Positions 1-64,000 of a DNA stretch of 64,000 nt are shown here, piece after piece. The notes beneath the pieces are model-generated. The model saw only the letters and a program-made list of their open reading frames with translations, was not told the DNA's origin and made no database searches. The translations under genes and the position numbers were made by a program. The stretch is from Amphiscolops sp. MND2022 (lineage: Eukaryota): assembly GCA_964187785.1 (NCBI GenBank), contig OZ076409.1, positions 67,518,001 through 67,582,000 on the forward strand, written 5' to 3'. Position 1 is the first letter of the stretch; each line of letters opens with the position of its first letter.

Positions 1-667
1 GTACAGAAATAGAAGTACCGCTATGTAGAAGGAATGCAATTTCTAATCTAGATGGGTTGTCTCTTTGTACTATACTTGATGGTGTATGTACATATAGTGT
101 ATAAAACCAACTTGTAGGTGTGACAGCATTTGCCATTGCTGTTGGGTGATACATGTGTACTTCAAATTTTATAGGGTCAGCTTGGTCTTGTTGATGTATC
201 ATATTGATTTTATTTCTGGAATTGGAGTTTGAGCGAGATCTAGAAAATCTAGAGTCTCTTGGTCTTGAAGGTGGCCTATATGAATTTGTGTACTTTGTGA
301 ATTTGTTGTCTCTTGAATAGGAGCGTGATCTGTAACTAGGACGAGAGTAGTGTGGAGGAGTAGTAATTTTGTCGTAACGAAATCTATCTCTCTCGAGATG
401 TAGAACGGTATCGGTTTTGTGAATAGTTTTTTTTGTAAGGGTTATCTCGTGAGGTACTTCGACTTCGGTATCTATTATCATAGTGTTTTGTTCTGTCATT
501 GGAAGGAGAACGAAAGTACTGAACGAATGATTTTTGTGGAGATTTTGTACGAGCATATGCTTCTCATTTATCTTCATCATCTCGTTGTTTTTTGAAACAA
601 GCAGAAATGGAGTGATTTGTTCTATGACAGTATGAGCAAAATTTTTTAATATGCAGGTTTATTTTTG

Positions 668-1625
668 TTATTTGGGTTGTGTATACATAAGTTGTTCTTG
701 AGATGAGTGATCAAGAGTTTGAGTGTTCAATTGTTTTGTAATATTATTAATTTCAAGTGCAAGATCATGTGTTCTGATTTTGTCGTTTGCAATATCTTCA
801 GCGTCAACAAGTTTTACTTGTGTATGAAAAGGAATTGAAGGTTCTAAGACAGTGGAAGTGTGTTTTACTTGTCTTTTGTTTGCAAAGTCTTTAAGATTCT
901 TTGGAAGTCCTTTTGTGAAGATTTCATTACATTTAAGGTTAATAGTGGATGCATTCTCATTACACCAGCCTTTTTCAACCAGCTGTTGAACTTTGAGTGC
1001 AAAATGACGTACTGTTTCATTATCTTTTTTGGTTAAATTAAGGGCTTCAACTTGAGCATAGTAAGCGTTCTTTTGTGAGGAAAATTGTTTTTTGAAAGCT
1101 TGTACAAATGCGTGCCAATCATGTTTATAAAAATCGTTTAAACGAATGTACCAGCTGAGTGCTGTACCTAATAAAGAGCATTGTATGAAAGCCATGCGAC
1201 GGGCGTGCCAAAATTTATATTCATGTTCCGATGTAGGTTGTAAACCTAAGGAAAATGTAACACGTGCCTCATAATGTTGTAAATATTCTTCAGGTGTATA
1301 ATTATGATCTAGTCCATCAAAAGGTTTAATGGGTTCTGATATAGAAGTAGAAGAATTAATATATGTGGGGTGTGACATAGTGTTATGAGATATAGTAGAT
1401 GGTGGTGTTGTATTGTACATAGGATTATTTGAAATATTAGTTAAGGAAGTAGTTGAAGTGTTATGAAAGTGAGGGTTAGTTCTAATTGTTGTTGAAGGAG
1501 GATTTGGTAAAGGAAATTGAGAAGTTTGTAACGTAGGGGTGATTGTATTGGATGTATGTTGGGAAGAAAGAGTATTTAATGGGTTGGGTGTGTTGTAATT
1601 TATCTGGGATTGTTGTGTATGACTT
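668..1625 (-). pseudogene. Second copy of the element A gag region
   Basis: Nearly identical to 4233-5190; the N-terminal ~33 aa of ORF 668..1723 come from off-frame RT sequence. Confidence 0.8.
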
Positions 1626-2555
1626 ATATATCCAAGGAGTGTTCTCATGTAAAAGATCGTAAAATGGTTTGAGATTAATATGTAGTTTTTCAATAAATTT
1701 GGTGTAAAAATTGAGTGCGCCAATGAAACTCATTAGGGCAACTTTGCCAGTTGGAGAAGGGAATTTATGGATAGCTGCAATTTTCGAATGGATTGGTTTA
1801 ATTGTATTGTAACCAATTTCATGTCCAAGGAATTTGACTTTAAGAAGCATGAAAAAGGATTTTTCAGGAGTTAGTTTAAGATTGTTTTTTGTACTAATAA
1901 TGTCTAGTTGTTCTATGAGTTGGAACATGTGTTCTTTAAAATCTGATAAAAGTAATATATCGTCAATGTAGACAAGAGAAAAACCTTGTTCTATAAGAGT
2001 TTTAAAGAAAGTAGACATTTGTTTTGTAAAGAAATTTGGGAGTCCTTTGAGACCATAAAAGCCTCGGATAAAAGCGAAAAGTTTATCTCCGGAAGAGAAA
2101 CTAGTAAGTTTTAGAGTGTCTTCATCAAGAGGTGTATGTGCATAGGCATACATAAGGTCAATAGCAGATTTGTACTTTTTATTTGCGCGTGCTAATTGTG
2201 GAGCAAGAGGTTCAATAGGCCAAGATTCATCAGAATGTTCTGTATTGGAATTAAGGTGTCGAGCGTCTAATACACATTTTATTGTATCTCCCTTGGGGAT
2301 TATAACGAGAGGGTTTAAATAAGTTGTGCCATAAACGGGTTTGTCTTGAGGAGAGGAACCAATTTGTTTGATAATGTTATATTTTTCAAGTTCTTTGAGA
2401 AGTACGTTAAGTTTGTATCGGTAGTGAATAGGGACTTTGGAAGGACGTTGTGTCATAAGTTGAGCATTTGGTTTAAGTCGTATACGAAAGGGTGTTGAAA
2501 TTTTTCCAACATCGTTTTTATGAGTTGCATAACATGTTTTATACTTGAGTAACAT
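1626..2555 (-). pseudogene. Reverse transcriptase of element A, truncated at the duplication breakpoint
   Basis: LDARHLN, IDLMYAY, GFYGL, YIDD, KFLGHEIG, FIGALNFY; ORF 1482..2555 reads out of frame past 1626. Confidence 0.9.
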
Positions 2556-2696
2556 ATTGCAAAAAGTAATGTATTCTGTATCTGTATGGTCAGAAAATTG
2601 GAAGTTAAATTTATTGATAAATTTGAGATTTTCAGAAGTGTATGGTAGAGAAGGAAAAATGCGTTTTTCGGAAGTGTGAGAAGTAGGCTGAACGTT

Positions 2697-3767
2697 TTAT
2701 AAAGGAGAAGTTTGATTTGGAATGTCGTCATTAGTCATATAAATTTGATGTAGAGAGAATTGAGGAGGAGGGGTTGTAGGATCATCATATTGTACAATAT
2801 AGTTGGTTTGTGGAAGTGGTTCTGTAATTTCAGGATGATAAGTATGAGTAACATTATGTATTAAAGTATTGATGTCATTAACCTGGAAGAATTTAGGTTT
2901 TTCATTAGTAATTGGAACTTCAATGTATCCAATATGTCCTGTAGGTAGTGTTGCAACATGTTTTGAGGTGTTCTGAATAATAGTTGCACAAATATCTGGT
3001 TTGTCATCTGTAAATACTTCAATGAAATTGAAATTTGTACGAAATTTGGTAGCAAAATAGGTATGAGGTACTGAAGGAAAGAAGTGGTTTTGTGGTGTAG
3101 TTGTAAAATGAAGATTATGATAATTTTTTATTGGAAAGTGTGCAATTTTTGAAGACTTGGGTTTTAGACGTATTTGAGTTTTTGAATTAATTCTATAAAT
3201 GTAAGAGAAGTATGGATAATCTTTGGATAGGAGTGTTGTGAACTTTGCATAATTTGGGTGTGTTTTTGATTGGTATTTAAATTCGAGTGTAAAGTCTTGT
3301 ATGTTTATGTTTTGTATATTGTCTTCAAAGAATGGTGTGCCAAGGATGTTGTATTTGATATCAGCTACTGCGAAAGCTACTGAAAAGTAACGAGAGTCTT
3401 CATCAATAGTGGTGTTCAAAATTATATTTGCATAATGTAAAATAGGAACTTCAGTTTGGTTTGCAACGGTTAATGATTTGGAATTTCGAGTTGGTCCAAC
3501 ATCAGAGGTGTGATTTGATCTGATATCTAGAAGTTTTGTAAGAGTTATGTATGTTGGGTAATTGAGTACAGAAATAGAAGCACCGCTATGTAGAAGGAAT
3601 GCAATTTCTAATCTAGATGGGTTGGCTCTTTGTACTATACTTGATGGTGTGTGTACATATAGTGTATAAAACCAACTTGTAGGTGTGACAGCATTTGCCA
3701 TTGCTGTTGGGTGATACATGTGTACTTCAAATTTTATAGGGTCAGCTTGGTCTTGTTGATGTATCAT
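2697..3767 (-). pseudogene. Retropepsin (catalytic D to H) plus extra ~100-aa domain of element A
   Basis: AFLLHSGASISVL ... YNILGTPFF retropepsin motifs. Confidence 0.8.
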
Positions 3768-4279
3768 ATTGATTTTATTTCTGGAATTGGAGTTTGAGCG
3801 AGATCTAGAAAATCTAGAGTCTCTTGGTCTTGAAGGTGGCCTATATGAATTTGTGTACTTTGTGAATTTGTTGTCTCTTGAATAGGAGCGTGATCTGTAA
3901 CTAGGACGAGAGTAGTGTGGAGGAGTAGTAATTTTGTCGTAACGAAATCTATCTCTATCTCGAGATGTAGAACGGTATCGGTTTTGTGAATAGTTTTTTT
4001 GTAAGGGTTATCTCGTGAGGTACTTCGACTTCGGTATCTATTATCATAGTGTTTTGTTCTGTCATTGGAAGGAGAACGAAAGTACTGAACGAATGATTTT
4101 TGTGGAGATTTTGTACGAGCATATGCTTCTCGTTTATCTTCATCATCTCGTTGTTTTTTGAAACAAGCAGAAATGGAGTGATTTGTTCTATGACAGTATG
4201 AGCAATATTTTTTATATGCAGGTTTATTTTTGTTATTTGGGTTGTGTATACATAAGTTGTTCTTGAGATGAGTGATCAA
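3764..4279 (-). pseudogene. Nucleocapsid zinc-knuckle and RS-rich region of element A
   Basis: CSYCHRTNHSISAC followed by RYRSRSTSR; frameshifted. Confidence 0.75.
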
Positions 4280-4985
4280 GAGTTTGAGTGTTCAATTGTT
4301 TTGTAATATTATTAATTTCAAGTGCAAGATCATGTGTTCTGATTTTGTCGTTTGCAATATCTTCAGCGTCAACAAGTTTTACTTGTGTATGAAAAGGAAT
4401 TGAAGGTTCTAAGACAGTGGAAGTGTGTTTTACTTGTCTTTTGTTTGCAAAGTCTTTAAGATTCTTTGGAAGTCCTTTTGTGAAGATTTCATTACATTTA
4501 AGGTTAATACTGGATGCATTCTCATTACACCAGCCTTTTTCAACCAGCTGTTGAACTTTGAGTGCAAAATGACGTACTGTTTCATTATCTTTTTTGGTTA
4601 AATTAAGGGCTTCAACTTGAGCATAGTAAGCGTTCTTTTGTGAGGAAAATTGTTTTTTGAAAGCTTGTACAAAAGCGTGCCAATCATGTTTATAAAAATC
4701 GTTTAAACGAATGTACCAGCTGAGTGCTGTACCTAATAAAGAGCATTGTATGAAAGCCATGCGACGGGCGTGCCAAAATTTATATTCATGTTCCGATGTA
4801 GGTTGTAAACCTAAGGAAAATGTAACACGTGCCTCATAATGTTGTAAATATTCTTCAGGTGTATAATTATGATCTAGTCCATCAAAAGGTTTAATGGGTT
4901 CTGATATAGAAGTAGAAGAATTAATATATGTGGGGTGTGACATAGTGTTATGAGATATAGTAGATGGTGGTGTTGTATTGTACAT
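4233..4985 (-). pseudogene. Gag capsid-like region of element A (upstream copy)
   Basis: PFDGLDHNYTPEEYL...GTALSWY...FKKQFS...ETVRHFALKVQQL retrotransposon gag-like motifs; frameshifted from the zinc knuckle. Confidence 0.75.
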
Positions 4986-6061
4986 AGGATTATTTGAAAT
5001 ATTAGTTAAGGAAGTAGTTGAAGTGTTATGAAAGTGAGGGTTAGTTCTAATTGTTGTTGAAGGAGGATTTGGTAAAGGAAATTGAGAAGTTTGTAACGTA
5101 GGGGTGATTGTATTGGATGTATGTTGGGAAGAAAGAGTATTTAATGGTTTGGGTGTGTTGTAATTTATCTGGGATTGTTGTGTATGACTTGGATTAGTAC
5201 TGGTGAGACTGTATGATAATGGATTAGTTAATATAGGTTGTAATGGAGGTCGAGAAAGATGTCTGGCAGTAGTGTAATTAGAGGATGGGTTGGAATGAAT
5301 TGTGTTAATGTTTAAGGTAGGTTGTGTAGTTTGTACTGAGTTAGTTTGAGCTGGAGTATAAGTCGAAGTTTGTGTTTCAGAAGATGATGGTGGAGTTGGT
5401 GTTTGAAAATGTACTGTATTAGTGTTCTGTGCAATATAGTGTGTTTTTGATGAGCTTTGTTGAGGAGAATCATGGGTGTTTATCTGAGTTGAAAATTGAG
5501 GTGGAACAGAAGGTGGATTATAATTTCGAGGAGATAGTATTTGTGTCTGAGAGGGTTTTGTAATATTAGTATTAGATGTAGATAAAACAGAGGTATTGTC
5601 TGGGTTGGTATTTGAAATGTTGTCTTGACTTTGGTTTATAATTTCGTTTTGCGTGATATTGTGGGTAGGAATTGTTATAAGATTTGAATCATCAGTTGTT
5701 GTAAAACTTCGTGTATTTTGTACTGTTTCTTCAGAGAATTCTGATGTATTGTGAATTGTATTTGTTTCAGAAGGATTTGGTTGTTGTATATCGGAGACTT
5801 GTGATAGTGGTGGGTATAATAGTTGTTCTTGAGGAAGATCAGGATTTTGAAAAAGATTAACAAGGGCTTCTTGTTCTGGGGATTCTTGTTCTGATTGTTC
5901 TGATTGTTGTCTCGTTTATGAAGGTTCAACACTAGAGGTTTGTTCTTCAGGAGTTGTTTCATGAGAAGTATCAGATGTAATAAAAGGTCTGTTATCTGAT
6001 GTTTCAGATTGTTCAAGTACAAAGTTGTGATCTAAGTTTATTTGATCAAAATGTGTAACAT

Positions 6062-6808
6062 TTAATGAAGTAAGATCTCTGTAAGGTAAATGTTTGTTTT
6101 CATTTTTATGATGTATGGTAAGAGTTCTATATGTGTTAGTATTTGAGGGAAGTTAACGTAAGCTTGTTGATCTTTTTGTTCCCAAAGTAGTTGATAGTTA
6201 AATCTAAGAAACTTTAATAAGAATTGTGTAAAAATTTTGACTTGAGGTATAGTGTCATCCGTAAGGATAATGTTGTCAAAGAATCTGTATTGAAAATGTT
6301 TTATTTGTAAGATATCTCGTTGTAACCAATAATGAGGGTTATCATGTCTTTGGACTTTTGTGTCAAGATCGGGGACCTCGAAATATTCAGATCTGTGTTT
6401 TAGTTCTTGTAAGTGAGAAGGACGATAAAGTGGTGGGTTTTGGTTTTCATTGAAGTCAATGAGCTTTTGCATGTATGTATGAAAAACATCTTGTAAAGAA
6501 AGTGTAATTTTTTTTGGGTGTATGGTTCTATAAAATGTTCCAGAATTTATTCCTTTAACGGGGTTAAAAATAACTTGAAATGGGGTTTGTGATGGTGTTA
6601 TGTCAAGTTTTTTATATTGAATATAATAGAGATAAGAATCACAATGTTCTCGTACTAATGGAATAGTATGTGGTATATGGGGTTCTGTTTCAAATGGAAG
6701 TGGGTTTGTGTACTGAAAGATAATGTTATTCAGAAAAGGTGTTACAGCTTGTATAAGAGATCGATTTTGTCTTTTTTCAGTAGTGAATGTAAATGGAGTG
6801 GGAAGCAT
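6062..6808 (-). CDS. Unknown 248-aa domain, probably the N-terminus of an extended Gag polyprotein of element A
   Basis: Globular-looking, aromatic-rich ORF; a shifted frame continues into an S/T/P/N/Q-rich stretch that runs into the gag ORF. Confidence 0.55.
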   Translation of the reverse strand: MLPTPFTFTTEKRQNRSLIQAVTPFLNNIIFQYTNPLPFETEPHIPHTIPLVREHCDSYLYYIQYKKLDITPSQTPFQVIFNPVKGINSGTFYRTIHPKKITLSLQDVFHTYMQKLIDFNENQNPPLYRPSHLQELKHRSEYFEVPDLDTKVQRHDNPHYWLQRDILQIKHFQYRFFDNIILTDDTIPQVKIFTQFLLKFLRFNYQLLWEQKDQQAYVNFPQILTHIELLPYIIKMKTNIYLTEILLH

Positions 6809-6817
6809 TATATGGTA

Positions 6818-7057
6818 TTAAGTTTGGTTAGTACAATAAAATTGCCATAAAGGATAGATGTTTTGGAAAAGAAGATATTTTGTATTAAATTGTGAATTAT
6901 ATGGTAAAATTTGATCTATAAATACAACTTGTAAGAAAATAGTAAGTGCAATACTCATGAAAAGAAGAAATGGGTTTTGTATATATTGGATAAGTGTATG
7001 GAAAGTGTGGTAAATACTAAGTAGTCCAAAAAGAGGTAGTACTATACTTGTTAACAT
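6818..7057 (-). CDS. Small ORF, 79 aa, two hydrophobic segments
   Basis: ORF track; MLTSIVLPLFGLLSIY and PFLLFMSIALTIFLQVVFI; tightly spaced between the 40-aa sORF and the 248-aa ORF. Confidence 0.4.
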   Translation of the reverse strand: MLTSIVLPLFGLLSIYHTFHTLIQYIQNPFLLFMSIALTIFLQVVFIDQILPYNSQFNTKYLLFQNIYPLWQFYCTNQT

Positions 7058-7076
7058 AGAAGAAAAAGGTTGTACT

Positions 7077-7199
7077 TCAAAATTTTGGTATGAATGAAAT
7101 TAAGAATTTGTCCAGAAAAAGTGCAAGACCGGCAACGATAGCAACAAAGAACCAAAAGCAGACAATGAGTTTAACAAGAGTGTCTACTGAAGGCGGCAT
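7077..7199 (-). CDS. Small hydrophobic ORF, 40 aa (MPPSVDTLVKLIVCFWFFVAIVAGLALFLDKFLISFIPKF)
   Basis: Hand translation (below the ORF-track cut-off); one ~19-aa TM-like stretch; lies in the element A leader. Confidence 0.4.
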   Translation of the reverse strand: MPPSVDTLVKLIVCFWFFVAIVAGLALFLDKFLISFIPKF

Positions 7200-7935
7200 G
7201 TACAATAAAGTTCTATTAAGAATGTGTCTAAGAGGTTGTACCAAAATTTGTTTTAAATAGGTGTATGAAAAATGAAAGTTATATAAAGAAATGTGATGTA
7301 TGTGTTGTATATTTTAATTGTCGTGTATTTGGTCTGTGTTATATATTTTAATTGTTATGTAGTGTTGTATATTTTAATTGTTATATATTTGGATCCGTAA
7401 GCTAGTTTTAAAAAAGTTTTGTATGTTGTTTGTACTCTAGAAGAGAGAACAAGAAAAGTATTATAATTACGTTATGTAGAAAATATGTGTTATATAGGTG
7501 TGCCAGCTTTAAAGTTGATCCAAGCGGCTAGAACCAAAGAGATTTTTACTAGCAGGAATTGCTGGATAGCACTGTAGAAGGGCCAACACGTATCGCACGT
7601 CTGCGGTTGGAACGGAAGAAAGAGAGAAAGCCAACACTAATTCACTCAGAGGTGGTTGGAACGAAAAATTTACTGACAGGAATTACGTCAAGAAACGTAG
7701 TCAGAACCAAGAAATATGACTGACAGGAATTACGTTGAGAAACGCAGTCAGAACCATAGCAACACGGATCAATTTCAAATAGAAATTGGTTGCAACGTTG
7801 AAGTTAGTAACGATAGGCGATATTGAGAGGTGGAGAAACTGTGTGTCGAACAAAGAGATATCGAATGAGAAAGTCGAGGAAAGATGTACAACAATTGTAG
7901 ATGTGTGAAATGAATGGGAGAGAAAGAAGAATTTT

Positions 7936-7948
7936 CTTGGTCGCACCA
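7936..7948 (-). promoter_or_regulatory. Candidate primer-binding site of element A (TGGTGCGACCAAG)
   Basis: TGG-initiated sequence just inside the putative LTR end; cognate tRNA not assigned. Confidence 0.5.
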
Positions 7949-7950
7949 AT

Positions 7951-8192
7951 TGAGCTGTTAAAAAGTTGTGTGGTGGTTTCTTTTAGATGTTTTATTACTG
8001 ACATAAGAAGTCTAAGATTTTAACAGCAGAGTCGTCTTGTCTTATATCTTGTAGCTAGCTAGTTCTGAGTACAATCTATTTCTGAGATCTCAGTTCTGGA
8101 AGTGTCTGAGGGAAGACCGATCGTCAGGATGAATTCTCAATTTCTCCGAGTAGATATATTCTATTAACTAGGGTAGGTTTCATCAATTAACA
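7951..8192 (-). repeat. Putative 5' LTR of element A
   Basis: On the - strand it ends in CA two bases before a TGG-PBS and contains TATA-like GATATAAG (~8042-8049) and AATAAA (7991-7996); no second LTR to confirm. Confidence 0.5.
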
Positions 8193-9699
8193 ATGTGACA
8201 GCAACAGGATGAATCGGGGAAGCTTGGTACAGGATATATTAAATGAAGTTTCTTCTAGAATAATTAGCTTCCAAATTAGATTACATTTACAAATTACTTT
8301 GGGTAAGAGTTCAGAGTATTTCAGATTTATAGAATCTTTGAGGACATGCATCATGGCATCACACATGTTAAGATTACTACAAGGTACTGTGATCACTTTT
8401 TTGACGAACGATTTTAGTTGGGCAAATGAGCCAGATGTCAAATAGTATTCAATCAAATAATGACAGATGACGGCGCAACAGAAAATCATACAACCAAGAC
8501 AGTTGGAAGAGTTAGCAGCCCGGGTTGACCTCCATACAAAAAACATGTGGATCAAGAAAAGTCATAATGGTGGAGCTTGAAATCTGTTCAGCCATATAAT
8601 GAACATTCAAGAGAAAAAATATGCAAAAGATACAATCAACGTAGAGGAAATGATCCTGGAACGAATGTTTTTCATACTATGGCCATTGGTGGATTACAAA
8701 AGCTGTAGATATTATCCTTAGAACAGGAAGCAATTACCAAGATTTCTAAAAAACAGAAAGTTTCTTCCTATAGTCAGTTAAGTATGTGGTTGGCTAGTTT
8801 CCAGACGAAACCAAAGAACCTTTCGTTCAAACCTTACAAGCAAACGCCAACAGGCACAATTCAAAGAGGCGTCTGAAGACTTTCAAAGACCCTCTCTGTG
8901 TACCTGAAACAATGTTAAACTGTAGTTTGGAGACGGCAATCGAGGCCGAGCAGTAAACGCCACAAACTAAATTGCAGAGCAGAGCTGTTGAATTTCAATC
9001 CGGAGACACCACGACGCTGGATCATGGATAATTTAACATGCTAAATTGGGAGATTCTATGGGAGTATATAAACAAATGAAAATGCTTTTTCCGAACCAGG
9101 TTCTTTGCAAGTAAAAACGATTAAGTAACAGGTATTCACTCCGATATACCGGATTGGAAATTCATACTCACCAGAGTAATTCTCAGCAGAAAGTAGTTCT
9201 TTTAAAAAAAGAACAAAAACTTCGCTTCAGTAAAATGTTCCAAATTCCAAAGAAATTGCCATTTTTGAGGCAAAAACCAATGAAAAGTTACTTTTTGTTT
9301 AACTGAAAATTCCCATGCAGCAAAGACTTTGTGAAAATGTTCAGGCTGAAGAGATCAAATTTTTAGCGGCAAGAAATTCAACTGCATGTATGCAAATTCT
9401 GTCGTCGCATATAAAGGATAGAGAATTATGGAGCAGCATTTTAGAAGAAATTTGATAACTTCATGATTGAGTAACAATTTTGCGATGTAAATGTCAAGTA
9501 GCTTCGTGGCCATAGAAAAAACTTTCAAAACCAAAAATTCCATTATCAGGTGCCACGTAGAGATGAGTATTTCAACATGTTCTTGTAGGTTGACCTGTAC
9601 CCAAAATTAGCACAGAAGAAAAAAGCATCTTTTATCCAGAATACGGAAGAACAAGATCGGAACGTCTGAAGTCGGAATTACATCTAAGCCTCAAAATGC

Positions 9700-10087
9700 G
9701 GAAAGTTTTTAAAATTGTAAAAAGAGGGACCGTTTGGGTTTTTTGAAAATCCGGTTTGTTGCAAGCTATCAAAAAATTGAAGGGGCCCTTTGGAGATACT
9801 AAAAAAACTTTATTAAAAACTCTCACAGAGCCGAAAAAATGGGCGGGCAAAGTCTCACAGTGCCGAAAAATTGGAAAGGACGGACCCTTATGCTTTTCAA
9901 TGGTTTTGTAATTCATGTTAGAGGCTTTGGATGCGTTCAAAATGAAGCACTAAGTACTTATGGTAAAAGTGCATAATGCACAAAAAGTGGTAAACAGGGT
10001 GAGCTCTTTGGTCTGACAAAAAAAGAAAAAAAACTAAGCCACTGTAATAGTCGGGCGCTTTTCACTAGAGAAGCACCGACTAAAAAC
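9700..10087 (+). repeat. Dispersed repeat ending in a hairpin plus CGACTAAAAAC
   Basis: Shares terminus and internal AGGGxCCC and CTCACAGTGCCGAAAAA motifs with the inverted copy at 31681-32290. Confidence 0.6.
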
Positions 10088-10445
10088 ATGTTCACCCTGT
10101 TGCGCCGAGTTTTTGGACTATTCCACAAATCTCAGACTCGATCAACAAGATCTTACTCTGGGGTGTTTTCTCGCACAGCTGACATGAAAACTCAGAAGAA
10201 TTGTTATTCGACTTTGTATTTTTGTATTTGTACCATTTCGAAGATGTCAGATCTACTAAGATGTCAATTTAGTGACATAATGCAAGCTTCAGTGTATCTT
10301 CACTAGCTTCGTGTTTTCAAACCTCGGATGCACGCAGGAACACAGAGAAAATTTAGGAAACGTTCATATGCGCTTGGAGCATGCGCTTGTTTTGACTTCG
10401 AGCGTGCCTCGGTGACAAGGAAAACCTATAAAGGATGAAAAGCTA

Positions 10446-12610
10446 GGATCCATGGATGATCATGTATCAGAACCCGGGTCGACCCTCCATGGATATCTTA
10501 GTAAGAACTTGGCAAGATCTTGCCAAGATCTTGGAAAAATCTTAGCTAAGATCGTGACAAGATATTGCCAAGAATTGCAAGATGCCATGGTAACATCTTA
10601 TCAAGAGAGCCATGTTTCCAAGAAAAATCTTACTAAGAAGCCCAATATGGCAAGAAAAATCTAACTAAGAAGCCGAATATGGCAAGAAAAAAATTGCTAC
10701 GAACTGCTCGATATCGAGAAAAAGTAGAATCGGAGAACCATTAAATTAAGAGTTATGGAAAAATAATCTAGACATCACTCAAAACAAAATTACTAAATGA
10801 TTTTTACAACCATTTCGACATCGATATTATTCTTTCAATTGCAAAACTGTCGACAACAAAGCCTTGAGCTGATTCATTACCCAAATTAGAGCAATGACCG
10901 CCGTTTCTAGCAGTAATAAGGCTGCTGAAATAGGCTCAAAGAAAGCTGGAAAAATGATTTTTACAAAAATTTCAGGATTTTAAGGTCTTTCCTTTGTAAC
11001 TTTCCGATAGTGGGTCTGGACGTTTGAGAGCATATTTCTCCGCCTCTGGAATCGACAGCAGTGATAAATTACAAGTTTTGGAAAGCTTTTGAAATGACCT
11101 TTCATTTGGTACATTCGCATTTCTCAGTCCTAAATAGGTGAGGTGAGGCTGCTTGTACCGAAGGTATAGTGTTTTTTTATAATCTTGGATCCATGGTTGC
11201 CAAGATGTAGTAAGAATTTGGCAAGATCTTGCCAAGACAGCCAAGATGCTAGCAAGAGGGTCAACCCGGGAAGCTATTATGCCATGGATGATCATGGCGG
11301 AAAGCTCCCTAATTTCCTTTTTTTGGTGAAAGTGATTCTCTTAAACACTAAAACAGAAAATTAGTTGGAGAAATTGGACAAACTAAAGTTAGTAGTTCCA
11401 CGACAAAAAGGGACGATATGTCAAGTCGTAGAAAACTTAGTTTCATAAAATTACGCAATGAATATGATTCAACCAGTTGACTTCGAAACACTTTTTGAAA
11501 GTTGCCCAGCTTTTATATTTTGGTATTTTCCTATAGTTTCAGTGTAAAATTTCATGTAAATAAAACTAGTTGCTTTCCAACTCTCCTGACTTTTGTTCGA
11601 TGAAATGCATAAATCATTTCGGACTTGCAAAAGGCTGCCATGGTTAACAAAACATATAGCTTCCTGTCATGGATGTTCATGAATCACTAGCCATGATTCG
11701 AATATAATGCCATGAAAAAGCCGAGAGAGAATAAGCCATGATGGTCAACCTGGGCGTGCTATTTTCATTACATGGCTACCCAGTGTAAAAACCCTTGGAT
11801 TTCTTACCAAGATCTTGGATTTTCTTACAAAATCCTGCTACCTCTCGAATTTCTTGATAAGATCTTGGAAAGTCTTACTTCTTCCAAAAAATCTTGAATT
11901 TCTTGACAAGAATCTTGCCAAGATTCTTATCAAGATATCCGGGAGGTGAAAATTACGATTATTTCAAAATTCAGTGCGATTTCACAAAATGTTGAATTAG
12001 GCCTGTTTACAGTAATTTTGGATCCTGTTTTCAATCCTTTTAGATCATAACTTTGCTTAATTCACATCTGAATTTGCAATTGTTAGAGCAGAATCCAACG
12101 ATTTTCCAACTTCAGCTGCATTTTTAGACCTTTCATGATCAATTTTGGGTCTGAAACATGTAATTTTTAGATCCTCGATACATACCAAGTGGATGTTGTT
12201 TTCATTCCTTTTAGATCATGATTTTGCTTAATTCAGATCTTAATTTGCAATTATGAGAGCAAAATTCAATGATTTTCCAACTTCAGCTGCATTTTTCGAT
12301 CTTTCGTGATCAGATTCGGGTCTAAATTTGTAATTTTTAGATCCTAATTCCATAATGCTGGATATTTTTGATAATGTTTAGCTCATTTGCCGAGACTTTT
12401 GAATGTTTTATGATGACTAAGGTTTTAAACGGGGATCTTGAATCATTTGCATTTTCTTGCCTATTCTTAGTTTCTCTTGAAACTCTTGATAAGAATCTTG
12501 GGATTTCTAGAATTTCTTGGCACGATCTTGCAAGATCTTGCAAATTCTTGGATTTCTTGGTAAGTGTCTTGGCAAGATTCTTACCAAGAAATCCAAGAAT
12601 ATCCAAGGTT
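10446..12610. repeat. Cluster of palindromic GGCAAGATCTTGCC / CCATGGATGATCATG repeats (MITE-like family)
   Basis: Motif blocks at ~10450-10700, 11185-11300, 11640-11940 and 12440-12610; inverted CCCGGGT(C/T)GACC termini at ~10473 and ~11259; related block at ~14515-14600. Confidence 0.65.
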
Positions 12611-13579
12611 CGTATCAAAGTTTTTATACTGGGTATGCTGTGTACAAAACCGCTTACATCTCCAAACTACTCACAACAAATTCTATTTCCTTCATTAGGT
12701 GAACCATTTTAAGTCGCTTTCTCATAAATAATACCGTTACAGAGTTGGTTGATAAAAGCAAATCTCCCAACACTTGAGGTTCAATATTTGCTTCTCTACA
12801 GACTGCCGAAGTTGCATCTCCGCAACTAGCAGATTTTGCGTATACGTCATCTATCCTGCTGTATCAGTTTCATCGCTAACTCTTATTGGTAACAGATTAG
12901 ATCCACACAAAGTTGTTTTACCAAAACACTGGAAGTTCATCTGGGTGAAAGAAGAGCTTCAAGGAAAGAGATTTCTACATTTAACGTAGTGAATGTGGGT
13001 TGAGAATTTCTGGGTTTCACGTTTTAGTTGCAAATTTCGATAATCACATTTTTGAAGATCGAAAAAAATGTTGACACATTTTTGACGTTGGGACGCTAAA
13101 TGGTTGAAATTTGAAGTATCCAGTTTCGGTAGTGCTACAAGCTGCTTCTGATGATCCGTAACCGTGGCCAAAACATGTCTCAGTTCTGCTGGGTGACCTG
13201 GCATGCTAAATTTTGCCCAGTCTGTGAACATCTATATACAAAACGAAGTATTTTGAGTGAAGTTTATTAACCTTTCGAATCAGAGTACACTCAGTCACTT
13301 GCTTATGGTATAATCGTTTTCTCAAATATGTCCGTTACACACGATATACCTGACATACTTTGCTGGAAGAAAATAACTAACAAATGGTTGATCAAATTCC
13401 ATAATTATTGAGCACTTTGGTTAGTCATCTGTTATTTGTTTGTCATTTCAGGCATTATTTATATTCCTATCATTCTTCCTTGAGCTTGATGCAATCTTGA
13501 TTGAAAGAAGCTATTGAGAACGCTGGATTACAGGTTTGTTACAAATATTTTTGCTGAAGTCGTCCTGTGAAGATTGAAG

Positions 13580-13674
13580 ATGGCCTCTGTGAAGATGGCG
13601 ACGGGAACTGTGTCTGTTACCATCGATGGGATGGATCTCAACACATCTACAGATGTAGACGGAGATATCAACGA
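13580..13674 (+). CDS. ABCB1: ABCB1-like exon 1 (putative start, MASVKMATG...)
   Basis: ATG at 13580, GTAAGT donor, phase 2 matches the next exon; N-terminus is not conserved, so less certain. Confidence 0.6.
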
Positions 13675-16600
13675 GTAAGTATGCGAAACAACGGCTTGAG
13701 TATTATTTTAATATATTTTTAATTTCTTTACAAAACTACTTTGAACAAAACTGAAACGGTTCGACGGATATTAAACTCATAGCGATGACAATTTTACTGC
13801 ATAGCAAAGTTTTGATATTAAGTTTTGTTAATTAAAAAAGGAAGTGGTTTTGATTACACTTACAAATAATCAAAAATACCGTTGCTCTGTCGACTGTTTT
13901 TCACAGATTCAAAAAATAGGAAGTTTTTTGAAAAGTTCAAAATGGAATTATAAATCTGAGATAACTACTACTCAGTGTATTTCTAAATCAGGTGTTTCCT
14001 TTAAAAATGGATAAGATTCAGCAAAAAGTGTCAAAACATACATTACTTCCAAATTATATGCATTTTGATAGTGCATTGGCTACTTCTGAGCCTCAAAATC
14101 ATGTCGTAGTAGAACAATTTGGGGCGGAAATCATCCTTCTTGTCAGCGGGGGTCTTAGCCATTTTTCCAACATTAATTTCATATTTAAAAAACAGAAAAT
14201 TAACTTTTATTAATTTATTATTAAATTTTATTATTATATAAAATATCATCAGATATTTTATATTCGAGTTCTTTCCATAGATTTCAACGACGAAAAAGAC
14301 GGTTTCTAGTATACATAATGATGGAAACTTTTTTGACATATAGGGAATATTGGCAATGTTCGAGATTTCGGATTGCTTTGACGGTGAATTTGTTTAAGGC
14401 AATGGATATCTCGAGTCTCAACAGGAATCTTATTTCTCTCATTGCCAGGAAACAAATCTATAACGGAATTAAATTATCGGATTCCCCAGGTCGTCAGAAC
14501 ACACTCACCGTACTATGATCATGATCTTGCCAAGATCTTACCATGGCGACCATGTGTCATTGAATGCTTTTACTATGACCACCATGTTTCATACTGTGAA
14601 AATAGTATGAAAACAATGTTTCAAGAGAAAAAAACGTAGTAGAAATGTCGGACATGCCGGTCACTTGTGCATATAGCACGCAAAAATTACTTTCCGAAGT
14701 CATTATGCTGTATTTTCAAGGAGGCTCTCAGCTCCAGAGATCAAGAACTTGCCCTCCTTTGGGTCTCAAGTATAGAAAAATTGTACCACTTTTAGACGTC
14801 AATCTTTAGACGGTATTCGCGCTAAGAGGGATTCATTTAGATGTTATTCCTAAAACATCATTCGCGCTTTTACTACAGCTACTTTTTGGATTGAAACGTC
14901 ACCGAAAATGCCCTCCAAAACAATGACGCTACCTAAAATGAGCAAAAATTCTGTGGGAAGCACAGAAGTTTTATCTATTCATGAAAACAGTTCAAATCTG
15001 CACTTAGATATACTAAGATCGATGGAACATGAATACAGAACGACCATAATATCTACTTCCTGGATTATAAAAACCAGAAATACCTCAAAAAAAGAAAAAA
15101 ATCCCACCTATCTGGCGACTTCAGGAAACGCTTTGCCGAAAAGCATCCTGAAGGCTACCACCCAGGCCGTTGAGATCCATATAATAGAAAATAAACCAGA
15201 ACGTTGATAAAATGACTTCCAATAATAACCGATTTCCAATATTAATGGCTAGGTAGAAACCGATTTTATCGGAACATATTGTCGCCGGTTACCGACGGCG
15301 ACGGTAACGCCTACCAAATTACCCCCAGAAGATGATCGCTCAAATCCTCCAGTGGTACTACTTCTATAGATGGAAAATTCGGAAAACTCTCATCATATGC
15401 TCTTCATATGCAAATTATATATTTTGCTCACAATTTTATCACCATGGTATTGCGGACTTAAGGTTAGTTTGACTGCACCAAACTAAAAGTCCAAGTTCCA
15501 TTCTACCATTATCTGAACATTGCCGTTGTATTTATACATAACTCTTGCTGAGAACTAATACTTACTTGATTGCTGTTGAATTTTGACTCAGCAGTATGAA
15601 TCAACTACAATGTAACATTGATAGCTGGTAAAATTAAGGAAATACTTTCAACTGGACGATGCTCTAGTTCGGTTGACTCGTTGTCCAAATTACAACCAGC
15701 CAATAACAGTGCACCGTTAGTTGTACATTTAGAATTATTTCAGTGACTTGGGCGTAACGTCCAAACTGCTGTTGATGCAATTACTTAGAGCCTTAGAGCT
15801 ATTCAGAACACGAAATCATTTAGTCATCTTAATCTTTATTTTGATTTGTCCCCATTAGGTATGAATTGTTAGGGTCTGCGCTGTTACTATTTTAGAATTG
15901 CTGTGGATAATGGCATAAGTTTGGGTTAAATTTTAGACTGTTGGTAATCACTAAGACGTCATATCTCTATTTGGATCGATGACACTCTACCTTAGGTATT
16001 TCATTGTACGCCAAGTACATATACCTGCTACCCTTGTGTGAAAAATCAATGTTGAATTGTCACCACTACATTGCAAACTCCTAGTTTCTGACATATTGTA
16101 ATGAATACTAGCTGAGTATTCAAGCTTGAAATCATACTTGCATTTTGGAATTCCTTCTTTTAGGAAACAAAAGGCTAATGACAAGCGTTCGAGACAATCG
16201 GGTGTTATGTCTGATTCGGAAATATGGAAGTAACGCTAGGAAATTTGCCTAGAAGGGAATTTGGACTGACAAGCTGACAGTGAGATTGAAGTGGACCTAG
16301 AGTTGAGTGGATTACACACGAATACTACTCTTATTGGTGAAGATTTCAGGTCCTTGTTAAATACAAAAAGTTGTGGAAGAAGTGGGATTACCGCTGAAAT
16401 GACTAAAATGATAAGTTCTGGTATCGCTAGTCAATTGTCCAAGGAATTAGAGCAAATCAAATCAGATTTTTATTCACAGATACTTCTAGCTATTAACCCA
16501 GCAAATACTGAAAAAGTACTTTCAACACTTCAAATTAGCCTAGGAATATATGATAGCGGGATAGGCGCGAAAGTGGACTTCCTGTCAAACAGACTCCGTA

Positions 16601-19600
16601 GGAACCCCGGGTTTGAAACCACCCGCAAAACGCGGGACTACCCTACAGTTGGTCCTGATCAATGCAACTATGAAAAGCTCAGAAGAGGGAGTCAAGTAGT
16701 TTCTCAAGAAAGCGATCTAGCTTACGACACATATGTTCAGTCATACTATTATCATAGTCACCAACATGGTTTTCAAAATATGACCATACTATGATCATAC
16801 TAAGACAATCACCTTCTAGCATGAACATACTATGACATGTAGAATGAACATACTTTGACATTCAAGGTTTGTAAACTAGCCTTTAGTCCGACAACGCCAT
16901 TTCAATATTTGTTTATACTTTTTGTATATTACAGGCCGCATGCTACTTACGTTTCCCCAGAAGAACCCAGAAATGGATCCAAGGTTTCGCAATCATTGGC
17001 TTACTTCCAAGTAGTAAGTACTAATTAACTGAAGTTTTTAACATCTTTGCAAAAGTTTCAAAAAATCGTTTGCAACGAAAGTTGGCCATACTCTTTCTTT
17101 TATACTCAAAAAACGAATAATATCTACCTAGTCTTCAGCAAAAAAATCTAGTTAGTGCAAAATTTTAAGGAAAAAGTCTGAAGGTTTCAAGGAAGAAGAA
17201 CTCAAAAACAAAAAAGTCAAAAATGATTATCGCTTTAAAAATTAAAATTTTCTAGCAAGTTCTCAACTCGTTTCAGGATGCATGTTGCTAAGTTATTCTC
17301 GATCAAACACTTCACTGTGCTTAGCGGGAAGCACTTCTCAATCTTAACTTTCTCCAAGTTAGCTTAGCAAAAACATTGATCAACAGTTATTATTATTAAT
17401 ATTATTCGGATGCAAGCTGCATACATTTTGCTGCTTGAAAATTAGGCAGGTATGTCCCCTGTAAATGTACTTTGGAAAATAGTGGGCAGGAAATTGTATA
17501 AATATACTGAGTTGCTCGAGAACATCATTAAAACAAACGTCTATTTCTCGAAAATTTTTTCTCCCATTTCCAATGGAATCACGCCATGTACCCTTCAAGA
17601 AATGCTAAACACACGAACGATTGTACACTTTTGACCCGGGTACCTGGAAACAAATTATGGACTCTTAAAATGGAGAAATTGAAAAAGTGCCATTTTCTTC
17701 AACAGAAATAGATTCTGACCAATTTTTGAAAGATTTTGTCAGCCCTTGTTCCCAGTTCTTACAATGGATTCAGAAAGACGTATGCAAAAATTGAGTTAAA
17801 TCTGACTAACCGATACCAAAATTGGTTTCTGGTGTTTTGAAACTTGTGAGAATCTCTCACATCTCCCATGAACGAGACGCATCTACTGAAAACAGTGCGT
17901 AACGGTTCAAACAGTGTAAAATCGGAGAAAAGTGGAATTTTTTCGTCAGATTAATGCAAAGACGTATGGCAGATTTGGCAAATTGTTTCAACTTATCTTA
18001 AATTGCAGAATTGTGATAATTTTAAGGCTCAAATATCGCTTAAAATTGCCATCATATTCTGATATGAAAACCACTGGGAAAACGTTTAGAGTCGAGTTGA
18101 TTTGATCTTTATGGAAAGTATAGTGACGTAATTTTAGAATCTGGTGGTTATTTGTTCACATAATTCAACATCAGGTCATTGTGACCTATAACGTTTTTCT
18201 CTTGACACAAAACATCATTCATGTTTGGGTCGTAATAACTTTTTTGTCACATAATTGATTACATGAACTTTTAAAGGCATAGGTAATTGAACATCACAAC
18301 AAACAGTAGAAAGGAAAGATACTTTCATTTATTATTGTCTGCGTCTATTAGTTGGTGCATCTTAGCCGAAAACGAGAGCGACTGTTACCGTGGTAAGTTT
18401 TTTTCGTCAAGTAACAGAATGTATGCGTAGTGGATATTATTTACAGAAACTACTAAACTACTGGACCGACCAAGTCCAGCCAGCGGAAACGCACCTAAGT
18501 TGGTGCAAAAGGGTCCCTCTCTCATTGATTCCCTTTTCAACGTAACATACAAAACCGGACGAGACTAAAGAGTTCGATTTTTCGATATTTTGCAACAAAT
18601 TGGATGTTGAAAAGCCGAAAGAAAGAAATGCATTATAGGATCGAAAAGAAACAAAATGTTAACGTTCCTGAGTTGTACGTTTCGATGCATTTTCTGTAGG
18701 TTATCAACTACGCCTGAGCCCTAAAATTATGTTGTCGTTGAAATAATTCACAGCGGAAGTTGTCCCGGTTGTCAATGTGCGTATCGTTTCAGTTTTCCTT
18801 AGCCTCTAAGTTGGACATAGTTCTCCTTCTGATGGGTGTGTTGTTCTCTGTGATCAGTGGGTTGGCCTTCCCCTGCTTCGTGTATTTGATGAGCGCCCTT
18901 TTAGAGGAGATGCTTGTCCCTATGACACCTTTGGGCGAGCCTTCCTTGAATGGAACGACTGCCACTCCAGCCAGTGTTACTGGACCCTCCAGCTCCACCG
19001 TCGGGGATGATATGGATGCAAGATGTTAGAAGCCAATTTATCCAGTCATTTGTGCGTAGATCTGGCGTTCGAAAAGAAACACTACTGCCCACCCTGGTCG
19101 AACCTGCCGGAAAATTTTCCATATTTCATCCATGCTTGCCCACTATGCATATAAAAACCTTCGAAATGGTCTTGAGACATTAAACAGCTTAAAAACAGTA
19201 TAACTCCGGAAAATATTACCATTGACATTTTCTCTAAGAATTGGCACGTTATGAGATGGGAAATTAGGATAGAATTCAAAAGTTATCAAAGTATCCAAAA
19301 GGGGCAAAAAAATTGCCTAACAACTGCGTTTTCAACTAACTTCTTTTATGTTTCATTAAAATTGATTTCAGTGAAGCGGATGTTTGAAGGATTTGAGGAC
19401 AACGTGGGTACATTGTGTATAAAGATGTCTCTTCTTGCGCTTGTCGTTTTCATCTTGGCCTATTTACAAGTGAGAATCTCCATCAGATAATTTAACACTT
19501 GAAACGAATTTTTAAACAATCCTTTTTGATACATTTGTACTTGCTGAGAGCTGTGCAGTGGGATTCCACCGAAACTGTTGTCGAAATATAGTTTCAAAAT

Positions 19601-22600
19601 CTTTGTACAGTAACTCAATCTTTGTACAATGAATTTTGTACAGTAATTCACTGTTTTTGTAGTAACAAAAATTTGGCCTTTCAATTGATTCAATTGAATC
19701 TTATCAAAAATTTCTTTATGACTTGAATCACTTGCCATCTACTTCATGGAAAATTCTGATCTGTAAAATGTAGTATTTTGTTTAACCTGAAACCCAGCAT
19801 CAGTTTTTATTTAAAGTACAACTTGCGCGCTGTCGATTATCACAAAGGTTTATATTTGTCAAGAAAATTTAGAAGCTAAATGAACTTGATCGGAAAAAAC
19901 TATTATTATATTATCACCTCTTTTTGAAAAAATACAGCACTTTGATTCAATTTTACAAAGTGGTTTTTTTACGTCAGATCGAATTTGACGGAAGATGTTT
20001 AAAGACCAATTAACATGAGATTTTGGTTGCAGATGGCGTTTGTGACCTCGGCTGGTGAGAACATCATCTACAGACTGAGAAGACTATGTTTCCAGGCAGT
20101 GCTCAGACAAGACATTGGGTGGTTCGACCAACAACAGACTGGGGCACTTATAGTCAGACTAACCAGGTTAACAATTCATCATGACGTATACTAAATAAAT
20201 CCAGGAAACATCAATGAATAACCATGTTATTAAAACTTGAACAGTAGGATATATCTTGTTTTTGATGGTATTTAAAGATGATACTGAAGTCTAATCAAAA
20301 AGGTCGAAGCAAATAACCGTGCGACTGGTTCTTCTTCTGTAAGCGCATTCGTGTTCAATGGATGTCCAATTTCAATGGTATGCAATTGTTGACGTGGAAC
20401 TCAATTAGAATGAAACGAATTGAGGGATAGATGTGAATTGATGATGAATTTAGACTTTTAACGAACTGTCTTTTGATCTTAGGCTTGAACGCACTGAGGC
20501 GTAGTAGATGTTAGAGTTAGACAATGTTACTGGTACTTGTTTACATACATATTGTTTGAATCAATTCATCGCTCTACTACACTCCCCCTTTTTGGGCATA
20601 ACACACAGCTTTAAAAAGTAACTCAAATTAAAAACAGTAAGCAGTTTAAATAGTTCGCTAGGATATAGCCAGCACTAGAAACTCAAATTGTTTGGTGCTG
20701 AGACACAAGCATCGACATGTGTCAATCCAACAAGTGTCTACGATAAACCTTGGCGAACGATGTGACACAAAACTACCTGCCAATGATCTTATGTTCTGAA
20801 GTCATGTACTTACAAGATAGATACACTTACGATGATAAAGTACAGTTGCTTGATACAGTTTATGTTACTTTGAATCATTCCATTTTAATTCACTCTTTGA
20901 ACTTTTCCTGACTTACATGGCACAGTCAGCAATCTGATCAAAACAATGGATAACAACAACACCAATCCGAGCCTAAATGAAGGTGAGCCGAATATATCGG
21001 AACGATCATCCAGAACAAACAACACTACAACATCGTCAGAACGGATGGAGAAAACCAAATACAAAATTCCCATACTATCAGACAGGGAAACAGACCTCAC
21101 CAAAATCAATCCCAAAATGTGGTGGGAGCAGATTTCGGAATACATCCATTTGACATATAACCGAAATCTAGAAGAAATTATCGATGAAGGGACAGAATAC
21201 ATGGATCCCCACACAGTCTACCACATTAAAGGTGATGTTATTTGGGCACTTGGCCCAAAGGCCAAGCATGAAATCATGAGAGGCCAATGGGGCCGTGAAC
21301 TGAAAGAAGTGAATCTTCCCGAATTACTAACCCTATTCAAGAAAACTTTCCTCCCTGCAAGAAATGTTTTTCATAGCCGGGCACAGTTCTTTAACATGAA
21401 ACAAGAAGATAACGAAACACTCGATGAATACTGGAAGAGACTCGTAGACATCGAGAGAAAGTGCGACTTCGGCAACATCACAGCAGAGGAAATTATTACA
21501 TACAAATTTGCATCAACAATAAAAGACAAAAAAGCCCGTGATAAATTCATAAGAGGCCCCCTGAAATTACAATTCGTTCTCGACACGATAGAACTTGATA
21601 ATTACAACCGAAAGTACGGGGATAAGAGGCCGAAAAGCAAAAAAGCCCGGAAAGATTCATCAAACAGCTCAACATCCACCGAACTGATCGGTCATACCAA
21701 CCAGCCACGGAAACGCAAAACAAATTTTACCGAAAAGAAAAAATTTTCAAACCGGGATTGCCGCTTTTGCGGAAAACCAAACTGGTCAATGGAACATATT
21801 TGCCCGGCACGGAAGGCCCAATGCAACAATTGTAAAAAGATGGGACATTTTGCCAAAGTATGCAAATCCAAGACCGTCAGCCGGATAAAAGAAATGGTTT
21901 CATCGGACAGCAGTACCGAACCATGGCCGGAAATTGATCACATTCAGTCCGTCAACGGTGTGAACCGTATTGACTTTTACAAAGCAATCCTATTGGTCCA
22001 TGGCCAACCAATAGAATTCATCATTGATACAGGCTCACCCGTGACCATCATACCTCCAATTATCACACCAAAAGACATAAAGAAAACGACAAAAACATTT
22101 GTTGACGTGAATAAAAACCCCATCAAATTCAAAGGCGAGGCGATGGTCGAAGTGAAAACGGAAAAAAAGTAAAGAGACACTACCTATCCTGATCACAGAG
22201 AACAAAAACACGCAACCACTGTTGGGATTAGACTGGCTGGACAAATTGGAAATTGGATTACAAGGCAGCAAAAAGACAAATGTGATCCGCTATGTGGAAG
22301 AAGACGATAGACGAAAAAAAATTATCAGCGAACACGAAGACTTATTCAAAAATAACCACACCATAAAAGACCTAACGATTGACATCCAGCTGAAGGAAGA
22401 TGTAAAGCCCATACAACAAAAGGGACGACCAGTTCCCATACACTTTCAAAAAAATGTCCGAGATGAACTAGAGAAACTTATCAAATCGGGACACATCGAG
22501 AAAGCGGATGAAACCACAGAAAATTGCTTTATTTCCCCCGCTGTCATTACCATCAAAAAGGACAAGTCGGTCAAAATTGCTCTGGATTCAAGAAAACTTA

Positions 22601-25600
22601 ACGAGGCATGCATAAAGCGAAAAGCAGCAATGCCAAACATGGAGGAATTAATCAGCAAAATCTCCGCTAAAATAACTAACGGCGAAGGCGAAATCTGGAT
22701 GTCTAAGATAGACCTAGATTACGCCTATGGTCAGGCAAAATTGGCAAAAGAAGCAGCCAAACACTGTGTATTTTCAATTATTGGCGGAGACTTCACTGGT
22801 CATTATCGCTTCAAGAAAGGTTTTTATGGATTATCCGACATTCCAACGGTATTCCAGGAACACATCGACAAGGTGCTAGAATTCAAAACCCCCGCCTGGC
22901 TAGATGACATCATTTGCGTGACGAATGGAAGCATTGATGATCATGAAAAAAAATTACGAGAAGTCCTGAAGAAATTGCAAAACGCCGGATACCGAGCCAG
23001 TGAAAAGAAAACAGAATTGTTCAAAAAAGAACTAACCTGGCTCGGCTACTTTATTAATCAGAATGGCGTAAAACCAATTAAGGACAAGACGGAGGCGATC
23101 ACGAAATTAGCCGCACCGAAAAACGCGAAGGAGTTAAAATCCTTCCTTGGATCGATACAACACTTGTCCAAATTTATCAATAATTTGTCAAAGAAAACCG
23201 ACCGAATGAGAAGATTACTCAAAAAGGATGTCAAATGGGAGTGGACAACAGAAATAGACGATGACTTTGAACAAATGAAAAAAGAAATTACGGAAGCTCC
23301 GTGTTTGGCCCACTTCGACCCAAAAAGGGATAACTATATCACAACAGACGCTTGCAACACTGGACTGGGAGCGACCCTGTGGCAGAAGGAAGGTATAGTA
23401 TTCAGGCCCATAGCTTTTGCCAGCAGATTTTTAACCGATTGCGAAAGAAAATACGCAATAAATGAACTAGAGCTTTTGGGAGCCTTATGGGGATTAGAGC
23501 ACTTCCGATATTACGTTTACGGTAAAAGAGTTAATTTGCTAACAGACCACCAGGCACTACAACCGTTACTGAAAAAGAATCGGGCACATAAACAATATAG
23601 CGCACGCTTGACTCGTTGGCTGGATAGATTGAGCCATTTCGATGTTAATATTCAATACACGGCCGGCAAAAACATTCCACTTACGGATTACCTAAGCCGT
23701 CATCCGATCGTACCGACCGAAATTGCCGAATTAGAAAACAAAGCGGACGGACAAAACGAAGCGGAAGCCGACGAAGAGTTCGTCGTTAACCAAATATACG
23801 GTCTGTTTGAATTCAATCGAGAGCGAGGAAGCATAAAGCGATTCACCGAACAACTGAACGCGAGAGAAAATTCCGACCAATCACAGCGCGACAAAATTTC
23901 ATGCGAACAGAACTCAAACACTCACTTGCTTAAAACTTCACCGCCGCCAGTTAACATTATCAATCGCGAATCATCAAATTCAAAAATGGACAAAGTCAAC
24001 GGCATTGACATGAATTTTATCTTCAAGAAAAGGGGCCACTCCCCAGAAACCAAACGCCTGTGGATCGAGAGAAACCACCTACTAAAGCCGGATCGGACAC
24101 GAATTGTCGGGAAAGGCAAGGAAAGTGAACGGATACAGGAGTATCGACCAAATCAGGCCAGCAGAAAAAGGATCGCAGAGATCAACATCAAAATCTACAA
24201 CCGCTTCTTCCGATACTGCGAAACACTCGAGACGACACCCCTGCTAGAATACCAGCAAAATAACAACGAATCTTGGCTGCAAAATAATCAATCAGATGGA
24301 GAAAGCGAGACCAGCCACATCAAACGAGACAAGTGCCCCACAAAAGCTTTAAAGAAATTCAAGAAGCACGAAACTGTAAACTTGATCCGACTTAAACAGA
24401 CAGCAATAAAAAACACACTCAGCAGCGATCAAAAGCAAGGTACAGAAGAAGCCATCAAAAGAGCGGAAAAGGATTTCGCGCTAGATATTCTACTGCTTGT
24501 CGACGAAACAGCACGAGATATAAAAATGCTCAATGCAATCGCGGCCATCGAAAACCAACAACCGGATAGCATTTTCTATCCCTATCGCCCACACCGGTCA
24601 CATCTGTCCACGAGATTTGGCCTATTGTTCTACAACGACAGGATAGTGATTCCGGAGAACATGCAGACAACGGTGATAGCCATGTTACATCACGGACATA
24701 TATCGGCGGGAAAAATGGAAAAATTAGCTGAAGCCTTCTGATGGCCAGGAATGAACCGCGAAATCCACGAGAAAGCCGAATCCTGCCCAAGCTGTAGAGC
24801 CGCAGGTAAAAATCTTGTTACTCAAATTCCGTCCACGGAGAAAAACAATTTAGATATTTTAACGGAACCCAATCAAGAAATCCAATTGGATTTCGCCGGT
24901 CCAATCAAATCAAAAACACGCGGCGACGTATACATTTTAGTAGCAATTGACCGCTTTAGCAAGTGGCCGACCGCACATATTTGCAAAAGCGCGGACACAC
25001 GTCAAAAAATTTTTTACTAAATATTTTACGGACAACGGGATACCACGGGTTATTCGAACCGATAACGGTAGCTGCTTTAAAAGCATCGAATTTAAACAAT
25101 TCTGTAAAGATCAAAATATTAAACGTATACGGTGCACTCCAAACTTACATACCGGCACCGGTCTGGTCGAACGAGCTATCCGGTCGATTAAATCACTTAC
25201 ACGAGCAAACATGGCAGACGGCTTAACCTTTGAAGATAGTGTCCAATTGGCGATAAGAACAATTAGACAAACGCCACACAGCAAATTGAAAATGACACCT
25301 TTCCAAATGCACTTAGGTAGAAAACCGCGCACCGCTCTGATCAATTTAATAGACAAGCCGGAATGTCTACTCTCTAATTGGAAGAGAACGTTGACCAATT
25401 ACGTTTTAGCCCAACCAACAGAACTACAGGTCGTCACTATCAATGATGCAGGAGGAGAACTGGCCGACTACCTTGTGCTAAACGAATCAAAGAAAAAAGG
25501 ACGTTCGGTAAGCCGGGATTTTAAAAACTACCAATTTTTTGAGAAGGAGAATAAACCGAATTCCATGAAATGTGGTTTTAAAACAAATAAGGTTTTAACA

Positions 25601-28600
25601 GCGGTAGCAGAAACAGGGCATACGGTAACTACCTCCGAAGGGAGGGTAATACACAAAAAATTGGCATCAAAACCCCTGAAATTTCAGACATCACGAAAAC
25701 CTGAAGAACAAAGACGGCCAACCAATAGATGCCGCAGATGCGGAAAATTCAGCAGTGGCGAATGGTGTGAGACGCACTTACGTCTCGAGGCGGCCAGGCA
25801 GGACAGTAACAACAACGAACCCAGTACCAGTCATACCACAATTCCGACCATGCCGTCAAAGAAGCGACCATACAGCCGTGTGGTACTGTACGACTCCTCA
25901 AGCAACGATTCGGGACCGACAAATAATCAAGCCGATACGACCACCTCAGAAGAGGAAGACACCGACGACATCACACTCAAGGACATGATCGGCCGAGAAG
26001 TCGAACGCATACGGTCGGAAACACCGATGCCGTCCTCCCCAATCAGCTGTAGCACGGAGCTGATCCCGCCCGAAGATACAACACAACCGGACACATCCGG
26101 TACGCCAATCCGCAATCAAAGTACTTCCGGCATAGAAACCGCACCTCAGGATGTCACAGGTAAAATACGGCTAAAACAAAATGCTAACGGGGAAAATAAT
26201 CCATTAGATTTAACCATAGGACCACGCAGATCCGAAAGGATAAAAACTGCAAAAAGAATAGTTAAACTAGGCGGTGTTGAATATTTTTAACAGTGATCCA
26301 TTTAGGAACTGAGTATACATTCACCACTCCGAGGAGATACCCAATTACTCCTTTTCCCCGAATCAAGAACTACCCCCCTCAGCACGACTGGTTTCCCTGA
26401 ACGCCACGGAGGAGGGAATGAGACACAAGCATCGACATGTGTCAATCCAACAAGTGTCTACGATAAACCTTGGCGAACGATGTGACACAAAACTACCTGC
26501 CATTGATCTTATGTTCTGAAGTCATGTACTTACAAGATAGATACACTTACGATGATAAAGTACAGTTGCTTGATACAGTTTCTGTTACTTTGAATCATTC
26601 CATTTTAATTCACTCTTTGAACTTTTCCTGACTTACAGGTGCCTTTAGGATTCATCCCAAATTTTCTTCAATGGCGTTTTTCCCTTTCTTTTGCGGCTCG
26701 TTCGGGTGCTTCATCACTAGATCGATACCGTATCGTTTGGGGGGAACATGTTTTCTCTCCGATGATCTTTTCTCAACTTGCCAGGAAGTTGTTGCTTTCA
26801 CAGGGACAGTTTTTTTCTCAACTCTTTTCTTTTCGCCCGGGGCTTTGCTTTCCGTCTTGTATTGCATTTCGCCTTGGTTGACAGGACCCATTGGTTGGAC
26901 CTCGCTCTCTGTAGTATTTGACGAGGTATCAATTATGGACGGGGGTCTTTCTTCCTCGAACTCAATGGCGACTTCAGGGGTTTTCGCTTCTCCCCGCTTT
27001 GTTACCTTTCCCTTTTTAGGGGCTGGTTGTTCGGGCTCACTCGAACTGGAGGTATCGTTAATTTGGGCTTGTCGTCCCACTTTCTTGAGCACCTTCGTCT
27101 GTTCCGTGGATGTGCTCGCAATGTCTCGTTTAGAGAAGATCTTTGGTCGCTTGGTGTTTTCGGGGAGTATCCGAAACTTTCCCACTAAGTTTGTTTTTAC
27201 AGTGTTTGGCTCCTTCCCCATGTGCTTTTCAAATGGCAATTTCCCGTCCTTTTTCTTATTTATTCTCAGAGAGTATAAGATTTCCGATAATCCGGACTTA
27301 TCCTTACTCAGAACGATTTGCTTATTCGTCCGTAGTCGGTCATTTATCGTACGGATTAATCTTTCAATTTTTCCATTTCCCCTGTGATCTCTAATTGGAC
27401 AAAATACGTGGTCTATTCCAAATTTCTCGCAAAACTGCTTAAACGCTTCACTTACGAATACGGTACCCGGGTCCGTACGTATTTTCTTCGGTACGCCGTA
27501 TTGTGCAATATATTGTTTTAAAAATTCGATTACTTTTCTAGTTGTTGGACTGTGTAAAAATTTTGCGTCTGGCCATGCCGAAAAATGGTCCACCGATTCT
27601 AGCAAATAGTTTTTTCCTTTTTTAGCGTTTTGGAAGGGTCCCGCAAAATCTAGGGCCACCTCTTCGTTTTGCTCTTTCGCTTCAGGCACTTTTCCTATTT
27701 GCTTTTGTTTCAAAATGTATTTTAGGTTCTTACCTGATTCGAGACATTGTTCGCATAGTCGTGCCTGGTCAATCACCTCACGGTGAATGCGAGGCCACCA
27801 AATATCCTCGATCATGGCGAGCATTGCATCTCGACCAGGATGGCCATAATGGAGGGAACACATGATCATCGGTCTCATGGCTTGCGGAATAACTAATCGG
27901 TTATCCATGTAAAGGAATTCCCGTTCGTCTAGAGAAAAAGCTTGAAATTTCTCGCGCCAAGGAGACGGCAAGCGGGTAACGCCGGTTTTATTATAATTTT
28001 TTACTAAACGGATGACTCGCTGAAATAGTTTGTCAGCGCTGTAAATAGCCGGCAAGAGTTTTTCGTTAAATCTTTTATTGACGGACTTTGATTCATCTTG
28101 CGAGGACGTGCGGTATTGCTACAATGAGTCTTACTTGTTCCCCGCGAATTACGTTCGTCCTGCAATTTGATTGGCTGTCGTCGTTTTGTTTGATTAATGC
28201 GATTGACTGTATTTGCTTCATTCGCACTTTCCGCCGGCCTGCTTTTCACGCTGCTTGCTTCGCTGTTGTCTAAAACATCATTCAGGCTAATTACGCTATT
28301 TACCGTGAACCATTCATTCCACAGGGTTTCTGCTTTCACCGATGATCCCTGTAGCTCTGTTGGGTGTCTCGACAGATAAACTGCCATTCCTAGTGTTCTA
28401 GCTGCCACGTGCACATCTTCAAAATCAAATGGGAGTAATCTATCTACACATCTCGTTAATCTACTGGAAAATGTTTTGTTTCCCTTATTTGGCTTTAGTA
28501 CAGACATTGATGCTTTGTGATCAGAAACTATTTTAAAATGTACACCATATACATAATTTCTAAAATGTTCTACCGCCCACACGATTGCTATAAACTCTTA

Positions 28601-31600
28601 TTCATTTATAGAATATTTTGACTCAAAATCTGATAAAAACCTAGAAGCGAAGCAGATTGGTCTCCACTCCCCATTGGTTTGACTTTGTTGTAAGACTGTG
28701 CCTAAGCCTTGTTTGCTTGCATCGCAAATGATTCTAATTTCTTGGTTTCTTTTAAAATGAGACAATTCTACTACTTCTTTAATTTCATCTTTAACTTTCA
28801 CAAACGCCTTTTCATGCTCGGCATTCCATACCCAGTCCGCGTCCTTTTTCAGAATTGATCTAAATGGAAAACTGATACTTGCCAAATTAGGTATGACTTT
28901 GTTGAATTGGTTAACTGCTCCGAGAAATGAGCGTAATTGCTTCAAATTTGTCCGTCTCAGTTTATCGCTTATTCCCTGAGCTTTTGCATTGATTGGGGAA
29001 ATGCCCGTTCTTGTTAGTTTGAACCCCAACCATTCTATGTTTTCTTGTGCTATTATGCATTTTTCTGCCTTCAACTGCAAATTCGCTTCGTCCAGAATTT
29101 TCATTACTTCTCTCACTTTGTTCAAATGATCCTGCTTGGTTCCTTTAGTTACAATCATAATGTCGTCTATATACACAAATACACTATTTACATTTGCCAA
29201 AGTGATGTACATTAACTTTTGAAATTCTGTTGGCATTACTGTAAGGCCATAAAATCCCGTTGTAAATCGATAAGTGCCTGTAGATTTTCCCCCTACAATT
29301 TGGAAATTGCAATACCTTTTGGTTAATTCTTGTAACGGGATTTGTCCGTAAGCATAAGTCATATCTACTGACGAATACCATGCCTCCCCTCATTTTTCAT
29401 CTGACTTCTCTGCAATCATGTCGATTAAATTATCTAGGTTAGGCATTTGGAATTTGTCTTTTGCTATAGATTGGTTTAACGCTCTCGCGTCTAAGGCAAT
29501 TTTCACGGACTTGTCCTTTTTGACGGTTATTACTGTTGGCTGAATAAACACATCATCTTGGATTTTATCAATTTTCTCAATATGTCCCTCTTTTAATAGT
29601 TTGTCAATCTCTTTATCTACTTGATTTTGTAGCTGAATTGGCACTCGGCGTCCCTTCTGTTGGGTAATTCGTTTTTCATTTTAATTTTAATCTCGTAATT
29701 CTTCACACGTCTTTTTCAACAGAACAATTTTGGAAGTTCCCTCACTAACTGCTGAACCTGGGGATTTTGTTTTTTCTCGGGACTTATCTCACAGACTGAT
29801 TCTTTAAATTTACAATTTGTTTATTTATTTTACACTCACCTCTTTCTATCGGCTGCGTAATTTTGTAGCGGAGAGCAACTAGCCAATCACGGCCCACGAT
29901 TGATTTTCCTGAATTAGGGGCTACTAGGACTCGGGCTTTTGACTCCGTTACTCCTGCGACCTCGAGTCGTACGAATTGGTAGCCAAGTAATTCCAAGGGC
30001 TTTTTATTGTAATCAATATAGCGTTCTCCTTCAATCATGTCCCTGATCACAACTTTTCGTTCCCCCACAATTTTCTGTAGGTCCCGTTTTGTAAAAATGG
30101 AAACTGGTGACCCAGTGTCAATAATTGCTTTAAAATAATTGCCACACAATGTTCCTTCCATATAGAACGGTTTGCAGCCATCACAATCCACACGTAATAC
30201 TAGTTGCTCTTCGTCGTCTTCTTCAGATTCCTCATCTGATTCTTCGATGTAGTTTACTCTTCGCATACTTTTTTCGTTATCGCGATTCTTCAGTCGCTGC
30301 ATCATCTCTTTCTGTCTCTGAGGAAACTTCTTATTGCAGCATTTTTCTACATGCCCCACAATTTTACATAATTTACAACGATGATTGGTAGCCATGCAGA
30401 AGTTGACGTGTTCCATCGTGAAGTTTGCTGCTCCACATCTATAACACTCCCGGGGGTTAGTTTTATCTACCGCATAGACCGGTTCGCTTTTCACGACCGA
30501 CTTTGTTGGTTCGGGTGCTTGTGTGCCGTACGCCTTCTGTCGCTTCACTCCTTCTTCAAAAGCAATGGCAAATTCCAGTGCTTGGTCGGGCTCCTTAGGT
30601 TCCGTGCACAACTTTTCTTGCACCTTCTTATTATTCATGTGAAGAATGAACATATCCAAAACTAGGGTCGAAGTTATTTCCCCTAAGTCACATAAAGCTG
30701 CTAATCCGTTTATGGCGTGCCAGAGTTGAAATAGGGTTTCGCCGGGCTGTTGGAGTCTTGAGAAAAATCGATGTCTGTCGAGGGCTCGATTCCTCTTCTT
30801 TCGGAAGCAGTCGATGCATAAGTTGATTAATTCTAGGGCTTTCAAATCCCACAGGGCTTTATGCGGATACTTATCCATGAATTGCTTCCTCGCCGCATCA
30901 CCCAATGACAAGTACAGAATACTAATAGCTTTCTTATTTGCAGGATCTTCATCAAGGTCCCCCAACAACGTACGAACCCTGGGATTTTGCTGTGTCGTCT
31001 CACGTGTCAACTCGGAGATTGAGATGGAATATTTTGCCATCATGGCAACTTGGAAGAGATCGAACCACTTGTCCCATTCCATCGTAGGGTTCGTGGTCGC
31101 ATCGCTCCAGAACACTGGCAGTCCAGCAAGATGTGACGATGAAGAAAATGACGCCGAAGGATTTTCAGCTCGCAGCGCCATGTTGACGTGGAACTCAATT
31201 AGAATGAAAAGAATTGAGGGATAGATGTGAATTGATGATGAATTTAGACTTTTAACGAACTGTCTTTTGAACTTAGGCTTGAACGCACTGAGGCGTAGTA
31301 AATGTTAGAGTTAGACAATGTTACTGGTACTTGTTTACATACATAATTTTTGAATCAATTCATCGCTCTACTACAGCAATGTATCTAAATTTGCAAATGC
31401 TTGCTCATCTTTAGTTCGTTTAAAGATTTTCAAGTTATCTGATACAAGGGACTGGTTTATAAACACACAAAATCATGGCAGCATTTGACGAGGTTGCATC
31501 TTGTTGCTCGTACTTGTTATTAAGACTATATCAAGATTATTGTCAATGATCATTCACAACATTGACTCAACGTGAACTCTAAACTGTTTTCAAATTTACT

Positions 31601-34600
31601 TCCTGACTTTTCACGTTTGTTTTCATATTTTTGTTCAAACTGTTGATCAGACTGGGGATTCAATGAATGAAATATAAGACGTTTTTAGTCGGCGCTACAT
31701 GGAGTGAAAAGCGACTATTATAGTGACTCTTTTTTTCTATCCACACGAACTGACCAAATAATTCTTAAAAGTTCTACCAAATATTATTGCACCAAATTGC
31801 ACCATTTGACCTAGCGAACTGAACCAAAAAGTTTTTTCCTGTTTTTCCGCGTAACATGCCATACCGGGCGAGACCCAAGGGGTCCCCCCTTTCAATTTTT
31901 TTCGGCACTGCGAGACTTTTTTTCGGAAAAAATTTTCTCTTCAAAGGGTTCCCCTTCAATTTCTTTGATATTTTACAACAGATTGGGCGTTTAAAAATCC
32001 CAAAGGGTCCCCCTTTCAGTTTTTTGGCATTGTGAGACTTTTTTTTGAAAATTTGTTTTTTCTCCAAAGGGTCCCCCCTTCAACTGCGACAAAAATATTG
32101 ACAATTTCGGAAGTGTTCCCCTTTTAGCGCGCCAGGGGCTCGCGGTAGCGGGCCCCGGCGCGCCACTCGGTCCATTCGTTTTTCTTTTTCGATTTTCGAG
32201 TACTGTAAATTGACTCTTGGAAGTCCTTTTGCCATTTTTGAGCCTTGGATATGTTTTGAGCCATATGTTTTTGCCATATTTGAACCTTGGACTGAAATTA
32301 AATTAGCTCGAAACCCGGGTTATTTTGGAGGTAACCCAAAAATGCTTGATCAAGTATCATTAAAATTGTGAAAACACTTCAGAATCAGTTTTGCAAACAA
32401 TTTCGTAGCTTTGTAAAATCACTTTCAACGTGGACATGGTGGTGTGGGTTCTTAAGTTTACAATCAATGAGCAGTCTCCTCTACTCCGTAGCAGAGTATT
32501 TTCCCACTTTGAAATATTACTGAATCGTTGGCTACGCCAATTTTGTTTTTTTTTCTATAGGAACTAAATGACTTCAAAATCGTAAAATAACCGAAAGTTG
32601 TGCTGATTTGAAGATGAAACCGATGTTTTCTACCATTGTCAACTTTTTGAAATCCAGGACAAGTGATCAAAATAATAAAATATCTAAAAATGCAAAATAT
32701 TCGCCAGCATCGTCAAGATTGTTTATTGGAAAAAAAAATTGGCTTAATTGCAGTAAGTCTTCGATGCCATATGGATAAACTTCCTCAATACTTCCATGAT
32801 ATTGAAACGGACTCTTTCTTGTTTTTGGACCCTAAAAAGACAAACCGACCTTCGCTGTTCCTGGTTTGCTTGCCCTTCTAATAAACCAGGGGATTCCTAG
32901 TGACAAAACAGATTCTGCGAAAAAAACAGCATGAATTAAAGCCTCAGTAATTGCGAAGAGGTTGCTCCTGTAGCTGAACTTAACATTTGGCGTTTTAGCG
33001 ACATGGAGAAAACCAGGCAAGGGGTATCTGACAAGATGGCCGTTTCAGTCAATGCAGGAGCAAGTTTTGTTGGTTGTTTCATCATGGCCTTTGCTTATGG
33101 GCCCGTAATGGCACTAATTTCATGCTTGGTTGTACCTATCATGGTCTTCGTTGGAGTGCAACTTAGTTTTGTTAGTCATTCAAATAGTTTTCATTTCTAG
33201 TTATTACTTCCTTCAAAATATCAGAAGTCAAAAAGTGGTTTCACTTAGAGTTTTAGTCCATTTTTTCTTACATCACTACGTGAAGTTGGGAATCCTTGAA
33301 AAAACCCTAGTCTAACCTGCCGGAAAGTTTTCCACGTTGAATCCATGCATGCATTCTAAATTTTTGATAAACATAGAAAATAGTGAAAGCACTAATGGAG
33401 AAATTTTGTAGGATTACAATGCAACTTCCACTATTTCGATTAAAACTGATAACAATTCCATTTCTTCACCGCGATCACTTGGTTTTCACTTTGTTTTCTA
33501 AGTTTCTCAAGTAATTACCTTATGTAATCACCGTTAGTCAAATAGCACGCTGAATATGGCGCTACTATGAAACTTATAATGTGACTGACGTTTGATTGCA
33601 TTGAAATCGCGGTAAAATTATTGAGGTCACTGCTGCTTTCAAAATTACAATGGCTTCTTGTCTCGGAACTTTCAAAACTTCTTGTCTCGGAATTGCTGCC
33701 AAATTTAGGATGCATCTTTTAGGCAGCTTGATAAAATTCAATTGAATCAGTGAAATTTTAATGCATGGAAATCTCCTTGAGAATTTTATAAAATCATGAA
33801 AAATTTGCTTGGTAACCTACAAAACTTATAAAAAGTTCAAGCAGTTTCATCTAGGGAAGCCAAAATCGACATTTATAAAAGATTGCTTGTTTTTTAATCG
33901 ATCGCTTTTTTGCTTCAGTTCTCAAACCAAGCACAGAATGTGGAACAGAAAGAAACGGGTGAGGCAGGAGTCGTCGCTGAACGGGCTCTGTCCAACATCA
34001 GTACCGTCCTCGCGTACGGGGGAGAACAAAGAGAGATCAATCAGTGAGTTTCAGTATTTCAGCGAACTCGCAATTTTGTTTCAGAAATCATTTTGCGGGT
34101 TTCTTGTGCCGTTTTCCTACTAGGTGACTCGCAAAAAACATTTCACGTAAAAGTTTGTTTATTTTGATAACGCGAATATTTGTCATCAATGGTTCTCTAA
34201 ATTTCATTTTGTTGCTTGTCAATCATAAAACAAATTATGTTGTCAGAAAAACAAGTTCGAGAACAACATCGGACAGATTTGGCAAGTAATAAAAATTTAA
34301 ATCAAGTTTTCATCCTAACCAACTTGTTTTTATGACAGGCAGTTCAGAACATTTTTCTAGCACTTTTTGATAGACAGCTCATTTAAGACTCTCACTTGGT
34401 TTCGTCACGCATTCTGATGTTCTGTTTACTCACATTTGGTTCTTGATTTGAATACTGTGTGAACAAGAAAAACGGCCCGGGAACGCACAAAAGTTTCCAT
34501 CTTTTATTATTAATGAACAAAACACTGAAATTAGTTCAAAATTTCTGCCAATTATTCAGAAAGATCTTTTTATGCCATCTTATCCTCAATTAAGGATGGT

Positions 34601-37600
34601 TCAAACAATCAGAAAAAGTCTAAACATCACTCCCAGTCATTTCGTTCTCGTTTTCGATGCGTTAAAATTCTTTCGCTTTAGAAGAAGTTGCCCATATGCA
34701 TGATTGACCGCGGCTTTTAAAGATGTCGTGAATCATCGTTTGTTGACAAAATTCGAAACTTTGAAAACTTGTACCGTTTTTCTTAGACTACCTAGTATTA
34801 TGCACGGTTAAGACAGAACGAGTAGACGATGTGCTCTTTTTCAGTTACAACAGTAAGTTGAGCCAGTTACGCAGACAGGAATGGCGGATCTCCATGTTAG
34901 AAGGATCAATGTCGGGAGTGCTTCATGGGGGCATATTTCTGATGTACGCTGTCTGCTTCGTGGTTGGCGCGTGGCAACTCAAAGAGGCATGACCCTATTG
35001 TTTTCCTTTTTAAGAAACTTCAAAACTTTGAGCGTTTTGCGACATATCGGATTTTGTTTGTCAAATCACTATTGGAAAATTTAGGCCATGGCATGAATTT
35101 TTCCTAATTGCAAATAAATTTAATGCGTTAACCTGCGAGTTTTATCTCATCGTCCTAATGCTCAGAAAAGATCATGTTCTCACTCAATGAAAAAAACGTA
35201 ACCATGTTCTCTGCCAAAAGTAACATAAATTCAATAATCATCAAAAAACAATGTCACTGGATATCCACTCACATTCAGTTTTGATAATTTCAATAATTAA
35301 TTGATAATATCTAATGAAAATAGTTGAGATTAGATCTATTGAATTCTAACAAAACCCATTTAATGTTGAAAGTTAACGTATATTCTACCAAACACCAAAA
35401 TTATCGTCAATAACCATTCTGAAGACCAGGAGTCTTCACTGTTGCAGAAAATGTTGACGAAAACTGATAATTCAAACCAAAACTGGATGAATCAAATTAC
35501 AAGAACAAGGCGATTATAGAAAATTTATGAAATCGAGTAGTACAGCATTATCTACAGTGAAGAGTTTACAAATTACAAATATTTTTGTCGAAATAATGTA
35601 CCGTATTTCTTCGAATAGAAGTTGCTACCCAATATAGGCCGCCCCCGATTAGAAGCCGCATTAAGCATGACCGCGAAGATATATAAGGTTAGGCTGCGAG
35701 ATCACTGCGGAAAAAACGCGGCCTGTATTCGTAGAAATACGGTAGTCGTCGGTCAATCGTGTTCTACAATGAATAGGGCAAGATGGCGCCACTGGATTGC
35801 TTTGTGGTGGGTTTCTGCATGACTATCGGCTCGCTTCATCTTGGAAATGCCGCTACTTTGGTAACAATCATCAGTGCTAGCTCCTCTTCCTTCAGCTTCC
35901 TCAAAACCATTCTGTCAAGAGTTAGTTCTGCGAATTTAACTATAGTTAGAGCTGTAATTGTATTACGTTCCACGAAAACATGTAATGGGAGATGAATGTA
36001 AAGATGACGCATAGCCTCTCATGGGTTTCCCGCCAAGCTGGCCATAGTCTGAACCATATATGGCTCCCTTCTAATCATTCTGAATTTCTTCTGTTAATTT
36101 ACTGGGATCAAACAGAAATCACATATTTGGAATCATAAGACTCTATTGAAACCGAAGGCAAAGCCGAAAATTCAGTTAATTTTGTTCTTTTGCATTCATA
36201 AGATGAAAAGCATGCATTGCCGGTCAAAACTACGGAGATTAATTAGCGGAGTTGGAAATGTAAATGTAGAGAAGTGCAAAATGACTGTCACTTTTATGCT
36301 AAATGATAGTTAAATTAACCCTGATAGACGTGGGGGTTCAAATAATATAGGCAGCAAAAATCTGATGAAAAATGCATGGTCTTTTGAAGTACCGCTATGC
36401 TTTTTAAGTTTAATGCTGTGCGGTTATTTGATTTGAAATGAACATTTTTGTTTCGAGAATATATGTGAACAAGTGATCATACGCTGCCACAAAATGTAAA
36501 AATCTAATTGTGTTCCCGCTTTTATGGAGAAAATGGGTACAGTGGCTGAAAACGTTCTGAGAAGCCCATTATGTTTGCATTTGTTGATTACGTTTGGCAA
36601 AACTCTCTTTGACGGAAGCAAACGGTCCATAGACTAGACGATGAAAGTTCCAGTCATTTGCCATTCTGTTACCAAAAACATGTATGTCTATCCTATGATC
36701 ATCCTGTTTGTCATAAACCATTTTGATCAGCCAAAGAGTTATAATTGTAGCCCAAACCTAATAGACCTGCTTTTGTTTATTACCTCGCGAAATGCCACTC
36801 AGTTACCAAAGCAAACAACAAAAAAGTGGCAATACCCTCATTCGAAAACCACGATGTCGAACAAGACGATGAACATCGCGTATTAGGTTGCGTAAAAGGT
36901 TCTTCATACGCCTGCAAAAAACTAAAAGCTGAAAAAGCATCCAAGTTTTTGACTCTTCAAAACAAACTTGCAACATAAGCAAAAATCACCCCAAATGTAT
37001 GCCACGCTTCAACAAAAGGAGTAGAGCATAAACTAACGTTTCCGTCACTACACTCAATCTAACGAACGTTTTTGAAAAAAGTGAGACGAATATTTGTGAC
37101 AAGTTATTACCCAACATGCCTGGACAAAATTCATCGTTGTCACCGATGCGAGTATTACTGTTACTTCCACTCTCTGAGAAACAGATGATTAAACATCACG
37201 ACTCCTGGCAATTTCACATAATCCAAAGGAATCAGTCGACACATGCAAATAACATTCAATAAAAACAGCAAAAAAGCATGAAAGATATGAAAAAAATCAG
37301 ATGTCGGAAGTATTGAAAACAACAATTTGGCTCATTGCATGCGACACTTGAAACCAGTTAACAAAATCTCAGATGAAGGTGCCTCAAATTGGCTTAGAGC
37401 TGTACTTTTGCAATGCTATGTCTTTCATCAGACAAAAACCGAATTTTGTGACCGACTATCTCTCAGGTACGACCTTCTGCCAATATGCGTTTGTTTTGAG
37501 GTCGAAACTGATCCCATACATCGTACATTTGAAGGCGGGTCATTCGATTACAGAACCACATGCACCGAAGATGAAAACTGCGTCGACGTCAAGACCAGCA

Positions 37601-40600
37601 GATTCTGCTCTGGGATTCCCGCTTTTGTTGCACATTTTTCGACTTGAAGTTCTTCAGTCCTCACGCTGCATCTTTTCCCAGAAACATCAAAGATGCTTAC
37701 AAACAACAAGAAAGTCAGAAAACAAACTAAAATATGAACTGAGAATCATCACAGCACCTTCAACACGGTATTCAAGACTTTGCAATTAGCTTCATTCGGA
37801 CAAAATATAGCCTTGCGCTTTTATGGAGCTCAGTATTATTCCTGAGAGGATGTTGCGCCCTTATGCGTCATATTTGATCTTGTGGAATCCTCCATCGCGG
37901 CAACAGTTCCGGAGGGAAGACTTTCTTGAATTATGACAACCCCAAGTGGGTGCATATCTTGACCGTCACTCTTTATGATTTTTTCAATGATATTCGGTAT
38001 TTCGATTTGGAAATAAATCCTCCACTTGTTGAAGTTTTCTACATCTATATGTATTGGGACCGTTACGGACACTGCAAGGAGGCTCTGTAGCTTGCAGTAT
38101 ATCGACACTATGTCATCATTGAGCCAAGAAAGTCCCCCTTGAACCCTGGGCATACCGTTGCATACCACCATAGTTTCGCTTCGCACTGTCCCCCTAGAAC
38201 ATTCAAGATTAAAGAGGAGGAGATATGAAGGAAGAAAGAAAGAAAATAAATAAAGAAAATGTAATCATAATTACTATGATTAGCTGGGAATCGAACAGTG
38301 TACTTTATGACAGACTTTAATCAGCTTGTGTTTGTATAAGTCATCGCTAAAACCAACAGTGTTTGTAAATCTTCCAACGAAAACGAGGTATTAGAAAATA
38401 ATACGCAAATTTAACTGGTCCTATGGCTCAAGCTTAAATATTTTTCTGTTTCACATTTCACTGCTAGATGTCAAACTGGTTTTATTGCTTTTCAACAACG
38501 TAATATCTTTTGGGGCCCTTTCGCTGCATTGAAGCTTCCATGAGCGCAATTCAAGTGAATGCTTTCATTTTTAGGTCCCTCCAATTGACACTCATTCCGA
38601 CAAAGGGACGATTCCGAAGGAAATACAAGGTCACATCGTGTTTGAAGACCTTAACTTTTGCTATCCTACAAGACCACATACAAAGGTGACTAGTTGATTA
38701 GACTTTCATACGTGCTTTTAAAAAATCGATTTCTGTACTTTGAAATCAATTATATAGAAAAACTACAGTTTGTTTCAGTTAGTACAGAACTGAACTACTT
38801 AAGAAAAGGAGCCATGTCAACTAAAATCATAAACAATTTCATACTTATTATTCCTAGTGTAGAGGAGAGTGCTCCGATCAGTCTAGACAGTGTTACTAAA
38901 CACCTGTCACGAACTTTAAAGGACACTAGTTTGTACTATTCAGTTGATGCTAACTTTTAGTTCGAATACAGTTAATCTATACATTGTATCGTTACTTCTT
39001 AATCCTAACTTGAGCATCCAACCTTAATCTCTTATCGAGTCTATAACATGGCGCAGTCATAGAAGAAAGAACCAGAAGAAGAATCAATGGAAAACACCAG
39101 TGGATCCGACCCAACAGCGGTCAATCAAACGACAGTCGAGAGGACTGAGAAAAACAAATACAAAATTCCAATCCTATCAGATAGAGAAACCGATCTATCG
39201 AAAGCAAACCCCAAGATGTGGTGGGAACAAATATCAGAATACATAGACCTAACATACCAAAAGAAACTGGAAGAATTATTAGAAAACGGAACCGACTCCA
39301 TCGATCCACATACAACATACCACATCAAAGGCGATGTCATATGGGCTCTGGGCCCGAAGGCAAAACACGAGATCATGAGGGGCCAATGGGGAAAAGAGCT
39401 CAAGGACATCAGTCTACAAGAACTGCTGAAACTGTTCAAAAAGACCTTCCTACCCGCAAGAAACATATTTCATAGCCGGGCCCAATTCTTTAACATTAAA
39501 CAAGAAGAGGGCGAAACACTGGACGAGTACTGGAAGAAATTAGTAGACATAGAGAGAAAGTGCGAATTCGGTAACATCACACCCGAAGACATAATTACCT
39601 ACAAATTTGCAGCATCCATAAATGACAAAAAAGCCCGTGATAAATTCATCAAAGGCCCCCTGAAACTGCAACTGGTATTGGAGACGATCGAACTAGACAA
39701 CTACAATCGTAAATACGGGGACAAGCCATCACATTCCAAGAGACAACGAAAGAATTCTTCAGAAAATACATCCGAAGACGAACAAGTCGGATACACCAAA
39801 CCGGCAGCGAAACGAAAAAACACATTCACCGGTAAGAAGAAGAATTCAGAACAAAATTGTCACTTTTGCGGAAAGTCAAACTGGACACCCGAGCACATTT
39901 GCCCGGCACGGAAAGCTAAATGCAATAACTGCAGGAAATCCGGACACTTTGCCAAGGTTTGCCGATCAAAGACCGTGAATTTGGTACACGAAGAAGAAAC
40001 GGACGGCAGCACGGAATCATGGCCAGAAATCGACCATATTCAATCCGTGAACGGAATAAACCGCGTAGATTTCTACAAAGCAATCCTATTGGTGGAGGGG
40101 CAGCCAATAGAATTTGTCATTGATACCGGCTCACCCGTGACGATAATTCCACCGATTATTAATCCAGAAGGGATTAAACAAACCACAAAATGCTTCGTAG
40201 ACGTAAATAAAAATCCCATCAAATTTAGAGGCGAGGCGATGGTTGAGGTCAAGACCGAGAAAACACAAGTGACATTGCCCATACTAATTACGGAGAAGAA
40301 GAATACACAACCTTTACTGGGATTGGACTGGCTCGACAAACTGGAAATTGGGTTACAGGGGAGCCGAGAAACAAATATCATCAGAAACATATCCACAAAC
40401 AGTAAAGGTGAGAGAATCTTTGAAGATTTCGGAAAGCTTTTCAAAACAAACCACACGATAAAAGATCTAACTATAGAAATTCAATTGAAAAAAGACGCAA
40501 AACCGATACAACAAAAGGGAAGACCGGTGCCAATACATTTTCAAAAAATAGTGAAAAATGAACTAGATAAACTCATCGAAAAGGGGCACCTAGAAAAAGC

Positions 40601-43600
40601 AGACAAGACAACTGAAAATTGTTTCGTTTCACCGGCGGTTATAACAATAAAAAAAGATAAATCAGTGAAAATCGCGTTAGACTCCCGGAAATTGAACGAA
40701 TCGTGTATAAAACGAAAAGCAACCATGCCCAACATGGAGGAATTAATCAGTCAAATTTCCGCGAAAATCACACAAAGCGACGGCGAAATTTGGATGTCCA
40801 AAATCGATTTAGATTATGCGTACGGACAAGCCAAGTTATCCGCCGAAGCGTCGAGACACTGCGTATTCTCCATCATTGGTGGAGAATTCACCGGACACTA
40901 CCGGTTCAAGAAAGGTTTTTATGGACTCGCGGACATTCCAACGGTGTTTCAAGAGCACATAGATAAGGTCTTAGAGTTTAAGACACCGGTATGGTTAGAT
41001 GACATCATTTGCGTCACAAACGGAACAATAGAAGAACATGAACGGGAATTGCGCGAAGTGTTAACAAAACTACAAGAAGCCGGCTACCGAGCGAGCGAAA
41101 GAAAAACAGAACTGTTCAAAAAAGAGCTAACCTGGTTGGGATACTTGATAAATCAGAACGGAGTAAAACCAATCCAGGATAAAACTGATGCGATCACAAA
41201 GTTAAAAGCTCCCACGAACACAAAAGAATTGAAATCATTCCTTGGCTCCATACAACATCTGTCAAAATTTTTAAATAACTTGTCGAAAAAGACCGATCGA
41301 ATGCGAAAACTACTCAAGAAAGACGTAAAATGGGAATGGACAAAAGAGATAAATGACGATTTCGAACAGCTAAAGAAAGAAATAACTGAAGCACCGTGTC
41401 TAGCACATTTTGATCCGAAGAAGGACAATTTTATAACAACAGACGCTTGTAACACCGGACTAGGGGCAACCCTATGGCAAAAAGAAAACGGGGCGTTTAG
41501 ACCGGTCGCGTTCGCAAGTCGATTCCTCACCGACTGTGAGAGAAAATACGCCATAAATGAGCTAGAATTACTAGGCGTACTCTGGGGCCTCGAGTACTTC
41601 CGATATTACGTATACGGCAAACGGATAAACCTCTTGACCGATCACCAAGCACTACAACCATTATTGAAACGAAATAGAGCGCATAAACAATACAGCGCAA
41701 GACTTACTAGATGGTTAGACCGACTAAGCCATTTCGATGTGAATGTGCAGTATACAGCCGGTAAAAACATCCCATTAACGGATTATCTGAGCCGACATCC
41801 AATCGTCAACGAACTCGGAACGGAAGAACTTAACGCAAACGAAGAAAAAGAAGCCGAAGAGGAGTTCGTAATCAATCAGATATACGGCTTATTTGAGTTT
41901 AACCGAACGAACGGCAGTATTACGCAATACATCAAACGACCACACTCGGCAACGAATTCCGGCCAATCACAATGCCGCGCGCGAACACGTGAACAGAACA
42001 GCCGCGAACGGTCAGATCAAACTTTCTCATCGTCAGATAACACCGAATTAATTGACAATTCAAAACACTTATCCAAATTAACTGAAATGTCTAAATTGGA
42101 AAAAGTTAACGGAATTGATTTACAATTCATCTTCAAAAAACGCGGACATTCCCCGGAAACCGGCAGACTGAGGACGGAGAGGCTAAAATTATTGCAGCCA
42201 AATAAAACCCGGATTGTAGGCAAAGGTAGCGAGAACGAACGAATCCAGGACTACCGCCCGACGCAACAAGAGAGAAAAGAAATCGAGAGGATAAATATCC
42301 TGATATACAATCGATTTTTCAATTACTGTGAAACCATCGGGACAACACCACTGAAGGAGTTTAACGAAAATGTGCACGAGTCCTGGATCAGCAACCCCTC
42401 AGACAACGAGAGCCACGTTAGCCATCTGAAAACCGAGAAATGCCCAATCAGTGTCCTGAAAAAGTTCAAAAGACACGAAAGTGTAAACTTGATCCGGCTG
42501 AAACAGACCGCAAAATTAAATACACTACCCGAAGACAGGAACCAAAAGACAGCCGAAACAATTCGGAGAGCAGAAAAGGACTTCGCATTAGATTTGCCAC
42601 TGCTGGTGGAAGAGACGGCACAAGATACGAAGATATTGGACGCCATAATTGCACTGGAGGCCGGCAGAGCGGAAGATCTATTCTATCCTTACCGCCCCCA
42701 CTGAGAGCATTTAGGGACACGATTCGGGCTGCTCTTCTACAACGATCGAATCGTTATTCCGGAGACAATGCGCTCAACAATCATAGCGATGCTACACAGC
42801 GGCCACGTATCCGTCACAAAGATGGACAAATCAGCAGAGGCGTTCTGGTGGCCCGGACTACACCGTGAAATCAGAGAAAAGGCGGAGACCTGCCCGAGTT
42901 GCCGAACAGCAGGTAAGAATCTAAAAACACAAATTCCGCAAACGGAGGTAAATAGACTCGAAATTTTAACCGAACCGGGCCAGGAAATCCAACTAGATTT
43001 TGCGGGTCCGATAAAATCGAAATCACGCGGAGACGTTTACATTTTAGTCGCGGTCGACCGTTTTAGCAAATGGCCGACGGCCCAAATTTGTAAGAGAACG
43101 GACTCTCGGACCGTAGTAAAGTTTTTAACAAAATATTGTGCCGACAACGGAACACCGAGAACAATACGTACCGATAACGGCAGTTGTTTCAAAAGCCAAG
43201 AGTTTAAAATTTACTGTAAAGGCGAAAATATAAAAAGGATACGCAGTACTCCAAATTTACACACAGGAACCGGATTGGTTGAAAGAACCATACGCACAAT
43301 CAAATCACTGACCAGAGCCAACTTGGAAGACGGCTTAACTTTTGAAGAAAGCGTCACAAGAGCAATTAAAACAATTAGACAAACCGTGCATAGCACACTT
43401 AAAATGACGCCTTTCCAATTACATTACGGCCGTAAACCGCGCACACCAATAACAAATCTAATTGGACAGCCCACCTGCCTATTAACTGACTGGAAGAAAA
43501 CACTAACTAACTACATTTTAGCCCAACCTGCAGAATTACAAGTCTACACCATACAAGACTCAGATGGGGAACTGGCCGACTATCTGGTCCTGAACGAGTC

Positions 43601-46600
43601 GAGGAAGAGGGGTAGATCGGTAAGCGGTGATTTTAAAAACTATAAATTTTTTGAAAAAGAAACCAAGCCAAATGCAATGAAATGCCGGTTCAAAACCGAT
43701 AAAATTCTAACCGCAGCCAAAGAAACTAAACACACCATAACAACAACTGAGGGAAAACTAATTCATAAGAAATTGGCATCTAAACCTCTAAAATTTCAGC
43801 CATCAAAGAAGCCAGATGAAACACGAAAACCAACAACGAGATGCAAAAGGTGCGGCCGCTTCAGCAATGGAGACCTATGTGACACCCACAAACGGCTGTA
43901 CCACAAACAAGATGACCAGAAAAAGGCAACATCGGCCATGACTTTCCCAACAATGCCGGCTGAACGACCAAAGATAATACCAGACATCACCACGATATCA
44001 ACCGACAGCCAGTCAGACCATACCGAGGAGTTACCGTCCACGGCAAATATTGATCCCGAGCTGACCGTAACCGCGGACATAAGGTATGCCAACGGACAAC
44101 CGGAGGAACAAAAGGCCACGGATACCCCTGCAATTTCTTCGCCGATCGGTTGCAGCACCGAACGAGCCCCGAAACGAAAAACAGCAGGACGTGACGGTAC
44201 CCCCACCGGATCTCCCAACAAAACAAACAGCCCAGCCAAGAGAGGTTTAGTAGATTTTGGCTTAGAAAGGGGGGAAAATATAGAGAACATAGAGGGAGAT
44301 GGGGGGATACGTAGATCAAATAGAATTAAAACAGCTAAGAGGGTCGTAAAAATGGGCGGGATCGAATACTTTTAACAAACTTAAAATAATTCCAGATCCA
44401 AAGCAACAACAGCAGAAAAAAGTGATCCACTTTACTCGGAACAGCCCACAACCATCCGACACCCCGAAGCCTGATGGACAGAAGAAAACCCTAAAACCCG
44501 AGGAGGGGGGAGTGTAGAGGAGAGTGCTCCGATCAGTCTAGACAGTGTTACTAAACACCTGTCACGAACTTTAAAGGACACTAGTTTGTACTATTCAGTT
44601 GATGCTAACTTTTAGTTCGAATACAGTTAATCTATACATTGTATCGTTACTTCTTAATCCTAACTTGAGCATCCAACCTTAATCTCTTATCGAGTCTATA
44701 ACACCTAGGTCCTGAAAGACTTTTCGATGGAAGTGGGACCAGGTGAAACAGTGGCTCTAGTGGGTCCCAGTGGATCTGGCAAGTCAACTATCATCAACTT
44801 GATGCAGAGATTCTATGAGAAAACATCTGGAAAAGTTAGTCAAAGCAGATAACCGTTTTTCCTACCGTGTCGAGTGATTATAGAACTACGTTCTTATGGT
44901 AAAAGCAAATTGAGCTAAAAATACCCATTTGAACAATATGTTTCTTTTTGTTGTATATCCAACTGTACATAGTTTGATGAGAAGTAATGACCTTTAAAAA
45001 AGGTCACATTTCGAGGAGAGTATTATTTCGTGGACTTGGAAAATGCATAGATTTAGAAACAATGAAATGACAAAATGAAAGCGCGTGATTGTGGATAAGC
45101 GGTGATAATTTAAATATCACTCTTAAAATTTTTCATAATGTTCCAGATACAAATTGACGGTATTGAGATTGAAGAGCTGAACTTGAAATGGTTGCGTGAA
45201 CAAATTGGGCTGGTATCGCAAGAACCTGTTCTGTTCGGGTGTACAATCAAAGAAAACATCGAATACGGGCGTATTGGAGTCACAGATGAAGAAATTGAAG
45301 AAGCCATTGACAATGCAAATGCTCGAGAATTTATCACAAAACTACCAGAGGTTTGGAAACAGGGCACGTTCATCTTTTCTCCAAACGCAATTTTTATCAA
45401 ACATTTTGTTTTCACACATTTGCAACATATCCAAGAACTTCTGCCTTCGACTTCTTTCACGTTGCTCACAAACTACGACAATGTCTACAAACGCGTTGAT
45501 AAAAACACGAGAAACTAGTGACGCCACAGGGAACATTTCAGAGCATGAGAGATTCTCTGAAAAAATTCATCCTAAAATCTTAGCTGTCTATAAAAAGTCA
45601 GATCAATTAGGGACGACGTAAGTTTGATGTAAATGGTTTTGATTTTCGAGAGAAAATCATTGAACTGAAATATGTTTTGCATGAAATTTGATGTCATCAT
45701 TGCTTGAGCCCTTTTCGAAAACCAAGCAAACGTCATCAATCCGTTTTTTTGAAAAAAAACAGCAGCTATTTCAGTTGATGAAGTTCAATTACTTGAGCGC
45801 TTTATAATTTGTTAACAGCTGCGCATTAAACGTCTTTTTATTTCTATGGTTTCTATTTTCTTTGCATTGAGACTTGCATCAAATAGTGTTTTTGTGAGCA
45901 CTTTGTAAAAAATATGGAGCAAACTGTTTCAGTGGCATTAGGGATAAGCGTTTTTTCAGTCATCACGACTTGGCACGTAAAATAGTTCTATGGATAATGA
46001 ACACCAAAGACACGATCACCTGGTAGTTCGAATGATGTTTCTACACAGAAGATGACAAAGACCATTGATTTTCACTTTTCAAAATTGAATTCCACCACTC
46101 TATATACTCTGACAATTCTTCCGAGTCCGAGTCAGATTTCATATATTTTGAGCTTCAAGCCTGTCCAGTTATGTTCCGCTTCGGGTGCTCGTTTGTCTTA
46201 ATGAACAATTTATTTCAGCAAAACTATTGTTTTATGATTGTACCTTCTGTCATAAGATGTGTAGTGCAACAGAACAACAGAATATGAAAGAAAAGACTGA
46301 AACGTGAGGTTTATCTCCTGTTTGTCGCCAACTCTTCAATCTGTGAAAAAATGAATCCCAATTTTTGTTCACACTTCAGGGCCTCGACACCTTGGTAGGC
46401 GAGAAGGGTTCTCAGTTGTCTGGTGGTCAGAAGCAGAGAATAGCAATCGCCAGGGCCCTAGTGAGGAATCCTAAAATACTCCTATTGGACGAGGCCACAT
46501 CTGCACTGGACAGCAAGAGCGAAGCCATTGTACAAGACGCACTGAATAAAGTAAGTTTTGGAACGACCGACACCTTCATCGTTTCAGCTGCCCATAATAA

Positions 46601-49600
46601 TTGTCATATCATCCAAAAAAGTTCATTGTTGCACAAACCTTTATGTCATTAGACAAATGCAGTTTTCTGAATACTAAATAGTATGATACTTCGTACTTCC
46701 AGGCGAGAAAAGGTCGTTCAACAATTGTGGTTGCACACCGATTGTCAACCATCAGGGACGCCGACAACATTATAGTGATTAAAGACGGAGACATTCAAGA
46801 GACCGGCAGTCATGATCATCTCATCAGGAATGGGGGTATCTACTACGACATGATTCTCGCACAACGACTGGAAGAGACTGCTGGTTAGGAAAAAAGTTTC
46901 TTGCCTTTTTCAACACCAAATTTCTCTACAACTGTTTTACTGCAAAGATGGAAGAACTATGGTTGCCAATACAATTCCAAAACGATACCTCTGTGGTCCA
47001 ATGTTTCTGAAGGCGGTTTCTTGAATAAATGTTATTTGTGTCATACCTGTGCAAACTTGATATCCAAAAAATATATTCAAATATTTTCAATTACACAGAC
47101 CTGTTTCGATGTTGCTTTGGAAGCCTCAAACCTCCAAAAAAAATATCAAAATTATTCCGGGTAATTGAGCAACAATAAATTTGTCTTTTTTGACTTCCAA
47201 GATCTAGCTAAAGTTTAGGCTGCGTCCTTGACTACTTTCTTTTTCTGATATTTAAAAACTTTGATCACTCATAAATAACGATCTGGGTCACGATTTAAGT
47301 TATTGAATTACATTCCAGAGGAAGCTAAAGAGGATCAACTAGACTACGGAAACGACCCTGCTGTTGTGGTAGAAGGTAAAGAAACTGGGAAACAAACGGA
47401 AGAAAACAATGCCCAAGAGGGAGAAAAGAAAGAAGTAAGAGTAGCAATTTCTCTAGGTTTTTGCAGAAGCAATATCAGATTGAAAGTCAGAAGACTTTTC
47501 TTTAGATTATTCTCATGACAATTGAGAACTTTGTGGTTTTTATTGTTATTTTTTCAGGACGAAGCACCCCTTCCGGGAATGATGGAAATAATGGCAATGA
47601 ACTCACCCGAAATTGGGTACCTGCTCGTTGCTTTCATCTTGGGGTTCATCGGCTTCTCCTGTATTCCTTTGCTGTCCCTTATCATTGCTGAGTTGCTCGA
47701 AGTGAGTTTGATGAGCAGTGAACAACAGGGAAGCTTGGCATAAAATTAATAGATCCACTATTTTCATTACCGTATCATCGTTTTTGAGTTGGAAGTTTTA
47801 AAAAATGCATTACTTGTATTGTAGTGTCCAATGCTTATCATAGACTTCATAAGTATTTACATTCATAGGTAAAGCAGTCGCTAAATCTATATCCAGATAG
47901 TAGCTATTCACTCGCTTGAGTATACTCTCTCCTATGGCATTGTGACAGTGTCATTTTCGACGGGCTAACAACCGTCCTGACACGCATGACGAATGAGTTA
48001 ATTTGTCGTTATCTTTGATAAAGTTTTTGAAAATCAGTTGGGAGTGACGAATTAAAAGTCCTAAAAGTGCCGGCTTCTTGTATCTTCCCTGGTTGAAAAT
48101 AAATATAATTTTTGCAAGATTCTTGCAAGATCTTGACAAAAAATACAGATCTTGAAAGAAACCTGCCAGAAAAATGCATTGTCTTGCAAGATTTGTATTT
48201 TTTTTTCAACTAGGATTCTGTCAAAAACGTTGAATGACATGGCAGAAGCAACCCTTGAAATTGGTAATTTTGAATTTTGGATGTACTGCAATGACTTAAG
48301 CTACATAAATTTATGATTTTTATCACAAACTATGTTAGAGAGATCAGCTTAGACCATTTGTATTAACTTCCCAGGTGTACGTTCTGCCCGCTGACCAAAT
48401 TATGAAGGAGGCTTTCAAATGGGGCTTGATGATGGGCGGATCGGCGATGCTGCTGACCCTCGTCTTGCTGGGGTCAGCCTGGGGGTTGGCTGAGTCATCG
48501 TCCAGAATGACCCAAAGACTCAGGGCGGGCTCATTCAGGGCTTTTGTTAGACAGGTTTGTACCAATATACAAACCTGATATCAACTTTTATGTCAAAAAA
48601 ATACTTTTTAACTAGGTTTTAAAACGTTTTGTACCAGAGATTTTCAACGGAATAGCCAAGCTTGCGCCAAATGATTTAAGATACACTTCGTTGCATATTG
48701 CGTTTCAAATCATTTGCAACATGCCCCGCCTTACGTCGAATCCCCAAGTACCTGTCACACAAATTTTTGAATAAACTTCAATCTCAAGCTCATAGAAAAG
48801 CTTTGGGAATCCTTCTGGATAAATGATGGTGGGCATGATCTATGCAAAAAGATTCAAGTTATGTTCATTCGCTATGACAAAACCCTCCTTAGGTTGCTTA
48901 GACGATTTTAACATCCCGGACCGTCCTCGCCGGGTTCCAGACTGGCATCACACAGAGGTGGAACATTACAGTGCACAGGCAAGCTATTTTGCTGCTTTTC
49001 GTGGAATCCGGAACACGAAAATTGAGAAAAGTCGTGGAATCCAGGACAAAATTTCTCTTTGATCTTAAGCGTGTCTTGGATTCCACGACAGTGCTTGTCC
49101 TGGATTCCACGCCAATACTGCTGCTATAGTGACACTTTTGCCGCTGCTCTCTGATTGGTCCGCTGATTTTGAGTAATCATTTTTGGAAAGGTAGAAAAAT
49201 TTAAATTAATTCAATTTTATATCAATTGAACTTGTTTTGACTGACACGAAAAGTCCCAAAAAACGAATAGAGATACTTATGACTGGTACCAAAATTAAAG
49301 CCTGTCATCAAATATTGGCAGATTGTGATGATCTGGCAGTTTGTTCAAAACTGGTACTGAACTTAAAACTACGAATATTTGTGTAATATAATATTCATTT
49401 TGCATGATCATTATTGAAAGGCAGAAGAACCTAAACTAAATCAATTTTAAATCGAAGGAAAATGTTTTGATTGACACGAAAAGTCCCAAAGTACGAATAG
49501 AGATACTCATGACTGGTACCAAAATTAAAGCATGTCATCAAATAATGGCAGATTGTGATGATCTGACAGTTTGTTCAGAACTGGTACTAAACTTAAAAAT

Positions 49601-52600
49601 ACGAATATTTGTGTAATATAATATTCATTTTGCATGATCATTATAAGAAAGGCAGAAGAACTTAAACTAAATCAATTTTACATCGAAGGAAATTGTTTTG
49701 ATTGACACGAAAAGTCCCAATGTACGAATAGAGATACTCATGACTGGTACCAAAATTAATGCATGTCATCAAATAATGGCAGATTGTGATGATCTGGCAG
49801 TTTGTTCAGAACTGGTACTAAACTTCGAAAGATACGAATATTTTGTGTGATATTGGTGTGTTTGTCTGTTTGTCTGAATCATTTTGAATTAATATACGAA
49901 AAGTAGTGCATAATATTATGTTTGTTCAGTGTTCCACTTGAATTTAATTAAAGAAGAGATGCCGCGTATCGCGTCAAGCATAAAGTCGTGGAATCCAAGA
50001 AATTTATGATTTCTGCAATCTGATTGGTTCATTTTGCAAAACTTACGTTTTTGTGGAATCCGGGACACCGCTGCATGCCGACAGTGCGTACAGCTAAGCA
50101 TTTGTTACTGCAATCCACGACGAAATCCGTGGAATCCGGGACAAATGACGTAATTTGCCAATTTTGCACGGTTAAAGATATGGTCGTGGATTCCGAGGTT
50201 TTGAAAGCACAATGTTGCGCTTTGAGCACATAAGGCTTGCCTGTGCACTCTAATGAACTACATCAACGTAGGTCCTTGTGGAATTGAAGTTTTTAGTGTC
50301 CAGTTGTGATGCATCAGTGGCAATATTCTGAGAAACTTCCTGCAATTTTGTGTTCAAGACCGTCTATGAATCTTAGCAAAGTAAAACCGGTGAAACCTTG
50401 TGGAGGACAGACGAACTGAATTTAGAAACTAATTAGTCTGCCTCATTTCTATTTATTGTCTAAATCGACAATGATGCACTTTATAGTATGTACCTGCCTG
50501 CCACATGAGTGCAGATGATGTTCTCCTTACATATTAATACAAAAAAAAGAACAGAGCTAGAGAATAATTAAATTTTACATGCTAAAGTCTTTTTAACAAG
50601 TATTCTAACGAGATACAACATGGCGCAGTCAGCGTAACCACAGAGTTACCAACGAACAAGTACTTAACTCCAAACATGGATGACAGTACAGTCAACACTC
50701 CAATGAATGGAGCCACAAACAGGACGTCAGACGAATCTCAACCAGGTGATCAACCGTTACCAAATGACACTCTAAACAGAAGCAATGAACGGACGTGTAC
50801 ACAGAAATTAACCATCCCAACATTGGAAAAACAAGATTACACCAACGCCAACATGTGGTGGCGGAAGTTCGTACAAAATATAAAAAGGACCAAGGATTTG
50901 GATCTTTCAAAGATGACGAACAACAAAGAAATACTGCCACAATACCGTGATCAATTGGAAACGGTGATAAAGGACATATTCCTATGGGCAATTGGACAGA
51001 ACGAAATCACGGAAATGACCAAAACGGTTAGAGAGAGAGAACCAAGCTCACTACCGTTATATAAACTATACACACAGTTTCGATTACATTTCACACCGGA
51101 GAGAAACGTCCAACACAGCCGAGCCGATTTCTTCGACCGAAAACGGGAAGACGGAGAGTCTACGGCGAATGTATGGAAACGAATACTAGAAGTCGAAAAA
51201 AACTGCGAATTTGAAACAATAACCGCGGCAGAACTTTTAGCATCAAAATTTCTGACCGTGATTGGGAAATCAATGGGTGATTACGACATCAAAAAGAAGA
51301 TCAGAAAAAGCGACATATCCATTGAGGCAATAACAGAAGCATTACAATAATACATGTATGAAAAATTAAACGACTCACCAGAAACAGAAGAAGAGAAGAA
51401 AATCGGATACCTCAATAAAAGGAAAACAAAGTGTACAAAAGAATTGTCGCAAAAATCGACAAAATTCAAGAAACTAGACTGCAATAGATGCGGAGCACCA
51501 AACTGGACAAGACAACACGAATGTCCAGCCAAAGGAAAGAAATGCGAAAAATGCGAGAAGATTGGACATTACGTAAAATATTGCAGAACAAACAAAAGAA
51601 TAAATCAAATACAATATGACGGCGCAAGCAGCGCGGAAGACGATGACTGGTCACCAAACACAATCCATTCAGTAAATCAAAAGGTCCATTCGACACGCCA
51701 AATCAAGAGGAATGGTCCGGAATTCTTCACCATCACCGCATTGGTGAACAACCGACCAATCAAATTCATAGTGGCAAGCGGTTCACCGGTAACCTTAGTT
51801 CCAAAATCACAGTTCAACGGAATAACACCATTAGGGCCAATCGGAACCGAATACAGAGACGTGAATGACAACCGGATAAAACTTGAAGAAAAAACAAGCA
51901 CCTCAGTAGAAATAAATGGCGAAAGAAACGACCTTGAAATACTGATAACCACAAGGAAAACCAATCCCCTATTAGGTTTGGACTGGATGGAAAAACTGGG
52001 TATAACACTGGATACCGGTAAGATCGGTCCACAAATAAACCAAATAACCGAGGACCTGGATATAACCATCCTGAAGAGGCGATTCAAAAAACGAAAACCA
52101 CACCGTAAACGGAATCGAAGTGAAAATACAGTTGAAAGATCATGCCAAGCTGATACAACAAAAGGGAAGGCCAATACCGATCCATCTACAACAATCGGTC
52201 GGAAAAAAGTAAATAAACTCATGAAACAAGGGCATATCAAAAAAGCAAATAACATTGACGAAAATGGTTTCGTTAGCCCGGCTGTAATCACAGTAAAAAA
52301 GAATAAGTCGGTAAAGATTGCATTAGACTCGCGAAAACTCAATGAAATTACCATTAGGCTCAAATGCCGAATATGGAGTAGTTAATCTCAAGAATTTCCA
52401 GAAAAATTGCGGAAGGCCCAGCAGACGAAATCTGGACCTGAAAACTTGATTTGGATTACGCGTACGGCCAGTTAATCCTATCCAGAGAAGCTCGGAACCT
52501 ATGCATCTTTGCCGTAACCAGAGGCGACTTCACCGGTTACTATCGTTTCCTGAAGGGTTTCTACGGTTTACCGGACATACCGACCATATTCCAGGAAAAG

Positions 52601-55600
52601 ATCGACCAGACACTGGAAAGCAAACATCCAGCATGGTTAGATGACATTACCATCGTCACAAAACGGTCGAAGAAACAACACAAAAACGAATTGCTTGAAG
52701 TACTAACCCGACTAGAAAACGCCGGTTACAGACTCAGCGAAAACAAATCCGAATTCTTCAAATCAGAAATCGAATGGATTGGCCACAAAGTAGACCAAAA
52801 CGGAATCAGACCGTTCCAAACAAACTAAAGGCGATAAAAACTCTGAAACGACCCAACAACGAAAAGGAACTAAAATCGTTCTTGGGGGCTATCCAATGTT
52901 TGTCTAAATACATAGACAACCTCTCCGCCCAAACGGACAGTTTAAGACAACTCCTAAAGAAAGACATGGATTGGATATGGACGAAAGAACACACCCACAT
53001 GGATTGGATATGGACGAAAGAACACACCCAGGCTTTCGAAAATATCAAACAGAAAATCACGGAAATACCGTGTTTGGCTCATTACAATTCAGACTACCCA
53101 AATATAATAACAACCGATGCCAGCACAAAAGGCCTCGGGGCAACACTTTGGCAAGAGCAACCAGATGGAAAATTAAAACTGATCGGTTTTGCCAGTCGAT
53201 TTCTCTCGGATACCGAGAAGAAATATGCAATCAATGAACTTGAATTACTGGCTGTAGTGTGGGGATTAGAACAATCCCGATTATACATTTACGGTAAACC
53301 GATCAAATTACCCACGGATCACCAAGCATTAGAACCGCTAATCAAAAGAAACTGATCCAATAAGACCTATAGCGCGGCTAACAGGATGGTTGGACCGGTT
53401 GGCACACTTTACTATCAACGTAAACCATATCGCCGGTAAACACTTAGCACTCACGGATTATTTGCGCAGAATTTCGTCACCGCCGCCGCAAACGGACGAA
53501 GCGTACGCCGAAGAATACGTCATCAATAACATCATGTAGCATTACAAGTTCATCTCCATACACGGTTGCCTTAGCAACCACGTTAACCAATCAGAGCGCG
53601 AGACGGTCGAAAGCGAACGCAAAGTAAATAACAAATCACGGCCGCAAGACACACATAAGCAAACTGCTATTGATTGCCTTAACAATTCAACGTTAACACG
53701 CCATACACCGATCAATACCGAAACCAAAATGGACGTCAAAACTATTGAAATATTAGCAGCGGTAAACTTTTCCGTCGAAATAACTCAACTAATCCAGCGA
53801 TGGAAAGAAATCGTAAAATCTGGCATCTACCGGATGACCGGAGGGAAGTAGAAAAAATACCACGAACCAAAATTTCTAAATTTCTACGTAACGAGCGAAA
53901 AGTAATCGAAGAAAGATTACAACAAATCATAAAGGGGCAAGAACAGGGAGACCTAAGACAGCGAATTGGTCCACAACACAGCGGAGGATTCCAACCACAG
54001 ACCAGAAGATCTGAACAATGGACCGTCGATCCATTCTGGTAGGTGGACAGACCAACACAGGTCCAACACGAAAATCGACCCGGCAACACGAAAATCGTCA
54101 GCCTCACCGGGCCAAGAGCTATTCGCCCCTATGCCAATGGAGGAAGGTGAAATCGAATCAGAGACGGAGCAAGACCCGTCAATCCTCGAAGTCCCCGCAA
54201 TAAAATGGGCACTCTATGTGGGGGTGAAAAGCGTGCAATACGTCAAACTGGGACACGCCCCGAAAATTGCAGCACAAGAGGAAAACAATTGGGACCTAAC
54301 ACAAGCCGTAAGAGAAACAGAAAGAAATTTCTCAACGGATTTGCAGCTGCTATTGAACGAAACTACAAATGACCCGACACTGTTGAAAACACTAGTCTGT
54401 CTTGAACGCCAACAACATGACCAAATCCCGGACGAATACTTACCACATAAAAAGAAATTGTTAAGCCGATTCGGCCTGGTCTTTATCAAAGACAAAATTA
54501 TTGTTCCCAAGAACCTCCGGACAACGATAATCAGTCTACTCCATAAAGGCCACCCCGCCATCAACAAAATGACAGCTGCTGCAAAACGCTTCTTGTGGCC
54601 GAAGATGACGGAAGCGATCCAAAAGAAATGCGAGTCGTGCATCCTGCAAAATGTCCGATAAGAACATTGAACCTAACATACCGAGTACGGAAAAGAACAA
54701 CCTTCCCCGGTTAGATAATCCAAACGAAGAAATCCAAGTGGATTTCATCGGACCAATCACGGTAGACAACCGTCGATTTCATTTTTTGCTGTCGATGAAC
54801 CGGTTCAGTAAGTGGCCAGCGGCAAGCTTTTGCACATGTACTGAAGGCGAAACGGCAATAAATGTTCTCGAACAGTACATCCAATTGAACGGAGTACCAA
54901 AAACAATAAGAACCGATAAGGCCATCGCCTTTACGGGACGCTTGTTTAGAGACTTTTGCAAAAAACATTACATCAAACTAATATACGGGACACCGTATAT
55001 CCATACCCCTACCGGCCTGGTAGAGCGGGGGGTCGGAACATTGAAGGAAAATCTGCTAACAAACATTTAAGCCAGAGAACGTTTCAGTAAGGCCTTGGAT
55101 TTATCGCTAGATGTAATGAGAAAAACACCACACTCACGTTTGAAAAAATCTGCTTTCGAACTGCATTACAGCCGAAAACCTAACACGGAAATAAGCAATC
55201 TACTGGAACTCGATAATTTGGAAAAAACTAATAAACCATTCCGTTTTAGCAAACACAGATACCTTGCAGGTATACTCATTCAATGGAGCTGGCGGTGTGT
55301 CTGACCAGCTGCCAATGAAACCGAAGAAAAACACAAAAGGAGTTAAAAAATTATCCTTTTTTATTTCTAGAAAAAAACATCAACGTAACATATTCGAAAG
55401 CGCTTACTCCGATAAACCACAACTAGCAGTATCGGGCACAAAACATACCGTACTACACCAAACGGAAGAATCCTCCACAGGAAAATGATTAGTAAACCCA
55501 TTTCTGAGTTTTCCCGGGAGCAGAACAACAGAGGGATTGGGCCAGGCGGACCAGACGGCCGATTTATCAGATCACCATCAAAACAAAAACGGGCGATGGT

Positions 55601-58600
55601 GCTAGAATCGGACAGCGAATCCGAGACGCCGTTGATGGACACAGAGAGTCCAAAACCCCAGAACAGCCGGCAAACACAACCATCAAGGGCGCATTCGGGA
55701 GAGGCAGACCAAAGCTGGTCCGAGACCAATCAAGCTCAAATTCCTCACAGACAACAACCACACCAGGCACACTAACGATAGTCGCCACGAATATGAAGGA
55801 CACGGAAGTAGACCGTGCCATAGAAGACACTAAACAAGCGGATCAAGAAAATTTAATCAGAGACGAAAACGGTAAGGTTTTTACTGACAACAACACTAAC
55901 TCATATACTTTAAAAGATAACTTTGAAAACTCTGATCTAGAACTAGCGAGCAATTTAAGCTCAAGTACCGATTTTGACACTGAAGAAAAGGAACCCGTAC
56001 GCAGATCGAAGAGACTGACAAAAACCAACCCAATTATTAGATATAATAATCCTGTTTGTCATGGTTACAGGAAACACCGTAAGAAGACTGAATTCGGAAA
56101 CAACACCGAATCAACTAACTGCACAACCGGAGGGGAAAGAAGACGATCTCTGGACCGGTCCAAAACAAACATTCAGACGTTACGGCCAATTCTCAACCGA
56201 AACGGACAAACTTGCCAGGAACGGTCAACCGTCCTCCATACACCGGACCAGTGGAGGAATAACCACCACAACAGGAAACACAACACCCCCATTGGCCAAA
56301 CATCAACCAATTGTAGAGTGGGGAATGTGGAGGACAGACGAACTGAATTTAGAAACTAATTAGTCTGCCTCATTTCTATTTATTGTCTATATCGACAAGG
56401 ATGCTATTTATAGTATGTACCTGCCTGCCACATAAGTGCAGATGATTTTCTCTCTTACATATTAATATAAAAAGAACAGAGCTAGAGAATAGTTGAATTT
56501 TACATGATAAACTCTTTTCAACAAGTATTCTAACGAGATACTACAAACCTCCAAACCATGCATAACTTTTGTCTTCTTCCATTATCTGCTTGCTTGGAGC
56601 CTCGAAAATGATTTTTTGATACCTTCCAGTTGGTCAAGAACACGTGCCAACGTTCATGTCGAAATATCGAAAAGATGTTTCCGAAAAAATGGCCCATTCA
56701 CAATGTTTTGCACAGAACATAAGGTTTGAATTGCTAATCAATTTGGAAAGTTTAGAGTGACCCGGTGCAATCGAAGTGGCTTGCCTCGAGTAAATTATGA
56801 GAGTAATTCAATCTTCCAAAATGAGTTTCCACCAAAAAAAATCATCAACGAGTTCGTTAATTGACTACTTTATAGTAATTTCCCATGTATGGAGAACATT
56901 GAGTTCATAAAAGAATCATACTATGATCATCATATGGTTTAAAAAATTTTTCTCTTGTATGATCATTGTATGGCTTAGCTGATTTTATACATCACTTTGA
57001 ATGATTTTTTATGATGTAGGGTATTGCGAAGGGGTTTTGTAAGGAGATCAACCCGGGTGAGCCCTCCAAAACACACAAAAACATCACAAAGTGCGAGTTC
57101 TTTGTTTTTTACTTCGTTACGACTGTTTTCAGCTGTTAATTTTTTGAAAAGCGTTTTCAGAAATGTGCTCATTATGAAAATTGGTACGAAATTGATCTGG
57201 GGAAATTTTCACGTGACCAGTAGATTTTGAAAAATTACGTACTAAACTTTGAAAAATTCCGAAATTCCTCAAATAATATGATATATAACTTTTTAAAATT
57301 TCTATCGAATTTTTAAAAATCCCTGTAATTTTGATCAAAATCTGAGAAACCTTTGCTTTTGGGATTTTTGTCAGATGCACGTCCTAAAAATATGCTTCTA
57401 AAGTTTTCGCCTGTGATCATAAACCAACAGTTCTGACAAATCTGTCTGGAATCGGAAAGTTTTTTTTCGAAAAAATGTATCGAAAAACATCTATGAAATT
57501 CTAAATCGAATTGGTAGCTACACATTCCATTTTTTGGAAGGTAATGCATTTTCAGAAATTTAGCATGCTGTTGGTTCAGCAAATTTTTTATGCTCTGAAG
57601 CTAAACACTTTTTAAACGAACTTTTTGTTCGCTGACTTCGTTTTTGGGTTGACCTTATTAGGCAAGAAAACAGTTCATTTCAGAACACTTCCTCAGAGTT
57701 GATTCACTTATCAAATTTTCAATCATTCTACAGGATATGTCATTCTTTGACGACAAAGAAAATTATGTGGGTGCTCTTCTGGCTCGACTGGCGACCGAAA
57801 CAGCTCTGGTTAAAGGAGCTACAGGTATCAGACTGAACGCTACCATTCAAGCTTTATCGGGTCTCGTTGTTTCCCTGATTATCGGCTTCTACTACAGCTG
57901 GCAAATCACACTGCTGTTGGTACTGGCCATTCCTATAATGATGGCTTTGGGAGGAGTCAGCATGAAGTTCCAGGCAGGTTTCCAGATGAACGCAGAGGCC
58001 GAAACGCGGAGCGGTGGAAAGGTCCAGTGATGTTTTCATAATAAAAAGGATGTTTTACTTTAAGAAACGTCTTGGGAATTGTCAGACCTACCGAAACTTC
58101 TTGATTGGACAACTCATTTCATTGGAATTCTAGAACACCAAATATTGCATGAAACAACATCATAATACCAATTCGAATAGATATTTATAAAACATTCCAG
58201 AGGACAATAAGGCTTTTCCAATTTGAGTTTGTACTGTGCTTCCAGGTCACAAATGACGCAATCGCGAGTATTCGAACTGTCCAAAGCTTCGGATTGGAGA
58301 AGACGTTTTTCAACCACTTCTACAGCTCTATAACTGTCACTCACAAGTACTGATTTCTGGAATGTTTCGTAGTTTAACAAAACGAACTTAACATGTACAA
58401 GGGTCATTCAAAAAACAATAATTTTCAAGCATATTAAAATCAAGGTCAATTAGATAAAACGAATTACATGTTGCCACGCCAGAGAAAAACTAGATCAGCT
58501 TCAGGGCCCTAACAGTCTAAAAACTTTCACAATGCTTCAGTGGAATTGATTAGAATTTTATCAAATTAAAGCTTCGGAACTCTATCATTGCTAGAAAACT

Positions 58601-61600
58601 GTTTTTTTTTCCGTTGCAGGGACAACTTGAAGTCAGCTCATTTGTACGGTATAGCACAGGGATTCCAACTTTCTATCATGTACTTCCTCTACGCGGCCCT
58701 CTTCAGACTAAGTGCCTGGCTCGTCACCAATGACTACATGCAGACTTCCAGTGACTGTTTCAGGTTTTCGTATCCCTGCCCAATCATCTGCCTGAAAATC
58801 ATTCCACCTGTCAAATTTGTTGAAATTCCTAACAGTTATGACAACTGTGACCTCCTGATTTGAGTTAGAAATAAACAAGAATTGATGAATCAAAATTAGG
58901 TCTGGTTATAAGTTGTTTGAATTTTGTAAATATTTGGATGTGATTTAAGATGAAACCAGCGTGATTCGAATGAACAAAATATTAATTCAATATTGTCAAT
59001 TATAATCAATTGGCACAGTGGCACTGCGATATTTTTCATATACTGCTTCAAAAGAAAAATTTTTCCTAACTGCTATTATCACAAAAACCCTGGTATTGTG
59101 ATTTTTCCGAAAACATTTTGTTTTTTTTGTTTTTTTTTCAAAAAGTCGCACATCCCCAAAAATGTGACCCTTCAGCCCCAAAAATCTTGTTTTATAAACT
59201 GAAAAATCAGAATAACAGAGCAGCAATATTTGGTGAGAAGAAAAATCAATAAAATTCCCACACAGCCGAAAAAAGTGTAGGTCTTTTCCACAGTTGTCCC
59301 ACAAGACCAAAAATTAAATGAAGAGACCATCCTTGTGACTCAAAAATGGGTATTGCTGATCAAAAAACCTCAGAAAAAACCCAAAAAAGTGCAAATTTTG
59401 AAAATAAATTCATTCGATGCGTCACACAATACCACTAAAACCTCTTAGGAGATCCTCTATAATTGCAAAACGCTTTGCTTCTGCTGAAAATCGAACGGAT
59501 CCATCCGGTTCAAAAATAAATCAGGAAAAAATTGCATAGTTCGGAAGATCCCCCAATGATCTCCACTTCCTGTACATTTGCATGCACAACTTTTTTCGTC
59601 TATTACGGATTCGAACGGACGTACACGCAGAGGAACTCACTCAGGTTAACCTTCCCAACATGTGGCTTTCAGCCTGGTATAAGAATGAAATTATGGCAGA
59701 AGAAAGTGTTAGAGGAAAAAAATTTGTGTGTTGGAAGAAAAATCAATTTTCAAAAATCATTCGTTCCTTAAGAAAACGGAAAACGAAATGTAAAAAAGCT
59801 TGAATTTTGCATTTTTGATAAAGAAAGGAAACAAAACCTGGCCTTGAAACTGTTAACAGGAGCAGTTAACCGAAAATACTGATGCTTATCTTTTTTTATA
59901 GCTCTCAGAAGTAAAGTGTCCTCCAAATCTATATAAATCACTGATCTCATCATTATATTTGATATTGTTTACTTTCGAGACCTGATTATCCATTCCGAAC
60001 TATATTACGAAATTTCGCATTATTTAGGGTTATTTACGCCATCGTGATGTCTGCAACAGCCATTGGCCATGCCACTGCTACAATGCCTGACATGGTGAAA
60101 GCACAAAAAGCTGCGCAGTCAATCATGAATCTCCTCAAGTTGGATCCCAAAATTGACAACCTCAGTGAAGAAGGTGACACAACATGGACTCCAGAGAGTG
60201 ATAAGAACACTCATATCGAGTTCAGAAACGTCCATTTCCGCTACCCAGCAAGACCCAAGTACGAGGTTCTGCACGGTTTGAACTTGAAAGTACCCAGAGG
60301 CAAATCTGTCGCTTTTGTGGGTCCTTCGGGTGCTGGAAAGTCGACGGTGATGCAACTGGTACAAAGATTCTATGATCCTGAGCAGGGTCAAATTGTTAGT
60401 TGCAGAGCATTTGATTTTCGATCGAAGTTGATTTTTCTCAGCCTCAAGAACACATGTTTGGCAGCTCTGTGATAGAAAACTGCTTTGTTCACTAATTGCA
60501 TTTAGAGAAAACTATTGATATATTATTTCAACCAAAAAGTAACAGAACAATCTCAACTGAAATTATTCCACAAATCTGAAAACAAACTATGCATCTAAAA
60601 TGGCGATTGCAAAACAAGTTTCTCCAACGCTCTTCTAGGTGGTTGGGCGACAATTCGTCCCAAGCGACGATTCGTCCCAAGCGACGATTCGTCCCAAGCG
60701 ACAATTCGTCCCAAATTCCAAAAAGCGACAATTCGTCCCAAGGGTCAATTCGTCCCATTTTGAAAAGGCGACAATTCGTCCCATTTGTAAAAAGCGACAA
60801 TTCGTCCCAAATTGTTTAATTGATCAGCTAATTACCAATTTTTTGAAGTTTGAAATGAAAGAAATAATCAAACCAACTACAAATGAATTCATTCAACCAC
60901 GTGAGAATAATTAGAAAAGGTTGAATTTTAACGTACTAGTCGTGGAATGTTAAAATTAATTGTTGGCTCCTACCTCTAATTGTAATCTTTCCGGATTCAT
61001 TATTACAAAGGTCTTTAATGGCAATTAAATTGGGGACAAATTGCAGCTTTTAATAATTGGGACGAATTGTCGCCTTTTCAAAATGGGACGAATTGTCGCT
61101 TTTTGGAATTTGGGACGAATTGTCGCTCTGGACGAATCGTCGCTTGGGACGAATTGTCGCTTTACGCTTCTAGGTTCCTTTCAATTAATTCACGATTTAG
61201 GCTAAATCGACGCCCGCTCATTTAGGCTAATTCGACGTCCGCAAACTTTTATAATAAGCGCGAAAACAATTGTTCAGAAAACTGTCATGAATACAATTTC
61301 ACCAAAAGTAATCGAAGAGGGCACCCTTGAACTCAAAAACCACCTTTCTTTAATTAAAAACTTCATAAAACATTCGGCAAAACAGCGGCGTAAAAATTCG
61401 AGAAAACTTGAACAGTTACAAAAAAATATAAAAAGAGAGAACTTGTAGGCTCGCAAAGCTGAATAACTTCAAGAACTTCAAACGACTTTCAATCAACAGA
61501 GACTTAGGTTCACAAATTAAATGAAATGAGCGACTTCAGTACGAAAAGGGGCCGTATTTTAACGCAGTTCAAATGACAGAAAATGGATAATTTTCTATTC

Positions 61601-62803
61601 CGCATCTGTTTTAAGTTTTACCTTGAAAGGATAATTTTTTTTAAAAAAAAACGGGTTATTAGGTGCGGAAATTCATCTCAAACTACCTATCTCTATGTCG
61701 TCCAAATTTTCAATACCTATTTTAGCTGATTGACGGTCACGATATTAAAGATCTGAACGTTCGCGGATTGCGTCATCAAATTTCTGTCGTCAGTCAAGAA
61801 CCTTGTTTGTTCGACACCTCAATTCTAGACAACATTCGGTATGGGGCACTGTGCAACGACGGAAACTATGATCTCAAAGTCAAAGAAGATGATGTGATGG
61901 ACGCTGTCAAGAAAGCATTTGTGGATGAGTTCGCGCCAAAAATGCCCCATGGGTATGACACCAGAGTAGGTGAAAGGGGAGCTCAATTGTCTGGGGGGCA
62001 GAAACAGAGAGTAGCCATTGCCAGAGCCTTGGTGCGAGACCCCAAGATTCTCATTTTAGATGAAGCCACGTCTGCTTTGGATTCAGAGAATGAAAAAGTT
62101 GGTTTTATGAGCGCTGAATTGTCGCTGAAGTTCATTCTCATTGAAATTTTCCTGGCTTGGCTTAATGATAATTAGAAACAAGAATTAAATTTTCTGAAAA
62201 CACCTGAAAACCAAACCCATGTTTTATATTAAAATGAATAAACGAGACCTCAGTCCGGTCTTTTTCCATCCATCCTTTAAATTGTTTGGTAACTTGCTTA
62301 AAAGATTGAAAACTTTTTAACCCTTAAATGGTATCAGTTTTTACTCAATTAGAAAGCAAATATTGTTAGCTGTTCAAACTGTGTTCCTGCGCATAGTGAT
62401 CACCGATAGACCTATTACAAGAGCAAAATGAAAAACTGAACTTGTTCACAAAAAAGTGAACTTGTCAATATCATATCTGAGTATTCACTTTGAAATAATT
62501 TGCTTTTCATAAACCTGTCGTCTAGAAACCAGTGTTTTATTTGAAACTTTGAAAAATTCAATTTTTCAGTCATTACATACACAAAACCAATTTTAGATGA
62601 TCCAAGATGCACTGGAGTTGGCGAGCCACGACAGGACGTGTCTGATGATTGCGCACAGACTGTCCACAGTGCAGAGGGCTGACGTCATCGTGGTTATGGA
62701 GCATGGGAGGATAGTGCAGCAAGGCACCCACGACCAGTTGCTCAACGACCAGAACGGCCTCTACTACAAACTGTGCCAGGGACAGAGTTTCCGATCTCCA
62801 TGA
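13580..62803 (+). CDS. ABCB1: ABCB1/MDR1 (P-glycoprotein)-like full ABC transporter, 23 coding exons, ~1310 aa
   Basis: Exons 13580-13674,16935-17013,18793-19024,19372-19469,20033-20166,32999-33170,33919-34043,34845-34986,35777-35920,38575-38685,44709-44834,45147-45350,46380-46550,46703-46883,47319-47434,47558-47701,48375-48554,57734-58021,58246-58346,58620-58763,60028-60394,61726-62097,62597-62803 join in consistent phase (3933 nt). TMD-NBD-TMD-NBD layout. Both NBDs have Walker A (GPSGSGKST / GPSGAGKST), Q-loop SQEP, signature LSGGQKQR, Walker B DEATSALD and H-loop AHRLST. Exact orthology within ABCB is not established. Confidence 0.9.
16291..16794 (+). other. Isolated 167-aa ORF in intron 1, possible decayed TE ORF1/gag-like fragment
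   Basis: Helical/coiled-coil-like segment ([10 protein letters not shown]...[13 protein letters not shown]); no diagnostic catalytic motif; not in the ABCB exon chain. Confidence 0.3.
16935..17013 (+). CDS. ABCB1: ABCB1-like exon 2 (...[11 protein letters not shown])
   Basis: TACAG acceptor, GTAAGT donor; joins to give [12 protein letters not shown], resembling the P-gp elbow helix. Confidence 0.75.
18793..19024 (+). CDS. ABCB1: ABCB1-like exon 3 (TM1 and S/T/P-rich extracellular loop 1)
   Basis: [27 protein letters not shown]; TTTCAG acceptor, GTTAGA donor in phase 1. Confidence 0.85.
19372..19469 (+). CDS. ABCB1: ABCB1-like exon 4 (TM2)
   Basis: [15 protein letters not shown]; AG/GT boundaries, phases fit. 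Confidence 0.85.
20033..20166 (+). CDS. ABCB1: ABCB1-like exon 5 (ICL1)
   Basis: [19 protein letters not shown] motif; TTGCAG acceptor, GTTAAC donor in phase 2. Confidence 0.9.
20699..26637 (+). mobile_element. Ty3/gypsy (Mag-like) LTR retrotransposon Y nested in X
   Basis: 219-bp LTRs at 20699-20917 and 26419-26637 (2 mismatches); TSD GGTGC; PBS TGGCACAGTCAGC; PPT GGAGGAGGGAA. Confidence 0.97.
20946..26290 (+). pseudogene. Element Y gag-pol with two frameshifts and one nonsense codon
   Basis: ORFs 20946-22172, 22222-24741, 24751-25020, 24947-26290; DTGS protease, WLDD RT, TDAC/TDH RNaseH, DDE integrase; TGG to TGA at 24739-24741. Confidence 0.92.
26652..29644 (-). pseudogene. Element X RT-RNaseH-integrase, frameshifted
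   Basis: [20 protein letters not shown]-like; H..H/C..C zinc finger, LDFAGP, RTDPG, ERLIRT DDE core in ORF fragments. Confidence 0.9.
29784..31181 (-). CDS. Element X gag-protease ORF (465 aa)
   Basis: Double zinc knuckle CYRC...[13 protein letters not shown]; protease IIDTGSP. Confidence 0.85.
   Translation of the reverse strand: MALRAENPSASFSSSSHLAGLPVFWSDATTNPTMEWDKWFDLFQVAMMAKYSISISELTRETTQQNPRVRTLLGDLDEDPANKKAISILYLSLGDAARKQFMDKYPHKALWDLKALELINLCIDCFRKKRNRALDRHRFFSRLQQPGETLFQLWHAINGLAALCDLGEITSTLVLDMFILHMNNKKVQEKLCTEPKEPDQALEFAIAFEEGVKRQKAYGTQAPEPTKSVVKSEPVYAVDKTNPRECYRCGAANFTMEHVNFCMATNHRCKLCKIVGHVEKCCNKKFPQRQKEMMQRLKNRDNEKSMRRVNYIEESDEESEEDDEEQLVLRVDCDGCKPFYMEGTLCGNYFKAIIDTGSPVSIFTKRDLQKIVGERKVVIRDMIEGERYIDYNKKPLELLGYQFVRLEVAGVTESKARVLVAPNSGKSIVGRDWLVALRYKITQPIERGECKINKQIVNLKNQSVR
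31681..32290 (-). repeat. Second copy of the same dispersed repeat, with internal tandem modules and a GC-rich hairpin
   Basis: GTTTTTAGTCGG terminus; repeated AAGGGTCCCCCTTTCA modules; hairpin at 32127-32163. Confidence 0.6.
32999..33170 (+). CDS. ABCB1: ABCB1-like exon 6 (TM3-TM4)
   Basis: [15 protein letters not shown]...[17 protein letters not shown]; phase 2 start matches exon 5. Confidence 0.9.
33919..34043 (+). CDS. ABCB1: ABCB1-like exon 7 (ICL2)
   Basis: [25 protein letters not shown]; CTTCAG acceptor, GTGAGT donor. Confidence 0.9.
34845..34986 (+). CDS. ABCB1: ABCB1-like exon 8 (TM5)
   Basis: YNSKL...[19 protein letters not shown]; best-fitting donor is non-canonical GAG|GCATGA. 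Confidence 0.8.
35601..35742. mobile_element. 142-bp MITE (Tc1/mariner-pogo type)
   Basis: TA|CCGTATTTCTTCGAATA ... TATTCGTAGAAATACGG|TA inverted termini with one mismatch. Confidence 0.8.
35777..35920 (+). CDS. ABCB1: ABCB1-like exon 9 (TM6)
   Basis: [25 protein letters not shown]; AATAG acceptor, GTTAGT donor. Confidence 0.85.
37370..37830 (+). mobile_element. Decayed 3' fragment of a CRE-like (RLE-type) non-LTR retrotransposon
   Basis: [10 protein letters not shown]...[13 protein letters not shown]...[15 protein letters not shown] and [13 protein letters not shown] resemble recalled GASSWL/EFRDALxLRYG/EKKRxYxxRI/WxRxxLSFALL motifs; spread over frames. Confidence 0.5.
38575..38685 (+). 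CDS. ABCB1: ABCB1-like exon 10 (start of NBD1)
   Basis: [10 protein letters not shown]...[16 protein letters not shown]; TTTAG acceptor, GTGACT donor. Confidence 0.9.
38858..44703 (+). mobile_element. Ty3/gypsy (Mag-like) LTR retrotransposon Z in ABCB intron 10, very recent
   Basis: 191-bp LTRs at 38858-39048 and 44513-44703, identical by eye; TSD CCTAG; PBS TGGCGCAGTC (tRNA-Ser-like); PPT GAGGAGGGGGGAG. Confidence 0.98.
39087..44375 (+). CDS. Element Z single-frame gag-pol polyprotein interrupted by one TGA (42702-42704)
   Basis: ORFs 39087-42704 and 42768-44375 share one frame; knuckles, DTGS, WLDD, RNaseH, HHCC and DDE all present. Confidence 0.92.
44709..44834 (+). CDS. ABCB1: ABCB1-like exon 11 (NBD1 Walker A)
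   Basis: [25 protein letters not shown]; acceptor AG lies in the TSD of element Z. Confidence 0.92.
45147..45350 (+). CDS. ABCB1: ABCB1-like exon 12 (NBD1 Q-loop)
   Basis: [27 protein letters not shown]. Confidence 0.95.
46380..46550 (+). CDS. ABCB1: ABCB1-like exon 13 (NBD1 signature and Walker B)
   Basis: [32 protein letters not shown]. Confidence 0.95.
46703..46883 (+). CDS. ABCB1: ABCB1-like exon 14 (NBD1 H-loop)
   Basis: [18 protein letters not shown]. Confidence 0.92.
47319..47434 (+). CDS. ABCB1: ABCB1-like exon 15 (acidic linker)
   Basis: E/K-rich linker; phase 1 start matches exon 14; GTAAGA donor. Confidence 0.75.
47558..47701 (+). CDS. ABCB1: ABCB1-like exon 16 (TM7)
   Basis: [22 protein letters not shown]; AG/GT boundaries. 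Confidence 0.9.
48087..48215. mobile_element. Short MITE of the AGATCTTG repeat family
   Basis: CCCTGGTTGAAAA ... TTTTCAACTAGGA imperfect TIRs; internal CTTGCAAGATCTTG motifs. Confidence 0.6.
48375..48554 (+). CDS. ABCB1: ABCB1-like exon 17 (TM8)
   Basis: [22 protein letters not shown]. Confidence 0.9.
48969..50250. mobile_element. Non-autonomous Tc1/mariner-like DNA element
   Basis: TA|CAGTGCACAGGCAAGC ... GCTTGCCTGTGCACTC|TA terminal inverted repeats with TA flanks; no transposase ORF. Confidence 0.75.
49205..49850 (+). repeat. ~230-bp tandem repeat, ~2.8 copies
   Basis: Anchor TGACACGAAAAGTCCC at 49242, 49472 and 49703. Confidence 0.92.
50399..56545 (+). mobile_element. Ty3/gypsy (Mag-like) LTR retrotransposon W in ABCB intron 17, heavily decayed
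   Basis: LTRs at 50399-50620 and 56326-56545 (roughly 14 substitutions plus indels); TSD AACCT; PBS TGGCGCAGTCAGC; PPT AGAGTGGGGAA; fragmented gag, WLDD RT, TDAS RNaseH and integrase ORFs. Confidence 0.95.
57734..58021 (+). CDS. ABCB1: ABCB1-like exon 18 (ICL3, TM9-TM10)
   Basis: [22 protein letters not shown]...[12 protein letters not shown]. Confidence 0.92.
58246..58346 (+). CDS. ABCB1: ABCB1-like exon 19 (ICL4)
   Basis: [18 protein letters not shown]. Confidence 0.9.
58620..58763 (+). CDS. ABCB1: ABCB1-like exon 20 (TM11)
   Basis: [27 protein letters not shown]. Confidence 0.9.
60028..60394 (+). CDS. ABCB1: ABCB1-like exon 21 (TM12 and NBD2 Walker A)
   Basis: [10 protein letters not shown]...[14 protein letters not shown]...[20 protein letters not shown]. 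Confidence 0.95.
60641..61166. mobile_element. Foldback/Mutator-like non-autonomous element with modular TIRs
   Basis: ~8 copies of GCGACAATTCGTCCCA on the left, ~6 inverted copies on the right; flanked by 9-bp direct repeat CTTCTAGGT (60632-60640, 61167-61175). Confidence 0.75.
61726..62097 (+). CDS. ABCB1: ABCB1-like exon 22 (NBD2 Q-loop, signature, Walker B)
   Basis: SQEPCLF...[32 protein letters not shown]. Confidence 0.95.
62597..62803 (+). CDS. ABCB1: ABCB1-like exon 23 (NBD2 H-loop, stop)
   Basis: [18 protein letters not shown]...[11 protein letters not shown] at 62801-62803. Confidence 0.92.
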
Positions 62804-63553
62804 CACCTAATTTTTTACGTTTTTCAAATGTCTAAACGCTTCCTTGAAATATGAAACTGAGTAACTTGACATCCTTTTATGTTTCTTCATGTTCCTTCAT
62901 GTGAAAATGTGTGAAAAACGCATCCTTTCTTCTTTCCTGTTTTAAAACAAACACATATTTAAGATGGATGAGAATTTTACTAAATTCAAATTATAAGTAT
63001 ATTTCCATCTTTTTTGTTTCAAGGAAAACGCCAAATTGTAGGTAAACAACCAATCACTATCACTCGCTTTGTTAAGCATGCATGCGGAGAGTTGACTAAA
63101 ATTTTTCCAGTTTTCGAGCAATATCCGTATCTTCCAAATGTGTTTCAGTTGGATTTGTGAAATAAATATTAGCGGACAGGACCGCACTTTGGATTCAATA
63201 ATTTGCTACAAAAGTTTCATTTTTGTCATCGCTTGCCTTGGATGCTTCATAAATGATGGGCTGAACGTAGTAACTGGGTTTGATGACCTTCTGTTTAGAG
63301 AAAAAATTAAAAAGTTCTCAAAAATGGAATCCGTCGAAGAATCTTTGTAACCTCTTGGAGGTAACACATTTGTTCGAATGTCGTTCGAGGTCCATACAAA
63401 CCTTCGAAAGTCCTCCAAAGAAAAATTCTTCTCTTGTCTTCAAATTAAGAATTCAATTCTAAATACTGATATGAAAACAGTTGAATAATTTGCGTCTACT
63501 AAACATTTCAGAAAATGAAAAACCGAGTTGCAAACAACCAAATTCTTCAAGTT

Positions 63554-63618
63554 GTGGTACGAAAACCAGCTTTACTCAGGAATACCTTACTCCTGAGTAA
63601 AGCTGGGTTTCGTACCAC
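63554..63618. other. Long hairpin / inverted repeat (28-bp arms, 9-nt loop)
   Basis: GTGGTACGAAAACCAGCTTTACTCAGGA-ATACCTTAC-TCCTGAGTAAAGCTGGGTTTCGTACCAC, one mismatch. Confidence 0.85.
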
Positions 63619-64000
63619 TGAATACTTCAAGTAGATCAAGGCCAAAAACTTGAAACAACCGTCAACAAGACTAAGCCATGGAATAAAATGGATAATTCTG
63701 ACATTTCAACCCAATAAATGAGTCATGGATCTTCATGCTCAGATGATGCAATGATCAAAAACCGTGTTTTTAACGAGTAATACCGTTTGAGCGAAACTGA
63801 AATGCTTGTTCGATTTTCCGGGAAGAAGTAATGATGGCAAAGAAATGAAATCACAAAACACGGTTCATTATTTAAAAGGTAGTTCAAGTTGCTTACATTT
63901 GTGACCGATTGATTTTGAAGATCTTCCAAAACAAAATTCTATCAAAGTTATTTTTAGGCCTATGAATGATCTTTTTTGTTGAATTTTCTAGATGATTTAT

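Follow-up and report, generated by a model that had tools for sequence, protein, structure and literature searches.

The transporter gene and the inserted element

The window is the whole stretch of DNA that was analysed, 64 kb in length. It contains no N. The exon model of the transporter gene in it consists of 19 exons, which give an open frame of 1,170 codons when an inserted element, here called Z, is removed together with a 6,023-nt intron. This 1,170-codon model has 49% identity to acoel ABCB1-like proteins in an alignment covering residues 1-1167. Two transmembrane domains and two nucleotide-binding domains (NBDs) are in one polypeptide, and each half matches the other half. Both NBDs are intact, with Walker A (GPSGSGKST and GPSGAGKST), Walker B, the signature, and the H-loop; AHRLST is found twice. 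By its sequence, the host gene is a full-length ABCB1/P-gp-type transporter, and its role in xenobiotic efflux is assigned by homology.

Tandem ABCB1 paralogues are located at C1:67606395 onward and near C1:67694168, and more are found elsewhere. In one tandem paralogue, the codon position of the Z-carrying intron is also occupied by an intron, which is 74 nt long and contains no insertion. Therefore, the intron/exon boundary of the host gene is real. The search with the intronless paralogue gave best named matches of 55%, from the acoels Convolutriloba macropyga and Symsagittifera roscoffensis, and returned no annotated product of the host gene. The source lineage is probably acoel, judging from protein similarity. 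When a protein collection was queried with the open frame around exon 45147-45350, no spliced fragment of the source species was found; the window's own frame was the only match at 100%, and the rest were paralogues at 89% or less or came from other species.

The features of Z and of the host gene around it are as follows.

38575-38685, + strand: host exon before the insertion, ending in phase 0 with ..YPTRPHTK, in the loop region of NBD1; donor AAG/GTGACT
38686-38857, + strand: original intron, 172 nt, phase 0, with branch region, pyrimidine tract and AG complete, now adjoining the 5' LTR
38853-38857, + strand: target-site duplication, copy 1, CCTAG, which is the native acceptor
38858-39048, + strand: 5' LTR, 191 bp, TG..CA
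39049-39062, + strand: primer-binding site, beginning with TGG (TGGCGCAGTCATAG from 39049)
39087-42704, + strand: gag-protease-RT-RNase H open frame, 1,205 codons, with an in-frame stop at 42702-42704
42705-44375, + strand: integrase part, comprising a zinc-binding domain and the catalytic core; it continues the frame that precedes the stop
44500-44512, + strand: polypurine tract, GAGGAGGGGGGAG, ending at 44512 and preceding the 3' LTR
44513-44703, + strand: 3' LTR, 191 bp, TG..CA, 100% identical to the 5' LTR
44693-44694, + strand: competing cryptic AG (gAG), 14 nt upstream of the Walker A exon; its use would add 14 nt and lead to SITPRS-stop
44704-44708, + strand: target-site duplication, copy 2, CCTAG, which puts AG directly before the exon
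44709-44834, + strand: Walker A exon of NBD1, 42 codons, phase 0 at both ends, with the first in-frame ATG at 44727

Z is a Ty3/gypsy LTR retrotransposon of 5,846 bp on the + strand, and the anatomy given for it in a preliminary description of this DNA agrees base for base. The order of Pfam domains is gag (109-170), protease (335-423), RT (522-686), and RNase H (751-883), then integrase; the integrase is last, unlike in copia. Z shares with Ty3/gypsy (Metaviridae) the LTR ends TG..CA, the 5-bp duplication, the primer-binding site, the purine tract, and the domain order. Nothing is unusual in this comparison, apart from one in-frame stop before the integrase, which is private to Z (0 of 17 other copies have it). 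The LTR contains TTTAAA at 38915 and AATACA at 38965, and no canonical AATAAA was found in the LTR of Z. A donor-like site, CTAG/GTTTGT, is present in the 5' LTR at 38928/38929, and its score is among the best in the element.

The introns of the host gene contain four LTR elements. Two other introns hold 6-11 kb of sense-oriented LTR elements, and the frame is still open. These two sense-oriented gypsy insertions are older than Z, and the native acceptors there are still beside their own exons. The four elements, as well as the paralogues in tandem and elsewhere, are consistent with an insertion without consequence, in which the host copy would be redundant or barely expressed and would drift as a neutral or newly dead paralogue. 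All 19 of the 19 modelled exons are open, however, and all ATPase motifs are intact, which fits a gene that was functional until recently. We regard such drift as distinctly unlikely.

Family, age and assembly context of Z

The LTR of Z has at least 40 family matches at 98-100% identity, and the family of Z is a young, abundant Ty3/gypsy family. Duplications of 5 bp flank the other full-length copies without exception (17/17), so that Z is a genuine integration rather than an assembly join. There is no consensus among these duplications. An aim of the family at acceptor-like sequence was rejected on this ground, and the position of Z on the acceptor thus looks like chance, not targeting.

The preliminary description had concluded from the identical LTRs that the event was very recent. 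The identity holds over 191 bp at 100%, but "very recent" is a loose dating. LTR pairs are identical in 14 of the 17 other copies as well and each LTR has just 191 bp, so that the dating of Z is coarse.

Z sits inside an 866-kb contig, away from scaffold joins. One public (ENA) contig encoding the neighbouring open frame is identical at 20,381/20,381 bases, indicating that it is the same assembly. No second haplotype was found in the assembly, where neither flank occurs again except in the paralogues. The read-archive material consisted of four runs from one sample, all stored as contigs, which were compared with 38783-44782; none of them was RNA, a gap in the data rather than a sign that the host gene is silent. 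No empty-site joint was listed among the contigs of these four runs; contigs of the element family dominated the output and those across the junctions were not displayed, and therefore it says little about zygosity.

It is extremely improbable that Z is not germline and stems instead from a misassembly or from an event that is somatic or limited to a single molecule. Such an origin would be compatible with support from a single assembly and a single sample, the ENA contig being the same sequence, and with a reads output in which the junction-spanning contigs are not explicitly listed. Against it, the 5-bp duplication is perfect and its size is typical of the family, Z lies within the 866-kb contig and not at a scaffold join, and the contigs of the four runs include no empty-site joint. 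Z is not a collapsed repeat either, as at least 30 bases differ between it and every other sampled copy.

Splice sites at the insertion

The CCTAG duplicated by Z corresponds to the last five bases of the 172-nt intron, just before the Walker A exon. As the preliminary description had it, the native acceptor is now before the 5' LTR, and a duplicate AG is directly before the Walker A exon. It had also claimed that the duplication regenerates the acceptor AG. The duplicate AG is indeed present, but it reflects no special property of Z; it is an automatic outcome, because the 5-bp staggered cut spanned the last bases of the intron.

The consequences earlier predicted for the two AGs are borne out by the reading frames. 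From the upstream AG, the frame reads on into the LTR for 13 codons and then meets a stop. Joining 38685 to 44709 through the downstream AG gives the full protein, with the 1,170-codon frame uninterrupted and both NBDs intact.

For the Walker A exon, a branch and pyrimidine region can now be provided only by the U5 end of the 3' LTR. CTAAC at 44660 and CTTAAT at 44678, which had been pointed out in U5 as a substitute branch region, are both at these positions, and candidate branch motifs lie 19-45 nt upstream of the new acceptor.

A position weight matrix from 16 other introns of the host gene was dropped, as 22-41% of decoy AGs scored equally high. Because the matrix could not tell real acceptors from decoys, the two acceptors are ranked by simple features, and two of them were kept for the comparison: pyrimidine content and the AG-free zone. 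The native acceptor has a pyrimidine fraction of 0.76 and the new one of 0.53 (range in the host gene, 0.47-0.82). Their AG-free zones measure 46 nt and 14 nt, respectively (range in the host gene, 7-71).

Predicted fate of the filled allele

Mis-splicing, or termination inside Z, seems likelier than a smooth removal of Z (the "tuning" of the preliminary description), because an intact native acceptor leading into the LTR lies 172 nt from the donor, and the new acceptor is poorer in pyrimidines and has a short AG-free zone of 14 nt. The filled allele originated from a chance sense-oriented integration of Z on the acceptor; we consider it fairly likely that its transcripts are mostly mis-spliced and that it is a null or strong hypomorph tolerated via the ABCB1 paralogues.

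Z integrated in sense orientation, with the 5-bp staggered cut falling on the CCTAG that ends the phase-0 intron. Repair of the stagger doubled CCTAG, leaving YAG at both ends of Z. The proposed consequences are as follows. The donor at 38686 would still face the branch region, pyrimidine tract, and AG of the original intron, all intact, with the AG 172 nt away; splicing to this native AG would lead into the LTR, where the frame stops after 13 codons. For the Walker A exon, there would remain the weaker, duplicated AG 5.85 kb downstream, behind LTR U5 sequence. One likely route for the transcripts would be the use of a 71-nt LTR exon (38858-38928), and another would be termination inside Z. 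Joining of 38685 to 44709, which makes the full pump, would account for a minor share at most. A null or strong hypomorph would be tolerated because of the tandem and dispersed ABCB1 paralogues. With sense-oriented LTR elements in mouse introns as the parallel, the filled allele is expected to be mostly loss-of-function or strongly reduced, buffered by the tandem paralogues.

Three points are contrary to loss of function. Two other introns of the host gene hold whole elements without decay of the frame. The LTR is devoid of a canonical AATAAA. In addition, if long introns are subject to exon definition, an acceptor without a good following donor could be ignored in favour of the exon-adjacent one.

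In the reading of the preliminary description, the whole of Z is removed in the 6,023-nt intron via the AG supplied by the target-site duplication, with a useful amount of full-length pump made from a tuned or leaky allele that is segregating. The 38685-44709 joint restores the open 1,170-codon frame, the features of the new acceptor are inside the range of the real acceptors of the host gene, plausible branch motifs are present 19-45 nt upstream of it, and two other host introns already carry 6-11 kb of sense-oriented LTR elements. There are also precedents. In Drosophila white-apricot, with copia in an intron, some transcripts splice the element out with the intron, resulting in a leaky allele. 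In maize waxy alleles with intronic retrotransposons, the elements are likewise partly spliced out with the introns, and these alleles are leaky. In each case, as in Z, a whole LTR retrotransposon lies within an intron. However, the element in white-apricot and waxy is well inside the intron and both native splice sites keep their exons, whereas in Z the native acceptor is cut off and a 5-bp duplicate is found instead. The native acceptor is intact, stronger, transcribed first, and just 172 nt from the donor, and the new acceptor has a competing AG 14 nt ahead of it. Nor was an empty-site allele found in the assembly or in the contigs of the four runs from one sample. Removal of Z with a useful yield of pump is thus considered possible but unlikely.

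It is quite improbable that Z divides the pump gene into two functional transcription units with a leaky full-length route, as a segregating allele changing xenobiotic tolerance. In that case, transcripts of the upstream unit would stop within the 5' LTR, and their product would be the first membrane domain on its own. Another transcript would be promoted by the 3' LTR, five bases from the Walker A exon, and translation from its in-frame ATG at 44727 would yield an NBD1-TMD2-NBD2 protein. In a minority of transcripts, all 5.85 kb of Z would be removed via the AG made by the target-site duplication.

The preferred reading, a mostly mis-spliced allele with loss of function, has relatives in the mouse. 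Some CF-1 mice lack P-gp because of a retroviral LTR within an intron of Abcb1a (PMC6466679 Table 3; PMC3419875). This Abcb1a(mds) allele segregates in an outbred stock and decides sensitivity to avermectin, a xenobiotic (PMC6466679; PMC3419875). The gene family is the same and an LTR element in an intron is common to both, and the mouse allele disturbs splicing. It is, however, a solitary MLV LTR, antisense in intron 22, causing exon skipping, whereas Z is a full-length sense gypsy element on the acceptor before NBD1. Of the mutagenic ETn insertions in the mouse, nearly all are intronic and in sense, as are many IAP insertions; they act via splice sites and polyadenylation of the element, and one ETn (T-Wis) sits on a splice donor (PMC6466679). 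Like Z, these are young LTR elements, intronic, in the orientation of the gene. In ETn and IAP, an acceptor within the LTR is used and joined to a downstream donor or polyadenylation site, whereas in Z the gene's own acceptor precedes the LTR.

The contest in the filled allele would be between a complete native branch region, tract and AG without an exon and a bare duplicated AG at the real exon, 5.85 kb on. If carriers and non-carriers are found, this would be a natural experiment, and a clean one, on the choice between 3' splice sites in an animal lineage that has been little studied. The filled allele could be a natural knock-down of one P-gp paralogue, like the CF-1 mouse allele. Beyond that, Z is one more young LTR element disturbing a host gene, a well-known kind of event.

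Position of element Z in the transporter gene

The gene model was obtained by mapping two kinds of template onto the window, acoel ABCB1-like proteins and an intronless paralogue (from the fetched stretch L001), and exon boundaries were taken as the GT..AG choices that preserve the frame and fit the templates. Template mapping placed a full transporter gene of the ABCB1/P-gp type at about 18793 to 62800 on the + strand. Its 19 exons join into an open frame of 1,170 codons with no interruption, which is 49% identical to acoel ABCB1-like proteins when aligned end to end. Both halves of the modelled transporter have Walker A, the signature motif, Walker B and the H-loop.

Features at the insertion site, and ABCB1-type paralogues (G000, the genome assembly; C1 and C8, its contigs; L001 and L003, stretches fetched from it)
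38575-38685, + strand: exon upstream of Z, phase 0 end (..YPTRPHTK), donor AAG/GTGACT
38686-38857, + strand: original intron, 172 nt
38858-39048, + strand: 5' LTR of Z, 191 bp, starts with TG and ends with CA
44513-44703, + strand: 3' LTR of Z, 191 bp, identical direct repeat of the 5' LTR
44709-44834, + strand: next coding exon, the Walker A exon of NBD1
G000:C1:67606395-67606737 (L003:6395-6737): nearer tandem paralogue, Walker A exon 89% identical
Near C1:67694168: farther tandem paralogue, downstream of the window
G000:C8:41946802-41950314 (L001:1303-4815), minus strand: intronless open frame, 1,171 codons, both nucleotide-binding domains

The preliminary description placed Z exactly on a 3' splice site. 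CCTAG, read from the sequence as the target-site duplication on the outer side of each LTR, is the final five bases of the intron, and exon ends and paralogue comparisons agree. At the same codon boundary, the nearer tandem paralogue (some 50 kb downstream) carries an uninterrupted 74-nt intron, and the intronless paralogue is continuous across the junction point (..YPTRPSVKVLKNFSMEV..). Taken with the 172-nt original intron, these comparisons make the placement exact, and every detail of the structural observation is confirmed. The intronless frame on C8, whose N-terminal part is missing, appears to be a processed paralogue copy.

A primer-binding site beginning with TGG directly follows the left LTR of Z, and the purine run GAGGAGGGGGGAG lies just before the right LTR. 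Between the LTRs, a single long reading frame contains the Pfam domains gag, aspartic protease, reverse transcriptase and RNase H, then the integrase zinc domain and catalytic core, which is the Ty3/gypsy order. This gag-pol frame is interrupted by one in-frame stop (42702-42704) between RNase H and integrase. The stop is absent from all 17 other full-length copies compared and from family contigs in the sequencing reads.

The Z family and other repeats in the window

Regeneration of the acceptor follows mechanically from integration, because a staggered cut over the terminal AG of an intron always leaves AG at both junctions. By a rough estimate not computed on annotated data, if introns are taken to number a few hundred thousand and LTR insertions many thousands in about 1.07 Gb, a few insertions in exactly such register would be expected genome-wide before selection.

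Of 353 first-look candidates in the 1.07-Gb genome, at least 40 match the Z LTR at 98-100% identity, and 17 further full-length copies were fetched from the genome for comparison. All 17 have 5-bp target-site duplications, 14 have identical LTR pairs, and 30-51 substitutions per 5.8 kb separate them from Z. Aiming of the family at acceptor-like sequence was rejected, because the 18 duplicated pentamers (Z and the 17 copies) share no motif. As for the insertion being very recent, the LTRs are indeed identical, but zero differences over 2 x 191 bp bound its age only loosely, to the order of 10^5-10^6 years for mutation rates in the usual range, and most of the family likewise has identical LTRs.

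Other LTR elements in the transporter gene
20387-31375: outer nested element, 195-bp LTRs, 97% identical, duplication GCAAT
20699-26637, + strand (as Z): inner nested element, 219-bp LTRs, 99% identical, duplication GGTGC, a relative of Z at 72-79%
50399-56452, + strand: third gypsy-type element, LTRs matching at 95% over at least 127 bp, pol split into several short frames

The nested pair lies within a 12.8-kb intron, and the third element lies in a 9.2-kb intron flanked by an exon that ends at 48554 and one that starts at 57734. All elements with determined strand (Z, inner nested and third) are in sense orientation. Ahead of the third element, the 9.2-kb intron contains a tandem repeat (49181-49871) of three 230-bp units, which are 100%, 90% and 76% identical to the first. 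Positions 1-8000 show an unusually strong GC skew (0.37-0.47) and a direct repeat, 1-942 versus 3566-4507, 99-100% identical at 3,565-bp spacing.

Acceptor choice and the probable effect on the transporter

The interpretation in the preliminary description is supported in part: its two-acceptor logic and coding outcomes are right. On translation, joining to the upstream AG (38857) reads into the LTR for 13 codons and then a stop, and joining to the AG at 44707-44708 in the exon model gives back the full, open transporter frame. A transcript spliced to the AG at 44693-44694 would be 14 nt longer and read SITPRS-stop. The pyrimidine fraction from -20 to -4 is 0.76 for the native acceptor, 0.53 for the new acceptor at 44708 and 0.47-0.82 for the gene's other acceptors; the AG-free zones are 46 nt, 14 nt and 7-71 nt, respectively. 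By these features, the new acceptor appears usable on paper, yet weaker than the native one, and it would be transcribed 5.85 kb later. The acceptor arguments stay with simple features because a weight matrix built on just 16 introns failed to tell true splice sites from decoys.

A donor-like site, CTAG/GTTTGT, is present in both LTRs. The copy at 38928/38929 has a donor score among the best within Z. The copy at 44583/44584 is 125 nt upstream of the acceptor at 44708, and a short LTR-internal intron is conceivable.

The four sequence runs examined come from a single sample and are available as contigs, none of them RNA. Across 38783-44782, no joint skipping Z is listed among these contigs, which drop variants. 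Each flank of Z is unique within the assembly, and the one further public record is that same assembly. A search of the protein collection with the region of the next exon yielded no spliced fragment from this species.

The preliminary description suggested a likely polymorphic allele tuning expression of the efflux pump. In our judgement, loss of function is the more likely effect. The donor keeps the branch region, pyrimidine tract and AG of its own intron at the original 172-nt spacing, and the native acceptor would be favoured over the weaker, later-transcribed one. With the donor-like site at 38928/38929 it would delimit a 71-nt LTR exon holding the stop, as a candidate product. A mainly null or strongly reduced allele, with full-length product at most a minor fraction, would be expected because of the better native acceptor, the donor-like site in the LTR and the record of intronic LTRs in mouse. 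Mutagenic ETn and many IAP insertions in mouse are intronic and sense-oriented, and act via element splice sites and polyadenylation (PMC6466679). A subpopulation of CF-1 mice lacks P-gp function owing to a retroviral LTR within an Abcb1a intron (PMC6466679, PMC3419875). Against loss of function, the gene has kept an open frame with older gypsy elements in sense orientation in two of its other introns, and the canonical AATAAA is absent from the Z LTR. A loss could be buffered by the tandem paralogues (C1:67606395 onward and near 67694168) and by others elsewhere.

The Z insertion is probably an instance of a well-known event, in which an intronic sense-oriented LTR insertion disturbs host mRNA processing, rather than a new mechanism. 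The CF-1 insertion is a precedent in the same gene family. Because it falls in exact register with the acceptor, the Z insertion offers a neat natural experiment on how splice sites are chosen.
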